DNA from: Nitrospirales bacterium
Lineage (GTDB): Bacteria; Nitrospirota; Nitrospiria; Nitrospirales; UBA8639
Reading direction: 5' to 3'
DNA length: 64,000 nt
Assembly (NCBI GenBank): GCA_965223295.1
Contig: CBDCWC010000003.1
Location: forward strand, 544,001 to 608,000
The notes below the pieces were generated by a model, which did not search any database, had not been told where the DNA came from, and saw nothing but the letters and a program-made list of their open reading frames with translations. Within the stretch, counting starts at the first letter, position 1; each line of letters starts with the position of its first letter. Positions 1 to 64,000 of this stretch are shown one piece after another. The position numbers and the translations under genes are program-made.

Positions 1-2
1 TA

Positions 3-521
3 CCAAAAAGGAAAAAGAAATCCCCCGTATACAAGGGACCACCCAATTAATGTTTTTTCCCAGGAACCTTCTGAGAATATGTCACTTATTGGATACCAAA
101 AAATGGCTGCTAATATGGTACCCGGAAAGATTAGTAATACGAACCCTAAAGAGCATACGATTTTAAACATCCATCCAAAATACTTAAGTTCCCTTTCTGT
201 GAAAAAGGGAAATTTATTGAGGGTTTCTACGTGGGAAAGAAGGAATATACGGTGGCAGTAAACAGCTAGCAATGCGAATACAAAGAGGCTTGAAATCTGC
301 GCCAGAAAATCTATTGCAATAAATAACAACGCCATGAGTCCATCATCTTTTTCCATATGCTCATATACGGCAACTAAGTCGCCGAATCCCGCAAGAATCG
401 CACCCACACCAATCCACCCCCAAAGGACTCGACGAGAGTCCCACGCAAACCCTAGAGCTTCACGAATCGTCGCCCAAACGGGAAGTTTTTTCTGAGGTTG
501 GCTTAGGATTATTTCACTCAT
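3..521 (-). CDS. Multi-pass membrane protein, runs off the window edge (partial); paralog of the 542-1459 pseudogene
   Basis: Manual translation from ATG 521: MSEIILSQPQKKLPVWATIREALGFAW...; hydrophobic; shares LPVWAT(I/F)REA with the neighbour. Confidence 0.7.
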   Translation of the reverse strand, partial: MSEIILSQPQKKLPVWATIREALGFAWDSRRVLWGWIGVGAILAGFGDLVAVYEHMEKDDGLMALLFIAIDFLAQISSLFVFALLAVYCHRIFLLSHVETLNKFPFFTERELKYFGWMFKIVCSLGFVLLIFPGTILAAIFWYPISDIFSEGSWEKTLIGWSLVYGGFLFPFW

Positions 522-541
522 AGCTTTAATTCAGTGTAAAT

Positions 542-1459
542 CTAAATTGGTAAACTCTTTTCCACGCTTTTATGGTCCGAATGGGAAGGCGTCCAATTCG
601 TGAGTTGACGAAAGGCATTTGAGAGTATTGCTACTTCAATGGGAGTAAAGAAAAACCAAAGGAAAGCCCAAAGAAATGAATCGAGGAAGGCAATTTTTTG
701 GAGTCCCCATAAGGCTAAAAACTCCTACCCCATCCCCAAGATGATGGGAATTCCACCAATTAATATAGCTATTTTCCAGCCATGCCCATTCGTTTTTTCC
801 CAAGACCATTCTAAATGCTCTCGCCAAGACCACTCTGAGCCGTCTTTCTCGTAAACTGCGAGGGCCGAACAAGCAAAACTGAACCGTCCAATTAAGTAGA
901 AAAACAGGGGGAAAACCGTTACATAGGAAATGATATTTCTCCATACTTAATTCTCTATAAAAAGGCCCACTATCAATTGGCCAAAAAACAACACCAGCCA
1001 AGCCCCTATATACACCAGAAGGATAAAACAGCCAAAATTTATTTGTTTTATTCCATAACGAGACAATTTCTCAGAGGTGAAATTGCCAAAGAAAAATGAC
1101 AACATCCTAGATTCTCTTATCCAATCGATAAACAATTTTGCATATTGATCATTGGTATTTCTCATTAGCATAAGGCAATAGCAGGAAATTGCCAGAGATA
1201 CAAAAACTTCTATACTCACAAGGAAAAGAGAAAGCTGAATGAAGCTTAGCAATACACTGAAGACCTCATGTAAATCTTTTTGGGAGCCAGGAAAGGGAGA
1301 AAATTCGTCAAGCCATAGTTGTAATCCTCCCAAGAATGAACCCAGAAGGACTCCACGCTGAAGAGTGGCCCAATGGTTTTGCCAAAATTCAACCGCTTCT
1401 CGAAACGTCGCCCAAACGGGAAGTTGTTTTAGAGAAATATTTTGGTCTACTTCATTCAT
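542..1459 (-). pseudogene. Membrane protein gene with two in-frame stop codons
   Basis: The frame of ORF 947-1486 continues past TAA (947-949) and TAG (725-727) as hydrophobic protein-like sequence (...FFYLIGRFS...WSWEKTNGHGWKIAIL...PIEVAILSNAFRQLT) to TAG at 542-544. Confidence 0.7.
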
Positions 1460-1629
1460 AGAGAGCACACCATTAACAACATACAAAGATATTTACTGTG
1501 ATCTACTCACTTATCGGCGGAGAGTGATACACCCATAGACAGGAGATAAGAACTAGCGTTACTGGGCAGGAAAATGATGAAATATAAGCATGATTTTCCA
1601 TTTTCCCCTGGCAGAAATGATGAGGAAGG

Positions 1630-1657
1630 AAAACGGCTCGGGTGTTTGCCCGAGCCG
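1630..1657 (-). terminator. Intrinsic terminator after the VIT-vWA gene
   Basis: Hairpin cggctcggg-N6-cccgagccg followed by a T-run on the minus strand. Confidence 0.65.
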
Positions 1658-1679
1658 CCTAAGAACAACAACTTTACAA

Positions 1680-4151
1680 CTATGTCACAGCTGGTTGCAG
1701 AGTTACATAGCGAACGATGGATAGCTTGGCTAACGCTTCTAATTGTTCGGGAGTCACATACCCGATGACCATGTGACCTGATTTGGGTTGTGCCACTAAT
1801 TTGAAGCCCAACTTTTTTAATTGGGACAGGGTCTCTTCTTTGTTATCTGTCAGCCAAACCTGGATCATAATTTTTCCATCATGAACCTTCGCAGACTCAT
1901 CAGGTGAAAAACTCTTTCCTTCCTTCCTTTTTTCCACCAGGGCCAATAAGAACGTATCTAATTTTGATTTCGGTTCATGACTCCCTATCGTGGAACGATC
2001 TTCTTCCAACTGATCTGCCATAGCTGGGGCCCTACTGTAGGCTTCTTGCGCCACGACCCCATTCATCACACTCTGCTTCATTTTAGCTATAGGTCGCATA
2101 GCGAAACTTCGCGCTGTTTTTACTTCGTGATCATCTCGCCCAAAGATTCCCTCATAGCTCACACCGCCTGGCAGTTCAACGGGCACTTCCACCCGCCGTG
2201 GTTGTCCACCTTCCGTGATGATCAGTTCTTCAACAGCGACAAATGAGGTAAATTGGGTCATCAGCCGATAGTCCAAACCTAATTGAGTAATGGCTTCTTT
2301 GATGTTGGCTCTGGTCGTTCCCTGCTGAATGCCGTTGTAATCTTGCGCCATCAAATCGGCGACTTTTGTGCGGGCCCAGAGGGTCGCTAAGACATCATGG
2401 TCAGGCTCAAAACCAGGAAAGACTACCTCAATTTTTCGTACCACCGGATGGCCAGCCACTTTGCCCTGTAATCGAATAGTGCCTTTTCCTGGCGTCATAT
2501 ATTGTCCAGTGACAATTAGTGGCTTGGCGCTGAATAGGTCAGGCAACCGCTTTGGGTAGACTTCCGACACATCTAGATCGTCCCAATCCACTGAAATATC
2601 TGTCAGCAGCGGATGTTGCACTCGTTGGTGAAAGCGGCGCGCGGCCGCCGAGCCATCATCTTGCAGCCCCACATATTCCACTTCACCACGACCATGCTCC
2701 GCCATTTTGTCCAACAAAAAACGATTAACGCTGGAACCAATGCCAAAGGCAAAGACTCTTGCATTGGAATGTTTTTGGATTTCCTCAACGATGGCCATAT
2801 CATTCCCGATATACCCATCCGTCATAAAACAGACGATTCTCAGATGTTCCTGAGAGTCGCTCGGATCTAACGCCGCACGAATCGCTTTCATCATTTCCGT
2901 GCCACCTCCACCTCTGCGGGATTCCAAAAACTGTTGTGCCTTCCGCACATTCACTGGCGTGGCTGGTACAGGTTCGGCAAACAAGATCCGCGTGTCCCCG
3001 GCAAAAGTAATGAGATTAAACGTATCCCGCGAGTTGAGCCCATCCATGGCGAGGCGCATGGTCTCTTGGGCTTTATCGAGTGGAAATCCCGACATAGACC
3101 CTGATGTGTCCAAAACAAAGACGAGTTCCTTCGGAGTGACGGCATCCGTCTTGACGCGATCCGGTGGCTGCAAGAGAAGGGTAAAGAATCCCTCTTTGCC
3201 ATTCCGATGCGTCAAAATCGCGTCACGAATATCTTCTCCGGCCACTGTATAGGTCAGGATAAAATCTTTATTAGGAATCGTGGCTTCTTCTTTGAGATGC
3301 ACATCAGCCTGAGAATCGTTCGAACTGGTTACCGCAATCTTGTGGGTGGTTGATTGAACATGGTGAATCGGCACCCCCGCATCAATCTCCACGGACAATG
3401 ACAGATCATGCCCTGAGCGTGTGCCTGGCTTCAGAACAGGCGGGGTGATATGTGAGGCGTCAGGAACTTGATCCGTATCATATGCCCAACCACCCCCTAA
3501 TGCCTGTGTTGGTGGCTCTTGTGCTACAGGTTGCCCCGGGATGTAGCGAGGTCCCACCACCATGGGGAACATGACCGAATACGTTCCACCAGCATAGGAC
3601 AAGGTCTCTACGTAACTGATCGTAATCGATATCTGCTCACCTGGCAGAATATTGGCTACGGACTGGGTAAAAATATTAGGGCGCTCCTGATCCAAGAGAC
3701 CTGCCATATTCCCACGACGTTTGGCCGCTTCATAAATGGCTCGGGCTTCCTCCCGTTTTTTGATCTTTCCCTTCACCACCCGATCGCCAACCGTCAATGT
3801 CATATCATCGACCGCCGCATTCTGCGGTAGTGGGAAGGTATAAACGGCTTCGATTTTGTCGGAATACGGATTTTCGAATTGTTGGGTCACCTGCGCCCGT
3901 GCAAGCGGCCCACTGATTTGAATAGCCACATCGGTGTGTTTGAGTGGAAAGGCCTGAGTTGGCTTTCCCTCTTCATCTAACCCAACTAATGCACCTGATT
4001 CGCTGCCCTCCCACTCAGTACTAGCATGAGCAACCGGACCAGGATTTACTCCAGACCCCGTCAACCCTAAACTCGAAAGAGCCAACACTCCTAGCAAACC
4101 ACCACCCAAGGCGCAGGTAACAACTTTCTTTCTACAATTTTTGACGATCAT
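1680..4151 (-). CDS. Exported VIT (vault inter-alpha-trypsin) plus von Willebrand A domain protein
   Basis: VIT motif (VTQQFENP...EAVYTFPLP); vWA MIDAS DTSGS and TDG; LLTQFTSFVAV-type tail; N-terminal hydrophobic segment; start chosen at the ATG after GGAGG. Confidence 0.9.
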   Translation of the reverse strand: MIVKNCRKKVVTCALGGGLLGVLALSSLGLTGSGVNPGPVAHASTEWEGSESGALVGLDEEGKPTQAFPLKHTDVAIQISGPLARAQVTQQFENPYSDKIEAVYTFPLPQNAAVDDMTLTVGDRVVKGKIKKREEARAIYEAAKRRGNMAGLLDQERPNIFTQSVANILPGEQISITISYVETLSYAGGTYSVMFPMVVGPRYIPGQPVAQEPPTQALGGGWAYDTDQVPDASHITPPVLKPGTRSGHDLSLSVEIDAGVPIHHVQSTTHKIAVTSSNDSQADVHLKEEATIPNKDFILTYTVAGEDIRDAILTHRNGKEGFFTLLLQPPDRVKTDAVTPKELVFVLDTSGSMSGFPLDKAQETMRLAMDGLNSRDTFNLITFAGDTRILFAEPVPATPVNVRKAQQFLESRRGGGGTEMMKAIRAALDPSDSQEHLRIVCFMTDGYIGNDMAIVEEIQKHSNARVFAFGIGSSVNRFLLDKMAEHGRGEVEYVGLQDDGSAAARRFHQRVQHPLLTDISVDWDDLDVSEVYPKRLPDLFSAKPLIVTGQYMTPGKGTIRLQGKVAGHPVVRKIEVVFPGFEPDHDVLATLWARTKVADLMAQDYNGIQQGTTRANIKEAITQLGLDYRLMTQFTSFVAVEELIITEGGQPRRVEVPVELPGGVSYEGIFGRDDHEVKTARSFAMRPIAKMKQSVMNGVVAQEAYSRAPAMADQLEEDRSTIGSHEPKSKLDTFLLALVEKRKEGKSFSPDESAKVHDGKIMIQVWLTDNKEETLSQLKKLGFKLVAQPKSGHMVIGYVTPEQLEALAKLSIVRYVTLQPAVT

Positions 4152-4352
4152 AACTTCCTCCATTGATTCCACGGCCCCATGCCGCTTCATCAGAGGAGAT
4201 GGCACCACATCACAAATCCTTTCAGGATAATGCTGAAAAAATTCTCGGCCTAAAATTGGTGGGGTTTTGTTGATATAATCTGGAATGCTCTTTCTTTCCT
4301 GCAGTTTTCCCTCTATTCGACAGAAAACCCGCACGAAGGACAGGAGCCCTTG

Positions 4353-5051
4353 ATGAAATATCTTTTAATCGTTTTATCCACATTGTTGCTTTCGGCCTGC
4401 ACTTCAAGCCGTGGATTCGACCGCGGGGAACTGAGAAGTCATATTGTAGAGCAAAAAGTCGTGACGGAAGAAGACATCCAGAAAGTGCTTGAGTTACAAC
4501 CGCAACTACCTCGACCATTCAATCTAGCTCTGTACTTTTCCTCACCTTCACAAACTAGATGGCGCGCTGAAAAATCTTGGAATTGGAGCGGAGAGGATAA
4601 AGATGTGTTGCTTGCAGTCAAACAAGGTCTCAAGGACAAAGGTATTGTTTCAGATGTAGTTCCCTTGAATGATTCTATTTTGGAGGGCCATGACCTCAAA
4701 GCCATTCGGCTCGCCGCGGCCAGGGCAGGAGCTGATGCGGTTCTCGTCCTTCATGGAGTCAGCGATGTCGATCGGTACAATAACAGCCTGGGCATGACTT
4801 ACTTGCTTATTGTCTCAGCGTTTTTCATTCCGGGTACCGAGGCCAACGCACTCTTCATGGTCAACGCCTCCATGTGGGATGTCCGTAACCAATACCTCTA
4901 TATGTCAGTCGAAACGGAAGGACTGGAAGATGAAATTCGTCCAGCGTACTTTATCGACGAGGAAGAATTACTTCAGGATGCCAAAACAACTGCTCTCGAT
5001 AACCTTACCAAGGAAATTTCCAGACGATTAGAAAGGATGGCGAACAAGTAA
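4353..5051 (+). CDS. Lipoprotein, resembles rhombotarget-lipoprotein family
   Basis: Lipobox LLSAC; PQLPRPFNLALYF...AIRLAAAR...YLLIVSAFFIPG...MWDVRN pattern; family call from memory. Confidence 0.65.
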   Translation: MKYLLIVLSTLLLSACTSSRGFDRGELRSHIVEQKVVTEEDIQKVLELQPQLPRPFNLALYFSSPSQTRWRAEKSWNWSGEDKDVLLAVKQGLKDKGIVSDVVPLNDSILEGHDLKAIRLAAARAGADAVLVLHGVSDVDRYNNSLGMTYLLIVSAFFIPGTEANALFMVNASMWDVRNQYLYMSVETEGLEDEIRPAYFIDEEELLQDAKTTALDNLTKEISRRLERMANK

Positions 5052-5136
5052 AGACAAAAATATATTTCATGTAGGGCGAGCTTTTCATTTCCCTCAAACC
5101 GCCAAATGACCTGATAAACCAGACCCTTCTTACCTC

Positions 5137-6612
5137 TTATTGTTGAAGAGGAATATCCACACGAAGCGGCTTGCCTGAGATGCCACCAGACCGAACCACA
5201 TAGACGGTCTCCTTGGTGCGCTCAATCTGAAGACCTGACATGTTGATAGTCTTCCCCAGCCATGGGCCAAGATTCTTTAAGGGTCTTGGAGAAAACAACA
5301 CCCTAATGGAAGACACCACTAACTTCTCCATTCTATTGGTGACTACTCCCAGACGAAATTCTTTGGTTTGATGAGGTTCAACCGAAAATTCATCTTGCGT
5401 GACCTCGCCAGCCACCCGAGTCGTATGAGCAAGTCGCTGCCATTGCCCCCTCCCTACGGGCGCCAGAACATAGAGAAATCCAGGCTGGTTGGGTTCAATG
5501 GTGAGTCGGACATTCCCCCAAGATCCCTTGAATTGGAATCCATCACTAAATTCCTTTTCTTGCCCATTTGTTTCCTCCACAAAGCTGTACCGAATACCCA
5601 TAGCCCTTTGAATAACCTGTTCTTTGGCTGCACTTTGCCCTTGAAGAGGCTTGGAGCCTTTCTTTTTCGCATTGGAACCTTCCGCATCGGCATTCACGGA
5701 ATGACTGTCATTTCTCGATTGTCCAGGAGCGGCATAAAAGAGATCCAGAGCTCCCGGTTGAGATGATGATTCTTCACGAGCAGCCTGATCCGCTAGTGAC
5801 TCCTGACTGGGGGTGAGAAGAGGGGACGGCGGGACAGCGACCTCAGCAAAATCTGTCCCGGCCACCGCCGGAATCGGTGGATCACCCGGTGGCTGGTTAG
5901 ACTCTGTCGACATGTCTGGAGCTTGAGAGACCTGCTCCAATAACCTCACTGGCGGTGAATTACTCTTGAGTTCATTCTTCACGCGCCTTTCCTTCGTTTC
6001 CTCTTTTCTAGCTGGCTCATAACTTTCTACTCGACTCGCAAGGTTGGCCTTATCAGTCTTCGATTCAGCTAAAGGAACAGATGTCCGAGCAGATTGAAGC
6101 TTCTCGTCACTTCGTCTGGCTTTATCATCCTCCTTCTGTAACGCGACGGCAGACTTCTGTTTTTCTACTTTTGAAGGCTGGGGATTTTTGGCAATGATAA
6201 TATCTCTCTCAGAAGATACTTTTTTCTCTGGCTGAGCCTCAGGCCGCTCTTGTTGTTGATTCTCGCTCACCACAGGGCCCCAATCTTTTTCCATTTGCCA
6301 CCCAAACATGAACGCTAGGCCCATAGCAGCAAGACTGCCAACCCAAGCCAGATAGGATGGTTGGCGAAACCAACTCATTCGTGAGCTTTGGGAAGACGAC
6401 GCTTCTTGAAAATTCTCCGTCGCGCGAAGGCTGGTCAGGATTCGTTGTCGAGCCTCCGAATCGGCTAACAAGGCTTTTAACGACTCTTCATCAGCCAACA
6501 CATCAAAAATAGCTTGATCATGAAGAGCGGCATCAAACAATTGATGCTTTTCTTCCTCCGACAGGGTATCCGTGGCGTACCCACCAAGGATCTGTTCCCA
6601 AGACTTTGACAT
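5137..6612 (-). CDS. Putative anti-sigma factor: N-terminal helical domain, one TM helix, low-complexity linker, DUF4384-like C-terminal domain
   Basis: Overlaps the ECF sigma stop codon; TM YLAWVGSLAAMGLAFMFGW; VRLTIEPNQPGFLYVL motif. Confidence 0.65.
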   Translation of the reverse strand: MSKSWEQILGGYATDTLSEEEKHQLFDAALHDQAIFDVLADEESLKALLADSEARQRILTSLRATENFQEASSSQSSRMSWFRQPSYLAWVGSLAAMGLAFMFGWQMEKDWGPVVSENQQQERPEAQPEKKVSSERDIIIAKNPQPSKVEKQKSAVALQKEDDKARRSDEKLQSARTSVPLAESKTDKANLASRVESYEPARKEETKERRVKNELKSNSPPVRLLEQVSQAPDMSTESNQPPGDPPIPAVAGTDFAEVAVPPSPLLTPSQESLADQAAREESSSQPGALDLFYAAPGQSRNDSHSVNADAEGSNAKKKGSKPLQGQSAAKEQVIQRAMGIRYSFVEETNGQEKEFSDGFQFKGSWGNVRLTIEPNQPGFLYVLAPVGRGQWQRLAHTTRVAGEVTQDEFSVEPHQTKEFRLGVVTNRMEKLVVSSIRVLFSPRPLKNLGPWLGKTINMSGLQIERTKETVYVVRSGGISGKPLRVDIPLQQ

Positions 6613-7169
6613 TACCCCACCGTCTCCTTATTTGGTCTAGGTCTTTTTCCCTGTAGAGAAATCGTCTCCCATTGGCCGCCCATTAACACCAGCAGTTCCT
6701 TACGACACCGCGAATCCCATGCATAGATCGTATTAATGGACTGCTCCCCCAACACCTGCTGAATCTCAGGAAAGGAATAGCCTTCCATTTTCAAGCGAAA
6801 CAGCCTTCGACAACGTTCGCCCAGTTGCAGCAACGAGGTAATTAGATGAGTCACCCGCTCTTTTTGTTCGGCTTGCGCGGCTGGATCATCTCCCGGCTCA
6901 ACAAGTGGATAATCATCCACCGACTCCTGGTTGTATTCCCCCCGCCTTAACATTTTTCGGTGCCGGTCGAGCATTTTATAACGGAGAATTTGAAATGAGA
7001 GGGGGACCAACTCCGTCAATTCTTCAACGTGGGGATATTTTTCGTGCAGCACCACCATGACATCCTGAGTGAGATCTTCGGCTACTTCCCTTGAACTACG
7101 AGATGTCGCAAACGCCACAATCCTTTCACGCAACTGTTGTAAAATCTCTTCTCGCTTTATCCTTGCCAC
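6612..7169 (-). CDS. ECF-type sigma-70 family sigma factor
   Basis: Region 2 AEDLTQDV; region 4 LGERCRRLFRLKMEGYSFPEIQQVLG. Confidence 0.85.
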   Translation of the reverse strand: MARIKREEILQQLRERIVAFATSRSSREVAEDLTQDVMVVLHEKYPHVEELTELVPLSFQILRYKMLDRHRKMLRRGEYNQESVDDYPLVEPGDDPAAQAEQKERVTHLITSLLQLGERCRRLFRLKMEGYSFPEIQQVLGEQSINTIYAWDSRCRKELLVLMGGQWETISLQGKRPRPNKETVG

Positions 7170-7311
7170 TTAGGTTCCTTCAGTATGTTAACGCTTCGAG
7201 CATTCCACTTGCCGACCTTATCCTAGTCTACCATTTTAAAACACAATGCCAGGTTTGAGACGTTCTCTATCTACACACTACCCTCAACGAACGCTAAAGA
7301 GAAGAGAATCT

Positions 7312-7791
7312 TCAAAGTGAGGTCAAATATACAGCAATCCCCAGAACGGTCAAACTGCATAAGAGAATAGCACGCTGGATCCACACGACCTTGCCGGAAA
7401 ACAGCAAAGGTGCTGTCTCGGTCTCTTGGCTCTTTCCGATCGCTCCATAAGGATCCAGGATGAGATCATGAACGAAGATCAATCCACCCACAATGGCAAA
7501 CACAAAGAGTTTGAACATCATGATCAAACCCCAATTGGTTTCAATACGGGCTGAGCCGCTTTCATCAAGTAATTGAGACGCCCCCGTAAAAATAAGGGCC
7601 ATCAGACTCACCCAGCCAACCGTCTTGAAACGTTGCCCCATTTTTCTGGCCATTTCCAAACCCTCTTTCGACGGTTTCTTGGTTTTGCCTTCTAGAAGAC
7701 TGGGTCTCACCGCTAATTGAAAAAATAGCCACCCCCCGATAAATGTGATGACGGCTAATAAATGTATCCAGGTCACGACAGACGCAGCCAT
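7312..7791 (-). CDS. CopD-like / DUF4149 four-TM membrane protein
   Basis: WIHLLAVITFIGG...VRPSL motif, four hydrophobic helices. Confidence 0.65.
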   Translation of the reverse strand: MAASVVTWIHLLAVITFIGGWLFFQLAVRPSLLEGKTKKPSKEGLEMARKMGQRFKTVGWVSLMALIFTGASQLLDESGSARIETNWGLIMMFKLFVFAIVGGLIFVHDLILDPYGAIGKSQETETAPLLFSGKVVWIQRAILLCSLTVLGIAVYLTSL

Positions 7792-7982
7792 ATCTCCACT
7801 CCGTTTACATGCGATTAGGACAACGTCCCCAATCATACCCACTAGTCGGGAGAAAGACTACTGTCTTAGCATAAAGTGCTTGGGAATTTTCTTTCAAATT
7901 TTTCGCATCATGGCGCACTTCCAGCAATAGGCTTTAGAATGGTTCCTGATATGTTCAACTATTTTTCTCAGGAGACCTCTCA

Positions 7983-8645
7983 ATGAACCAGCGATTTGAC
8001 ACAATGCCCTGTCGTCTTATTTTTTGGTGTATGACCTTGATGCTCCTTACAAGTGCCAATTTTTCGTCTTCTCTGACGTGGGCTATCGAACAGGATCAAA
8101 TCCGTTGGGACAAAAAATACGCGACGGAAAAGTATCTGTTCGGTCAAGAGGCGATCCCATTTTTGCAGGAGCATGTTGATTTGCTACCTCAAGGCCAAGT
8201 ACTAGACCTAGCAATGGGAGAAGGACGCAATGGAGTCTTTCTCGCAACCAAAGGGTTCACTGTCACCGGAGTAGATATTTCGGCGGAAGGGCTCAAAAAA
8301 GCGTCCGCTCTGGCAACTAAACGTCATGTTGCGATCACAACGATTGTCGCCGATCTTGATACATATGAAATACCGCCAAATACATTTGCTGTCATCATCT
8401 GCACGTACTACTTCCAACGTGATTTATTTCCCAAAATTGTGGCCGCGCTGAAACCTGGCGGCATGGCTCTGATTGAAACCTACACGACAGATCACCTCCA
8501 GTACCGCCCTCGATTTAACAAAGCCTGGTTATTGAAACCCAACGAACTCCTAACCATCCTCCCTGGCCTTCGGATTCTCCGCTATCAAGAAGTAAATGAT
8601 GGCCATGCCGCCTTTGCCAGCATCCTGGCTCAGAAACCACAATGA
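7983..8645 (+). CDS. Class I SAM-dependent methyltransferase (TehB-like)
   Basis: VLDLAMGEGRNG, VTGVDIS, LKPGG. Confidence 0.85.
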   Translation: MNQRFDTMPCRLIFWCMTLMLLTSANFSSSLTWAIEQDQIRWDKKYATEKYLFGQEAIPFLQEHVDLLPQGQVLDLAMGEGRNGVFLATKGFTVTGVDISAEGLKKASALATKRHVAITTIVADLDTYEIPPNTFAVIICTYYFQRDLFPKIVAALKPGGMALIETYTTDHLQYRPRFNKAWLLKPNELLTILPGLRILRYQEVNDGHAAFASILAQKPQ

Positions 8646-8721
8646 CAGGGCAATATCTCAACGGCCCATTTCCCAAACGATTTCATTTCTCCCACTCTCC
8701 GTCATTCTCATTTCCTACGCT

Positions 8722-8793
8722 GTCATTCCCGAGAAAGCGGGAATCCAGGCCTCATCTCGGCAAATGGATACCCACTAACAACTTGGGGGAATA
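8722..8793. repeat. GTCATTCCCG-type palindromic REP-like element
   Basis: gtcattcccgagaaagcgggaatccag with a degenerate right arm; a second copy lies at 22663. Confidence 0.6.
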
Positions 8794-8878
8794 CCAAAAA
8801 TGTAAAGGTTGCAGCTTTCCTGAATCTTCCGGTACCCTTGCAGCTCACTCTGACCCCTATGACATATCATCAATTGTT

Positions 8879-10396
8879 ATGACTGAACCCGCCCTCACTG
8901 ATTCTATTGCCGATCCTTGGATTGAGATTGGCCCTCAAACCCTAGACGAGGAGTTGCTCAACCAGCGGGCCTGGCGCATGCCTGACATTGTCATTTACCA
9001 ACATGGCCCTGAAGAATGGTGGGTGGCCCCCTTGGATGAAGAATTGCCACTGGTCCGATTAAACCGTATGGGCGCCACCCTACTTGGCGCCATGGATGGA
9101 CGCCTGACCATCGGAGCCTTGCTCAATCAATATGGGAAATGGGTGTGCAGTCCTACTCAACAGAATGGGCGTTGGCATCTGGAACGGTGGGCTCAACCTC
9201 GATTCTCGCTGGCCTTCTACGGAACCGAACCGCCGAGCGGGCACAGTGCCGAAGCGAAATGGGATCTGTTACTCCAAAAAGTTCGGGAAGGCTGGCATCA
9301 AAACGTCAAAGCTGAAACAGAAGATCATCTCTCCAAATTTCATGTGCAAGGCATTCAAGGCCCGCATGGACATTTCGAAATTATCGAGACCACTGTTTCT
9401 CATCTGTTTCGCGAGCCGTGCGAAGCCATGAACGGCCTCACCTATGGACGTCTCCTAGGTAAAACGCTACGCCAGATGGGATGGCTATCCCCCAAACCCA
9501 AACAGATTGTAGAAGTAGGCGCGGGACTAGGCTATGTCTCAAAAGAACTGGCGGAGGAACTCTCGGCCGAAGAGCGAAAAGATATTAACTATACATTTCT
9601 AGATCTGACTGGTCCATTCCTCGGGTCTCAAACTTCACTGGCTCAAAAAGCTGGGTGGAGAGCCTCCGCCATTCAAGCCAATGCCGAACACATGCCTGTA
9701 GCAGACCAATCAGTTGATTTGCTCATTGACAATGAAAATCTGGCCGACATGACGCCTGTGCAATTCTCTGGCGAGGAACTCCTGATGTTTAAAGGAGACA
9801 ATCCAGAACATGAAGAAGCGTTAGACCTCATCAGGCGCATGCACCTTCCGCTCATGCCGCCCTTTCCTGATGACGTTATTTTTAATTACGGCGCTATTCA
9901 ATTTCTCCAGGAAGTTTGGCGGGTCCTTAAACCAGGTGGGCGGGCGATCTTGATTGAATTCGGCATCGAAGAGAATTGGCCTTCACCCGTTAGATTACCA
10001 GGCCATACGGAATATGAAGTACAATTCAGTCATCTACGTCATGCCGCCAAATGGCTGGGGTTTCGCGAACAGTATTGCACGTTGCCGCAATTGCTCGGTA
10101 TGAATCCTGATACCCAAGTGCTTTGCACCGGCGCGGCCTATACGCTTCGACGCATCTGCCACGAACTAGGTGAACCCTTTTCCGTTCGCGCGTATACGGA
10201 AAAGGAATTAGGCTCTGCATTAGGCGAGCTCCTTCCCAAACTCACCGGTCTTCATTACCACAATGTCCTCGACCCCGCCTGGTTCGGTCTTTGGGATTTC
10301 AAAGTCATGTTGCTCGAAAAACCCGGCAGCATGAGCATCGGCCAACAACCGGCCTTCAAAGAATCTGCCGGCTTCCGCTGGTACACCCAACAGTAG
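8879..10396 (+). CDS. Class I SAM-dependent methyltransferase with an N-terminal PqqD/RRE-like segment
   Basis: IVEVGAGLG; EVWRVLKPGG; N-terminal LVRLNRMGATLLGAMDGRLTIGALL; the upstream ORF extension reads through a repeat and is likely spurious. Confidence 0.75.
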   Translation: MTEPALTDSIADPWIEIGPQTLDEELLNQRAWRMPDIVIYQHGPEEWWVAPLDEELPLVRLNRMGATLLGAMDGRLTIGALLNQYGKWVCSPTQQNGRWHLERWAQPRFSLAFYGTEPPSGHSAEAKWDLLLQKVREGWHQNVKAETEDHLSKFHVQGIQGPHGHFEIIETTVSHLFREPCEAMNGLTYGRLLGKTLRQMGWLSPKPKQIVEVGAGLGYVSKELAEELSAEERKDINYTFLDLTGPFLGSQTSLAQKAGWRASAIQANAEHMPVADQSVDLLIDNENLADMTPVQFSGEELLMFKGDNPEHEEALDLIRRMHLPLMPPFPDDVIFNYGAIQFLQEVWRVLKPGGRAILIEFGIEENWPSPVRLPGHTEYEVQFSHLRHAAKWLGFREQYCTLPQLLGMNPDTQVLCTGAAYTLRRICHELGEPFSVRAYTEKELGSALGELLPKLTGLHYHNVLDPAWFGLWDFKVMLLEKPGSMSIGQQPAFKESAGFRWYTQQ

Positions 10397-10429
10397 TTTT
10401 CTTTTCCCAAATTATTTCCTGATAGTTTT

Positions 10430-11353
10430 TTATAATTTTTGAGCCAGATCGACAAGGATCCCTTCACGGAGGCCGTAATCGCTGACGAGGCATGTGTGTT
10501 GATTGAGTGTTTCCATGATTCGGCGGAGAATGACGGTGCCCGCTATAATGACAAATTCGCGGCCTGGTTCCAGACCAGACATTTTTAGCCGTTCAGAACC
10601 TGTTTTGCTGACGAGGTTTTTCTCTAGACGAGTAATCGTCGCAAGGATGAGTTCATAGTTATGGATTCGACCACGGTCATACTCTTTGAGTTGTTGGGCC
10701 ATGGCAGCCAACGTGGTCACGGTACCTGCTGTTCCGACAAGTGGAATGTCTGGCAACGGACCAAACGTCTGCTTCATATTAGCCAATTGCTCATCTATCA
10801 CGCTTTCGGCATTGTGAAGATCTTGCCGGGTTGGCGGGTCGTGATGAAAGACCCGTTCCAACAATCGCACCACACCAAGATCTAACGAAATCATTTTTGG
10901 AGATTGTTCATTTTTCGCGAGAATACATTCTGTGCTTCCACCACCAATATCCAACCCTATAAAGCTTGAAACGTGTGTAGGCAACCCAAACCGAATACCC
11001 AGTAAAGTCCGCCGGGCTTCTTCTTCGCCCGTGAGAACGTCAACATCCCAGCCTGTTTCTCGTTTAACTCGCGTCAGGAATTCTTGACGATTTTCCGATT
11101 CGCGTACTGCACTCGTAGCCACAACCACCGTCGCATCCACAGCATATTTAGCTGTCCTTTCCCGCCATTCGGTAAGTGTGGACACTACTCGATTCATGGC
11201 GTCGTGTGCCAATCGTTTGTGTTGATCCACACCTTCGCCAAGCCGTAGGATTTTCCGACCTGCATCGATTTCTGCAAATTGGTACGGCATCTGCACATCA
11301 GCAACTAAGAGGCGACACGTTAAGGTCCCGATATCAATCCCTGCTAACCGCAT
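10430..11353 (-). CDS. ppx: Ppx/GppA exopolyphosphatase family protein
   Basis: GIDIGT, ATSAVRE, GEEEA, DIGGGSTE, GLREG. Confidence 0.9.
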   Translation of the reverse strand: MRLAGIDIGTLTCRLLVADVQMPYQFAEIDAGRKILRLGEGVDQHKRLAHDAMNRVVSTLTEWRERTAKYAVDATVVVATSAVRESENRQEFLTRVKRETGWDVDVLTGEEEARRTLLGIRFGLPTHVSSFIGLDIGGGSTECILAKNEQSPKMISLDLGVVRLLERVFHHDPPTRQDLHNAESVIDEQLANMKQTFGPLPDIPLVGTAGTVTTLAAMAQQLKEYDRGRIHNYELILATITRLEKNLVSKTGSERLKMSGLEPGREFVIIAGTVILRRIMETLNQHTCLVSDYGLREGILVDLAQKL

Positions 11354-11547
11354 AGTTTTAAGCCTCTCTATTCATCCGGCAAATACAGCCGAATGTTCAT
11401 GACCGCTAAGACTGTTGATTTTCTCAATTCCTGAAATTTTCTTGGCCTTCTTTTCCAGTTAGAACAGCCTGTGGTAGGATTTTATGCTTTTCCATAATGT
11501 GGAAGACAAACAAATTTCAGTCCCTTAACTTACAAAAGGAGCAGAGA

Positions 11548-11820
11548 ATGGCGCAAATTCATTGCCGCAAATGCGATAAAGACGGTGACCCCATCACCGA
11601 CAATTTGTTTATGGGAAAGCTTGAAGCCGAAATTAAGGAAAAAGTCTGTCAGCCCTGTTGGAATGAGTGGGCAGGCCCAGGCGGCACCAAAACCATGGTC
11701 ATTAACGAATATCAATTAAATCTTGGAGATGAAAGCGCAAGGGACACGCTGAAGAAACAAATGCGAGCCTTTTTGAAGTTAGATGAGACCGAGACAGAAT
11801 TCAAAGATTATCGGCATTAA
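11548..11820 (+). CDS. Fe(II)-trafficking / oxidative damage protection protein (YggX-like)
   Basis: CRKC...VCQPCWNEW...TMVINEYQLNL. Confidence 0.8.
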   Translation: MAQIHCRKCDKDGDPITDNLFMGKLEAEIKEKVCQPCWNEWAGPGGTKTMVINEYQLNLGDESARDTLKKQMRAFLKLDETETEFKDYRH

Positions 11821-11970
11821 GCAGGACGCGGGTACACGTTTTGTTCTTTACGAGATTCTGACGCATCAATGTGATGATATATTCTTTGCAAGTTTTTTTA
11901 TCCTTTTCCAAATTTCACTCGTATAGAGGCACCTCTTGAATGATCTAGTGATGCGCGATAGGATTATTTA

Positions 11971-12531
11971 ATGGACACCCCACTCGGCAAAGGCGTGTTC
12001 CTGATTGCCACGCCTGCACTAAAAGATCCCAATTTTCGGCAAACCGTCATTCTTCTGTGCGAACATGGCCCTGAAGGTGCCTTGGGAGTGGTCCTGAATC
12101 GGCCCACCGAGATGAATATTACGGAAGTACTGCCACACATGCCTGTTCTGGAAGGTCAGCCGCATCGAGTGTTCTCTGGAGGCCCCGTGCAAAAAGACAG
12201 TTTGCTGGTGTTATATCATCTCAACGAGGAAGTCGAAGATACGCATGCCGTCATCGATGGCGTCTATCTGGGTGGTAATACGGAAACACTCAAACGCATC
12301 CTAGAAGTTCCAGCCGAAGAAGAATCGTTTCGTGCCTTTATGGGCTATTCCGGATGGGGGCCAGGACAGTTAGAAAATGAAATGAAAAGCGGATCCTGGC
12401 TCATCATGCCGGCTAAACCCAAATTCGTCTTCGAAGACTATCCTTCGGGCCTGTGGGCAGAAGTCCTGCAAACATTTGGCGATCAATATAACATGTATGC
12501 CCACATGCCTGTTGACCCCACCCTCAACTAG
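11971..12531 (+). CDS. YqgE/AlgH family protein
   Basis: DPNFRQTVILLCEH, GGPV, GYSGWGPGQLENE. Confidence 0.9.
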   Translation: MDTPLGKGVFLIATPALKDPNFRQTVILLCEHGPEGALGVVLNRPTEMNITEVLPHMPVLEGQPHRVFSGGPVQKDSLLVLYHLNEEVEDTHAVIDGVYLGGNTETLKRILEVPAEEESFRAFMGYSGWGPGQLENEMKSGSWLIMPAKPKFVFEDYPSGLWAEVLQTFGDQYNMYAHMPVDPTLN

Positions 12532-12540
12532 TCTTTTTTA

Positions 12541-12927
12541 TTATCCCAGCGACCTCTTCCTGACCAAGTCTTCCGGAGACCGCTTCCAGGTTTCCGCATC
12601 TACGACTAACCATTTCTCACCAGTGTCAGGGTTCAGATCGATCGCCAAATCACAATAAGGAACAGAGAAAGGTTTTTGAATCCAACGTGGGACGATATGT
12701 TTGACACTCATATTTCCCCACAAGCGAGTCCACCAAGAAGCCCCTCCGGCATTTAAATCCAACACCACGCCTTCCTGTACGCATCTCACAACCTTCCCTA
12801 GTCCCTTCCAAATCACATGCTCTGGTCTATCGGCCACAGGCTTCTGAAGAATCATGACTTGAATCATTTTCCCTGTCATCGAAATAAGCCATGTCTTCAG
12901 ATCATTTTCTGATTCTGTTGATTCCAT
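12541..12927 (-). CDS. Hypothetical protein
   Basis: Fills the gap between genes, protein-like composition. Confidence 0.55.
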   Translation of the reverse strand: MESTESENDLKTWLISMTGKMIQVMILQKPVADRPEHVIWKGLGKVVRCVQEGVVLDLNAGGASWWTRLWGNMSVKHIVPRWIQKPFSVPYCDLAIDLNPDTGEKWLVVDAETWKRSPEDLVRKRSLG

Positions 12928-12999
12928 CACAGATAATTCTCTCAATCAGTTCATACGCCTGACAAGACCTAAGGATCGTTATTTGATAAGGTCATAGAG

Positions 13000-14283
13000 A
13001 TGAACACACCAAGCCAGCCATCTTCTTGGCTGCAAAATTTTTTCATTCTGCTTTTTGGCCCCAAAATGCTGGTCATGCTGTTGACCGGCTTTTCTTCTGG
13101 CCTTCCCCTTCTCCTCACTGGCTCCACCCTCAAATTTTGGATGCGGGAAGAAGGTCTCGATTTGACCAGCATCGGAGTTTTTGGACTCGTCGGACTCCCC
13201 TATACCTTAAAGTTTTTGTGGGCGCCGCTATTGGATCGAATCGTGCTGCCGTTTGGTGGCCGCCGTCGAGGTTGGATGTTCATCACCCAAGTTGCCTTAT
13301 TGATCACCCTAGCCTTCATGGCTTTTGCACAACCGGCCATCCATTTACCGGCCATTGCAGGATTATGTCTACTCATCGCATTTGCGAGTGCCAGCCAAGA
13401 CATTGTACTTGATGCATACCGCCGCGAATATTTGAAAGATGAAGAATTAGGGATTGGGTCTTCCATCTTCGTCAATGGATACCGTCTTGGATTGTTGGTC
13501 TCCGGCGCATTGGCGCTGATCTTAGCCGATTATCTGTCTTGGCCCACAGCCTATTTCATCATGGGAATGTGTATGGTCATCGGAATTGTGGCAACGGCCT
13601 ATGCACCAGAACCTATGGTGGAAACCATCCCGCCAACATCACTTCGTGAAGCCTTTGTCGGACCACTCCTCGAATTTTGTCGTCGACCAGGCTGGCTATC
13701 GATCCTCCTGTTCATTTTACTATACAAAATTGGAGACAGTATGGCCTCGGAAATGCTTTCACCTTTCTGGGTGGATTTAGACGTTTCAAAATCCACGGTG
13801 GCAGGAATTATCAAAACATTTGGATTAGCCGCAAGCATTGGCGGGGGAGTCTTAGCAGGTCTCGTCGTCTATCGATGGGGAATTATTTCTTCCCTTCTCG
13901 TTTTTGGGTTCCTGCAGATGATTTCCACAGCAGGGTTCGCACTCCTCGCAATTTTTGGCAATCATCTCTTTTTACTCACAACTGTCATTGCGTTCGAAAA
14001 TCTTACCGGAGGCATGGGAACCACAGCCTTTGTGGCCTTTATGGCCAGTCTTACTGACAAGCGGTTCACCGCCGCTCAATATGCCTTGCTCACCAGCGTT
14101 ATGGGAATTCCTCGTGTATTTGCCGGATCCACTACCGGACTACTTGCCACTTGGCTCGGATGGGAAGGGTTTTTCGTCTTTTGTACCGTATTGGCGATAC
14201 CAGGACTGTTATTGATTACGCGCCTTCGTAAACTCACAACAGGACCGAGTCCACAAGACATTGCCGTTTCCTCGAAAACCTAA
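13000..14283 (+). CDS. ampG: AmpG family muropeptide MFS transporter
   Basis: GFSSGLP, LPYTLKFLWAPLLD, ASQDIVLDAYR, QYALLTS. Confidence 0.9.
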   Translation: MNTPSQPSSWLQNFFILLFGPKMLVMLLTGFSSGLPLLLTGSTLKFWMREEGLDLTSIGVFGLVGLPYTLKFLWAPLLDRIVLPFGGRRRGWMFITQVALLITLAFMAFAQPAIHLPAIAGLCLLIAFASASQDIVLDAYRREYLKDEELGIGSSIFVNGYRLGLLVSGALALILADYLSWPTAYFIMGMCMVIGIVATAYAPEPMVETIPPTSLREAFVGPLLEFCRRPGWLSILLFILLYKIGDSMASEMLSPFWVDLDVSKSTVAGIIKTFGLAASIGGGVLAGLVVYRWGIISSLLVFGFLQMISTAGFALLAIFGNHLFLLTTVIAFENLTGGMGTTAFVAFMASLTDKRFTAAQYALLTSVMGIPRVFAGSTTGLLATWLGWEGFFVFCTVLAIPGLLLITRLRKLTTGPSPQDIAVSSKT

Positions 14284-14319
14284 TTTCTTATAGATCAGGA
14301 AACGAGTTACGAGCAAAAA

Positions 14320-14359
14320 CATTGGCGGGGATCAGATAAACATCTGATCCCCGCCAATG
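14320..14359. terminator. Long hairpin between convergent genes
   Basis: cattggcggggatcagat / atctgatccccgccaatg inverted repeat. Confidence 0.7.
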
Positions 14360-14566
14360 AGGAGATGGCCACTATGATACTGAGGGATGTCCCTCACCAA
14401 ACCTTGAATGAATCAAGGCAACTGTTATTTCTTTCTTCCTTTGCCATTATCCGATTTCGATCAATTACCACTGTGATAACTCCGAGGTCATCGAAGCCTA
14501 CTCAACGTGATCGACCATATAGGCTTGATAACGGTGAGCACTCGTGGTTGAAAAATTCGATCACGA

Positions 14567-16396
14567 TCAGTCTAGCGACGATAATGATAATCCAGTTGGA
14601 GCCGTTGGTGCTGTTGTATCAACTGTAAGAGCTACCGAAGCTTGTCCTTGATGTTTTGGATCGCTATCGGAGACCTTCACCATCATTGAATAGGTCGTAT
14701 CAGCAGTGCTCGTGAGTTGAATGTTCATTGTCGTCGTTCCAGATTCGCTTGGGGCAAGATCCAACACTGAATCTTGAAATGTTCCTTCAGCACCAGAAGG
14801 AAAGATTCCCATCACCGAAAAACTAGCATTATCACACCCTGCGCTATCCTTATTGGTGACAGTCACAGTATAGGGTTGAATCTGATTATTCACACCTACC
14901 AATTGTGAATTAGGGCTCACCGAAACTTGTGGTGTTTGTACTACGCACGATGCAAAGCTGACATCAATCTTGACATAGTTAGCGTTGTTTTCGACCTGGG
15001 ACACCGTGATGTCGTTGTTCGCATCCTGGAATTGATAGAGGTTGGGATCACTGAAATCGCTTTTCAACACTTTGATAAAGTGCGACCAATTCCCGGATTT
15101 CAACCCACGGTGAATATTGACTCCTGTTGTATAAGCAGAAGACATGGCGGAATCTTTGCCGGTTCTCTGCCGGTAAGAAAGATAATAAGGCCAACCATTC
15201 GCCGGCGTAATGCGTAAAATTTGAGGATCAGTCGAAATGGCCGGATCCGTCCCTAATGGGGCTAGCGTAAACTGTCCAGCTTCGGTGACATCCAGCACTT
15301 TATCTCGTAAATCCGCACGATCAAACCAGCCAGCTTGATCCATGTGCACACTGTTGACTGTACGTTTCGCACAGCAATATCCCATCAAATCGGAGGTATC
15401 CCCATATTCCACGTTCCTTGTGCCGTCATTATCGGGATCCGTCGCAGCATGATGCCACCCAATGTTGTGGCCTAGTTCATGCGCGAAGGCAATGGGATCG
15501 ATCCGGGTACTCCAGGATTTTCTTGTGGACGTACTGTCATAGCTCCCTATTTCCCCTATGGCCAACCAACTACAACCTGAAATCGCTTTCGGCGGGACCA
15601 CATACAGTTTGTGACGATATCCATTGACATTCACCGGAGAGACAGCATCCGCATTGTTTGCAATGGTTCGATATGCACAACTTTCAGCCGGATCATATGG
15701 AACAGATACGACAAAAACATCTGTTGAAGCACTTCCCGAAAAGGTCACTTGCCCAAATGATGCTTCTTTATAGGCGCTATTGACAGAAAACTGCGTTGAA
15801 TCATACATATATCGGCCAGCCGTCTCGGCATGGGTCGCCGTAAATGGAGAAGCGCTTTCTGCCGAATAGTCGACTCCATCCATATTGACCAGGAAGGTAA
15901 TGGTCTTCCGATCACCAACTGCAGTTGCAGATGCCGTGCTGCGATTGGCGGTACTGCTTGAACTCTCCCCATCTAACGCCGCAACCTCACTGACCAAAAT
16001 TTCTTGTTTTTGCTGACCTTCAGCTTGCCGAGCTTGCCTTCTAGCCTGGCGTTCCGCACGTCTCCCCTTGATTCTAATTTTCTTTCCTGTGCGGAGATAT
16101 TTTCGAATATGTTTGGGAGGCTGCCCATCAAATCTCATCTCAATGAAATCTGTAGACCCGCGTTGTTGCAAAAAATACGCTGTCCGTGATTGCTGAGGAT
16201 TCATTTCATCAATATGAATAACGGTGACTTCCCCTTCTACCTGTTCAACTGTGGAATTTTCACTAGCCAGGGTCAACGCCGGTTGTACGGATCCAACTAC
16301 CAAAGCAAGACCAAAGACTGTGAGATAGTTTCGAACTCTTGAAGTGGCGAGTGATGAGTTCAGACCTGTGTTTACACTTAACGCAGTCATTTCCAT
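14567..16396 (-). CDS. Secreted M11 (gametolysin-like) zinc metallopeptidase with an Ig-like/NEW3 domain; C-terminus probably truncated
   Basis: Signal peptide; HELGHNIGWHH zinc motif; EYGDTSDLMG Met-turn; ends just after DTTAPTAPTGL. Confidence 0.85.
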   Translation of the reverse strand: MEMTALSVNTGLNSSLATSRVRNYLTVFGLALVVGSVQPALTLASENSTVEQVEGEVTVIHIDEMNPQQSRTAYFLQQRGSTDFIEMRFDGQPPKHIRKYLRTGKKIRIKGRRAERQARRQARQAEGQQKQEILVSEVAALDGESSSSTANRSTASATAVGDRKTITFLVNMDGVDYSAESASPFTATHAETAGRYMYDSTQFSVNSAYKEASFGQVTFSGSASTDVFVVSVPYDPAESCAYRTIANNADAVSPVNVNGYRHKLYVVPPKAISGCSWLAIGEIGSYDSTSTRKSWSTRIDPIAFAHELGHNIGWHHAATDPDNDGTRNVEYGDTSDLMGYCCAKRTVNSVHMDQAGWFDRADLRDKVLDVTEAGQFTLAPLGTDPAISTDPQILRITPANGWPYYLSYRQRTGKDSAMSSAYTTGVNIHRGLKSGNWSHFIKVLKSDFSDPNLYQFQDANNDITVSQVENNANYVKIDVSFASCVVQTPQVSVSPNSQLVGVNNQIQPYTVTVTNKDSAGCDNASFSVMGIFPSGAEGTFQDSVLDLAPSESGTTTMNIQLTSTADTTYSMMVKVSDSDPKHQGQASVALTVDTTAPTAPTGLSLSSLD

Positions 16397-16442
16397 GCTC
16401 AACCTCCTGTAGAAGGATTCTGGTCAGGCACGGGTAGCCGTT

Positions 16443-16474
16443 TAAAGAAAAGAAGCCTTTGGAAAAGCTCTTTT
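16443..16474 (-). terminator. Terminator hairpin in the riboswitch expression platform
   Basis: Minus strand aaaagagctt-ttcca-aaggcttctttt followed by cttt. Confidence 0.6.
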
Positions 16475-16478
16475 GCGG

Positions 16479-16575
16479 CCATAACCCGGCGATCCCGCTG
16501 TCTGAGACAAAGCCCTCAGACCGGTGATTTTGCGTCACCACCTCACGATGGTTATGCCCTGAAACAGATTATGGG
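16479..16575 (-). ncRNA. Cyclic di-GMP-I (GEMM-I) riboswitch
   Basis: Minus strand AGGGCATAACCATCGTGAGGTGGTGACGCAAAATCACCGGTCTGAG...CAGCGGGATCGCCG matches the GEMM-I consensus; P1 ccataat/gttatgg. Confidence 0.85.
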
Positions 16576-16600
16576 AAATTGATGTTGTGCTCGAAGGAAG

Positions 16601-16627
16601 TTATCGGTACATCCCGAGAAAACTTTT
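16601..16627 (-). promoter_or_regulatory. Sigma28 (FliA)-like promoter
   Basis: AAAAGTTT-N11-ACCGATAA versus consensus TAAAGTTT-N11-GCCGATAA, just upstream of the riboswitch. Confidence 0.6.
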
Positions 16628-17052
16628 GTGAAAATTCTTTTTGCATACAATGTGACAGATCATTCATGAACGCATACTTATTCAGTATGCAAAGGATGAA
16701 TGAATCCGACAGGACTGGGACTAATCAAACACGTTGCGGAAAAAATTTGTGGGCATGATGAGAAATAATTGAAGTGGGCAGCAAAATCGAAAGACCGCCT
16801 TAAAAAGACCGGAAAGTATACTGAGGAGGTTCAGAGGATTGCTGAAGGAGGTGATGCGAGAATACGCCACCCTGACTCACCAAAGATATTGAAGATGATA
16901 CCGGCAGAAAGAACTTCAAGGTTCATCAGAAATTTACTCATCTCTTATCTTAGAAATTACGATAAAGGACTAGATGTTTTTTCGACTCTAACGTTCCAGG
17001 AGGGTCGTTTTTTATTCTCATTCTCCAATTGCATCATTGGGGACGAATAAAT

Positions 17053-17556
17053 GATCCCCGCCGCAAGCGGACGGGGTATTTAGAAGAGCGTCAGTTGATG
17101 ATCTTTATGTAATTGGGTGTAGGTCTGCCCTTGCTCCTTGACATATTTAGCAATCATTTGCTCATTGCCATGTTGCCCAACCGTACTCGCATAATACCCG
17201 TCACTCCAAAACTCTCCACCCCAGAGCTGCTTCTTGACCTGAGGACAGCGTTGAAAAACTTTGCGGGCCGTCAGACTCTTTAGCATGGTGACCACCTTCG
17301 TAACGCTATAGGTCGGCACCACTTGGACGAAGAAATGAACGTGATCCTTATCCATGCCAATCTCCAAAAATTTAATCTGGTATCTCTTCTCAATCTCTAA
17401 ACACACCTCCTTCAAGGCCTGATCCCCCCGCCATCAAAAACCGCTCGCCGATACTTTGCAGGGGAAACTAGGTGATATAACAAAACCGAAACATTATGGC
17501 TCTTGTAGAGATGTTTGCTCACCCCCCATGTTACGCCGCAAGCGGCGGGGAATTCA
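17053..17556 (-). mobile_element. IS200/IS605-family element (IS200-like)
   Basis: Subterminal hairpins with a ccgcaagcgg core at 17056-17076 and 17534-17547 flanking tnpA. Confidence 0.85.
17080..17522 (-). pseudogene. tnpA: IS200 TnpA (HUH Y1 transposase), frameshifted
   Basis: N-terminus MSKHLYKSHNVSVLLYHLVSPAKYRR from GTG 17522 is out of frame with DHVH...LWGGEFWSDGYY...YVKEQ; shift at the C6 run 17424-17429. Confidence 0.85.
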
Positions 17557-17865
17557 CCCTTAACTACGATTAAAACCACTCGATTTCGTCACATCTAACA
17601 ATAGACTGCGCTCCCAATATCAAAAGGGAACAAATAGGTTGGACATCTAGCTTTTGAAAATTATGCAATCGTGTTTTGTTTAAGAAATAACAACATGTTG
17701 CCGATATATTTATACTGGCTCCATACCCATAGAGAACATCGACCATATCATTCTCGAATACCATTAATTTCCTATTTTCCGAAGACAAATTCCTGTCATT
17801 AACCCACAAGCGAAAAGATCAGTGAGTGAAAGAAGATTTTCATTCCAAATAAACAGGTCCAGTCG

Positions 17866-18516
17866 GTGATTGAAAAATTCTGGGGAACGTGCATACGAAA
17901 TATTCCCTCGACCGGGAAAGTTCTTTATCTCACATTTGATGATGGTCCTCATGAATATTGTACGCCCAGAGTCCTTGACCTTCTGTTGCAATACCAAGCC
18001 AAAGCCACATTTTTTGTGGTCGCCAATGCCTTACACCATAATCTTGCTATAGGGCGCTCGATTGTGGCCCATGGTCATACCATTGGCAATCATTCTTTGG
18101 ACCACAAATATCATCATTTCTTTGGCAATACACGTTACCTTATGAATTGGATAAGCCGCGCAAGAGATAGCATAGAACAATCCCTTCAAATTCAAACCGT
18201 TGGATTTCGGTCGCCATTGGGACTTCGAACTCACCATCTGGGAACGGTATTACAAAATCTGGAATATCCCCTCATTCATTGGAATCAACGTTTTTTTGAT
18301 ACACGGTGGGGACTCCCGCGAACCATTCTTTCACGTAGGATCCCTCAGTTCCAAGCCGGCGACATCATTCTCCTGCATGACACACATCGGAAGTATCATC
18401 AGTCTTTTCTGAAAGGATTGGAGATGTTGCTCGTCAACTCACTCCACGCAGGATTTTCTTTTCAATCTATTCCATCTAATTTAGCTCCTTGCAACTTGAA
18501 GCTTCTTGCCGTTTGA
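17866..18516 (+). CDS. Polysaccharide deacetylase (NodB/CE4)
   Basis: LTFDDGP, GNHSLDH, FRSPLG, IILLHD. Confidence 0.9.
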   Translation: MIEKFWGTCIRNIPSTGKVLYLTFDDGPHEYCTPRVLDLLLQYQAKATFFVVANALHHNLAIGRSIVAHGHTIGNHSLDHKYHHFFGNTRYLMNWISRARDSIEQSLQIQTVGFRSPLGLRTHHLGTVLQNLEYPLIHWNQRFFDTRWGLPRTILSRRIPQFQAGDIILLHDTHRKYHQSFLKGLEMLLVNSLHAGFSFQSIPSNLAPCNLKLLAV

Positions 18517-18517
18517 T

Positions 18518-19297
18518 TTATCCCCTCTTGGGAACCCAAGGGAAAAATCTGTTGGTGTTCCGTTGATAGGCTCGATAGTCCTCACCACGACTGACAAGGG
18601 CCTGGGCTTCCGCCCAGGGTACGCCCGTGATCCATAAGAGGGAACCCGTCATGATCAGAGGCCACAGCACAGCGAGACCTGACCAGGGCAGCCCTACCGC
18701 TAATGGAACAAAGGCCGACCAATACAACGATTCAAAAAAGTAATTCGGATGCCGGGAATATCGCCACAAACCCATTTGCAATGTTTTCCCATGATTCGAG
18801 GGGTTAGCTCGAAAAATCTGAAGTTGCCGATCAGCGATCCCTTCTCCTGCAATGGCAATCAGAAAAATGAGCAGTCCCAATGCATCCCACCAGCGCCAGG
18901 CTGCATCGGGATGCTCCATGACCCAACATAACAAACCCGCAAAGAACACACAGGCAGGGACCTGTAGTTGGAAGTAGCAGAAGATCCCTACGGACTCCCA
19001 AGAGCCCAACCATTTTCGGATGGCCTCATACCGAGCATCTTCGCTATGGTTCCATACTCGATGACAAAACAGGTGCGACCCCAAGCGTAGAGCATACAGG
19101 CTGGCCATACCCACCACGAGTACCCGCCGCCAAATATGCCCGGTGCTGGCCAATCCACAAGCCAAAACAAGCATAAGGAAACCAAGGCAGAAACCAACGT
19201 CCGCTATCGAAGCGTTGCGGTGGATACCTTGTAGGAGCCACAGAACGAAAAACAGGCAACATAAGAGCGGCACCCACATCCACAAATTCAAGTGCAA
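18518..19297 (-). CDS. DUF1295 / steroid 5-alpha-reductase-like membrane protein
   Basis: EDARY, GLWRYSRHPNYFFE, YQRNTNRFFPW. Confidence 0.85.
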   Translation of the reverse strand: MHLNLWMWVPLLCCLFFVLWLLQGIHRNASIADVGFCLGFLMLVLACGLASTGHIWRRVLVVGMASLYALRLGSHLFCHRVWNHSEDARYEAIRKWLGSWESVGIFCYFQLQVPACVFFAGLLCWVMEHPDAAWRWWDALGLLIFLIAIAGEGIADRQLQIFRANPSNHGKTLQMGLWRYSRHPNYFFESLYWSAFVPLAVGLPWSGLAVLWPLIMTGSLLWITGVPWAEAQALVSRGEDYRAYQRNTNRFFPWVPKRG

Positions 19298-19372
19298 TAG
19301 GACACCTCTATTTGAATGAGGTTTAACCGGTTCTACATTGCTCTCGGAAAAGAACTTCTGACAGGGGTAGGC

Positions 19373-22300
19373 TTAATTCACTCCCAGGGCTAAAGGACTG
19401 CGAACCAGGTCTTGTTCAACTTCGGGCTCCAGAGTGACTTCTACTAAAAAAATTCGATCATTGGGAACTTGGGCTTTTTGAATAAGAAAATCCTGAATAT
19501 GTTGAGCACGTTGCTGCGCCAAAAGTCTTAGCTGACTTTCATCTACCGGGATATCTTTCAATAACGCGTCTTTCATTTCCTCAACCGTCGGTTTCTTTGA
19601 TGCTTTTTCAGGATCACCAGAATCTCTCGCTGAATGGGTGGCGGCTGAATCCCCAAACTTTTCTCGATAAAGCTTGGTGAAAAATTGCGCCTCTTCCTCA
19701 GACGTCAATTCAACCTGATCAATAGAGATATCGCCCTCTTCGTTAGATGGCGGTTGCTCCACGAATTTAGCCTTTTTTAATTGAGTAAGCAGTTTAGCTG
19801 CAGCTAGTGCTTTACTATCCAGGTCGGAATCAGCGGCGCCAGTGATTTCTAAACGTAATCCCGGCCGCTCAGCAATGGCTTTTCCTAAGGCCAGTAATTT
19901 TTCTTGCTCAGGAAGCGACACGTTTTTTTCACCGGCAAGAAAGGCCACATATTTCAGCGCGTCCGCATCACCTCCTGCAATCTCTCCAACCAGTCCTCCA
20001 ACAATTGAGAAGGGAGAAGCGGCAACTTTCGTGATCAGGTTCACTAAGGCCTGCCCGATCAGCCCCCAATAACTAAACTCCGGATCATCGATATTCCCCC
20101 GAACGGGAAGATCAATATCGATTTTGCCCTTTCGATCCTTGAGTAAGGCCAACGCAAGAGGAATGGGCAACGACGTGGCATCGGGACTCTCAACGTGTTT
20201 GCCCATGGTAATTTGATCAACAAACACCTTATTCTCTCCCACTAGTTCTTTTTGTGAGAGCTTATAGTCCAATTCAAGCGTCATTTTTCCTTTGGTAATA
20301 GGATACCCCGCAAATTTCCCCGAGTATGGAGAGACCGTCGTCAAATCCAGGTTCTTAAAAGATAGCACTAAGTCCGTATAGGCATCTTCACTGAGAGGAT
20401 TAATTTGTCCTTCAATGAGAATAGGGGCATAACCACCCACTTTACCCTTAATTGATACATCGGCCTTTGCCAGTTGCTCCGAGGATAACCCTTTAATTGT
20501 CCCGCTGAGGTCAGCAATTTTTGTCCTGACATTCGGCGTAACCGACAAATCCGCAATGGAGGCTTGGAGATTCTCCAAACGAACCGTTTGAATTTTTACC
20601 GGTGTCGGCGAGCCTGTTGATTCTTCTGATTCACGATTCGAATCTTCCGATGCTTCTGTTTCAGTATCTTCTTGCCCAGCAGGAGAAAAAAGACGGGAAA
20701 AATTCAGACCTCCATCGGGATCCACTGACATCACCAACGCAGGCTTCACCAAGGCCACTTCCTTCAATGTCACGGATGTGGGCTCGACGGCCAGACTGAG
20801 GTCTTTCAGATTTAGGGCATCCCATTTCACGAACGGTTTGGCTTGTGCGGGATCCACCAGCGCTAATTGCGCAATATCAAGACCTCCGTCAAACGTCACC
20901 ATAGGTTTCGCCTCTGAACCGTCCTGATAATGGGCCTTCCCTGCTAACGACAGGGCTCCGTCTCCCACATCAAACTGTACAAACGGCGAGAGATAGGATT
21001 CAAAAGGTTGAAGAGCAATATCAGAAAGAGCAACATCCAGTTGCACAGACACCGGTTCAATCTCAACGGACCCTTTTAAGTCAGCCTTCCCCGTTTGATT
21101 CAAATTAAAGGAAAGATCAACGGGCAAAGGTTTATCAAAATTTGTGGAGAATTCAGAGGTATGAAATTGCAGGGAGTCCAAAAGAAGCTTGACCGGAATT
21201 TCCGGTTGACGATCTTCCAAATCAATCGTGAAGTTTTCCAACACAATATCCTGTACAAGTACGGTCCAAGGCGGTTCCACGTCGGAAGAATCTTGCTCAT
21301 CTGACCGAGCAGCCTCGGATATCTCATCCTTATCTGCATCAAGCGGGGTAAAAAGGGACTGATAGTTCATCACCCCGTCTTCGTCCAGCCACCCTGTCAA
21401 TCGAGCATCCCGGCCCTTTGCCGTGGGTATTCGAACTTCCTGCTTCCCGACATCCACAAACACACCATCCACTTCAAAAAATGGAAGAGCAATAACTGCT
21501 TCACTGGCTCCCTTTTCCTGAATCTGGACATCTTGGACCGTGATGGTCCCTTGATTGACCACCACATCAACGTCATCCTCATTAACGGATAGCTCATACT
21601 GTCCATTAAGCGTCGCCACCCCTTGTGGAATAAGAAATCGAAATTGATCGTGCAAGTAAGCCCAAATGCCTGACAATTGGATATTCTCTAAAGTCAAACT
21701 CCCTTGAGACTGCACCGGCTCAAGCGTCAATGTGCCTTCCCAAGAAATCTTTTCGTCGTCCTGCAACTCTGCTGACAGGGCATAGGGATTAGCCCGGCCT
21801 TTTTGTGTACTAAATTGCTCAAGCGTCAGATTAATCGGCACGAGATGCGCCTCAAAAGGCATGGGGCGTGAGGCATCCACAAATTCCACCATCCCCTGTT
21901 GAATGGCTAACTCTTCAATGAGGACGGCTGGCAATCCCTGAGCCTCCGCACCTCCCTCAGGTACATCCTGTGGCGATTCACCTTCATCGTCTGCAGAATC
22001 CGGCTGGCCCATCTCAGCCACATTCACAGACCCATCAGGGCGCACCATCACCAACCCATAAGGAAGTCCCAGACGAATTTTCGCAAAGGTATAGGCTTGA
22101 TTTTTCAAAGAAGACAGCGGTTCAAAATCCACAAACAGTTCATCAAACCCAGCTATCGGAGATTCATCAGCCTCTTGCAACCCAAACCCCTTCACCTGCA
22201 GTTTAAACAGGAAGGGATTAAAAGCCGCTTCTTGAATCGTCACAGGTCGATTCAATTCTTTCGTCAACATGGCAGGCAGTTTACTCGTAATCGCCCAGGG

Positions 22301-22381
22301 CACTGCAAAAAATCCCAGGACGGTATAAAGGACCACGAGACCCACAATAAGGCCAAGAACAATTTTTAGACTTTTTGACAT
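19373..22381 (-). CDS. DUF748 domain (AsmA-like) protein
   Basis: N-terminal TM anchor, AFNPFLFKL, SPYSGKFAGY, LPIPLALALLKDRKGKIDIDLPVRG. Confidence 0.85.
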   Translation of the reverse strand: MSKSLKIVLGLIVGLVVLYTVLGFFAVPWAITSKLPAMLTKELNRPVTIQEAAFNPFLFKLQVKGFGLQEADESPIAGFDELFVDFEPLSSLKNQAYTFAKIRLGLPYGLVMVRPDGSVNVAEMGQPDSADDEGESPQDVPEGGAEAQGLPAVLIEELAIQQGMVEFVDASRPMPFEAHLVPINLTLEQFSTQKGRANPYALSAELQDDEKISWEGTLTLEPVQSQGSLTLENIQLSGIWAYLHDQFRFLIPQGVATLNGQYELSVNEDDVDVVVNQGTITVQDVQIQEKGASEAVIALPFFEVDGVFVDVGKQEVRIPTAKGRDARLTGWLDEDGVMNYQSLFTPLDADKDEISEAARSDEQDSSDVEPPWTVLVQDIVLENFTIDLEDRQPEIPVKLLLDSLQFHTSEFSTNFDKPLPVDLSFNLNQTGKADLKGSVEIEPVSVQLDVALSDIALQPFESYLSPFVQFDVGDGALSLAGKAHYQDGSEAKPMVTFDGGLDIAQLALVDPAQAKPFVKWDALNLKDLSLAVEPTSVTLKEVALVKPALVMSVDPDGGLNFSRLFSPAGQEDTETEASEDSNRESEESTGSPTPVKIQTVRLENLQASIADLSVTPNVRTKIADLSGTIKGLSSEQLAKADVSIKGKVGGYAPILIEGQINPLSEDAYTDLVLSFKNLDLTTVSPYSGKFAGYPITKGKMTLELDYKLSQKELVGENKVFVDQITMGKHVESPDATSLPIPLALALLKDRKGKIDIDLPVRGNIDDPEFSYWGLIGQALVNLITKVAASPFSIVGGLVGEIAGGDADALKYVAFLAGEKNVSLPEQEKLLALGKAIAERPGLRLEITGAADSDLDSKALAAAKLLTQLKKAKFVEQPPSNEEGDISIDQVELTSEEEAQFFTKLYREKFGDSAATHSARDSGDPEKASKKPTVEEMKDALLKDIPVDESQLRLLAQQRAQHIQDFLIQKAQVPNDRIFLVEVTLEPEVEQDLVRSPLALGVN

Positions 22382-22662
22382 AGATAATGATTTCGGGAAA
22401 TGATCGCCTGAATTTTAGAGGGAATAGATAAAAAGCCAGCACCTAAAGAGACACAACTAAAAAACCAACCGAAACAGGCCTATGATACCGCTCTGCCCCT
22501 ACCAGGGCTAGTCCCCACAAATATAAGCTGACTCAACAAAGAATTCGCTCTTTGAGATGTTGCTTTACTTTGCAGTTTCCGTAATAGTTCGCTAAATTAG
22601 CTAATCAAGCCTGAACACCAAATAGTGAGGACAATGGGGAAAAAGGTTCTTCTAATATTTTG

Positions 22663-22732
22663 GTCATTCCCGTAAAAACGGGAATCCAGGGTAGCTTTGA
22701 ATTTTCTGAATACCCGCCTTCGCGAGTACGAC
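22663..22732. repeat. GTCATTCCCG-type palindromic REP-like element
   Basis: gtcattcccgtaaaaacgggaatccag...tacccgccttcgcgagtacgac. Confidence 0.65.
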
Positions 22733-22794
22733 TGTTAAATTGAGGATTCTTTTTCATAAATTATGAACATCATAGTAAAAACCTTTTCTTCAAG

Positions 22795-25278
22795 ATGAAA
22801 TCCCCTCAACAAACGTTCCTGGCTGTTGCAGTTATCATTACACAGATTGTCTTTAGCGGTACCACTCCGAACGTCCACGCCACACTCGATCAAACCCTAC
22901 CCGAGCCCATCATCAAGTCTGAGAAACTTCTCCCTGAAGAGGCCGATGGGCCCTATCAACATTGGAAAGACCACAATAAATACTTTCTCGTAGTAGCCGT
23001 CAACGAAACAGGCCTCCTAAAAATAGACTTACCCTTCACCCAAGCCGATGCCACTGAAATCGCCAAGGCCCTGACAGGCCTGGGGTATCAACCGCTCATC
23101 GCAGACGAACCCATACTCACCGGCAAGGCTGCCACCCGAAGCGCCATAATCAAAGCGGTCAAAACGAGTCATCAAGAGAACCATGACCAGGACATCATTG
23201 CCATCTACGTGACAGGCCATGCCTCGGCCGGCACCAAAGACCTCTGGTTGCAAACCTATGGTCAAGAAGAACTGGGCGTAGGACAAGGCATTCCCCTCTC
23301 CGAACTCGTGACTCAAACACGCTTCAAAGAAGGCGAAGCAGCCTTTGAAGGGGAATTGGTCATCATCCTGGATACCTGTTTCAGTGGCCAAGGTGCCCTC
23401 TCCCAATCGCTCACACTCGGAAAGATCGGCCGCAATACCACCGTTTTCTCAAGCAGTACCAGTAAGCAAGAATCCTGTCCTCTGAACGCTCCAGACTTCC
23501 CCAAGATGAGCGCTTTTACCTACAGCCTTTTACAAGCCATGGGACCGCAGTGGGGAAAAGCTGATAGGGACGGAGACGGCATACTCCGTTATGCTGAAAT
23601 AAAAACTTTCTCGAAGAATCTCCTACAAGAACTCCGGAAAAGCAAGAGAGTTGATGGCCTCATGGAGCCGGAACTGTTCAATGCCAGTCAAGAACAATTT
23701 CTGGCCTACCGGCGAGACCAAGTTCGAGCCTTGAACACCCCCTATCGCATTGCCCTGCAGACAGAAGAAGTCAGCAAAGCACTCGCGGCCAGCCTCCAAA
23801 CTCTTGGCGCCAACCCAAAAGAAAAACCTAAAGTGCCCAAAGATGCTCAAGCTCTCGCCCAAGGGCTGGAACCGGAACCGGATGATTTTTATACCCAGGC
23901 TATCCAAGCTACTGCTGAAATCCGCTTGAATGATGCGAGAGAACTATTTGTCAAAGCCGACCAACAATCATCACGCGATCGAGAACAAGCCGAGCAGAAA
24001 AAACACTACGACCTCTATCTCGCTCGCGCACGCATGGAATCATACGATGGAAAATTCACCGAAGCCTTTTCCTGGTATCTCCAAGCCGCCAACCTTGCTC
24101 CCTCCAGTGACCTGGACCTCATCAATGAAATTGGCATTGCGGGGATCCGGGCTGGCAACTACTCTGAAGCCGAACCCTATCTCATGCAAGCCTTAGAACA
24201 ACGAGAACAACGTTTAAGCCCTGACGACCCTGTTCTCGCCACCAGCCTCAACAACCTGGCGTTCTTATACAAAACCCAAGGGAAGTATGCCGACGCCGAA
24301 CCTCTCTACCGCCGCGTCGTCAAGGTTTTTGAAACCGCGTTAGGCGTTGATCACCCCAACGTGGCCACGGCGCTCAACAACCTGGCGCTCTTATACAAAA
24401 CCCAAGGGAAGTATGCCGACGCCGAACCTCTCTACCGCCGCGTCGTCAAGGTTTTTGAAACCGCGTTAGGCGTTGATCACCCCAACGTGGCCACGGCGCT
24501 CAACAACCTGGCGAGCCTCTATCAAGCCCAAGGGAAATACGCCGACGCCGAACCCCTCTACCGCCGCGCCCTCACAATAGATGAAGCCGCGCTGGGAGCC
24601 GATCATCCCGATGTAGCCATTCGCCTCAATAACCTGGCAGGCCTCTATCAAGCCCAAGGGAAATACGCCGACGCCGAACCTCTCTACCGCCGCGTCGTCA
24701 AGGTTTTTGAAACCGCGTTAGGCGTTGATCACCCCAACGTGGCCACGGCGCTCAACAACCTGGCGAGCCTCTATCAAGCCCAAGGGAAATACGCCGACGC
24801 CGAACCCCTCTACCACCGCGCCCTCACAATAGATGAAGCCGCGCTGGGAGCCGATCATCCCGATGTAGCCATTCGCCTCAATAACCTGGCAGGCCTCTAT
24901 CAAGCCCAAGGGAAATACGCCGACGCCGAACCTCTCTACCACCACGCCCTCTCGATTAGCGAACGGGCCCTGGGAGCCGAGCACCTCCAAGTTGCCCTCA
25001 GCCTCAACAACCTAGCGGAACTCTATAAGGCCCAAGGGAAGTATGCCGATGCCGAGCCTCTCTTCCAAAGAAGTTATTGGATTTTTTATGATCGACTTGG
25101 GGCCAAGCATCCGTATGTCCAGCGCAGTTATGCTTCGTATCAAGGGTTTCTAAAGAGTAGCGGGCAGGCGTTTGATGAAGACACCGTCGTTCGTAAACTA
25201 CAACAAGCCATCACGTCTATTAACGCTCAAACCAAAACTGATCCGGCTTCCTCAACCAAAGATCAAAAAGAACCTTGA
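22795..25278 (+). CDS. Caspase-like (C14) peptidase with kinesin-light-chain-type TPR repeats
   Basis: YVTGHA and LDTCFSG His/Cys dyad; about seven 42-aa LNNLAxLYxxQGKYADAEPLY repeats; signal-like N-terminus. Confidence 0.85.
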   Translation: MKSPQQTFLAVAVIITQIVFSGTTPNVHATLDQTLPEPIIKSEKLLPEEADGPYQHWKDHNKYFLVVAVNETGLLKIDLPFTQADATEIAKALTGLGYQPLIADEPILTGKAATRSAIIKAVKTSHQENHDQDIIAIYVTGHASAGTKDLWLQTYGQEELGVGQGIPLSELVTQTRFKEGEAAFEGELVIILDTCFSGQGALSQSLTLGKIGRNTTVFSSSTSKQESCPLNAPDFPKMSAFTYSLLQAMGPQWGKADRDGDGILRYAEIKTFSKNLLQELRKSKRVDGLMEPELFNASQEQFLAYRRDQVRALNTPYRIALQTEEVSKALAASLQTLGANPKEKPKVPKDAQALAQGLEPEPDDFYTQAIQATAEIRLNDARELFVKADQQSSRDREQAEQKKHYDLYLARARMESYDGKFTEAFSWYLQAANLAPSSDLDLINEIGIAGIRAGNYSEAEPYLMQALEQREQRLSPDDPVLATSLNNLAFLYKTQGKYADAEPLYRRVVKVFETALGVDHPNVATALNNLALLYKTQGKYADAEPLYRRVVKVFETALGVDHPNVATALNNLASLYQAQGKYADAEPLYRRALTIDEAALGADHPDVAIRLNNLAGLYQAQGKYADAEPLYRRVVKVFETALGVDHPNVATALNNLASLYQAQGKYADAEPLYHRALTIDEAALGADHPDVAIRLNNLAGLYQAQGKYADAEPLYHHALSISERALGAEHLQVALSLNNLAELYKAQGKYADAEPLFQRSYWIFYDRLGAKHPYVQRSYASYQGFLKSSGQAFDEDTVVRKLQQAITSINAQTKTDPASSTKDQKEP
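24247..25065 (+). repeat. 126-bp tandem repeats encoding TPRs
   Basis: Near-identical DNA units ctcaa(c/t)aacctggc... at 126-bp spacing. Confidence 0.9.
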
Positions 25279-25300
25279 CCGTCTGTGTGCGCAAGTTACG

Positions 25301-25481
25301 GGGAGTGTTGAAAAAAACCACCAACTGCGTACCCTGCGCCCAACTTCACCGAAGTGGCTACTAAAGCTGAAAGCGGCTTCGAGCAGGCGGATCGCCATTT
25401 TTTCGTACTCACGTACTGTCCGTACACCCCGTGCCTAAAAATAGCTGCGGCCTTGCTGGACGGATTTTTTTGAACAGTCCC
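25301..25481. repeat. MITE-like repeat, copy 1
   Basis: Terminal inverted repeats gggagtgttgaaaaaa / ttttttgaacagtccc; interior similar to the reverse complement of the 39575 and 43067 copies. Confidence 0.75.
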
Positions 25482-25847
25482 GTTGGATTGAAGGCGCAAA
25501 CCCTCTTAGAGCATTTTCGGGACTTGCAATTGAATGATTCAACAGTGCCTACTGACAACCCGGAATGCGATGATCCAACGTCAGAAGAAATGGCATGATC
25601 TTTCGAATACTACTTCTCAACATGAAACACAGTGGCTCAGCCAACTTCTCCTCTCGGCCCAGCCCTCGGGGCAATGATTTCTCACTAACCGATTCTCATT
25701 TCAGCTGTTTCATTGTCTTTACTTATGCCATAATTGTGTCTGTATCCAATATTCCTTCACACGTCACCTTGCTTGACAGTCGTTTAGTCGCTTCACTATT
25801 GTCTTGAGTTTGCGTAAAATAGCGCTTTGGCTAGGGGACCGTCCTTC

Positions 25848-27236
25848 GTGTTTACAAACCTAACTGAAAAAATCGAGAATATTTTCAAGCAGTTACGTGG
25901 CCAAGCTACGTTAACTGAGCAGAACATTACGGATGCTTTGAAAGAGGTGCGAGTCGCGCTGCTGGAAGCCGACGTCAATTTCAAAATTGTCAAAGATTTT
26001 ATCGAGAAAGTTCGAGAAAAAGCTGTCGGGCAAGAGGTTCTCAAGAGTCTGACGCCAGCCCATCAAGTCGTAAAAGTCGTCTGGGAAGAATTGCGCGACC
26101 TGTTAGGGCATGAGCAGAGCGCGCTACACCTTTCCTCCCAACCGCCGACCGTCATCATGATGGTGGGTCTTCAAGGTTCAGGAAAAACAACAACAACCGG
26201 AAAACTAGCCCATCATTTTAAAGCGGATGGCAAACGTGTGTTGCTGGTCGCAGCTGACCCCCGGCGTCCTGCCGCTGGCGAGCAATTAGCCTCGCTTGGG
26301 ACAGACTTGGAGGTCCCGGTCCACCGCGGCACCAATGAGGGGCAACCAGGGGCTCAAGCCGTCCAAACTTGCAAAGACGGCGTCGCGCGGGCGCGTGAAC
26401 ATGGGTACGACGTGGTCTTACTCGATACAGGTGGTCGCCTGCATATCGATGAAGAATTGATGCAGGAACTGAAAGATATCCAAACTGGCGTGCAGCCACA
26501 AGAAATGCTCTTAGTGGCCGACTCCATGACCGGTCAGGAAGCCGTGGCCGTGGCCGAACGTTTCAATGAAACATTAGGGCTCACTGGCGTGATTTTGACG
26601 AAAGTGGAGGGAGATGCCCGTGGGGGCGCAGTTCTCTCAATTCGAGCAGCGACCGGCAAACCGATTAAGTTTTTGGGCATCGGGGAAAAACTCGATGCGT
26701 TAGACCCCTTTTTCCCGGACCGCATGGCCTCTCGCATTTTGGGCATGGGCGATGTGCTGACACTCATTGAAAAAGCCCAGGAGAATTTTTCTGAAGAACA
26801 AGCCCAGGCATTGCAAAAAAAGGTATCCAGTAATACGCTGACGTTGGAGGATTTTCGTGATCAAATCCAGCAAGTGAATAAACTGGGGTCGTTGGACCAA
26901 ATTATTGATATGCTGCCAGGAAGTCAGAAGATCAAGAATATGATGGGGGCAGCAGAGGGTGGCAATGCGGCTTTGCCTGAAAAAGAGATGAAGCGGGTCG
27001 TGGCGATTATTGATTCCATGACGCCCAAAGAACGCCGGGATCATACGCTTCTGAATGGAAATCGAAAAAAACGTATCGCCAAGGGAAGCGGGACATCTGT
27101 TCCGGAAATCAATCGCTTAATTAAGCAGTTTTTGGATGCTCGCCGTATGATGAAATCGTTGGTCGGCGGGCCAATGGGCATTGGAAAGAAGAAGAAAAAA
27201 CGAGGCAAGCTGATTCGAGCTATTCAGGCTCGGTAG
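25848..27236 (+). CDS. ffh: Signal recognition particle protein
   Basis: GLQGSGKTTT, DTGGR, TKVEGDARGG, M domain; GTG start. Confidence 0.97.
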   Translation: MFTNLTEKIENIFKQLRGQATLTEQNITDALKEVRVALLEADVNFKIVKDFIEKVREKAVGQEVLKSLTPAHQVVKVVWEELRDLLGHEQSALHLSSQPPTVIMMVGLQGSGKTTTTGKLAHHFKADGKRVLLVAADPRRPAAGEQLASLGTDLEVPVHRGTNEGQPGAQAVQTCKDGVARAREHGYDVVLLDTGGRLHIDEELMQELKDIQTGVQPQEMLLVADSMTGQEAVAVAERFNETLGLTGVILTKVEGDARGGAVLSIRAATGKPIKFLGIGEKLDALDPFFPDRMASRILGMGDVLTLIEKAQENFSEEQAQALQKKVSSNTLTLEDFRDQIQQVNKLGSLDQIIDMLPGSQKIKNMMGAAEGGNAALPEKEMKRVVAIIDSMTPKERRDHTLLNGNRKKRIAKGSGTSVPEINRLIKQFLDARRMMKSLVGGPMGIGKKKKKRGKLIRAIQAR

Positions 27237-27285
27237 CGCTGCCCGCTTTTTTCATGGGGTCATTTTTTACTAAAGGAGAATGCCA

Positions 27286-27564
27286 GTGGCAGTTCACTTG
27301 CGCTTAACACGGATGGGTCGGCATAAACGGCCCTTTTATCGCGTCGTCGCCGCCGATTCACACATGAAGCGGGACGGACGGTTTCTAGAAATTATCGGCA
27401 CCTATGATCCGTTGAAGGAAAATGACAAAGCCTCCTTCAAGGAAGATCGTGTATTGGATTGGCTTCAAAAAGGCGCGCAACCCACGGACTCCGTTCGAGC
27501 CCTATTGCGGCGAACCGGTGTGTACAAAGCCTTAGCCGAGTCCAAGAAACTTGCAAAGGCTTAA
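27286..27564 (+). CDS. rpsP: 30S ribosomal protein S16
   Basis: AVHLRLTRMGRHKRPFYRVV...RDGRFLE. Confidence 0.97.
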   Translation: MAVHLRLTRMGRHKRPFYRVVAADSHMKRDGRFLEIIGTYDPLKENDKASFKEDRVLDWLQKGAQPTDSVRALLRRTGVYKALAESKKLAKA

Positions 27565-27630
27565 GAACATTCGTTTGGTGAAGGGCCGAGCGCCCTGTCT
27601 CATTTTGATTTTCATTTCAACCCTGTTGGT

Positions 27631-28197
27631 ATGATGATGACTGCCGCGATACATTCTACGCACCCACAGACTGATGATTTGGTGACCATTGGTCGGATCC
27701 TCAAACCCTTTGGTGTCAAAGGCGAAGTGAAAGTAGAATCATTGTCCGATGTACCTGGGCGTTTCGAAGGACTCCAGACGGTATATCTCACACCTTCAGA
27801 GGGGGATTCGATACCTAAAAAAACGTCTGTGACGCATATACGAACTGTGCCCTCTGGCTATCTTATTCGATTTTCTGCGTTTTCGACGCCCGAAGAGGCC
27901 GCGCCTTTTCGTGGCGCATGGATTCAGATTCCACCGAGTTCTAATCTCCCACGCACTCCAGATACATTTTATCAATTTGAATTGATTGGCCTCCGCGTCG
28001 AAGACCCTGAAGGACGGCAGATGGGAAAGGTCGAAGAAGTCTTAGCTTATCCACAGCACCATGTCCTGGTCGTTCGTGAGATGGAACAAGAATTTCTCAT
28101 CCCTGCCAATCGACGAACCATCAAGAAAGTCGATTTGACGAACCAATGTTTACAGGTGGCTTCAAAAGAATGGTGGGACATCAGCTATGCAGTGTGA
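27631..28197 (+). CDS. rimM: 16S rRNA processing protein RimM
   Basis: IGRILKPFGVKGEVKV, FYQFELIGL; operon context. Confidence 0.92.
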   Translation: MMMTAAIHSTHPQTDDLVTIGRILKPFGVKGEVKVESLSDVPGRFEGLQTVYLTPSEGDSIPKKTSVTHIRTVPSGYLIRFSAFSTPEEAAPFRGAWIQIPPSSNLPRTPDTFYQFELIGLRVEDPEGRQMGKVEEVLAYPQHHVLVVREMEQEFLIPANRRTIKKVDLTNQCLQVASKEWWDISYAV

Positions 28198-28951
28198 TCT
28201 GCTCACAATATTCCCTGAACTGATTCAGTCCGTAGGCTCACAAAGCATGATGAAGCGTGCCCAGGAGAAGGGCTTGCTTAGGATTCGGACCCACAATCTT
28301 CGAGACTATACCCATGACCCACATCGCTCAACCGACGACACACCTTTTGGTGGCGGTGGCGGAATGGTCATGAAAGCTGAACCTATTTTTCTGGCCATTG
28401 ACGCCCTTCAACAAACATATGGGAACATTCGCATTCTGTTACCCTCACCCCAAGGCATCCGCTTTTCGCATGGGTTGGCGTTAGAGCTCAGCCGGGAAAC
28501 TCGGAATTTGGTGTTTATTTGCGGACATTATGAGGGCATCGACGAGCGAGTACGCACACATCTATCAGTCGAGGAAATTTCACTTGGCGACTATGTTGTC
28601 ACTGGAGGGGAACTCCCTGCACTGATGATGATTGACGCGGCCATGCGGCAGATTCCCGGCGTACTGGGAGATCCGCATTCTGCTCAACGGGAATCGTTTG
28701 TGGAATCCTTGCTGGATTATCCACATTTTACCCGGCCGGCTGTCCTTCGAGATCACTCGGTTCCGGAGGTCCTGCTATCGGGCAATCATGAAGCCATTCG
28801 TCGATGGCGGCGAAAAGAATCACTGCGCCAGACTTTGCTTAAACGCCCTGATCTATTAGAACAGCACTCATTGACCCCAGAGGATCAACAACTTTTAGTA
28901 GAAATTGAACGCGACTATACCTCGGCGGCATGCAATCCGCAGAGACCTTGA
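28187..28951 (+). CDS. trmD: tRNA (guanine-N1)-methyltransferase
   Basis: DDTPFGGGGGMVM, CGHYEGIDER, SLGDYVVTGGE. Confidence 0.97.
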   Translation: MQCDLLTIFPELIQSVGSQSMMKRAQEKGLLRIRTHNLRDYTHDPHRSTDDTPFGGGGGMVMKAEPIFLAIDALQQTYGNIRILLPSPQGIRFSHGLALELSRETRNLVFICGHYEGIDERVRTHLSVEEISLGDYVVTGGELPALMMIDAAMRQIPGVLGDPHSAQRESFVESLLDYPHFTRPAVLRDHSVPEVLLSGNHEAIRRWRRKESLRQTLLKRPDLLEQHSLTPEDQQLLVEIERDYTSAACNPQRP

Positions 28952-28966
28952 AGGAGGAAGGCACAC

Positions 28967-29431
28967 ATGAATCAGTTAGAGCGCTTAGAACAGTCTTTTG
29001 CAACCGAGTCCGTCCCGTTTTTTGAAATTGGCGATACGGTCCGCGTTAAAGTCCGCGTCGTGGAAGGCCGGGCCGGCAAGAAGAAAGGCCAGGAAGAGGA
29101 AAAAGAACGAATCCAAGTCTTTGAAGGATTGGTCATTGCCCGAAAAGGACAAAAATCATCTGAAAGGTTTACCGTCCGTAAAATTTCCTTTGGGGTCGGC
29201 GTAGAACGAATTTTTCCAGTCCATTCGCCCAATCTTGCTGGAATTGAGGTCGTCCGAAAGGGAAAAGTCCGCCGCGCCAAGTTGTATTATCTTCGTGATA
29301 AAAAGGGCAAAGCGGCAAAAATTTCCGAGCGTGAATTTTCACGCACACCGAAAGCCACCAAAGTGGCAGATTCGGCGCCTATGGAGGAATCGGCTTCAGA
29401 CGAAACGAGCCGTTCTGAATCTTCTGAATAA
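28967..29431 (+). CDS. rplS: 50S ribosomal protein L19
   Basis: [33 protein letters not shown]. Confidence 0.97.
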
Positions 29432-29502
29432 CTCGATTTTTCAAACAGCATCCGCAGACATCTCTAGTTGTCTAAGTTTGGAATTTCCAATCCGGCAACC
29501 AT

Positions 29503-30114
29503 ATGGGTCCCTCTGACTTCTTTGAAACATCCGCCCGCGCGTGCGGATTTCGTCAGATCGCAGGACTGGATGAAGCCGGCCGAGGCCCATTAGCCGGTCC
29601 AGTTGTTGCGGCGGTTGTCCTTCTTCCCAAACGATATTCCGCAGAAATTCTAGACGACTCCAAACTCCTCTCCGCAGATCAGCGCCAGACCCTCTTTACC
29701 ACCATCACCACCCATGCTCATGCTTGGGCTATCGGGACCGCTTCCGAGCAAGAAATCGATGATTTGAACATTTTAGGTGCCACGAAATTAGCAGGACATC
29801 GAGCCATTCACAATCTTCCTTCCCTACCTGATTATGTGCTTCTGGACGCCCTTCATCTTCCTTCCATCGTCATTCCTCAACGTCCTATTATCAAAGGTGA
29901 TCAACTCTCTATTTCAATTGCCGCCGCCTCCATCCTAGCCAAAGTCTGGCGGGATCGCATTATGGAGGGTTATCACGAACAATTTCCCGACTACCACTTT
30001 CATATTCACAAGGGCTATCCAACTCCAGAGCATCTGAAACGTTTACAACAGTTCGGGCCTTGCCCCGGTCATCGACGAAGCTTTCGACCGGTTCAAAACT
30101 GCCTGGATGCCTGA
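29503..30114 (+). CDS. rnhB: Ribonuclease HII
   Basis: GLDEAGRGPLAGPV, DSK, IAAASILAKV. Confidence 0.95.
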   Translation: MGPSDFFETSARACGFRQIAGLDEAGRGPLAGPVVAAVVLLPKRYSAEILDDSKLLSADQRQTLFTTITTHAHAWAIGTASEQEIDDLNILGATKLAGHRAIHNLPSLPDYVLLDALHLPSIVIPQRPIIKGDQLSISIAAASILAKVWRDRIMEGYHEQFPDYHFHIHKGYPTPEHLKRLQQFGPCPGHRRSFRPVQNCLDA

Positions 30115-30123
30115 ACCACCCCT

Positions 30124-30510
30124 ATGTCCACATCTTCTCATGCCTTTGGCGAATCAGCAGAGGCCTTGGCGGAACAGACCCTTCGGGAGAAAGGTTATCG
30201 CATTCTTGAGAAAAATTTGCGCATCGCCGGAGGGGAGTTGGACCTCATTGCCGAGGACCATGGTATTGTCGTCTTTGTTGAAGTAAAGGCCAGACGCGGC
30301 ACTCAATTCGGCGGGGCTTCCTATGCTCTGACCCCACGCAAACAACGGCAAATCATCAAATTGGCCTTGTGTTATCTTTCCCAGCGTGGTTTAACCAATA
30401 CAGAATGCCGTTTTGATGCTATTCTGGTGACGGAGTCCGATGAGGGTTTACTTGAATTAACACACATTGAACAGGCATTTGAGGTTTCCAGCTCGGACTG
30501 GCAATGGTAA
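30124..30510 (+). CDS. yraN: YraN family protein
   Basis: GELDLIA...VFVEVKAR...RFD. Confidence 0.9.
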   Translation: MSTSSHAFGESAEALAEQTLREKGYRILEKNLRIAGGELDLIAEDHGIVVFVEVKARRGTQFGGASYALTPRKQRQIIKLALCYLSQRGLTNTECRFDAILVTESDEGLLELTHIEQAFEVSSSDWQW

Positions 30511-30671
30511 ATTAACAGAACACCCTCGGGAATTTGGATGAGGCTCGATCCATTCGATCTTCGGCAAATCTTGCTCGTAGGTGATTAAACGTACAGCTGG
30601 CCGTGGGCCGACGGATCTCCTTGACGACAACCTGCAAGACACTCTGCTTCACATATTCCTAACGCCACTTC

Positions 30672-31340
30672 ATGATTCAATTATTTCACGTCACAAAATA
30701 TTATGAAGGCTGCCTCGCTCTTTCGGATATCTCTCTTCGAATCGAAAAAGGTGAGTGTGTGTTACTCACCGGCCCAAGTGGTGCAGGCAAAACCACCTTA
30801 CTCAAACTGATCTTTGGGTCAGAACATCCCGATGAGGGCCAAATTCTTGTTCAAAATCGGAACATTGCCCGGCTTCGTCGAGCCGATGTGCCCTATCACC
30901 GCCGCACAATGGGATTTGTCTTACAAGACTTCAAGCTGCTGTCTCATAGGACCGTGTTTGAAAATGTCGCGCTTCCCCTTATCATTCGAGGATTATCGTC
31001 CGTAGAATCCAGGCGAAAAGTGGTGGAAGCACTTCGCGCGGTAGGAATGGACCATAAACAAACAGCCCTGGCCGCCTTGCTCTCTGCTGGAGAACAGCAA
31101 CGTGTATGCATTGCCCGGGCCATCGTCAATAGCCCCATTATTCTGTTGGCAGACGAACCAACTGGGAACTTAGACCCACAACTTACAACGGAAATCGCTG
31201 AACTCTTTAAAGCCATCAATGCCCGCGGGACAACAGTGATGATGGCCACCCATAATCGACAAGTCGTGGAACAATTAAATGGAAGGATTCTGCAACTTGA
31301 TTGTGGGCACCTGCTCTCTGATCGAGGTGCCTACGCATGA
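30672..31340 (+). CDS. ftsE: Cell division ATP-binding protein FtsE
   Basis: [25 protein letters not shown]; followed by ftsX. Confidence 0.92.
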   Translation: MIQLFHVTKYYEGCLALSDISLRIEKGECVLLTGPSGAGKTTLLKLIFGSEHPDEGQILVQNRNIARLRRADVPYHRRTMGFVLQDFKLLSHRTVFENVALPLIIRGLSSVESRRKVVEALRAVGMDHKQTALAALLSAGEQQRVCIARAIVNSPIILLADEPTGNLDPQLTTEIAELFKAINARGTTVMMATHNRQVVEQLNGRILQLDCGHLLSDRGAYA

Positions 31341-32236
31341 AACGTTTATGGTATTTTTTGCGGGAAGCCTTCATCAGTCTTAAAACACACCGCGCCAGCA
31401 CGCTAATTGGAATCATCACCACAGCCTTCACCCTGACCAGCTTTGGAACATTTCTCCTTTTATACTATAACGTGCATAATTTGATTGGACGGGTCCAACA
31501 CAACATTCAAATCATTGTCTACCCCAAAGACGATATCCAACCCCAAATACTGCAAAACCTCAAAAAAACCATTCGAACAGACCCAGCTATCGACTCGTTG
31601 ACGCTGATTTCCAAAAAAGACGCTGTACAAGATTTCAAAAGTCAGTTTCCCGAGGAATCCTATTTACTTGAAGGTTTAGGTAAAAGTCCATTTCCGGCCT
31701 CTCTGGTTTTAACGTTAGCGGACAACATTCCCTCGACTGATACTGTTTCTCATCTCGTGAATCGTTTACAGCACCATCCTCATGTCGAACGTGTTCAGTA
31801 CAACCGCGACTGGATTGAACGATTAGCACTCGTGATTACGTATGTGGAAGTCGGAGCCTTAATCGTGGGAGGCGTCCTGGCTCTGGCCTCTCTCACCATC
31901 ATTGCCAACACGGTCCAACTGGCGTTTTATACCCGCCAAGAGGAAATTGAAATTTTACGCTTAATTGGAGGCACCAATCTCTTTATCAGCGTCCCCTATC
32001 TCATTGAAGGAGCCCTAATTGGGGGGCTTGGAGGTGCATTCGCTGTTGGGTTTCTGCGAGCTGGATTCGAGTTTTTTCAACATAAAACGCACACCTTAAG
32101 CGTCATTGGCGGCTTTTCATCAGTTTTTGAATTTTTCCCCTTTTCCCTTGCCCTACTCCTCATTACCGGAGGAATCTTGTTAGGATGCCTCGGGACACTG
32201 ACGAGCATGTATGGATGGATGCGATTTCGGCTATGA
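31337..32236 (+). CDS. ftsX: Cell division permease FtsX
   Basis: IIANTVQL...EEIEILRLIGGT...PYLIEG. Confidence 0.9.
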   Translation: MKRLWYFLREAFISLKTHRASTLIGIITTAFTLTSFGTFLLLYYNVHNLIGRVQHNIQIIVYPKDDIQPQILQNLKKTIRTDPAIDSLTLISKKDAVQDFKSQFPEESYLLEGLGKSPFPASLVLTLADNIPSTDTVSHLVNRLQHHPHVERVQYNRDWIERLALVITYVEVGALIVGGVLALASLTIIANTVQLAFYTRQEEIEILRLIGGTNLFISVPYLIEGALIGGLGGAFAVGFLRAGFEFFQHKTHTLSVIGGFSSVFEFFPFSLALLLITGGILLGCLGTLTSMYGWMRFRL

Positions 32237-33432
32237 CTATTTTTCGAACCTTCTTGCTCACCACGATCTGCCTGTCTGTACTCAACCTGTCGCTAAATCT
32301 TCCGCCTGGATTAGGTGCTGACCCCTCGGCTATCAAAAATGAGGTCAATCAGGAGCGCCAGCGCCTGGAAGAATTAAAGAAAAAAATCGCAGAGACCAAA
32401 AAAAAGGCCTCGAAAGCCAAAAAAAAGCATGGGTCAGTCCTCAAAAATATTGAACAACTTGATCAACGGCTGTATCGCAAAAAAAAGGAACGGAACCGAA
32501 TTGACGCACAAATAAAGAAAAAAGATCAGGAACTGGCTATTCTTGGTGATCAAATTACCGACTTGGAGAACAATATCCACAAGCATGCTGATGCCGTTTC
32601 AGCTCGACTTCGGTTGCTATACATGGAGGGCCGAACGGGCTACCTTAAAACCCTGTTTACGGCTCATACGTTTGCCGATGCGGCTCATCGCATGGATTAT
32701 ATTGCCTGGCTGGCTCAACGAGAGCATGAACTTGTCCGACAATTTCAAGAAGACCTGACCAATTTACAACTGTTGAAGGATCAACAGGCTGAGGATCGCG
32801 AAGCCTTGCTTGCCTTACAAGGTCAAACACGACATACGATAAAGGAAATTTCCGGACTGAAGCAAAAGAAACGTACCGTGTTGGTCAGCCTCTCCAAAGA
32901 AAAAGATACTCATGAACGCACGGTAGAAGATCTCCAGCGATCGGCTGAACAAGTCGATAGCCTGCTCAAAGCTTTAGACCAACGATTTAAAATAGCCCAG
33001 TCACGGTTGCGGAAAAAGCCTGCCAAACTACCTTCGCTTGGGTCGTTTCTATGGCCAGCTAAAGGAAAGGTCGTGTCATTTTTTGGTCGACAAAAACATC
33101 CCACCTTTGATACGTATGTCAACAAAAAGGGCATCGAGATCCAAGCTCGTGAAGGGAGCCCCATCCGTTCAGTCACAGACGGGAAGGTCGTGTATGCGGA
33201 TTGGTTGAAGGGTTACGGGTTGGTCGTCATCGTGGATCACACTAATGGCTTTTACTCACTCTACGCCCATGCCTCTAAACTATTGGTAGCCGAGGGCAAC
33301 ATGGTCACTACCGGACAAATCATTGGGCATACCGGAGCAACAGGTGTGACGGAAGACGATACGCTGTATTTTGAACTTCGAAAAGGTACGACGCCGATCG
33401 ATCCTCTCAAATGGCTCGCCAAGCGACCTTAA
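32233..33432 (+). CDS. envC: Murein hydrolase activator EnvC (coiled coil plus degenerate M23 domain)
   Basis: Coiled coil; WPAKG, GYGLVVIVDH, LYFELR. Confidence 0.85.
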   Translation: MTIFRTFLLTTICLSVLNLSLNLPPGLGADPSAIKNEVNQERQRLEELKKKIAETKKKASKAKKKHGSVLKNIEQLDQRLYRKKKERNRIDAQIKKKDQELAILGDQITDLENNIHKHADAVSARLRLLYMEGRTGYLKTLFTAHTFADAAHRMDYIAWLAQREHELVRQFQEDLTNLQLLKDQQAEDREALLALQGQTRHTIKEISGLKQKKRTVLVSLSKEKDTHERTVEDLQRSAEQVDSLLKALDQRFKIAQSRLRKKPAKLPSLGSFLWPAKGKVVSFFGRQKHPTFDTYVNKKGIEIQAREGSPIRSVTDGKVVYADWLKGYGLVVIVDHTNGFYSLYAHASKLLVAEGNMVTTGQIIGHTGATGVTEDDTLYFELRKGTTPIDPLKWLAKRP

Positions 33433-33459
33433 TCGATTAACTTAAAGAGGGAATACCAC

Positions 33460-34785
33460 ATGTCACAAGAAAGATTTTCGACTGTCCTGATTTCTGGTCT
33501 CATGTTGACCGCTATTCTGTTTGTCGGAATTTTCATCGGGAAAGGCGGAGATCAAACGGGGCATGCCAGCGAATCCTACGAAGAATTGCAGGTATTTGCA
33601 GAAGTCCTCTCCCAAGTCAAAAAGCATTATGTCGAAGAAACCAAAACGAAGGATCTAGTCCAAGGGGCCCTACGTGGCATGTTGGCCGGCTTGGACCCCC
33701 ATTCTTCCTTTATGACCACGGATATGTTCAAAGAAATGCAAGTGGAAACCAAGGGGGAATTTGGCGGGTTAGGCATTCAGATTGGGATTAAAGACAACCG
33801 GCTGACCGTCATTGCTCCTATAGAAGATACTCCCGCCTTCGCTGCTGGTATTCAGGCTGGGGATACGATTGTCCAAGTTGATGAAACTCCGACGAAAGAT
33901 CTAACCCTGATGGAAGCCGTCCAACATATGCGCGGTCCTCGAGGAACGTCTGTCGATTTAACAGTCTTACGTGAGGGCCTGGATGAACCGTTAGTCTTCA
34001 CGATTACCCGCGATATCATCAAAATTCAAAGTGTGCGCTCGAAACTCTTGGAAGGGAACTTGGGCTATGTACGACTGAGTCAATTTCAGGAAGCCTCATC
34101 AGAAGATTTAACCAAAGAACTGGAGAAATTAACGTCCAAAGACAAAGACATTCAAGGTTTAATTTTGGATCTGCGGAATAATCCCGGAGGCTTGTTAACA
34201 GCCGCCGTCGGTGTTTCAGAACAATTTTTGGAAGCCGGACGTTTAGTTGTCTCTATCCAAGGCCGGAATGGGAAAAAGGATGAATACCGAGCGCGGTCCA
34301 ACAGCAAACATTATGAATATCCTATGATTGTCCTGGTCAATCATGGTTCGGCCAGCGCATCCGAAATCGTCGCGGCTGCCATGCAAGATTGGGGGAAAGC
34401 GGTCGTCATTGGCACCACCAGCTTTGGCAAAGGGTCGGTACAAACCATCCTTCCTCTTTCCGATGGCTCAGGGTTGCGATTGACCACAGCGAAATATTAT
34501 ACGCCCAAAGGCAAATCCATCCATAAAATCGGGGTCCAGCCAGATATTGTCATTGATCCGAAAGCTATTCAATCGGCAAAGAAGGAAGAGGCGGATGAGA
34601 AGAAGGACGGGAAGAAATCAACCGTCAAAGAAGCGAAGACTTCAAAGTCCGACACAAAGCCACCTGCGACAGAAGAGGATCCCGATGCCCCTCAGCCCGT
34701 TCCACCAGAAGATGTGCAATTACTCAAGGCCGTGGAAATGTTGAAATCCTGGAAAGTCTTCAAACAAATAAAGCCAGCAGCATAA
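33460..34785 (+). CDS. ctpA: S41 C-terminal processing peptidase
   Basis: PDZ domain, DLRNNPGG, SASASEI, FGKGSVQ. Confidence 0.92.
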   Translation: MSQERFSTVLISGLMLTAILFVGIFIGKGGDQTGHASESYEELQVFAEVLSQVKKHYVEETKTKDLVQGALRGMLAGLDPHSSFMTTDMFKEMQVETKGEFGGLGIQIGIKDNRLTVIAPIEDTPAFAAGIQAGDTIVQVDETPTKDLTLMEAVQHMRGPRGTSVDLTVLREGLDEPLVFTITRDIIKIQSVRSKLLEGNLGYVRLSQFQEASSEDLTKELEKLTSKDKDIQGLILDLRNNPGGLLTAAVGVSEQFLEAGRLVVSIQGRNGKKDEYRARSNSKHYEYPMIVLVNHGSASASEIVAAAMQDWGKAVVIGTTSFGKGSVQTILPLSDGSGLRLTTAKYYTPKGKSIHKIGVQPDIVIDPKAIQSAKKEEADEKKDGKKSTVKEAKTSKSDTKPPATEEDPDAPQPVPPEDVQLLKAVEMLKSWKVFKQIKPAA

Positions 34786-34797
34786 AATGTGAACAGA

Positions 34798-34868
34798 AAA
34801 AAGGGAAATGTGCAAAGCAGGAAGGAAGAATGTGAATCCTCTGCATGATTATTCACGTTTCCCTTTTT
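34798..34868. terminator. Possible bidirectional terminator between convergent genes
   Basis: aaaaagggaaatgtg...cacgtttcccttttt. Confidence 0.45.
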
Positions 34869-34876
34869 ACGTCTGG

Positions 34877-35113
34877 CTAGAGATTGAGCACAATGGCCGT
34901 ATTCGTTTTCGTAATGCCATCTACTCCACGGATGCGGGTCATGACCAAGTCGTTTAGTTCTTCTAAAGTTTCCGCTTCAACCTGGGCAATCAAATCATGA
35001 GGTCCAGTGACAGGACACACAGCCTTCACACCTTGAATCCTGGTTAAAGTTTTATACGCACTTTTCGTATGATTGCCCGTCGTTTCAATAAGCACGAATG
35101 CAGAAATCGTCAT
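34877..35113 (-). CDS. Stand-alone Lrp/AsnC ligand-binding domain protein
   Basis: AFVLIET...VTGPHDLIA...IRGVDGITKTNT. Confidence 0.85.
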   Translation of the reverse strand: MTISAFVLIETTGNHTKSAYKTLTRIQGVKAVCPVTGPHDLIAQVEAETLEELNDLVMTRIRGVDGITKTNTAIVLNL

Positions 35114-35230
35114 AATAGTGAATCCTCTTTACAAACAGATGTGATCGTTTCTTATGCTCTTGCCAATCCTTGACGGAAAATTATAGCCGATGATGAAGTG
35201 CCCATGTCACACCATACGTTCATTCATTGG

Positions 35231-35701
35231 CTATTGCTCGTGACATACGGTACGCCTACTCCGAATAGCCTCCAGAATTTCTTCACTTCTCGCCCCTAAT
35301 CCTGGAAGAGTCCGTAGAAGGTGTGATTGAGCCAAGGCTTCTAAATCCTCCCACGTTCTTATCCCTAGTCGATAAAACAGATCATGGGCAATTGGCTCTG
35401 AAAAACCAGGAAGATGAACCCATTCGCGAATCGTTTCAGGGAGAGGCGTTTTGAGTTCTTCATAGGTTCGAATACGACCTGTTGCAAGAAACTCCCGAAT
35501 CTTACTTTCTAAATCCTTCCCGATACCTGGAATTTTTCGCAAATCCCCCCGGTCCGCAACATTCCCAACCTCTTCCGATAGAGCCAGAAGCGAATCGGCA
35601 GCTTTATGATACGCTTTTACTTTAAAGGGATTTTCTCCTCGTGCTGACAACAACCCAGCCATCGAGGCAAATATGGCAGCTAACTCCTGGTTGATCTTCA
35701 T
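35231..35701 (-). CDS. Stand-alone PolX N-terminal (8-kDa plus HhH) domain protein
   Basis: NQELAAIF...GENPFKVKAYHKAA...IPGIGK...KIREFL; no palm or PHP domain. Confidence 0.75.
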   Translation of the reverse strand: MKINQELAAIFASMAGLLSARGENPFKVKAYHKAADSLLALSEEVGNVADRGDLRKIPGIGKDLESKIREFLATGRIRTYEELKTPLPETIREWVHLPGFSEPIAHDLFYRLGIRTWEDLEALAQSHLLRTLPGLGARSEEILEAIRSRRTVCHEQ

Positions 35702-35865
35702 CGTAGAGCCGTCAATGAGAGATGTGTCAGCATAATCGCAGATATCAAGAACACATCTATATCATCATTCATTGTATGCGATACACGGCAAGCAAAACTA
35801 GTTGATCTTGATAAGTCCTTCGCCCCACGTCTAAAGGGGATACGCCTTTTGAAAAGTTTTGTTCA

Positions 35866-35895
35866 TTGACAAGAATTTCAAGAGTCCCGTAGGAT
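35866..35895 (+). promoter_or_regulatory. Sigma70-like promoter for thiSGE
   Basis: TTGACA-N18-TAGGAT. Confidence 0.45.
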
Positions 35896-35946
35896 CGTTT
35901 TTGACACTCACCCGCCAATAAATAATGTATTCATTCATGTTTGATC

Positions 35947-36186
35947 ATGAAAATTTTTGTCAATGGAGAAGAACAAGAACGGACCATACCTCTCACCGTG
36001 GCCAACCTCCTCCAGGAATTGGATTTACAAACCCAACACGTTGCGGTGGAAGTCAATCTCAAAATTCTTGACCGCTCCGACTTCCCCACCTGGAATCTTC
36101 AAGAAGGCGATAAGGTAGAAATTTTAAGCTTTATGGGTGGAGGTTCACCGAAGCATCGATTCTCAACAAGGCAGAACTTCTTATGA
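35947..36186 (+). CDS. thiS: Sulfur carrier ThiS with a C-terminal extension
   Basis: MKIFVNGE...VAVEVN...[13 protein letters not shown] followed by 13 more residues. Confidence 0.9.
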
Positions 36187-36968
36187 GTAAGAATCCTCAC
36201 AATGATCCATTAATAATCGCAGGACGTGAGTTCCGATCACGGCTTTGGGTAGGAACCGGCAAATATAAAGATTTCAAGGAAACACGCCTTGCCATTGAGG
36301 CGTCCGGCGCCGATATCGTCACAGTGGCCGTTCGCCGCGTCAATATTACCGACAAAAATTCAGAAAATCTGCTGGACTATATTGACCCTAAAAAATATAC
36401 CATTCTTCCCAATACCGCGGGATGTTATACCGTCGACGATGCGGTTCGTTATTCCAGATTAGCCCGTGCCGCGGGAGTTTCAGACCTCGTGAAACTGGAA
36501 GTCATTGGCGATGAACGAACATTATTCCCTGATACCGCAGGTCTCATTGAAGCGGCTAAAATTCTGATCGCCGAAGGTTTTGTTGTTCTCCCCTATACGA
36601 ACGATGACCCCATTGTGGCCAAAAAACTGGTGGATATTGGGTGTCCAGCTGTCATGCCTCTAGCCGCGCCGATTGGTTCAGGCTTAGGCATTCGCAACCC
36701 ATACAATCTCAAGATACTCATGGAAAATGTGAACGTCCCTGTCATTGTTGATGCAGGCGTTGGTACAGCATCTGACGCCGCGTTGGCTATGGAATACGGG
36801 GCTGACGCTGTTCTCATGAATACGGCCATTGCCGGAGCCAACGACCCTATCATGATGGCCACCGCCATGCGCTACGCCGTAGATGCCGGACGACTCGCAT
36901 TCAAGGCCGGGAGAATTCCGCGTAAGCTTTATGCCACAGCGAGCAGCCCCATTGAGGGTATGTTGTAG
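36183..36968 (+). CDS. thiG: Thiazole synthase
   Basis: [29 protein letters not shown]. Confidence 0.97.
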
Positions 36969-36979
36969 TCACTCTGGCA

Positions 36980-37606
36980 ATGCCTCTCCCATCGCTGCCC
37001 CGCCTGTATCTTCTCACGGATCGCCAGAACACCTGTCAACGACCTCTCCAGGCCGTTGTTCGCCAAGCTGTCGATGCTGGAGTCCGCATGATTCAAATTC
37101 GTGAAAAAGATTTAGACACACGTCAATTGATGGACTTAACTCAAACGCTCTTACCACTGCTTGCACGACAAAAAGGATTCTTATTATTAAATGATCGAGT
37201 CGACCTCGTCTTAGCCCTTAAGGTAGATGGCGTACATCTGCGTTCAGATAGTCTTCCCCTTCCAATCGCTCGACGGATGTTAGGAACGAAAAAATTGATT
37301 GGCGTCTCAACACATTCCGTCAAGGAGGTTCGACAGGCAGAACGTGACGGCGCAAATTTCGTGGTCTTGGGTCCCATTTTTGAAACTCCTTCAAAACAAC
37401 GCTACGGTCCTCCCTTAGGTCTCTCAACTTTAGACACGGCTTGCCGGGAAAGCCGCATACCTCTTTATGCTATTGGCGGTATCAACTCCAAGAACGTTTC
37501 CTCAATCATGTCAACAGGCGCCTACGGTATTGCCGTCATCTCCTCCATTCTTCAAGCCGAAAACATACAGAACAGCACCCGCGAGCTGCTTTCACAACTC
37601 TCTTGA
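36980..37606 (+). CDS. thiE: Thiamine phosphate synthase
   Basis: QIREK, LNDR, GVH, GVSTH, AIGGI. Confidence 0.9.
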   Translation: MPLPSLPRLYLLTDRQNTCQRPLQAVVRQAVDAGVRMIQIREKDLDTRQLMDLTQTLLPLLARQKGFLLLNDRVDLVLALKVDGVHLRSDSLPLPIARRMLGTKKLIGVSTHSVKEVRQAERDGANFVVLGPIFETPSKQRYGPPLGLSTLDTACRESRIPLYAIGGINSKNVSSIMSTGAYGIAVISSILQAENIQNSTRELLSQLS

Positions 37607-37802
37607 TTTGTCAACAAGCATATCATCCTTCCGCAGCACGATACATTGGTTGACCCTTTTTTTTTTCAGGTGGTAGAATTCTTCAAGTCTTCTTTCTCGT
37701 GTTTCCCGTTGACAGTCCTCACCTCTATTGGTAAGGGAGACTCCCTCAAAGGAGTTATTGTCTTCATCGTTCGAGGAATTGTAGAAACGAATTGAGACGA
37801 TT

Positions 37803-39485
37803 ATGGGAATGAGAAAAACCGACGATCCCGCCCGAGAGATCCAAAAATTGCGGTCAGAGCTAGAGTCTTTAGAATTAGAAAGACAACAGCACTATGAATC
37901 TCGGCATCGGCTCGATCAAACCCAACGGAAAAATGAGCGCTTGGCCTCAAGTCTTCAAGAAGCCAAAACACAAATTGAAGCGCTCCGTAAAGAAGTTGAA
38001 AAGTTAACGGCTCCGCCCTCGACCTTTGCCATCTTTTACAGCACAAATCCGGATGGAACGGTGAATGTTTCTCTCGGCGGACGTAAACTCCGCGTCAGCC
38101 TCCATCCTTCTATTGCTTTAGACTCGCTCCAAACTGGGCAGGAAGTGATTCTGAACGAAGGACTGAATATCATCGAAGCACGAAGTTATGATCCGCAAGG
38201 TGAAATTGTGCATCTCAAGCAATTACTTGATGATGGGCGTGCAGTCGTCAGCTCACACCTGGACGATGAGCGTGTGGTTGAAATTTCCGACCACCTCAAA
38301 CCACAGTCCTTAAGTGTCGGCGATCATCTCTTGTTCGAATCTCGTTCTGGCTATGTCACAGAAAAACTACCTAAAGGCGAAATGGAAGAACTGGTCATCG
38401 AAGAAGTGCCAGATATTGCCTATGATCAGATCGGAGGGCTCGAAAAGGAATTGGAACAAGTCAAAGACGCCGTCGAACTTCCATTTCTTCATCCAGATCT
38501 TTTTGCCGAGCATCACTTATCTCCACCAAAAGGTGTACTTCTCTATGGACCACCTGGATGTGGAAAAACCTTGATTGCAAAAGCCGTTGCCAATTCTATT
38601 GCGAAAAAGCTTGGACATCTCAAAGGCAAAGAGATCCGCAGTTATTTCCTACATGTGAAAGGGCCAGAACTCCTGAATAAATACGTGGGCGAATCAGAGC
38701 GCCAAATCCGAGAAGTCTTTGCCAAGGCCAAAGAGAAAGCGTCTTATGGTCATCCGGTTATCGTCTTTTTTGATGAAATGGATGCCTTGTTTCGAACGAG
38801 AGGAACTGGAATTTCATCAGATATTGAATCGACGATTGTGCCACAGTTCCTGTCAGAGATAGACGGCGTGGAAAGTCTTCGCGATGTGATAGTCATCGGT
38901 GCCAGCAACAGACAGGACTTGATTGACCCTGCCGTCCTTCGGCCTGGCCGATTAGACATCAAAATCAAAATCCCTCGTCCAGACAAACAGGGAGCCAAAG
39001 ATATTCTTGGGAAATATCTCATGGCTGACCTTCCACTTGCCGAATCCGTGATGACGGAGCAAAAACACGATCGGCCTGCCTGCGTTCAACATCTCATCGA
39101 TACGACGGTAGAAGCCATGTATGCCAAAACAGAGGAAAATCAGTTCCTTGAGGTCACGTATGCAAATGGAGAAAAAGAAACGGTGTACTTTAAAGATTTT
39201 TCCAGCGGTGCATTAATCGAAAGTATCGTGGCTCGCGCCAAGAAGCTCTCCATCAAACGTACGCTGGCAGGAGGCGAGAAAGGTCTGACGAATCAGGATT
39301 TTCTAGATGCGATTCGGGAAGAATTCAAAGAGCAGGAAGATTTGCCAAATACAACACATCCTGATGATTGGGCAAAAATCGCGGGGAAAAAAGGTGAAAA
39401 AATCATTCACGTCCGAACCTTGACCGATGATGGGGACGCCGAATCTCGTGAAATCCAGACTATGAACGTCGGTCACTATTTTTAA
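37803..39485 (+). CDS. arc: Proteasome-associated ATPase ARC/Mpa
   Basis: N-terminal coiled coil, GPPGCGKT, KGPELLNKYVGE, C-terminal GHYF (HbYX-like). Confidence 0.95.
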   Translation: MGMRKTDDPAREIQKLRSELESLELERQQHYESRHRLDQTQRKNERLASSLQEAKTQIEALRKEVEKLTAPPSTFAIFYSTNPDGTVNVSLGGRKLRVSLHPSIALDSLQTGQEVILNEGLNIIEARSYDPQGEIVHLKQLLDDGRAVVSSHLDDERVVEISDHLKPQSLSVGDHLLFESRSGYVTEKLPKGEMEELVIEEVPDIAYDQIGGLEKELEQVKDAVELPFLHPDLFAEHHLSPPKGVLLYGPPGCGKTLIAKAVANSIAKKLGHLKGKEIRSYFLHVKGPELLNKYVGESERQIREVFAKAKEKASYGHPVIVFFDEMDALFRTRGTGISSDIESTIVPQFLSEIDGVESLRDVIVIGASNRQDLIDPAVLRPGRLDIKIKIPRPDKQGAKDILGKYLMADLPLAESVMTEQKHDRPACVQHLIDTTVEAMYAKTEENQFLEVTYANGEKETVYFKDFSSGALIESIVARAKKLSIKRTLAGGEKGLTNQDFLDAIREEFKEQEDLPNTTHPDDWAKIAGKKGEKIIHVRTLTDDGDAESREIQTMNVGHYF

Positions 39486-39574
39486 CTAAACCATAGTCCA
39501 CTGAATGGGCCAGATGAATATTTCTCAAAAAAAGCTGGCTCATTCCCTGGAAGAAGTCAATACCAATGACCCAC

Positions 39575-39695
39575 GGGAATGGTCAAAAAAGTCGCCCAGC
39601 AAGTCCGCAGTCATTTTGATGCGCGGAGCGTACTTCCAGTACGTGAGCACGACAAAATGGCGAGAACGCTGGTGTTGGCTTTTTTCACCATTCCC
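39575..39695. repeat. MITE-like repeat, copy 2
   Basis: gggaatggtcaaaaaag / cttttttcaccattccc terminal inverted repeats. Confidence 0.75.
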
Positions 39696-39709
39696 TGCAT
39701 GAGGTTTCC

Positions 39710-41185
39710 TTGCTACGAATTCTTGGTACTGAAACTGAATATGGGATCATCGCCCGCTCTCCTCAGCACCCTGACCCTGTCGACAACTCCCTTCGATTAA
39801 TTAGCCACTGCCCTGGACTTCCTGCTCCCACTGCCTTGTGGGATTACGAAAATGAAAATCCTTTCTTTGACGCCAGAGGGTTTAAGGTTGAAGGGGAACC
39901 TGAACGGCCAGGGGCCCATTACAATCGACAACTCAATAAAATCTTGCCCAATGCCGGACGCTTATATGTGGACGGCGCTCACCCTGAATATTCTACTCCC
40001 GAATGCAGCAATCCTCGGGAAGTGGTCACATATGAACGAGCTGGAGACACCTTGGTTGGAGACTGTCTGGCAAGGTTGAATGCGAGCGTACATGACGATG
40101 AATTTCTCGTATACCGCAATAATTCAGATGGCAAAGGCAACAGTTTCGGGTATCACGAAAATTATCTCATCTCTCGCACGATACCGTTTGAACACATCGC
40201 CAAAATGCTTCTGCCATTTTTTGTCTCCCGTCAGATTTTCTGTGGCACTGGAAAAGTCGGAGCAGAAAACGGCACCGATCCCGTCTCATATCAAATTTCA
40301 CAACGGGCTGATTTTTTGGAATGCGTGTACGACCTTAACACGATGGTCAATCGCCCCATCATGAATACAAGGGACGAACCCCATACACAACCATCGCAAT
40401 TTCGTCGGCTCCACGTTATCGTGGGTGATGCCAATATGTCTGAGGTTTCCACCTTTCTTAAAGTCGGCACAACCGCCATTATCATGGACATGCTAGAGAA
40501 TCACGGAACACTCCCTCAAATTGAGTTGGCAGATCCCGTTCAAGCTGTCAAACAAATTTCTCGCGATCTCACGGTCAAGCAATCGTTACAGTTAGAAAAT
40601 GGGCGACACACTAACCCCCTTGCGGTTCAGCACGCCTTCCTCAATACAGCGCATGAATTTTACACCACTCACGAACTATCTCCCATCACCAAAGAAGTCC
40701 TCATACGCTGGGAATCAGTTCTTGAAAAATTAGACCGAGACCCTGCAGACCTGAAACATGAAATTGATTGGGTAGCTAAACAGGCCTTGATTGAATCCTA
40801 TATGGAGCGGAAACACTGTTCATGGCAAGATCCTCGTATTGCCATGATGGACTTACAGTATCATGATGTACGACCGTCTAAAGGCTTGTATTACGCATTG
40901 GAACGAGCTCACAAAATTGAACGATTGACCCATGATGAAGAGATTCAACGCGCCATGCACACGGCTCCACCCCATACCCGTGCATATTTCCGAGGGGCCT
41001 GTCTCAAACGATTTCCTCAACAGGTTTATGGCATGAGTTGGAGTTCTGTCTTGCTGGAGTCATCAGATTCCACGATTACACGTATTCCTCTTCTTGATCC
41101 GTATCGTGGGACTCAGTCACTCACACAAGAGTTGTTTCAGGACATTGACTCAGTTGATCAGCTATTATCACGGCTTGCTCGATAA
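39710..41185 (+). CDS. dop: Depupylase/deamidase Dop (PafA2)
   Basis: GTETEYG, RLYVDGAHPEYSTPEC, NTRDEPH, RRLHVIVGDAN. Confidence 0.9.
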   Translation: MLRILGTETEYGIIARSPQHPDPVDNSLRLISHCPGLPAPTALWDYENENPFFDARGFKVEGEPERPGAHYNRQLNKILPNAGRLYVDGAHPEYSTPECSNPREVVTYERAGDTLVGDCLARLNASVHDDEFLVYRNNSDGKGNSFGYHENYLISRTIPFEHIAKMLLPFFVSRQIFCGTGKVGAENGTDPVSYQISQRADFLECVYDLNTMVNRPIMNTRDEPHTQPSQFRRLHVIVGDANMSEVSTFLKVGTTAIIMDMLENHGTLPQIELADPVQAVKQISRDLTVKQSLQLENGRHTNPLAVQHAFLNTAHEFYTTHELSPITKEVLIRWESVLEKLDRDPADLKHEIDWVAKQALIESYMERKHCSWQDPRIAMMDLQYHDVRPSKGLYYALERAHKIERLTHDEEIQRAMHTAPPHTRAYFRGACLKRFPQQVYGMSWSSVLLESSDSTITRIPLLDPYRGTQSLTQELFQDIDSVDQLLSRLAR

Positions 41186-41227
41186 CGAAAGCAATCAAAG
41201 AATCTCAGTTAACCGAATACGACGAAC

Positions 41228-42070
41228 ATGAATTCTGACAAATTGCCATTTCCCAATTTTTCTTCTGATCTCTGTTCCAGTTTTTACCAGTTTCTGTCCT
41301 CCCAACGGCCAGAATTGTTACCGATGGCTCGATGGGGAACATCCCCCAGTCACACAGAGACTCATGACCGCTGGAATCCCAACCACCAACTCCCTCCCTG
41401 GCCACATGGCACCACAGTTCTAGCCTTTACCTACCATAATGGCGTGTTAATAGCTGGAGACCGTCGTGCAACAGAGGGATATCAAATTGCGGCCAATCGT
41501 ATGGATAAGGTCTTTCAAACCGATGAACTTTCAGCCATGGCTATCGCAGGGGCGGCAGGGCCCTGTGTGGAAATAGCAAAACTTTTTCGAATTGAGTTGG
41601 AACATTACGAAAAGCTTGATGGGAAACCCCTCACTTGTGAAGGAAAAGCGACGCGACTGGGGTACATGGTCAAAGCCAATTTCCCGATGGTCATGCAGGG
41701 ACTCGTGGTCATTCCCCTCTTTGTTGGGTACGATCAGAAACGCGAAATTGGTCGTTTGTTTAAATATGATATTACTGGCGGACGCTATGAAGATTCGGAA
41801 TTTCACGCCGTTGGTTCTGGGGGAAAGGATGCACGGCTCACATTAAAGGAACATTTTCGTAAGCAATTACCGGAAGACCAGGCTGTTCGTATTGCCATTC
41901 GCGCCTTATCGAATGCCGCTGAGGAAGATGTGGGCACCGGAGGTCCGGACTTGCTTCGAAAAATCTTCCCTCTGGTCAAGTTGGTTGATGCACAAGGCGT
42001 GCGGGACGTGGAAGATTCCATCCTCGCGACCATCTGCGAAGAATTAGCAGCACAAGCACAGGAATCATAA
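41228..42070 (+). CDS. prcB: Proteasome beta subunit
   Basis: Propeptide then HG/TT, AGDRRAT, GSGG. Confidence 0.95.
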   Translation: MNSDKLPFPNFSSDLCSSFYQFLSSQRPELLPMARWGTSPSHTETHDRWNPNHQLPPWPHGTTVLAFTYHNGVLIAGDRRATEGYQIAANRMDKVFQTDELSAMAIAGAAGPCVEIAKLFRIELEHYEKLDGKPLTCEGKATRLGYMVKANFPMVMQGLVVIPLFVGYDQKREIGRLFKYDITGGRYEDSEFHAVGSGGKDARLTLKEHFRKQLPEDQAVRIAIRALSNAAEEDVGTGGPDLLRKIFPLVKLVDAQGVRDVEDSILATICEELAAQAQES

Positions 42071-42073
42071 GTC

Positions 42074-42757
42074 ATGGCTATGCCATTTTATGTCTCCCCC
42101 GAACAAATGATGCAGGACCGGGCGGAGTATGCCAAAAAAGGCATCGCAAAAGGTCGTTCGATCGTTGCCATGGAATATGATCAAGGTGTGCTGTTTGTCG
42201 CGGACAACCCTAGCGCATCGCTCTTTAAAATTTCCGAGATCTATGACAGCATTGCCTTTTCAGGGGCTGGGCGATACAGCGAATTTGAAAATTTGCGAAA
42301 GGCAGGCATTCAACATGCCGACATGAAGGGCATGATGTATAGCCGGGAAGACGTGACCGCCCGATCTTTAGCCAATGGCTATTCACAAATGTTGGGGACG
42401 ATCTTCAGCCAGGAAATGAAACCGTACGAAGTCGAACTGCTTCTAGCGCAAGTTGGCGAGAAGCCAGAGGAGAACGAACTCTATCGCATCACATTTGATG
42501 GTAGCATTATTGACGAACGCAACTTCACCGCCATCGGCGGACGCTCAGAAGCCATCTTGACTGTTTTGCGTAAAACAATCTCAGAAACACCTCCTTCTCT
42601 CACTACGGCTCTACAGTTATGCCAACATGCCTTTGAAGAGGGTGCTGATCATAAAACTGGGCTGGAAGGCCTCGAAGTGGCCCTATTGGATAGGTCACGC
42701 GCAGGCCGAAAATTCCGTCGAATTGAAACCTCCGAAGCCTCGGCTCTTCTTGCCTAA
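42074..42757 (+). CDS. prcA: Proteasome alpha subunit
   Basis: MPFYVSPEQMMQDRAEYAKKGIAKGR, KPYEVE, LEVALLDR. Confidence 0.95.
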   Translation: MAMPFYVSPEQMMQDRAEYAKKGIAKGRSIVAMEYDQGVLFVADNPSASLFKISEIYDSIAFSGAGRYSEFENLRKAGIQHADMKGMMYSREDVTARSLANGYSQMLGTIFSQEMKPYEVELLLAQVGEKPEENELYRITFDGSIIDERNFTAIGGRSEAILTVLRKTISETPPSLTTALQLCQHAFEEGADHKTGLEGLEVALLDRSRAGRKFRRIETSEASALLA

Positions 42758-42815
42758 TCACTTTCTGGCTTTCAGATCATCAGGGATAAAGGCTTGCCCT
42801 CGGACAGTTTCCATC

Positions 42816-43058
42816 ATGCCACCTCCTAAGAAGCAATCATCCTTTTATGAAGTCTCCATTTCAACTAGACCACCACACCACGAGCCCCGACCCACCTCGA
42901 CGCGTTCATGCAAACAGGGGCTGTTGAAAGGCGAAGCCGAGGACAGCAACAACGGGTTGCAAGTCACCCTACACCTCGAAGACGTCGAAACGCTCGTCTG
43001 CGTGAATCGTGACCTCGAAGAAATTCAAGTGTTCGAGTTTATACAAGTTCCCGCATAA
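42816..43058 (+). CDS. Possible small hypothetical protein (80 aa)
   Basis: Open frame from ATG 42816; no family recognised. Confidence 0.35.
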   Translation: MPPPKKQSSFYEVSISTRPPHHEPRPTSTRSCKQGLLKGEAEDSNNGLQVTLHLEDVETLVCVNRDLEEIQVFEFIQVPA

Positions 43059-43066
43059 GAAATCAG

Positions 43067-43194
43067 CATGGGTCTGTTGAAAAAATCCCGCCCAGTAAGG
43101 CCACAGCCATTTTTTCGCGCGCAGCGTACTGGTCCTACGTGAGCACGGAAAAATGGCCAGAACGCCGCTGATGGCTTTTTTGAACAGACCCATG
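43067..43194. repeat. MITE-like repeat, copy 3
   Basis: catgggtctgttgaaaaaa / ttttttgaacagacccatg. Confidence 0.8.
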
Positions 43195-43569
43195 TTCTTT
43201 CAAACGCATTCCGTTTTTTCCGTCGCCTGTCCCTCGCCTATTAATAATGAATGTGTGTGTTTCTCTTCATTCCTGCCCTTAAGGCGTATGTTTTTCCCTT
43301 CACGTTCACCCACCTAGACTGCTTGCCTCTTTTAGCCTACACCTTTGTCTCTGTTGAATCTATTAAAAAATTCAGTCTACCTAATGTAAGGAACATACAT
43401 TGCACGGGTTTTGTCCAACGTTTGTTGAAAAATGGCTTTAACGAAAAGGGTGCTGAAGAAACGAGCATTCCACTGTTTTCACATCAACCAAATTCCTAAT
43501 CACAGGCGACTTATTCCCTGACAGGCTCCACCTAACACGTTAACCCTCTACTCGTGAAGGAGGATCAGG

Positions 43570-44277
43570 ATGACCCTCATGTCAATTTTCTCCAGATTGA
43601 AAAATGGCCATTCACTCAAAAACCCTCGATACTCAATCCATGAACAGCTGTCGCTCGCTCGCCCGCGAGCGCTGAAGTATGATGACCCCGACAACCAAGC
43701 GTTTGACGTTCACGTCAGTTGCGTGGCTTCGAGCAAACAACCTGTTGTGTTGTGGAAGCACGGAGAGACAGATGTGACTGACATAGCTGGTATGATCCAT
43801 AGACACAGCCCCTTTGCCGCGCAACAGATTGCGACGGTGTCTTGCCGGACAAACCCTTTTGAAACTTGGGCACAGGCACTGGCAGACCTCATCGACCCCG
43901 ACCAGCCAGCAAAAGATATCGGACAATCTGAAAACGGAGCCGCTGTTCGTCCTGGCGGAACATTGTTTCTCAACGATCTCGAATTCCTACCCCATGAACT
44001 ACAAACTCTTCTGCACGCACTACTCAACGAAGAAAGGATTATTCGATTCCCTGGCGCACACACTCCAGAGGCAGAAATCAGAGTTATCACTTCGTCGACG
44101 ATGGACATTTGGAGGAAATGTCAAGACGGACTATTTCATGCCAATCTCTTCTTCCAACTGAATCGATTAACGGTCCACTGCGGATCTTCTTCGCGGCATT
44201 CAGCTCACGCCCATCCGGAAATACGGCCCGTGTTCGAGCAGCCGGAATTAGCTTACGCCACGAGCCCTACGGATTAG
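43570..44277 (+). CDS. Degenerate sigma54-activator (bEBP) AAA-domain protein
   Basis: GGTLFLNDLEFLP..LQTLL, EIRVITSS, FHANLFFQLN; Walker A and GAFTGA not intact; strong RBS. Confidence 0.7.
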   Translation: MTLMSIFSRLKNGHSLKNPRYSIHEQLSLARPRALKYDDPDNQAFDVHVSCVASSKQPVVLWKHGETDVTDIAGMIHRHSPFAAQQIATVSCRTNPFETWAQALADLIDPDQPAKDIGQSENGAAVRPGGTLFLNDLEFLPHELQTLLHALLNEERIIRFPGAHTPEAEIRVITSSTMDIWRKCQDGLFHANLFFQLNRLTVHCGSSSRHSAHAHPEIRPVFEQPELAYATSPTD

Positions 44278-44312
44278 ATCTTCACATCTTACGCTCACAG
44301 TCGTACTTTACT

Positions 44313-44413
44313 GGGTCTGTTGATAAGAAGCCGTCGCCTACTCTGCCAGATTTCAATGGGCTACGAAGGTTGACGGCGGCTTCGCGCAGGCGAGTGGACT
44401 TTTTTGAACCGAC
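44313..44413. repeat. MITE-like repeat, copy 4
   Basis: gggtctgttgataagaagccgtc...gcgcaggcgagtggacttttttgaaccgac; reverse complement resembles the 62563 copy. Confidence 0.7.
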
Positions 44414-44704
44414 GCCAGAAGGAAACCAACTCGATCGCATCACATTTGATGGCCGTATTATCGACGAACGCAACTTCACCACCATAGGCGGATACTCTGA
44501 AGCCATCTTGACCGGACTTCGCAAAACTATCTCAGAAACTCCTCCTTTCCTCACGGCTCTATAGTTATGCTAGCAAGCCTTTGCGGATGATGCCGATCAT
44601 AAAACTGGACTGGAAGGGTTAGAAGTCGACCAGTGGATCGGTCACGAGCAGGCCACAAATTCCCTAGAGTATCGACGTCTGAAGCCTCAAGTCCCCTGGG
44701 CTAG
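44414..44704 (+). pseudogene. prcA: Decayed duplicate of the prcA 3' end
   Basis: Aligns by eye to 42463-42757 (RITFDG..IIDERNFT.IGG.SEAILT.LRKTISETPP) with stops and indels. Confidence 0.9.
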
Positions 44705-44834
44705 CTACGCAGCTTCTCTTCTCCGACAGGCGATACCTTCTCAGGTTGAACATTCATAAACAGAGGTGTATTCTGGATTAGGCGCTTATACTCTACACAC
44801 GAAATTCTTCAACAACGCTCTCAATAGGGCAGCC

Positions 44835-46211
44835 ATGATTAAGCGAATTGTCGGCCTCGAATGCGAATATGGGCTCACATTTTCACCAACCGGACGTGTC
44901 TATCTCCCTATTGAAAAAATTCTCGGCTACATCTTCGAGGGGCTTATCCCCAATAGCTGGCCCTCTAATGCTTTTCTCACAAATGGCGCTCGATTCTATC
45001 AGGATACCGGGTGTCATCCCGAATATTCGACACCGGAATGCGATGACCTCATTGAGTTAGTCGTTCATGACAAGGCCGGAGAACGAATATTAGAAAATTG
45101 TCTCCCGATTGCGGAAGAACGGTTACGGGAAGAAGGACTCTCCGGAGATATTTTTATTTTCAAAAATAATACCGATTCGCTGGGCAACACCTACGGCTCA
45201 CATGAAAACTTTCTCATGCGGCGAGATGTCGATTTTTGGAAAGTGAGCGAGCAACTCATCCCGTTTTTTGTCACTCGCCAAATATATTCGGGCGCAGGAA
45301 AAATTCTTCGAGTATCCGGCAGATCTCAATTTTTTATTTCTCAACGGGCACAACATATTCATGAAAAGACTTCTTCCTCTACCACATCTTCCCGAAGTAT
45401 TATCAATACCCGAGATGAACCTCATTCTGATGCGGAGAAATACCGCCGCCTGCACATCATTCTTGGAGATTCCAACATGTCGGAATTCTCCACCTATTTA
45501 AAAGTGGGCACGGCCATGATCGTCCTCTCCATGATTGAGGATGGCTATACCATTCCCGACATCGAACTGGAAGAGCCGGTCAAAGCCATCCGCGATATTT
45601 CTCGCGACCCCACATTAAAGAAAACGGTCAAACTCGAAGACGGACGGGTCTTAACAGCCCTGGAAATTCAGCAAATATTTTGGGAGCGGGCAGGCGAATA
45701 TTTACAGACTCAACCTCCCAATAAAATATTGACCGAGGTTCATGAAGAATGGGGACGAGTCTTACGGCTTCTTGAGCATTCGCCCATGCAATTGGTCAGA
45801 GAAATCGATTGGATTACAAAAAAATGGATGTTAGAAAATTACATGGCCAACAAATCTTGTGGATGGGATGACCCACGACTCAGTATGATGGACCTTCAGT
45901 ATCATGACATCAATCGACAACGGGGACTCTTTTATGTCTTAGCCGAACGACATGGAATCAAAAAACTCGTGAATGAAGAAGCTATTGAACAGGCCAAAAC
46001 ACATCCTCCACAAACCACGCGCGCAAAAGTCCGAGGAGATTTCATCCGATTTGCCCGAGCTAAGAATCGGTCGTATACTGTTGATTGGACGTATCTCAAA
46101 TTGAATGGTTATTGGGAAGAAACGATTCTCTGTATGGATCCCTTCTGCCCCTTCAATCCCCGCGTAGATGAATTACTGAGCCAAGTACCGCACAGTCGAC
46201 TTTATCCATGA
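44835..46211 (+). CDS. pafA: Pup--protein ligase PafA
   Basis: GLECEYG, NGARFYQDTGCHPEY, KNNTDS, SQRA, TTRAKVRG. Confidence 0.92.
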   Translation: MIKRIVGLECEYGLTFSPTGRVYLPIEKILGYIFEGLIPNSWPSNAFLTNGARFYQDTGCHPEYSTPECDDLIELVVHDKAGERILENCLPIAEERLREEGLSGDIFIFKNNTDSLGNTYGSHENFLMRRDVDFWKVSEQLIPFFVTRQIYSGAGKILRVSGRSQFFISQRAQHIHEKTSSSTTSSRSIINTRDEPHSDAEKYRRLHIILGDSNMSEFSTYLKVGTAMIVLSMIEDGYTIPDIELEEPVKAIRDISRDPTLKKTVKLEDGRVLTALEIQQIFWERAGEYLQTQPPNKILTEVHEEWGRVLRLLEHSPMQLVREIDWITKKWMLENYMANKSCGWDDPRLSMMDLQYHDINRQRGLFYVLAERHGIKKLVNEEAIEQAKTHPPQTTRAKVRGDFIRFARAKNRSYTVDWTYLKLNGYWEETILCMDPFCPFNPRVDELLSQVPHSRLYP

Positions 46212-47125
46212 TCACCCTCGCTATTTCTTCAACCATCGTACGAGGGTTGTCCAGCTTATGCCTGGGCATATTTTGTTTCATCCTCTTCAGCTTCACGCCT
46301 ATTCCGTTTTCCCATGCAGAAGAACGGCATCATTCAGAAGCCAAAAGACAATTCACTGGAAAGCAAGGAGAAATCCTATGGATTGAGATCCCGGTCAACA
46401 ATTCAACAGCAACAGTCCGAGGTCAACTCTTTAAGCGCATAATCCCGTTCTTCCCGCATACCGATACCAGCTTTGCGGGCATCGTGGGACTGGATATGCA
46501 AGACCCCCCAGGCATGTATACATTAGAAGTGACGATCCATGACTCGAAGCAGACAACACAGCTAAATTATTCCATTACCATTCACAAAGAAGACTATAGG
46601 GTTCAACACCTCAAATTGCCAAAGAATAAAGTAGACCTCGATTCAAAGACTTTGAAACGAGTCCAACTCGAACAAAAAGAAATGTCGGAAGCCTTTCGCC
46701 ACATCAGCTCAGAACCTTTATGGAATGAAACCTTCCTAGAACCCGTCAAAGGTAGGATAAGCGGCCGCTTCGGCAGTCGCCGCGTCATCAATGGGCAACA
46801 CAAACGCCCGCATTCAGGTGAAGATATTGCCGCTCCAACAGGCACACCAGTCAATGCCATCAACCGGGGTAAGGTCGTCGCTACCGTCGATCACTTCTTC
46901 TCCGGCAAAGGCGTGGTCATTGATCATGGAGTTGGATTGTTTTCCATGTATTTTCATTTGTCAGAAATTGACGTTCAACCAGGCCAAATTCTTAGCAAAG
47001 GAGACGCATTAGGAAAAGTCGGCGCCACAGGAAGAGCGACCGGCCCGCATCTGCACTGGGGAATTCGCCTCAACGGGGCCCGTGTGAATCCTTATGCTCT
47101 CACGACACTTCCTATCAGGAAGTAG
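46208..47125 (+). CDS. M23 family metallopeptidase
   Basis: HSGED, YFHLS, GPHLHW; signal peptide. Confidence 0.9.
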   Translation: MITLAISSTIVRGLSSLCLGIFCFILFSFTPIPFSHAEERHHSEAKRQFTGKQGEILWIEIPVNNSTATVRGQLFKRIIPFFPHTDTSFAGIVGLDMQDPPGMYTLEVTIHDSKQTTQLNYSITIHKEDYRVQHLKLPKNKVDLDSKTLKRVQLEQKEMSEAFRHISSEPLWNETFLEPVKGRISGRFGSRRVINGQHKRPHSGEDIAAPTGTPVNAINRGKVVATVDHFFSGKGVVIDHGVGLFSMYFHLSEIDVQPGQILSKGDALGKVGATGRATGPHLHWGIRLNGARVNPYALTTLPIRK

Positions 47126-47166
47126 GCAAGACTTTCATTCTTCCGTTTCTTACTCCTCGCTTTACC

Positions 47167-47730
47167 ATGGATTATCTCTGCGTTTTTTGCGGATCAAGCC
47201 AAGGCATCAACCAGGACTATGCATCCACCGCCCGACAATTGGGTCGGATTCTCGTTCAGGAAGGCTTTGGGCTCGTATATGGAGGCGGAAACATCGGACT
47301 GATGGGAATTTTGGCCTCAACCGTTCTGGAGTCAGGCGGACAGGCTATCGGCGTTATTCCAAAACAATTAGCCGACCAAGAATTACTACATACCCAACTC
47401 ACAACGTCACATATTGTTGACACCATGCATGAACGCAAAGCACTCATGGCCAAGTTGTCTGCAGGATTTGTGACGCTCCCAGGCGGATTTGGGACGTTAG
47501 AAGAATGTTGCGAGATGCTCACCTGGGCACAGCTCAAGATTCATGATAAACCGTGCGGGATCCTGAATTGTTTTGGGTTTTTTGACGGGCTTTTAGCCTT
47601 TCTAGACCATCAAGTCACACAAGGATTCGTCACCCCCAAGAACCGGGCGCTCGTGCTAAAAGGCCATGACCCAGCATCACTCATCGATTTGATGAAGCCT
47701 CACCTCAACAGAGGCGTACCACCTCATTAA
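47167..47730 (+). CDS. LOG family (TIGR00730-type) phosphoribohydrolase
   Basis: CVFCGSS, LVYGGG, MHERK, PGGFGTLEE. Confidence 0.9.
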   Translation: MDYLCVFCGSSQGINQDYASTARQLGRILVQEGFGLVYGGGNIGLMGILASTVLESGGQAIGVIPKQLADQELLHTQLTTSHIVDTMHERKALMAKLSAGFVTLPGGFGTLEECCEMLTWAQLKIHDKPCGILNCFGFFDGLLAFLDHQVTQGFVTPKNRALVLKGHDPASLIDLMKPHLNRGVPPH

Positions 47731-47737
47731 AACAGAT

Positions 47738-48526
47738 TCAATACGCCGCAGGACGCGAAAGGGGGCGACTGGTCATCAATTCCATCGCACGAAGGTTATC
47801 AAACGAAAACGCGCCACCTCCCATCACGACTAATCCGACTTTTCCTTGTTTGAATGACTGATCATAGACATCAATCAGCAAATGATGATCAAAAAATATC
47901 TCTGTAAATTCTTTGCTAATAATGGTGTTCCGTTGAATACGAAGAAAATGCCATTCGGATGATTCGGGAATCACTTCCTCACGGGCAAGTTCCTCGGGCT
48001 GCCCATCTTTCACCACATAGGCAATAATTTCGTTGGCTTTCGGCTCAACCACGACCGCATAAAAATTTTTCGCATCCTGTATCCCATAGGCTAAACCTGC
48101 TTTACTTGAAGGCGTACCCGATCGCATTTTCATCCTGACCGAAAGATCCACATACTCAACTGTCACGTCTTCAGCCAGTAATAACTGATAGCACTCGCCT
48201 TCGCGACATGACAGTTCTTGCTCAACCAGATTCGGCTGACTAGGTGCCGTCTGATCTTTAGCCACTGCCCAGCCTCCATTGTCAGTCTTCCCTCCAACTT
48301 CTTGAGAAAACCCTTCTGGCAAATTGGCCAAAGTAGAGGTATCAAACTTCCATTCTTGGAACAAAGGCGGTGTTGTTTTATGAAAGGGTTTAGGCAACTC
48401 TTGAGGTTGATCGCTGGCAAGGGTCCCGAATGGAGAACAAAAAAAACATACGCCAACGATCAGACTGATCAATGCCCCTTTAGCAAAAAGATTATTTGCA
48501 ATGAACTCTTCATTATTTTGAAGCAT
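47738..48526 (-). CDS. Exported concanavalin-A-like (DUF1080-like) beta-sandwich protein
   Basis: TM/signal segment; KAGLAYG, NFYAVV, WHFLRI, GKVGL, FDNL. Confidence 0.6.
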   Translation of the reverse strand: MLQNNEEFIANNLFAKGALISLIVGVCFFCSPFGTLASDQPQELPKPFHKTTPPLFQEWKFDTSTLANLPEGFSQEVGGKTDNGGWAVAKDQTAPSQPNLVEQELSCREGECYQLLLAEDVTVEYVDLSVRMKMRSGTPSSKAGLAYGIQDAKNFYAVVVEPKANEIIAYVVKDGQPEELAREEVIPESSEWHFLRIQRNTIISKEFTEIFFDHHLLIDVYDQSFKQGKVGLVVMGGGAFSFDNLRAMELMTSRPLSRPAAY

Positions 48527-48797
48527 ACTATGTTCCCCAACCTCGAAGTTCAGCATACCCACGATCATATTAACTCTCCCCACTATGTTGAAAAATGTAA
48601 ATAACCATGGCTTATTTCTCCACAAGCCCTCAATGATACGAGTTCTCTTGTGACGACGACAACCCCCTTTTTTGGACAACGCCTAACAACGAAGGATTGA
48701 ACGACTTCACCTTTCTTTTAGCCTAAACCTTCGACAAGCTCGAGCGCAAATTTCTCTTAAAATTGCCCTTGTTCGCCCATCTTTGGTAGCGTGATTC

Positions 48798-50405
48798 ATG
48801 AGAATCACCGCTCACCGATATCGTAACGCATGCATTCTCATCATGTGCTTATCTCTCTGTTTCCTCGGAGAAACATGGGGGCAATCGTCAAAACATCAAA
48901 TTCTCTCAGACGCCAGTTCAATCTCGAGCGAAGACGAGGCGCTCAAGGATCTCATACCTCCCGATTCAGTCATTTCTCTGACACTTCGGGATGCGGTCAT
49001 GAAGGCTCTTGAACATAATCTGGATATTCAAGTCAGCCGGCATACTAGAGATACACGCATTACCGATATTGTCTTGGAACAAGCCAAGTTTGATCCCACG
49101 GTTCAGCTTGGAACACGATATGATCGCCAGGTCTCCCCGCTCAACCGGCCTGTCTTCGGGTTTGGAGGCGTCACACTCGGCACTGGACCCGATAATTTTG
49201 ACCAAAACGACACACAGTTCAATTTGGGCTATTCGCAACGTCTCCTCACAGGAGGTTCTTACGATCTCACCTTTGATACCGGACGAAACTCTGTTGCCGG
49301 ACCAACAGGGTTTCTCTTTAACCCTTCCTACTCCAGCAACCTGTCAATCACGCTCACCCAACCTCTCCTGCGAAACTTTGGCTCCACCATCAATCAGACG
49401 TTGATCACCGTCGCTCGCAATGCGGCAGCGGTCGAACAACTGCTGTTAACCCAACAAATCATTTCCGTCATCGCGCAAGTCGAGCAGACCTATTGGGAAC
49501 TGGTCTTTGCCCGAGAAAATCTAAAAGTCGCATTTGCTACATTAAGGGCAGCTGAGGAGCTTCTAGCAAGTAACAGGGAGAAGGTGAAGGCTGGCGTCAT
49601 GGCTGAAGTGGAAGCGTTACAGGCACAGGCAGGCGTCGCAAATCGTATTGAACAAATTTTACTGGCGAAACAATCGGTTGAAGACCAGGAAGATCAATTG
49701 CGGCGATTATTAAGTCAATCAGAATGGAATTTGACCCAAACCACCCCGATCGTTCCACTGGACCAACCCATTCAACATCGATCGCGCGTTCCTCTAGAAG
49801 CGACGGTCAAACAAGCACTCAGAGACCGACCGGAAGTTTTACAAGTAAAAAAAAATCTCAACAGCGCACAGGCTCAGACTCAATTCGCCAACAATCAATT
49901 GTTGCCGGACCTCTCCTTTCAAGGCGGACTAGGTTTAGCAGGGCTGGGAAACGACCCCAATAATAGTTGGGATCGTATGATCAGCACGGATTTCTACAAT
50001 ATGGGTGGTGGGTTAACCTTGAGCTACCCCTTGGGCAATCGTGCGGCTGAAAGTCAGTACCAACGACGCACATTGGAAACGCACCAACAACAAGCTTCAC
50101 TTCTGCGTACCCGCCAACAAGTTATTTTGGATGTCAAAGAAGCCATCCGCCAGGTCGATACAAGCTACAAACGGATCCGCACGAATCAAACCGCGCGTCG
50201 CCTCTCAGAAAAACAACTCAATGCTGAGCAAGAACGCCTGCAGTTAGGACTGAGTACTACGCGAGTCGTCCTAGAATTCCAACGAGACTTGCAAACAGCC
50301 CAAAGCCTGGAACTCCGCGCGATTCTGGACTACAATCAATCCCTCTCCCGCCTCCGCCTTGCTACCGCCTCAACACTTGACTATTACAACATCCAGGTCC
50401 AATAA
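48798..50405 (+). CDS. TolC family outer membrane efflux protein
   Basis: LTLRDAVMKALEHNLDI, LTQPLLRNFG, VEQTYWEL, AEQERLQLGLST. Confidence 0.9.
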   Translation: MRITAHRYRNACILIMCLSLCFLGETWGQSSKHQILSDASSISSEDEALKDLIPPDSVISLTLRDAVMKALEHNLDIQVSRHTRDTRITDIVLEQAKFDPTVQLGTRYDRQVSPLNRPVFGFGGVTLGTGPDNFDQNDTQFNLGYSQRLLTGGSYDLTFDTGRNSVAGPTGFLFNPSYSSNLSITLTQPLLRNFGSTINQTLITVARNAAAVEQLLLTQQIISVIAQVEQTYWELVFARENLKVAFATLRAAEELLASNREKVKAGVMAEVEALQAQAGVANRIEQILLAKQSVEDQEDQLRRLLSQSEWNLTQTTPIVPLDQPIQHRSRVPLEATVKQALRDRPEVLQVKKNLNSAQAQTQFANNQLLPDLSFQGGLGLAGLGNDPNNSWDRMISTDFYNMGGGLTLSYPLGNRAAESQYQRRTLETHQQQASLLRTRQQVILDVKEAIRQVDTSYKRIRTNQTARRLSEKQLNAEQERLQLGLSTTRVVLEFQRDLQTAQSLELRAILDYNQSLSRLRLATASTLDYYNIQVQ

Positions 50406-50472
50406 GCTCTCCTATACCTGCTGTCTACACGAAAAACCAGCTGCTCTTGGAATTCTGCAAACATTGTTTGCA

Positions 50473-50498
50473 CCCTTCGACATGGATCAGGACTAGCC
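50473..50498 (+). repeat. CCCTTCGAC-type REP-like remnant
   Basis: cccttcgacatggatcaggactagcc; related sequences at 48728 and 53252. Confidence 0.45.
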
Positions 50499-50682
50499 TA
50501 ACGAGTTACTCTAGGCTTCATCTAACGTCTGCCTTATTCGAGCGATAAGACAAGGTATCAATGGTTGTGGGTTTTCTGGCCGACAATGGACCTGGTCCTC
50601 TGTGAGGAAACCACGCATATAAGATGAATCACTATTGTCTGTCTTGAGAAAACTTACGAATAATGGATCTAGAAGCTAGTCA

Positions 50683-51510
50683 CTAGGCCCGCACCACTTC
50701 TTCCAATTCTGGTAGTTCACGCTGAGGAATGAGACGATTGAGGTTATTGGGTCCATGGCCAGTTTGAGAAAGTTGAAACAGTGCATCACTTTCAGGCTCG
50801 ACCGTCCCAAAGAGCCAATCATAGAGAGGCATAAATAAGGAGTAATTGGCTTCCCAGCGAGAATGATGCAAGCTATGAAAACTTGGCGTATAGACTAACC
50901 ATTTCAAGGGGGAACGTCCGTACCACTTAGGAAAAAACTCAACATTGCAATGACCAATGCTATTCAAGAAGTCAAAAACCAGGAAATAGACAAAGAACCC
51001 GAGAGGCGTCAGATGGCCCATCCACCCGACAATCAAGACCGTCAGTGCAAAAAGCACGAGGTAGCTCAAGCGTTCAAAGAGTGTAAAGGTATACCCCGAA
51101 GGCGGACTGGGAACCGTGGCTTTATGATGCTTGATATGATGCTTACGGAGCGTAGGATTTCGATGCAGAAGGATATGATAGCCATAATAGATTGGCTCCG
51201 TCACAAACATATGCGTCAACGTCAGTGCCATGAAACCAATGGCCGTCTGATTAAAGGTTGGCAGGCTTTCCCATTCAATGAAGAGGAGCACACCCCAATA
51301 CGTCAATAGTGCAAATCCTGCCGCATCCACAAAAAACGGCACGGCCCAAAATTTTTCCCGTTCGAATTGTTCTGCAGGAATAGGTATCTGGTAAATGCGT
51401 TGGCGTTCCGCAGACGCTGAACGAGAAATCCAAGAAATCAGACAGACCAACCCGACACGAAGCAAGGCCCAACTCAGAAAAAACATCCCAAAATACCAAT
51501 TGATTTCCAT
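50683..51510 (-). CDS. Fatty acid hydroxylase/sterol desaturase superfamily membrane di-iron enzyme, CER1/CER3-like
   Basis: His boxes HILLH, HIKHH, HSLHH plus DFLNSIGHCNVE and YTPSFHSLHH...NYSLFMPLYDWLFGT. Confidence 0.85.
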   Translation of the reverse strand: MEINWYFGMFFLSWALLRVGLVCLISWISRSASAERQRIYQIPIPAEQFEREKFWAVPFFVDAAGFALLTYWGVLLFIEWESLPTFNQTAIGFMALTLTHMFVTEPIYYGYHILLHRNPTLRKHHIKHHKATVPSPPSGYTFTLFERLSYLVLFALTVLIVGWMGHLTPLGFFVYFLVFDFLNSIGHCNVEFFPKWYGRSPLKWLVYTPSFHSLHHSRWEANYSLFMPLYDWLFGTVEPESDALFQLSQTGHGPNNLNRLIPQRELPELEEVVRA

Positions 51511-51527
51511 GTGAAAATTCCTCTCAT

Positions 51528-52682
51528 CTACATGGCATAGGCCATGCTAACCCGGTTTTCCTGTGAGACATGAGTAAATCGACGAGTACGCGCTTTCTTC
51601 TTTTTCTTATCAACCCGTAAATGGTCATAATACGTGCGAATAATTGAAGCCAGAGAGTCGACCTCTACGGATTCAAACACTTCAGGATGATCTTTGAGTA
51701 CGGCCCGGAGCTTGTGAGTTTGAAAATTCCAAGTTTGCGTGGAATACACTCGGTTCGGCTCAATGAGCTTTTCAAGTTTTTGTTCGAGTAAAGACTCCGC
51801 TTGTTCATAGACTAGAGTCAGACCAATTTCGTTGGCGACCGTTGAGAGCAACGTCCTTGTATTCATATTTTCGGCACTCACGAGATGGAACACTTCATGA
51901 TGCTGTCGATGCTCTGTCGTTTGCGACAACCATTGTGCTTGATTGATTACCGTATCAATCGAGACGAGATTCGTGGCTGCCTCCGCAGGAATTTGGAGAC
52001 GGATCTGAGAAGTGAGCTTGCTCAGGGTAAAGAAACCTCGAGCAAACATATACAGGCCATATGGTTTAAAATTACACCATCCGGTCTCCTGATGGCCGAT
52101 TACAATCGACGGCCGCACAATAGTCAGCGGATTTCCTCTATTGCCTTGCTGCGACGCGTGAGACAATGTCTGTTCTGTGAGGAATTTTGTGACTTGGTAG
52201 GAGTTGCCTAACACGGGAAGGAGATGCAAGGCTTCATCAACATCAGCCCCAATATTCCCTCCAACATACGCTGTCGACATGTAGTAGAACCGGTTGGCAC
52301 GAGCACTTGTTTCCGAAAACTTTTGATAGAGCAACACACTATTTCGCACATTATTCTCATACGAATTTGCGAGATTCTCTGAGGCATAATTCATGTCCGC
52401 CGCACAATGCCATACCTCGACAACCTCTTCCCAAAATGTCAATCGATCTAATTCATGAGAGAAATTTTCGTGATCAATATCTTCAATATGTAAATTCTTG
52501 AGCACCTGGGGAGACACATCGTAGCCAAATCCACGCATTGCCGCCGTAATGCTTTGCAGCGTCCGACTTCCATCAGGGTCATTTCGTGACAAGCAAATCA
52601 CCTTTTTCCCACTCGCCAGAAACGCACCTGCTAACGCGCCGCCAATAAACCCAGTACCGCCGGTAATAAGAATATAAGCCAT
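51528..52682 (-). CDS. Extended SDR, fatty acyl-CoA / thioester reductase (male-sterility) type
   Basis: ITGGTGFIG, VWHCAA, YMSTAYV, NSYQVTK, IVRPSIVIG. Confidence 0.85.
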   Translation of the reverse strand: MAYILITGGTGFIGGALAGAFLASGKKVICLSRNDPDGSRTLQSITAAMRGFGYDVSPQVLKNLHIEDIDHENFSHELDRLTFWEEVVEVWHCAADMNYASENLANSYENNVRNSVLLYQKFSETSARANRFYYMSTAYVGGNIGADVDEALHLLPVLGNSYQVTKFLTEQTLSHASQQGNRGNPLTIVRPSIVIGHQETGWCNFKPYGLYMFARGFFTLSKLTSQIRLQIPAEAATNLVSIDTVINQAQWLSQTTEHRQHHEVFHLVSAENMNTRTLLSTVANEIGLTLVYEQAESLLEQKLEKLIEPNRVYSTQTWNFQTHKLRAVLKDHPEVFESVEVDSLASIIRTYYDHLRVDKKKKKARTRRFTHVSQENRVSMAYAM

Positions 52683-53223
52683 GATGACTATTCTCTCCTT
52701 CCCAATTTTTTTACAAAAACTCGTACAGATGCCGGAATCGTAGAGAGAGGTTCTCGTGGTATCGAAAACTGGTTGCGCCTATCTTTGATTTCTTTGTTCT
52801 CTGTATTGGACATGAAAGCAACAGCTATGCCATGACCAATCGCATTCAGAAATTTGGCGTGATACTTTGGGAAAGGGTTGTGGAAAAAAAGAAAAAGCTG
52901 AGCACGAAAAGCGTCAATAAGTCCGTGAGGGCAAGGGACTGGATTGATGCCGATGACATGAACCGGACGACGAGAATCCAAACCAGATGCCTCGTTTCAG
53001 ATTTTTGAAATTGTTATGACAAAAATTTGGCCTGCTAACGTATCTTTGCAACAATGCGCGACAGACTGTTCCTTTCTGGCGGCTTCCTGAAGATATTTTC
53101 ATGATTGTCGAACAACGCTCATTCTCCTACGTCGAGAGAATCCAAAGCTCAAAAGTTATCCAAATAGATACAGAGCATATCTATTTGGATACGAATTCGT
53201 CTTTTCATATCACCTCTACCAGA

Positions 53224-53276
53224 GCTCTTGAAAAAAGCCACCAGCGGCCTGCCCTTCGACAAGCTCAGAGCAGGCC
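53224..53276 (+). repeat. Half-MITE end plus a CCCTTCGACAAGCTCAG REP-like motif
   Basis: gctcttgaaaaaagccaccagcggc then cccttcgacaagctcagagcaggc. Confidence 0.55.
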
Positions 53277-53593
53277 ATTTGAATCGGTCCGTAGATGATG
53301 ACTGGCAAGGATTTCCTAACGAAATACGGCCTTTGATCTCCTCATTAGTCAACACTCTCCTTACTAGATATGTCTTCCATTGTATACGCTGGTTGCACCC
53401 TTGAGTTGATTGAGCTTCGATCGAGGTGCAAGAAGAGAACTCTGTGAATTCTTCCATTATTTGAAACATTCAACCCGCACATGTGAACCAATATCCTTCA
53501 ACTCTTTGACAAGAACTCCCAGTTCCCTGAGGCTCACCCCTCCTGCTACCATAAGATAACGACACGGCATCCCTATTCATGTGATTTGCCCTC

Positions 53594-54730
53594 ATGTCTG
53601 GAAAGGTCTTATCCACAGTTTTTCTACTCATTCTGGCTTCGGGCATTGGCCTCTATGCCTATCTGCCTGATTTTCAATCGGATGCTTCGGAAAAATCCCA
53701 ACTGGAAACCGTTGAAGTAGTGCGCAGTTCTCTGCAAACGCGAGTATCAGAAACCGGAACAATCCAGCCTTCAAAAACAATCGAAATTAAATCGCAATTT
53801 TCCGGGGAAGTTGCACAATTGTTTGTTTCAAGTGGGAAGCCTGTCAAAAAGGGCGAAGTGCTGGCGATTATTCGTCAGGAATCGATCCAAGCTCGCCAAG
53901 TTGCGCAACTTCGGGCCGCTATTCAAGAAGAACGTCTCAATGTGAATACCGCCCAACGGGAATGGGTTCGCTCTCAAGCCTTATTTAAGAAAGGCTTCAT
54001 TGCCCAGCAGGCCCTGGAGAACGCCGAGCATGAATACCAACGTACATTGGTCCGCTTAGAACTGGCCGAACGCCAATTGCTACTAGCGCTAGGTGGGAAT
54101 AAAGAGTTATTTGAACGTTACCAGGAAAACCCAACACAGAGCAGTCGTCCGGAAGAATTCCAGGTCCGCTCTCCAACGAATGGCACCGTATTAGAGGTTC
54201 TTGTCAATCCCGGAGAGATTATTACTTCAGGAACGGCCACATTTGGTGGAGGCACCGTGCTCATGAAAGTAGCGGATCTTTCACGCATGATCGTCAAAGC
54301 CAAAATCAACGAAGTGAATGTCCCACGAGTGGCCGTTGGTCAAGAAGTTGATATTCGCTTAGACGCCCTTCCAGACCAACACTTCAAAGGACGAGTAAAC
54401 GCGATCGCTGCGCAGGGTGTGAAAGAAGAAAATATCGTCACCTATGATGTGACGATTGCCATCTTAGATTCAAACCCGGCTCTCAAACCCATGCTCACAG
54501 CTAATGTAGATATTGTGACGAGGCAATTGGACGATGTGCTCACCATCCCATTGAATGTCCTCAAAGTAAAAAATGGGGATGATATCGTCGAAGTGCTCAC
54601 AAATGGAACATCAAAAACTCAGAAAGTACGAGTCGCATTTCGAACCGATACCGAAGCAGTCATTACGAAAGGCCTCCAAGAACATGATCAAGTCGTGATC
54701 CCAAAATTTAAGCCAACCACCGAAAATTAA
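53594..54730 (+). CDS. MacA-like periplasmic adaptor (membrane fusion protein)
   Basis: TGTIQP...IKSQFSGEV, SPTNGTV, VADLSRM, NEVNV. Confidence 0.9.
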   Translation: MSGKVLSTVFLLILASGIGLYAYLPDFQSDASEKSQLETVEVVRSSLQTRVSETGTIQPSKTIEIKSQFSGEVAQLFVSSGKPVKKGEVLAIIRQESIQARQVAQLRAAIQEERLNVNTAQREWVRSQALFKKGFIAQQALENAEHEYQRTLVRLELAERQLLLALGGNKELFERYQENPTQSSRPEEFQVRSPTNGTVLEVLVNPGEIITSGTATFGGGTVLMKVADLSRMIVKAKINEVNVPRVAVGQEVDIRLDALPDQHFKGRVNAIAAQGVKEENIVTYDVTIAILDSNPALKPMLTANVDIVTRQLDDVLTIPLNVLKVKNGDDIVEVLTNGTSKTQKVRVAFRTDTEAVITKGLQEHDQVVIPKFKPTTEN

Positions 54731-54753
54731 TCACTCCTTCAGTTACATGGTCA

Positions 54754-55464
54754 ATGCTCATTACCTTACGCCAAATCAATAAAGTCTACTTCACAGGTGA
54801 CATTGAAGTTCATGCTCTGCGGAACGTGAGTATTACTATTGAGTCCGGCGAGTTTGTGGCGATTATCGGGCAATCGGGTAGCGGGAAAACAACATTGCTA
54901 GATATTTTAGGCTGTCTCAGTCATCCCACACATGGAGAATATTGGCTCAACGGCGCGCACATTCATACCTTGCCCGACTCGGAACTCACGACCATTCGCA
55001 ATCAACAAATTGGGTTTATCTTTCAGACCTTCCACCTCTTACCACGCAAATCTGCCTTAGAAAATGTGCAACTCCCGCTTATGTATGCTGGAACCAACCG
55101 CGCTCAACAACAAGAACGTGCCCTTGAATTACTCACCATGGTGGGGCTTGAAGATCGAGTGCATCATCATAGCAACCAATTATCAGGTGGGCAGCAGCAA
55201 CGAGTCGCCATTGCCCGCGCCCTAGCCAACCATCCTTCATTACTTCTCGCAGACGAACCGACTGGCAATTTGGACAGCCAATCTGGACACGAAATTTTAT
55301 CAATATTCGAAACCCTCCATCGTCAGGGACAAACCATTGTCATGATCACACATGACCCACTGATCGCTCAACGCGCTAGTCGGCGTATCACACTCTTAGA
55401 CGGACGAGTGCTATCTGATGAATCGACTGCATCCCCGGCACTAGAAGTGCTTCAAGAAATCTAG
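54754..55464 (+). CDS. MacB/LolD-type ABC ATP-binding protein
   Basis: [33 protein letters not shown]. Confidence 0.92.
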
Positions 55465-55472
55465 AGACCGCC

Positions 55473-56693
55473 ATGCTTGGAGCCATTTTTCGTGATGCCC
55501 TAAAAAATCTGTCTGGCAATATGCTGCGTTCCGGCCTGACCATGCTAGGCGTAATTATTGGTGTCGCTTCGGTCATTGCCATGATGGCCATTGTAGAAGG
55601 TGGACAGGTCTGGTTGGTCAGTTCTATAGAACGCTTAGGCACCAATCTGTTGTTTGTTTGGAAAAAACGGTTGACCATGGAAGAAAAACGGATGTTTGCC
55701 GGACGAAATCTTCAGCTGCGTTATGACGACACCTTGGCTGTTCGAGACCACTTCCCCGAACTCACCGTTGCACCTATCATCGAAATTGATGGGCAAGTCA
55801 AAGCTGGAGAACGAGATTACAGTGGAAGCATCACTGGCACATCACCCGAATTTAGCGAGATCCGCAACTTTCGACCAGCGGTTGGACGTTTTTTGCAAAC
55901 TACTGATGTTCATACCTGGAACCGAGCCGCGGTGCTCGGAAAAACCATTGCAGAGGTCCTGTATGGATCGCAAGCGGCGGTAGGACAGCAACTGAAAATT
56001 GGGGAGCATCGATTTACGGTGGTTGGTGTCATGGAACCCAAAGGAGAAGTCTATGGACAAGATCGGGACGAAATGATTTTTATTCCGGTGACCACCGCTC
56101 TACGTTTTTTTAAAGGCACGGACAAAATTGGGTCAATGGTCATTCACGTGCCGAACCGAGATGATATGGAGGAAGTCACACATCAGCTTCATCAATTTCT
56201 TATCCAACGTCATGACGGCGTTGATGATATTCGCGTGCGTAATCAGGGCGATTTTCTCGGAGCCATCGACCGAACCATTTGGACTTTTCGCATTGTGCTT
56301 GGCGGAATTGCCATTGTGGCATTATTGGTGGGAGGCATTGGGATTATGAATATAATGCTGGTCACGGTCACAGAACGTACCCGCGAAATTGGCTTACGGA
56401 AAGCCATTGGCGCGAAGCGCCGTGACATTCTGCTCCAATTTCTCATTGAATCTACCACGATCAGTGTGATTGGGGGATGCTTTGGAGTCATCCTGGGAAT
56501 CTTTGCCGCCTATGGCTTTGGAAATTTTGTCGCGCAATCCATGCCTGGCGGAGGTGATTGGGGCGCCGTCATCAAACCCGCCGCCATTGCCATCGCCTTT
56601 GTGTTTGCCGTCAGTGTGGGAATTCTATTTGGACTGTTCCCGGCCATGAAAGCCTCAAAACTTGACCCCGCCGAAGCCCTGCGTTACCAATAG
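55473..56693 (+). CDS. MacB-type ABC permease
   Basis: RSGLTMLGVIIGV, GGIGIMNIMLVTVTERTREIG, KLDPAEALRY. Confidence 0.92.
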   Translation: MLGAIFRDALKNLSGNMLRSGLTMLGVIIGVASVIAMMAIVEGGQVWLVSSIERLGTNLLFVWKKRLTMEEKRMFAGRNLQLRYDDTLAVRDHFPELTVAPIIEIDGQVKAGERDYSGSITGTSPEFSEIRNFRPAVGRFLQTTDVHTWNRAAVLGKTIAEVLYGSQAAVGQQLKIGEHRFTVVGVMEPKGEVYGQDRDEMIFIPVTTALRFFKGTDKIGSMVIHVPNRDDMEEVTHQLHQFLIQRHDGVDDIRVRNQGDFLGAIDRTIWTFRIVLGGIAIVALLVGGIGIMNIMLVTVTERTREIGLRKAIGAKRRDILLQFLIESTTISVIGGCFGVILGIFAAYGFGNFVAQSMPGGGDWGAVIKPAAIAIAFVFAVSVGILFGLFPAMKASKLDPAEALRYQ

Positions 56694-56722
56694 CCGAAAA
56701 AATCTACACTGGACGTTCCTCG

Positions 56723-57415
56723 ATGTACACCTCTCCAGAACGAGTAACGTGGCTTGCCTTCCTTCCCATCGGAGCCACAGTTGGCTTCTATTCCCTTCCG
56801 CTTGTATGGCAGTCGAACATGCTCATTCAATTCATTCCACAAATGTTCGCCTACCTGTCGCTGGGAGTCTGGAGTTACTACAACAGGAGTTGCTTAGCCA
56901 AACTTGGACTAGAAGCAGCCAGATTTCTCCTTGGAGTAAGATGGGGAACGATCACTGGAATAGTTTTAGGCAGCGTCAATACATACATCATTCTATTCAT
57001 CATGCCTAGGTTGGGAGGAGATATCACCTTTCTCCGAGACACTCCCCATGCCCAGATTCCTTTTTGGGTCATGATACCTTGGTTCATTTTCTTTATTGCC
57101 ACTGCCGTTGAACTCAATTTTCGTGGATTCCTACTAGGACGATTACTCGAGTTTTTCTCCACGCATGATCGGCTTCCATCACTTCCTCTATCCAAAAACC
57201 TATGCCTGCTACTCCCCTTGCTTCTCTCGGCCCTCACGTTTTCCTTTGATCCATTTATGGTATCCACATTTGGCGCTTTACATTGGATCGCACTTTGGGA
57301 TGGGCTTATATGGGGATGGCTATGGATACGCTTGAAAAATCTTTACGCGGTCATCACCGCTCATGCGGTTGAGGTCCTGATCCTATACTTGAGCGTCCGT
57401 ACAGCATTACTTTAG
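56723..57415 (+). CDS. CPBP (CAAX/Abi) intramembrane protease-like protein, degenerate
   Basis: AVELNFRGFLL, AVITAH; multiple TM helices. Confidence 0.6.
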   Translation: MYTSPERVTWLAFLPIGATVGFYSLPLVWQSNMLIQFIPQMFAYLSLGVWSYYNRSCLAKLGLEAARFLLGVRWGTITGIVLGSVNTYIILFIMPRLGGDITFLRDTPHAQIPFWVMIPWFIFFIATAVELNFRGFLLGRLLEFFSTHDRLPSLPLSKNLCLLLPLLLSALTFSFDPFMVSTFGALHWIALWDGLIWGWLWIRLKNLYAVITAHAVEVLILYLSVRTALL

Positions 57416-57597
57416 GGGTCTGTTGATTGCCAAGGGCTTCATGGCGAAATATGGCTTTTGATATCTTCATGATTCAACACTCCCTTTAGGCTCATTTTGT
57501 CCCAGCTGTCGGTTCGACTACAATCCTATTTGAAAACTCGGCTGGCAGCATTGAGCAAGAGTTCATTTTCGACTCTTAAAACGTTAGAGGAGATTTC

Positions 57598-57936
57598 ATG
57601 TCAGAACTCGTGAAATACATCTTGTATTTTTTTATCGGTGGCACTCTTGTGAGTGTCTCCACCTATTTGGGAAGTCATGGAAAAGGCTTTGTGGCGGCAT
57701 TGGCCAGTACATTGCCGGTCATCAGCGGGGTGACGTTTATCCTCATCTACCTCAATGCCGGCAATGCACCGACCGTCTCATTTGCTAAAAATCTCATTTG
57801 GCTATCGCCTCCATGGTTTATCTATGTAGGCACGATGATTTTTGGCGTTTCAAAGTTAGGTTTCTGGCCAGCCTATGGGTTAGCCATTGGACTCTATATA
57901 GCAGGGATTGGCATAACCCGCCTCGTTCTTCATTAA
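57598..57936 (+). CDS. Small membrane protein (DUF3147/GlpM-like)
   Basis: YFFIGGTLV...ALASTLP; four hydrophobic segments; good RBS. Confidence 0.65.
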   Translation: MSELVKYILYFFIGGTLVSVSTYLGSHGKGFVAALASTLPVISGVTFILIYLNAGNAPTVSFAKNLIWLSPPWFIYVGTMIFGVSKLGFWPAYGLAIGLYIAGIGITRLVLH

Positions 57937-57971
57937 CCTTATTGAAAGTGGCTCATGGAAAGGTCTTATGC

Positions 57972-58391
57972 ATGACAGACTTTATTAAACCCAGTGTGCA
58001 TGCCTTGCTCGTCTGCGACACCATTATTATTGATAGTTTGACTGGCAAGAAAAGTATAATCGGCGCCTTTACCCATTTGTGGGCCAAAACCTTTCCTTGC
58101 CAACACCCCCAAGTCGGCGTGTATTTCTCGTTAACCGACGCCGAAGGCCAATACGCATTTGAGATTCAATTGGTCTACTTGGACAAAGACCAGATGGTCG
58201 GGAAAGGTTCGCTTCCACCACTAGAAATTCACAATCGACTGGCCACCCATGACTTCGGCGTGAACATTCCGTATTTAGTGTTTCCCGGCCCAGGGAAATA
58301 TGAATTTCGCCTCTATGCGGATGGGAATTTCATTACCCAAAAGGACTTCCAAGTCATCCAACAAGAACCTTCATCGAATTCTCAGGAATAA
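57972..58391 (+). CDS. Conserved hypothetical beta-rich protein (DUF6941-like)
   Basis: LLVCDTII.D..TGKKSIIG.F...FPGPGKYEFRL. Confidence 0.65.
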   Translation: MTDFIKPSVHALLVCDTIIIDSLTGKKSIIGAFTHLWAKTFPCQHPQVGVYFSLTDAEGQYAFEIQLVYLDKDQMVGKGSLPPLEIHNRLATHDFGVNIPYLVFPGPGKYEFRLYADGNFITQKDFQVIQQEPSSNSQE

Positions 58392-58493
58392 CCGCACCCC
58401 CCATCGTCACTAACACAAACAAGCTATTGCGTTATAAAAAATTTCTCATATACTCTTGAGGTAAAGTCAATAAATCTCTTAAGGAGGCACATA

Positions 58494-58859
58494 ATGAGAA
58501 CGCCTATAGCACTCGGCCTGATACTCATAGCTGTTTTAGTCTCCGGATGTAGTTCAACCGGATCGTTGGGAATTGTCACAAAGAGTTCTGCCGATCCAGC
58601 AGCTCTTCTTCAATCAGCTCAAGGCTTCGAAGAACTGGGGCAGACTGAAGGCCGAGGCTGTCGGCATTTCGTAATTGGAATCATTCCCTTTGGAAATTCT
58701 GACATCGAAGAAGCCGTCAACGATGCACTGAAGAAAACAGGCGGGGATGCGCTGATTAATGTCAGTACGGAAACGAGCCTGTATGGATTCATTCCCATCT
58801 ACAACGTCTATGCCTTTACCTGCACAACAGTCAAAGGGACAGCGATCAAATTCAAATAG
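58494..58859 (+). CDS. TRL-like small lipoprotein
   Basis: Lipobox LVSGC; EGRGC...GDALINV...CTTVKGTAI. Confidence 0.7.
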   Translation: MRTPIALGLILIAVLVSGCSSTGSLGIVTKSSADPAALLQSAQGFEELGQTEGRGCRHFVIGIIPFGNSDIEEAVNDALKKTGGDALINVSTETSLYGFIPIYNVYAFTCTTVKGTAIKFK

Positions 58860-58871
58860 GCTTATCCATCT

Positions 58872-58905
58872 GCCCCTTTCATCATTTGGATGAAAGGGGC
58901 CTTTA
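58872..58905 (+). terminator. Intrinsic terminator
   Basis: gcccctttcatc / gatgaaaggggc hairpin. Confidence 0.65.
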
Positions 58906-59142
58906 CTTGCTGCCTGAAGGCTTGCACCCATCATTCCTACCCATTCCACGTAATACTCTCTACTGAGCAACAACCTCCAGCAACACCACCGTATCTCGAC
59001 CAAGATTTCTGGCCCTCTGAAAACCTTTCAACTTCCTCACAGACCCACCGAAGAAATAACCTGGATCAGGATAATCACGCGCGAACTGCACGACAAGATT
59101 TTGTTTTTCATTGCCTGCAGAAAAATAAGCAGGGAGGATTCT

Positions 59143-60072
59143 ATGACCCACCGTTATTCTTCAACGAAAATATCAAAAATCATCTTAATCCTTTCGCTTC
59201 TTCTGGTCTTAAATTATCCCACCGTCGCAACTAGTCAAGTAGTGGGACGTGGCTATAACAATAGTATGATTTACAAGATTCAAGGGGAAACCAATACCGT
59301 CTATCTCTTAGGATCTTTACATGCCCTTGCCGAAGAATACTATCCTCTGACGAGGGCGTTTTCTTATGCCTACTATAATTCTCAGAAATTAGTATTTGAG
59401 ATTGCTCCCGAAATACTTTTTTCAAAAGAAACTGGAAACAGGGGAGAGCACTATTCTACTTTTCAAAATGGAATGACCCTCAAACAATGCTTAACACCAA
59501 AAACCTACCAAAAACTAGCAAAACATTTGCTGAAAATGGGAATTAGCATTGAAGAAATTAAAAATTATAAACCCTGGAAAGCGTACCTACTTGCGAGTGG
59601 TGGGTTGGATTCGTCTAAAGACTTCAGGCCTGATTTGGGCATTGAAAGGTACTTTTACCAAAAGGCCAAAGATGCAGGAAAACCTATTGAAGGCTTAGAA
59701 ACTCCTCAAGATCAATGGGATGCGTTTGACAAACTCACCTTTAAAGAACAAGAGGCAATGATCATAGAAGTATTAAGAGATCGCTCTAAGCTCGAAAAAG
59801 AATTCGCTCAACTGGTAAATAGTTGGCACCGGGGAGATTTAAAAGGCATGGCAAAGCATGTGGAAAGCTATAAAATCTTCCCAAAATATTATGACGGCAT
59901 CCTTGTTCGCCGGAACCACAATTGGGTCCCTAAAATTGAAAAGTATTTAAAGGACAGCAAAAATTATTTTGTTATTGTGGGAGTGGCCCACTTGGCTGGC
60001 GAAGACGGCCTCATTACTCTTTTAACGGACAAAGGCTATGAGCTGGAGCGCGTTTCGTATGTCATGCCCTAA
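59143..60072 (+). CDS. TraB/GumN family protein
   Basis: VYLLGSLH, GLET..DQ, RRNHNW, VGVAHL.GEDG. Confidence 0.88.
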   Translation: MTHRYSSTKISKIILILSLLLVLNYPTVATSQVVGRGYNNSMIYKIQGETNTVYLLGSLHALAEEYYPLTRAFSYAYYNSQKLVFEIAPEILFSKETGNRGEHYSTFQNGMTLKQCLTPKTYQKLAKHLLKMGISIEEIKNYKPWKAYLLASGGLDSSKDFRPDLGIERYFYQKAKDAGKPIEGLETPQDQWDAFDKLTFKEQEAMIIEVLRDRSKLEKEFAQLVNSWHRGDLKGMAKHVESYKIFPKYYDGILVRRNHNWVPKIEKYLKDSKNYFVIVGVAHLAGEDGLITLLTDKGYELERVSYVMP

Positions 60073-60086
60073 CTCATCTTTGTCCT

Positions 60087-60899
60087 TCACTTTCCTAGAG
60101 CCTCATCGACTCCTCTCCTAGCTATCCAATCAATCGCCTGCGGCCAAGACAGCTTCACCCACCGCCCTAACTTTCCTCTTAATGAAGGAATAACGAGACG
60201 TCTACGCCGCTCCATCGCTTGAACAACGATATTGGCACACGCTTCGGAACCTAAGAATGAATCATATCCAGGAAGATGGAGACCAAGCGATTGGCCATCG
60301 ACACCTAGGCTTCTTTCAAAAATTTCGGTCTGCACAAAATCTGGCGCCACAATCGTCACACTCACTCCCGTTTCCTCCAGCTCTATACGCAAGGACTCAA
60401 AAAATCCGTTCATGGCATGTTTGCTGGCGCTATAAATGGCATGCGAAGGAATCCCTGTAAAACTGGTCACACTGGAAATGGCGACAATACGCCCACGCGT
60501 TTGCTTGAGGAACGGCAATGCGAATTTCGCACAATACACACTTCCCATAAAATTCACATCCATGACCTGCTGAAATTGAGAGACATCTTGCACATCTTCA
60601 ACCGTTGCCCACATGGACATCCCCGCGTTGTTGACTAGCACGTCTATGCGGGAAAACATATCAACTGTCGCCTGGATCATCTTTCTACAAGCTTGAGAAT
60701 CGGCAACATCCGTAGGCACCACCAAGGTTTCTGCGCCTAAACGCTCGCAGGTGACAGCGACTTCTTGCAATCGATTTTGATCTCTTGCGACTAATGCCAA
60801 CTTTGGAGATTGGGGAGCGAGCGCATAGGCCAATGCTTTGCCAATACCCGCTGAAGCTCCAGTAATGATGATCACCTGATCAGCCCAGACACGCGGCAT
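60087..60899 (-). CDS. Classical SDR oxidoreductase
   Basis: ITGASAGIG, NNAG, YSASK. Confidence 0.9.
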   Translation of the reverse strand: MPRVWADQVIIITGASAGIGKALAYALAPQSPKLALVARDQNRLQEVAVTCERLGAETLVVPTDVADSQACRKMIQATVDMFSRIDVLVNNAGMSMWATVEDVQDVSQFQQVMDVNFMGSVYCAKFALPFLKQTRGRIVAISSVTSFTGIPSHAIYSASKHAMNGFFESLRIELEETGVSVTIVAPDFVQTEIFERSLGVDGQSLGLHLPGYDSFLGSEACANIVVQAMERRRRLVIPSLRGKLGRWVKLSWPQAIDWIARRGVDEALGK

Positions 60900-61052
60900 A
60901 TATCCTCCATATCATCTTTCAATAAACCTTTCTTACTGTTACACTTTTTATGCTGAATACCCAAACCTGAAATGTTGATCAGTCAACAATCTCATCGTGT
61001 AAAAACCTAGGCAACCCAGAGATTTTCTCTCACCACCATAACATGTTCATGT

Positions 61053-61667
61053 ATGAGTGACACACGTTCACCACAGGCATCTTTTCATCTCGAGCTCCCT
61101 GCCTGGGTCCCCGGATTTCTTGCCCAACAGCCCACGGCATTTCCAACCCAAGAAAGTCGAATGGATTTCGCGATTTCGTTGGCTCACCTAAATTGCGAAC
61201 AGGGCACCGGAGGACCCTTTGGCGCAGCCGTGTTTTCTACCACCACTCATACATTAATTGCGACAGGGGTCAACCTGGTGAAACCGACTCGCTGCTCCGT
61301 CGCACATGCAGAAATTGTGGCACTCATGCTGGCCCAGCAAAAGGTTGGTTCTCATGACTTAGGTGCGCCCGGACTTCCCTCCCATGAATTAGTAACGAGT
61401 TGCGAGCCCTGCGCCATGTGTCTCGGGGCCATTTGCTGGTCGGGTATCCGGCAACTCGTCTGTGGAGCAAGGGGAAGCGACGCAGAAGCCATTGGATTTG
61501 ATGAAGGTTCCAAGCCGCCAGACTGGATATCAACTCTGACTGAACGTGGAATTACCGTGATCACAGATATTGCGCGCTCTCAAGCCACTCAAGTCTTACA
61601 AAATTATGTCGAACAGGGCGGAGAGGTATATAACGGCAGGCAAGGACCAATGGAAACGTCAGGTTAA
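61053..61667 (+). CDS. Zinc-dependent nucleoside/guanine deaminase family protein
   Basis: GGPFGA, HAE, CEPCAMC. Confidence 0.88.
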   Translation: MSDTRSPQASFHLELPAWVPGFLAQQPTAFPTQESRMDFAISLAHLNCEQGTGGPFGAAVFSTTTHTLIATGVNLVKPTRCSVAHAEIVALMLAQQKVGSHDLGAPGLPSHELVTSCEPCAMCLGAICWSGIRQLVCGARGSDAEAIGFDEGSKPPDWISTLTERGITVITDIARSQATQVLQNYVEQGGEVYNGRQGPMETSG

Positions 61668-61678
61668 GGAGAATCACT

Positions 61679-62458
61679 ATGACATCACCCCGTAAAAAAA
61701 CGACAGCACGAGTTAAACCTATTACGCTTGCTATCGATATAGGAGGATCGGGGATCAAAGGCATTCTCCTCAATCCTACTGGAAAGACAATCGGGGACCG
61801 TATTCGAATTCCGACCCCACAACCTTCTACACCACGAGCGGTTTTTACTAGCATTGCCGAACTGGTCAAAGGCCTTGAATCTTTTGACCGTGTTTCAGTG
61901 GGATTTCCCGGAGTTATCCAGCAAGGGCAGGTGAAAACTGCACCAAACCTCGAGCAGTCATGGCCAGGCACCCATCTCATGAAAGAGCTAGAACGACAAC
62001 TCAAAAAGCCAGTCCGTGTGACCAACGATGCCGATGTTCAAGGTTTTGGTGCCATCAAAGGCAAAGGGGTTGAACTGGTCATCACCTTGGGCACAGGATT
62101 CGGCACAGCCCTCTTTGTCAACGGAACCCTGGTACCTAATTTAGAAATTGCTCACCATCCATTTCGCAAGGGCCACACCTATGAAGAAGAATTAGGCGCG
62201 CCAGCGCTCAAAAAAATTGGTAAAAAGAAGTGGAACAAGCGGCTAAGCGAAGCGATAAAGACCTTAGACCGCGTGATCAATTATGACCACCTTTACTTTG
62301 GGGGAGGAAATGGGAAAAAAATTACATTTGACCTCCCAGCAAACGTAACCATTGTCCCAAATGTCGCAGGCCTGTTAGGAGGCATCGCTCTCTGGGCTGA
62401 TACATCTGGAAGTTCAGCGTCAATCACACGTCGACGAAATACCAGAGCCGTGAGGTAA
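61679..62458 (+). CDS. ROK family kinase (polyphosphate glucokinase-like)
   Basis: DIGGSGIK, NDAD, LGTGFG, PNLEIAH. Confidence 0.85.
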   Translation: MTSPRKKTTARVKPITLAIDIGGSGIKGILLNPTGKTIGDRIRIPTPQPSTPRAVFTSIAELVKGLESFDRVSVGFPGVIQQGQVKTAPNLEQSWPGTHLMKELERQLKKPVRVTNDADVQGFGAIKGKGVELVITLGTGFGTALFVNGTLVPNLEIAHHPFRKGHTYEEELGAPALKKIGKKKWNKRLSEAIKTLDRVINYDHLYFGGGNGKKITFDLPANVTIVPNVAGLLGGIALWADTSGSSASITRRRNTRAVR

Positions 62459-62562
62459 TCTTCTTTCCAATTTTGGTCAGCCATCTAATACAAGAGTGTT
62501 GAATCATGAAGATATCAAGGGGGATACTTCGCTAGGAACCTATTGACCATGATAGGGGCCTC

Positions 62563-62649
62563 GGGTCCGTTCAAAAAAGTCCGCTCGCCTGCGCGAAACC
62601 GCATCGGCGAAGCCAGGGAACGCCACTGACGGATTTTTTCAATAGACCC
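62563..62649. repeat. MITE-like repeat, copy 5
   Basis: gggtccgttcaaaaaagtccg / cggattttttcaatagaccc. Confidence 0.7.
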
Positions 62650-62727
62650 AAGAGAGATTCTCCATTCACGTCACTTCACTCATCCACTACTTGCATTCTT
62701 GATTAACCCCATAGACAATCTTTGAGA

Positions 62728-63123
62728 ATGAGTATGGTCTCTTATGGATTACCGCAACTCCTTTGGGTAGGGCTAGGTGGATTTCTGGGTTCCATCTGCC
62801 GTTTTATCATGGCCGGAGCATTCAATCGATTCAGCCCGGCTTTCGGGTTTCCTATCGGTACGCTCTCCGTAAACATCCTGGGCTGCTTCCTAATTGGCCT
62901 GCTGCATGGACTCGCAGAAACCCGATCCGTCCTTGGACCAGACATCCGCGTCTTTCTCTTCATTGGCGTCTTAGGCGGATTCACAACCTATTCCACCTTT
63001 GGCTTTGAATCCCTTGCTCTTCTGAAAGACGGCGCCCTCCTTAAAGCCTTCACCAATATCATCTTTCACATTCTTCTTGGTCTCTCTGCTGTGTGGATCG
63101 GCGACACTCTCGGCCGGACGTAA
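62728..63123 (+). CDS. crcB: Fluoride channel Fluc/CrcB
   Basis: GGFLGSICR, FPIGTLSVN, GGFTTYSTF. Confidence 0.92.
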   Translation: MSMVSYGLPQLLWVGLGGFLGSICRFIMAGAFNRFSPAFGFPIGTLSVNILGCFLIGLLHGLAETRSVLGPDIRVFLFIGVLGGFTTYSTFGFESLALLKDGALLKAFTNIIFHILLGLSAVWIGDTLGRT

Positions 63124-63140
63124 ACTCCACTATTGACTAC

Positions 63141-63186
63141 ATAAGGGGTCAGACTCGAATTTGTTAATTCGAGTCTGACCCCTTAT
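63141..63186. repeat. Perfect 20-bp-arm hairpin (terminator or REP-like)
   Basis: ataaggggtcagactcgaat / attcgagtctgaccccttat. Confidence 0.65.
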
Positions 63187-63262
63187 ATTTTATGGCACTT
63201 GGCGAGAAGAGCAGAAACACGGTACAACCATAGGTCTTTTTTTCTTGCCAGCAACTAAATTT

Positions 63263-64000
63263 ATGGTCAAAAAGAAATCCAAGTCCGCACTCCTTCAAGA
63301 TGAACTGATTATTGAAGGGGCTCGGCAGAATAATCTTAAAAATATTTCTCTTCGGATTCCGCACAACGCGGTCACTGTTATCACGGGCGTGTCGGGTTCC
63401 GGGAAATCGTCGTTAGCGTTTGACACACTCTTTGCGGAAGGACAATGGCGCTATGTGGAATCACTGTCTTCTTACACCCGCATGTTTTTAGATCGTGTCA
63501 AGCGGCCAGACGTTGATCGCCTCAGCAATATTCGACCTTCGATTGCCTTAGAACAAAAAAACTCTATTCGCACTTCCCGTTCGACTGTAGGTACCACCAG
63601 TGAAATTTCAGATTATCTACGATTGCTGTTTGCGAAAGTTGGACGCCTTACCTGTCCTGACTGCAAGCTTGAAGCCATTGCCCATTACCCCGCTAGCGTG
63701 GCCCTGGGATTGCTTGACGAGTTTCCCAAACAACGGGTTCTTATATGTTTCCCTAAACCCACGCCTCATCCGGATGCCTTCGAATCCATGAAAACTGGCC
63801 TCTTAAAACAAGGCTTTATTCGCATCGTCATCAACGATCAGGTCATCAACTTGAGCACCGACCATGTTCCCTCTTCCCTGCCATCAGAGCTATTCGTTGT
63901 CGTTGACCGTCTGACTTTAGAGCCGGATTCACGGAGTCGGTTAGTTGAAGCCCTGGAAACAGCATTTCGTGAAAGTGAAGGACAAGCCGTTGCCATCATC
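63263..64000 (+). CDS. uvrA: Excinuclease ABC subunit A, 5' part (runs off the window edge)
   Basis: Manual translation: GARQNNLKNI...ITGVSGSGKSSLAFDTLFAEGQWRYVESLS...RSTVGT. Confidence 0.92.
   Translation, partial: MVKKKSKSALLQDELIIEGARQNNLKNISLRIPHNAVTVITGVSGSGKSSLAFDTLFAEGQWRYVESLSSYTRMFLDRVKRPDVDRLSNIRPSIALEQKNSIRTSRSTVGTTSEISDYLRLLFAKVGRLTCPDCKLEAIAHYPASVALGLLDEFPKQRVLICFPKPTPHPDAFESMKTGLLKQGFIRIVINDQVINLSTDHVPSSLPSELFVVVDRLTLEPDSRSRLVEALETAFRESEGQAVAII

What the first reader, a model, noticed from the sequence alone, without database searches (positions are those of the whole stretch)
50683..52682. Candidate bacterial CER1-type alkane/wax pathway: fatty-acyl reductase plus CER1/CER3-like di-iron enzyme
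Seen: two co-oriented genes 17 bp apart. The first is an extended SDR of fatty acyl-CoA/thioester reductase type (TGxxGFIG, STAYV, YxxxK, RPSIVIG). The second is a 275-aa membrane protein with three His boxes. Its motifs (EPIYYGYHILLH, FERLSYLVLFA, DFLNSIGHCNVEFFPK, PLKWLVYTPSFHSLHH, NYSLFMPLYDWLFGT) closely follow the N-terminal domain of plant ECERIFERUM1/3 as I recall it, more than generic sterol desaturases do. Known: in plants CER1/CER3 convert very-long-chain acyl-CoA via an aldehyde to alkanes, whereas cyanobacteria use the unrelated soluble AAR/ADO pair. Inference: this is a split, bacterial reductase plus decarbonylase module, with a FAR-type SDR replacing the fused WAX2 C-terminal domain.
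Basis: partly seen in the sequence, partly recalled or inferred. Interest (0 to 1): 0.85.

Follow-up and report, generated by a model that had tools for sequence, protein, structure and literature searches.

The report
Bacterial split CER1-like alkane gene pair
An uncultured Nitrospirales bacterium carries, side by side, a fatty-acyl reductase gene and a small membrane iron enzyme whose nearest named relatives are the plant wax enzymes CER1/CER3, so it probably makes hydrocarbons by a plant-like route that has not been described in bacteria.

Summary
On the minus strand, a 384-aa extended SDR (52682..51528) is followed 17 bp later by a 275-aa three-His-box membrane protein (51510..50683).

Outside its own Nitrospirales clade, the small protein's best named relatives are plant CER1 (E 1e-33, 36% identity over 87%) and CER3. 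In a careful tree it falls in a bacterial group next to the clade that holds all WAX2-fused CER1/3 proteins. It is not inside that clade.

The two genes travel together: 8 of 50 genomes of the genus have the SDR, always beside the hydroxylase, and in at least three different genomic contexts. In the window the cassette sits inside an otherwise contiguous TolC/MacAB-like operon.

In other bacteria, CER1-like genes sit beside other carboxyl or thioester reductases: a thioester-reductase SDR, a CAR-like AMP-binding+reductase protein, and an HMG-CoA-reductase-like protein. One metagenomic protein fuses a reductase of the window's type to a CER1-like domain.

Most likely mechanism (about 0.6, inferred, no biochemistry): acyl thioester to aldehyde to C(n-1) hydrocarbon. 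The electron donor is unknown.

I found no description of bacterial CER1-type modules in the papers I could search. I rate it a new variant of a known kind, worth an expression test.

The parts
51528..52682 (-). Gene 1: 384-aa extended SDR of the NAD_binding_4 (male-sterility / FAR / thioester-reductase) family; proposed acyl-thioester to aldehyde reductase
   Evidence: ORF. PF07993 scores 1.2e-24, 87.3 bits (cut-off 20.1). TIGR01746 scores 71.8 bits, below its 213.35 cut-off. G8, G11, G14, S136, K166 and R190 are invariant, and T7 and Y162 at least 90% conserved, in 41 homologues. It is the only strong NAD_binding_4 match in the genome. The best solved relative is the MxaA reductase domain 4u7w, E 6e-6.
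51511..51527 (-). 17-nt spacer between the two genes with an AGAGGA ribosome-binding-like word
   Evidence: Sequence read. In relatives the two genes are 17-25 nt apart or overlap.
50683..51510 (-). Gene 2: 275-aa membrane di-iron-type FA_hydroxylase protein, a stand-alone homologue of the N-terminal domain of CER1/CER3; proposed aldehyde-deformylating (alkane-forming) enzyme
   Evidence: PF04116 scores 3.6e-21. It is 36% identical to Citrus CER1 residues 53-285, E 4e-37, with H100, H112, H116, H125, H128, H129, H187, H212, H215 and H216 all aligned to His. Nine of these His are invariant in 39 homologues. The AF2 model has pLDDT 92.5.
52683..53593 (.). Intergenic region upstream of the pair, divergent from the HlyD-family gene; presumed promoter region, no gene
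   Evidence: The 97-aa ORF at 52688-52981 matches the closest relative only in three shifted frames, while the DNA is 76% identical, so it is not a gene. A perfect 14-nt inverted repeat lies at 53157-53191. The promoter scan is no better than shuffles.
48798..50405 (+). Flank, not part of the cassette: TolC-like outer-membrane efflux protein
   Evidence: PF02321 OEP 5.3e-44. In 4 of 5 genus genomes without the pair, this gene directly abuts the HlyD-family gene.
53594..56693 (+). Flank, not part of the cassette: MacAB-like exporter (HlyD-family adaptor, ABC ATPase, FtsX-type permease)
   Evidence: NCBIfam: RND_mfp and MacA-like adaptor, MacB N-terminal half, MacB C-terminal half.

Best explanation
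A two-gene, probably co-transcribed cassette encodes a split bacterial counterpart of the plant/algal CER1/3 hydrocarbon pathway. Step 1 (inferred): the NAD_binding_4 SDR uses NAD(P)H to reduce a fatty acyl thioester (CoA or ACP) to the fatty aldehyde. Step 2 (inferred): the 275-aa membrane protein, through a di-iron centre held by its conserved histidines, removes C1 of the aldehyde oxidatively and releases a C(n-1) alkane or alkene into the membrane. The FAR-type SDR stands where eukaryotic CER1/3 proteins carry the fused, AAR-like WAX2 reductase domain. What is shown: gene structure, family membership, nearest relatives, conserved catalytic residues, and conserved, recurrent pairing with reductases. 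What is inferred: substrates, product, O2 dependence and the electron donor. No cytochrome b5 was found, so the donor is probably a ferredoxin-type partner encoded elsewhere.
For: (1) Nearest named relatives are CER1 and CER3. All 8 hits among longer proteins have FA_hydroxylase plus CER1-like_C, with Citrus CER1 at E 1.3e-33, 36% identity and 87% coverage, and Sesamum CER3 at 5e-23. The pairwise alignment runs over residues 11-248, beyond the Pfam domain. (2) In the exhaustive search (1379 hits at E<=1e-3, 29 at <=1e-30), 39 of the 42 listed representatives of 450 aa or more have a WAX2-like C-terminus (Pfam-confirmed for P0051, P0054, P0057, P0091 and P0150). (3) In the careful IQ-TREE (67 rows), a 95/97 clade of 45 rows unites a 13-row bacterial group (Nitrospirales 100/100) with the 30-row clade (97/83) holding all WAX2-bearing proteins. 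Other short FA_hydroxylases and 6 Nitrospirales-order paralogues lie outside. (4) The pairing is conserved. The SDR occurs in 8 of 50 genus genomes, the hydroxylase lies beside it in all 9 distinct Nitrospirales loci examined, and these loci fall in at least three genomic contexts. Of the 25 genus genomes searched with both proteins, 6 have both and 19 have neither. (5) CER1-like genes recur beside carboxyl or thioester reductases of different families in other bacteria. L026 has a TIGR01746 reductase at 261.7 bits, above its cut-off, abutting the gene. L038 has an NAD_binding_4 gene at 3.2e-57, convergent. L063 has a 1046-aa AMP-binding+NAD_binding_4 protein overlapping the start of the gene. 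L035 has a reductase fragment. Four Parachlamydiales loci have an HMG-CoA-reductase-family gene overlapping the start, and no HMG-CoA synthase was found in the 2 genomes searched. (6) A natural fusion exists: P0074 (664 aa, 5 cluster members) is NAD_binding_4 plus a CER1-like hydroxylase. (7) The catalytic residues of both proteins are conserved. (8) Passages and section 24 of PMC13326499 report that the algal CER1/3 N-terminal His motifs are needed for hydrocarbon formation, and that aldehydes supplied in trans by another protein's reductase domain are processed. A separate reductase feeding the domain is therefore plausible.
Against: No product, substrate or expression datum exists for any bacterial member. 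The protein lies outside the clade of WAX2-bearing CER1/3 proteins. An AU test rejects grouping it with plant CER1 (delta lnL 75.4, p 2.3e-6), so function is extrapolated across a deep split. The SDR fails the TIGR01746 cut-off and is only 18-23% identical to the reductases beside CER1-like genes in L026 and L038. Its second-tier relatives (31-39% identity) sit in a DHQS-II-like / condensation-like / AMP-binding cluster without any CER1-like gene, so the subfamily is not dedicated to this pathway. No Cyt-b5 family gene was found in the genome and no redox partner lies in the cassette. One bacterial-type locus (L065) shows no adjacent reductase in the DNA held. ERG3, ERG25 and AGMO references were not available for the tree.
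Confidence: 0.6

Rival explanations
1. The pair makes or modifies another lipid. The SDR delivers a fatty aldehyde or alcohol. The His-box enzyme then hydroxylates or desaturates a lipid, as most FA_hydroxylase members do, and does not cut off C1. The result would be a hydroxy or unsaturated alcohol, diol or ether-type lipid, not an alkane.
For: The superfamily is mostly hydroxylases and desaturases. The only NCBIfam hit is ornithine-lipid hydroxylase OlsE at 20 bits. The best solved fold is the sphingolipid alpha-hydroxylase Scs7p (Z 5.8). The protein is sister to the characterised CER1/3 clade, not inside it. L065 links a CER1-like gene to a PKS and an MGDG-synthase-like glycosyltransferase.
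Against: The named nearest relatives are hydrocarbon-forming CER1 and CER3, with far better scores than the generic family model (135 bits against 76 bits). Recurrent pairing with enzymes whose product is an aldehyde fits an aldehyde-consuming enzyme best.
Confidence: 0.2
2. The order is reversed and the role is catabolic. The His-box enzyme acts like alkylglycerol monooxygenase (a FA_hydroxylase member; recalled) and releases a fatty aldehyde from an ether lipid. The SDR then reduces that aldehyde to the alcohol.
For: It would explain a His-box enzyme next to an aldehyde-handling SDR. FAR-type enzymes can reduce aldehydes (established knowledge, recalled).
Against: No AGMO-named protein appears among the 45 hits. 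The top hits are CER1/3-type. CAR-like and thioester-reductase partners make aldehydes from acids or thioesters, which fits a biosynthetic order.
Confidence: 0.06
3. The adjacency is incidental: two unrelated accessory genes that merely share an insertion site, with no common pathway.
For: The cassette sits at a site that is an insertion hot spot. The same OEP/HlyD spacer holds about 4 kb of transposase-like ORFs in G064.
Against: The two genes are found together or not at all. They are 17-25 nt apart or overlapping and move together between contexts. The same domain pair is fused in P0074.
Confidence: 0.03

Closest known systems
Plant CER1/CER3 heterodimer and the algal bifunctional CER1/3 enzyme (PMC13326499, passages and section 24 read)
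   Same: The N-terminal FA_hydroxylase domain is homologous: 36% identity to Citrus CER1, with all His-box histidines aligned. The logic is the same two steps, a reductase making an aldehyde and a His-box domain making the hydrocarbon.
   Different: The bacterial protein has no fused WAX2/CER1-like_C domain, and none was found in the genome (where the control was also silent). The reductase is a separate FAR-type extended SDR with no detectable similarity to the CER1 C-terminus. The protein lies outside the WAX2-bearing clade. No cytochrome b5 was found. The activity is untested.
Cyanobacterial AAR/ADO alkane pathway
   Same: A two-gene bacterial module turning acyl thioester into aldehyde and then C(n-1) alkane, with a di-iron enzyme in the second step (established knowledge; pathway named in PMC13521276).
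   Different: ADO is a soluble ferritin-like protein and AAR is a different reductase family (recalled). Neither family appears in the Pfam results for the two proteins here. Here the second enzyme is an integral membrane His-box protein.
Insect FAR + CYP4G decarbonylase
   Same: A FAR-type reductase supplies the aldehyde to a separate membrane oxidative decarbonylase (passage of PMC13521276).
   Different: The decarbonylase is a cytochrome P450, unrelated to FA_hydroxylase proteins.
Yeast sphingolipid alpha-hydroxylase Scs7p (PDB 4zr0/4zr1)
   Same: It is the best structural match of the AF2 model (Z 5.8, rmsd 5.4, 174 residues) and shares the His-coordinated dimetal membrane fold family.
   Different: Sequence similarity is undetectable by phmmer or a profile. 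Scs7p hydroxylates and carries a fused cytochrome b5 domain (recalled).
Terminal thioester-reductase (R) domains and bacterial FARs, e.g. MxaA R domain (PDB 4u7w)
   Same: Same Pfam family and the same Rossmann and S/Y/K motifs.
   Different: The SDR here stands alone, falls below the TIGR01746 cut-off, and forms its own Nitrospirales subfamily.

Membership tests
FA_hydroxylase superfamily (PF04116) | Match to the family model above its curated cut-off | tested here: met
   76.4 bits against a cut-off of 31, residues 98-236.
FA_hydroxylase superfamily (PF04116) | Three histidine boxes (HX3H, HX2HH, HX2HH) | tested here: met
   H112/H116, H125/H128/H129 and H212/H215/H216 are invariant in 39 homologues, as is H187.
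FA_hydroxylase superfamily (PF04116) | Scs7p-like membrane fold | tested here: inconclusive
   The AF2 model has pLDDT 92.5. Scs7p is the top match of 48161 chains, but only at Z 5.8 and 5.5, with the next row at 4.2. Foldseek gives no match at E<=1e-3 and places 4zr0_A at rank 2 with E 1.6.
CER1/CER3 (CER1/3) family | N-terminal domain closer to CER1/3 than to other FA_hydroxylase proteins | tested here: met
   named CER1 at 1e-33, 39 of 42 long top hits carry WAX2, and a joint clade has 95/97 support.
CER1/CER3 (CER1/3) family | Fused C-terminal WAX2 / CER1-like_C domain (PF12076) | tested here: not met
   The protein is 275 aa and matches PF04116 only. No PF12076 match was found in the genome, though the control genomes were also silent.
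CER1/CER3 (CER1/3) family | Placement inside the clade of WAX2-bearing proteins | tested here: not met
   It falls in a bacterial group outside the 97/83 clade. An AU test rejects union with plant CER1, p 2.3e-6, although that group was named after the tree had been seen.
CER1/CER3 (CER1/3) family | Forms C(n-1) hydrocarbons from acyl-CoA-derived aldehydes | not testable with these tools
   Needs expression and GC-MS.
CER1/CER3 (CER1/3) family | Cytochrome b5 as helper or electron donor (recalled for the plant system) | tested here: not met
   No PF00173 match in the 100%-complete genome; the control rang in 1 of 14 genomes.
NAD_binding_4 / thioester-reductase SDRs (PF07993, TIGR01746) | Family model above cut-off | tested here: met
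   PF07993 at 87.3 bits against 20.1.
NAD_binding_4 / thioester-reductase SDRs (PF07993, TIGR01746) | TIGR01746 thioester-reductase subfamily cut-off | tested here: not met
   71.8 bits against 213.35. The L026 partner passes at 261.7 bits.
NAD_binding_4 / thioester-reductase SDRs (PF07993, TIGR01746) | TGxxGxxG Rossmann motif and the S/T, Y, K catalytic residues | tested here: met
   T7, G8, G11, G14, S136, Y162 and K166 are invariant across 6 diverse reductases and conserved in 41 homologues.
Cyanobacterial AAR/ADO | Homology to ADO or AAR | tested here: not met
   No such family appears in the Pfam or NCBIfam lists for either protein.
Sterol C5-desaturase / C4-methyl oxidase / AGMO | Nearest relatives belong to these families | tested here: inconclusive
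   None of the 45 hits bears such a curated name. A cluster that JGI labels 'lathosterol oxidase' (P0112) falls outside the CER1-like clade. Curated ERG3, ERG25 and AGMO sequences could not be obtained for the tree.

The most novel reading that the evidence does not exclude
Stand-alone CER1-like enzymes form a widespread, uncharacterised third type of bacterial alkane-forming enzyme. They have been teamed at least four separate times with different aldehyde-generating reductases: FAR-type SDR, thioester-reductase domain, CAR-like A-R protein and HMG-CoA-reductase-like protein. This bacterial lineage is the source of the N-terminal catalytic domain that eukaryotes later fused to a WAX2 reductase to make cuticular and algal hydrocarbons.
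Probability: 0.4. Interest if true: 0.85.

Novelty: new variant of a known kind. Interest (0 to 1): 0.72.

Why it matters
CER1 chemistry is still described as needing further experiments (PMC13326499, section 24). As far as I recall, the enzyme has never been studied in purified form. A 275-aa bacterial homologue with a separate soluble-type reductase partner offers a far simpler system for expression, mutagenesis, identification of the co-product and structure determination. If active, it would add a third bacterial alkane route beside AAR/ADO and the olefin pathways, and it would be of interest for biofuel engineering. It would also give a concrete prokaryotic sister group for the origin of the plant cuticle's alkane-forming enzyme. 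The swapping of reductase modules (WAX2, FAR-type, CAR-like, HMGR-like) around one decarbonylase-like core is a clear case of non-orthologous displacement.

Tried and rejected
- **Complex prediction:** Complex prediction on hydroxylase + SDR, with alignments A4 and A5, scored 0.00 in both runs. That gives no verdict either way.
- **Expression:** no RNA holder was listed for the stretch.
- **PDB by sequence:** neither the single protein nor profile A1 found a relative.
- **Foldseek against PDB:** no match at E<=1e-3.
- **ESM Atlas:** only generic 'sterol desaturase family' bacterial clusters at 0.94-0.95, which does not discriminate.
- **The search for related loci with alignment A1:** failed for lack of a conserved stretch. 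It was repeated with the smaller alignment A2.
- **A third gene upstream:** the 97-aa ORF at 52688-52981 was rejected. Its relative matches only across shifted frames.
- **Flanking repeat:** the 22-nt direct repeat around the cassette (50456-50477 and 53381-53402, 77% identity) was treated as probably chance.
- **Functional link to the TolC/MacAB-like genes:** downgraded. These genes are contiguous in 4 of 5 relatives lacking the pair, and the same spacer holds IS-like ORFs in the fifth.
- **Wax-ester route:** no PF03007 match in the genome, but the control genomes were silent too, so the result is uninformative.
- **Recent transfer from plants, or contamination:** rejected on three grounds. 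The AU test gives p 2.3e-6, the GC content is ordinary (0.45-0.47), and the genes are embedded in a 3-contig genome.
- **Chaudhary et al. 2021 (Mol Phylogenet Evol):** this paper may treat FAH-only bacterial proteins but is not held. Supplements of the papers I read are closed and could contain bacterial sequences.
- **Earlier scan notes:** none concerned CER1-type genes.
Full report
**Observation.** A 384-aa protein is encoded at 52682..51528 and a 275-aa protein at 51510..50683. They are separated by 17 nt that contain an AGAGGA ribosome-binding-like word. Pfam places the first protein in NAD_binding_4, the 'male sterility' family (1.2e-24, 87.3 bits, cut-off 20.1). It places the second in FA_hydroxylase (3.6e-21, 76.4 bits, cut-off 31). 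NCBIfam gives the SDR 71.8 bits on the thioester-reductase model TIGR01746, below its cut-off of 213.35. It gives the hydroxylase only a 20-bit OlsE match. GC content is ordinary for the window, 0.45-0.47. The window lies in a 3.78-Mb, 3-contig genome scored 100% complete. Close homologues carry the source label 'Nitrospirales bacterium'.

**What the 275-aa protein is.** A word-indexed search among proteins of similar length found 37 hits.
- Thirty-one are Nitrospirales-type orthologues at 64-92% identity.
- The next are a eukaryotic transcript (36%) and a partial Taxus protein carrying the WAX2 domain.
- JGI labels three of the hits 'aldehyde decarbonylase'.

Among longer proteins, all 8 hits combine FA_hydroxylase with CER1-like_C. 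They include Citrus CER1 (E 1.3e-33, 36% identity, 87% coverage) and Sesamum CER3 (5e-23). The BLASTP alignment to Citrus CER1 covers query residues 11-248 against CER1 residues 53-285. That is well beyond the Pfam domain. Ten histidines are aligned.

An exhaustive phmmer search of 1.84 billion representatives gave 1379 hits at E<=1e-3 and 29 at <=1e-30. Of the 148 listed representatives other than the query's own cluster, 42 are 450 aa or longer. Thirty-nine of those have a C-terminus similar to plant CER1/CER3 C-termini. Pfam confirmed this for the five I scanned.

The stronger match to CER1 than to CER3 fits a statement in PMC13326499 (passages). There the CER1 N-terminal domain is described as the conserved, catalytic one, and the CER3 N-terminal domain as less conserved.

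**Phylogeny.** I cut the hydroxylase domain from 204 proteins, reduced them to 141 rows at 75% identity, and built a FastTree. I then built a careful IQ-TREE (LG+C20 PMSF) on a hand-picked 67 rows, rooted on six generic FA_hydroxylase paralogues from Nitrospirales-order genomes.

Both trees give the same picture. In the careful tree, a clade of 45 rows (bootstrap/SH-aLRT 95/97) contains two main groups:
- a bacterial group of 13 rows (82/90), comprising Nitrospirales (100/100), two gammaproteobacterial lineages, Legionellaceae and Parachlamydiales;
- a 30-row clade (97/83) that holds every WAX2-bearing protein, including named CER1, CER3, Aureococcus and Amorphochlora sequences.

Other short FA_hydroxylase proteins lie outside this clade. 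One of them belongs to a cluster JGI labels 'lathosterol oxidase'. An AU test rejects forcing the Nitrospirales rows together with plant CER1 (delta lnL 75.4, p 2.3e-6). That group was chosen after I had seen the tree.

The protein is therefore a bacterial sister of CER1/3. It is not a member of that clade and not a recent plant acquisition.

Three limits apply. Most short rows are metagenomic and have no taxonomy. The outgroup branch is long. Curated ERG3, ERG25 and AGMO sequences could not be obtained.

**Structure.** An AlphaFold2 model from a 39-row alignment is confident (pLDDT 92.5, pTM 0.87). Against 48161 PDB representatives, the best matches are the two Scs7p hydroxylase-domain entries (Z 5.8 and 5.5, with the next row at 4.2). 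Foldseek ranks Scs7p second, at a non-significant E of 1.6. This agrees with the literature statement that the CER N-terminal domain resembles Scs7p. On its own it is weak evidence.

**The SDR.**
- G8, G11, G14, S136, K166 and R190 are invariant, and T7 and Y162 at least 90% conserved, in 41 homologues.
- T7, G8, G11, G14, S136, Y162 and K166 are also invariant across the diverse reductases found beside other CER1-like genes.
- It is the only strong NAD_binding_4 match in the genome.
- Its best solved relative is the MxaA terminal reductase domain (E 6e-6).
- It shows no similarity to the CER1 C-terminal region (best E 0.61).

Beyond the Nitrospirales orthologues (59-97% identity), the next relatives (31-39%) are in Chromobacterium, Microbulbifer and a Pseudomonas. 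There the gene sits between a DHQS-II-like gene and condensation-like and AMP-binding genes, and no CER1-like gene is present. That context again suggests reduction of an activated carboxylate. It also shows that the subfamily is not dedicated to one pathway.

**Conservation of the pair.** The SDR is found in 8 of 50 genomes of the genus. The hydroxylase is adjacent in all 9 distinct Nitrospirales loci I examined. Among the 25 genus genomes searched with both proteins, 6 have both and 19 have neither. In a sample of 401 genomes of the phylum (162 genera), only 3 match at E<=1e-25, and all belong to the window's family.

In the window and its closest relatives, the cassette lies between a TolC-like gene and a MacAB-like HlyD/ABC/FtsX set. 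In more distant Nitrospirales it lies in other contexts. In 4 of 5 genus genomes lacking the pair, the TolC-like and HlyD-family genes are directly adjacent on one strand. In the fifth, the same spacer holds about 4 kb of transposase-like ORFs. The pair is therefore a mobile two-gene accessory cassette inserted into an efflux operon. The link to efflux in this window is probably incidental.

**The same logic elsewhere.** Scans of genome and metagenome contigs gave further bacterial-type CER1-like genes. Of the 75 metagenome loci, I examined the 9 with long contiguous matches. The other 66 mostly match only residues 140-258 or less, as intron-split eukaryotic genes or short contigs would, and I did not analyse them.

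I could judge seven non-redundant locus types, and six have a carboxyl or thioester reductase gene next door:

| Locus type | Neighbouring reductase |
|---|---|
| Nitrospirales | FAR-type SDR |
| L026 (marine gammaproteobacterial single-cell genome) | TIGR01746 reductase, 261.7 bits, ending one base before the CER1-like start |
| L035 (Legionellaceae bin) | Reductase fragment cut by the contig end, 47 aa aligned, E 5e-7 |
| L038 (gammaproteobacterial bin) | NAD_binding_4 gene, 3.2e-57, convergent; also FadL/TodX and AcrB genes |
| L063 | 1046-aa AMP-binding + NAD_binding_4 protein (carboxylic-acid-reductase-like) overlapping the CER1-like start |
| Parachlamydiales (L037, L039, L066, L067) | Divergent HMG-CoA-reductase-family gene overlapping the CER1-like start, followed by FadL/TodX |
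| L065 | None in the DNA held; a divergent PKS gene is cut at the locus end |

For the Parachlamydiales gene, TIGR00533 scores 290.8 bits against a cut-off of 441.8. No HMG-CoA synthase was found in the 2 genomes searched, and the control rang in 4 of 14 genomes.

In addition, P0074 (664 aa, 5 cluster members on separate contigs) is a natural fusion of NAD_binding_4 with a CER1-like hydroxylase. It sits inside the WAX2-bearing clade.

**Mechanism.** Section 24 of PMC13326499 reports several points for the algal enzyme. The C-terminal NADPH-site and Cys motifs and the N-terminal His motifs are each needed for hydrocarbon formation. Aldehydes provided in trans by AtCER3's C-terminal domain are converted by the algal N-terminal domain.

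By analogy, I propose that the Nitrospirales SDR reduces an acyl thioester to the aldehyde, and that the membrane His-box protein converts it to the C(n-1) hydrocarbon. This is inference. The substrates, the product, the oxygen requirement and the electron donor are all unknown. No Cyt-b5 gene was found in the genome.

**Literature.** Searches combining CER1 with bacteria or with the taxa concerned found no description of bacterial stand-alone CER1-like genes or of their pairing with reductases.
- PMC13326499 does not contain the words 'bacteria' or 'prokaryot'.
- The review PMC13510223 (passages) mentions only WAX2-only proteins in bacteria and archaea, citing Chaudhary et al. 2021.
- That paper is not held and may cover FAH-only proteins.
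- Supplements were closed.
- Automatic annotation already calls some of these proteins 'aldehyde decarbonylase'.

**Verdict.** The finding is a new variant of a known kind: a split, prokaryotic CER1-type module with a non-homologous reductase.

Noticed in passing
L062 (G064:C1:2672000-2680000), about 2200-5700: In a genus relative without the cassette, the same OEP/HlyD spacer holds several transposase-like ORFs. The site appears to be an insertion hot spot.
   Followed up: partly
window 53157-53191: A perfect 14-nt inverted repeat (TATCCAAATAGATA / TATCTATTTGGATA, 7 nt apart) lies in the divergent intergenic region between the cassette and the HlyD-family gene. It may be an operator or a terminator-like element.
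   Followed up: no
L037/L039/L066/L067 (Parachlamydiales-type loci): The CER1-like gene sits in an outer-membrane biogenesis neighbourhood: a BamA-sized ORF, an LpxD-like ORF (judged by eye, not scanned), then the HMG-CoA-reductase-like gene, the CER1-like gene and FadL/TodX. The HMGR-family gene is below the NCBIfam cut-off, and no HMG-CoA synthase was found in these genomes.
   Followed up: partly
L077:1313-4621 (= protein P0150 type): One uninterrupted 1102-aa ORF on a GC-rich metagenome contig combines CER1-like_C (WAX2), FA_desaturase and FA_hydroxylase domains. The order is permuted relative to plant CER1/3.
   Followed up: no
P0054 (Amorphochlora amoebiformis, 764 aa): A CER1/3-type protein has a cytochrome b5 domain fused at its C-terminus. 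This fits b5 being the electron donor in eukaryotes.
   Followed up: no
L074:3290-4981: A 563-aa CER1-like protein lies on an AT-rich contig beside a patatin-like gene and ORFs with repeated Cys-rich 'CEKCDFTCCK' motifs. The organism type is unclear.
   Followed up: no
L051 and relatives (Chromobacterium, Microbulbifer, Pseudomonas sp.): The second-tier SDR homologues belong to a conserved cluster of DHQS-II-like, SDR, condensation-like and AMP-binding genes plus a secreted protein. In L051 a LuxI-type autoinducer synthase lies beside it. This looks like an uncharacterised small-molecule pathway.
   Followed up: partly
L038 (gammaproteobacterial bin), 3773-11826: The CER1-like gene and its convergent reductase are flanked by FadL/TodX, an OMP beta-barrel, AcrB and an adaptor-sized ORF. 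Hydrophobic-compound transport genes recur near CER1-like genes in 3 lineages.
   Followed up: no
window 44766-46211: A Pup-ligase family gene (PF03136, 1.5e-153) lies upstream of an M23 peptidase and a LOG-like gene. This block is syntenic in close relatives.
   Followed up: no
G000:C2:15719-16123 (L048): The genome has a second, unrelated FA_hydroxylase gene (106 bits, 400-aa frame). I did not examine it.
   Followed up: no
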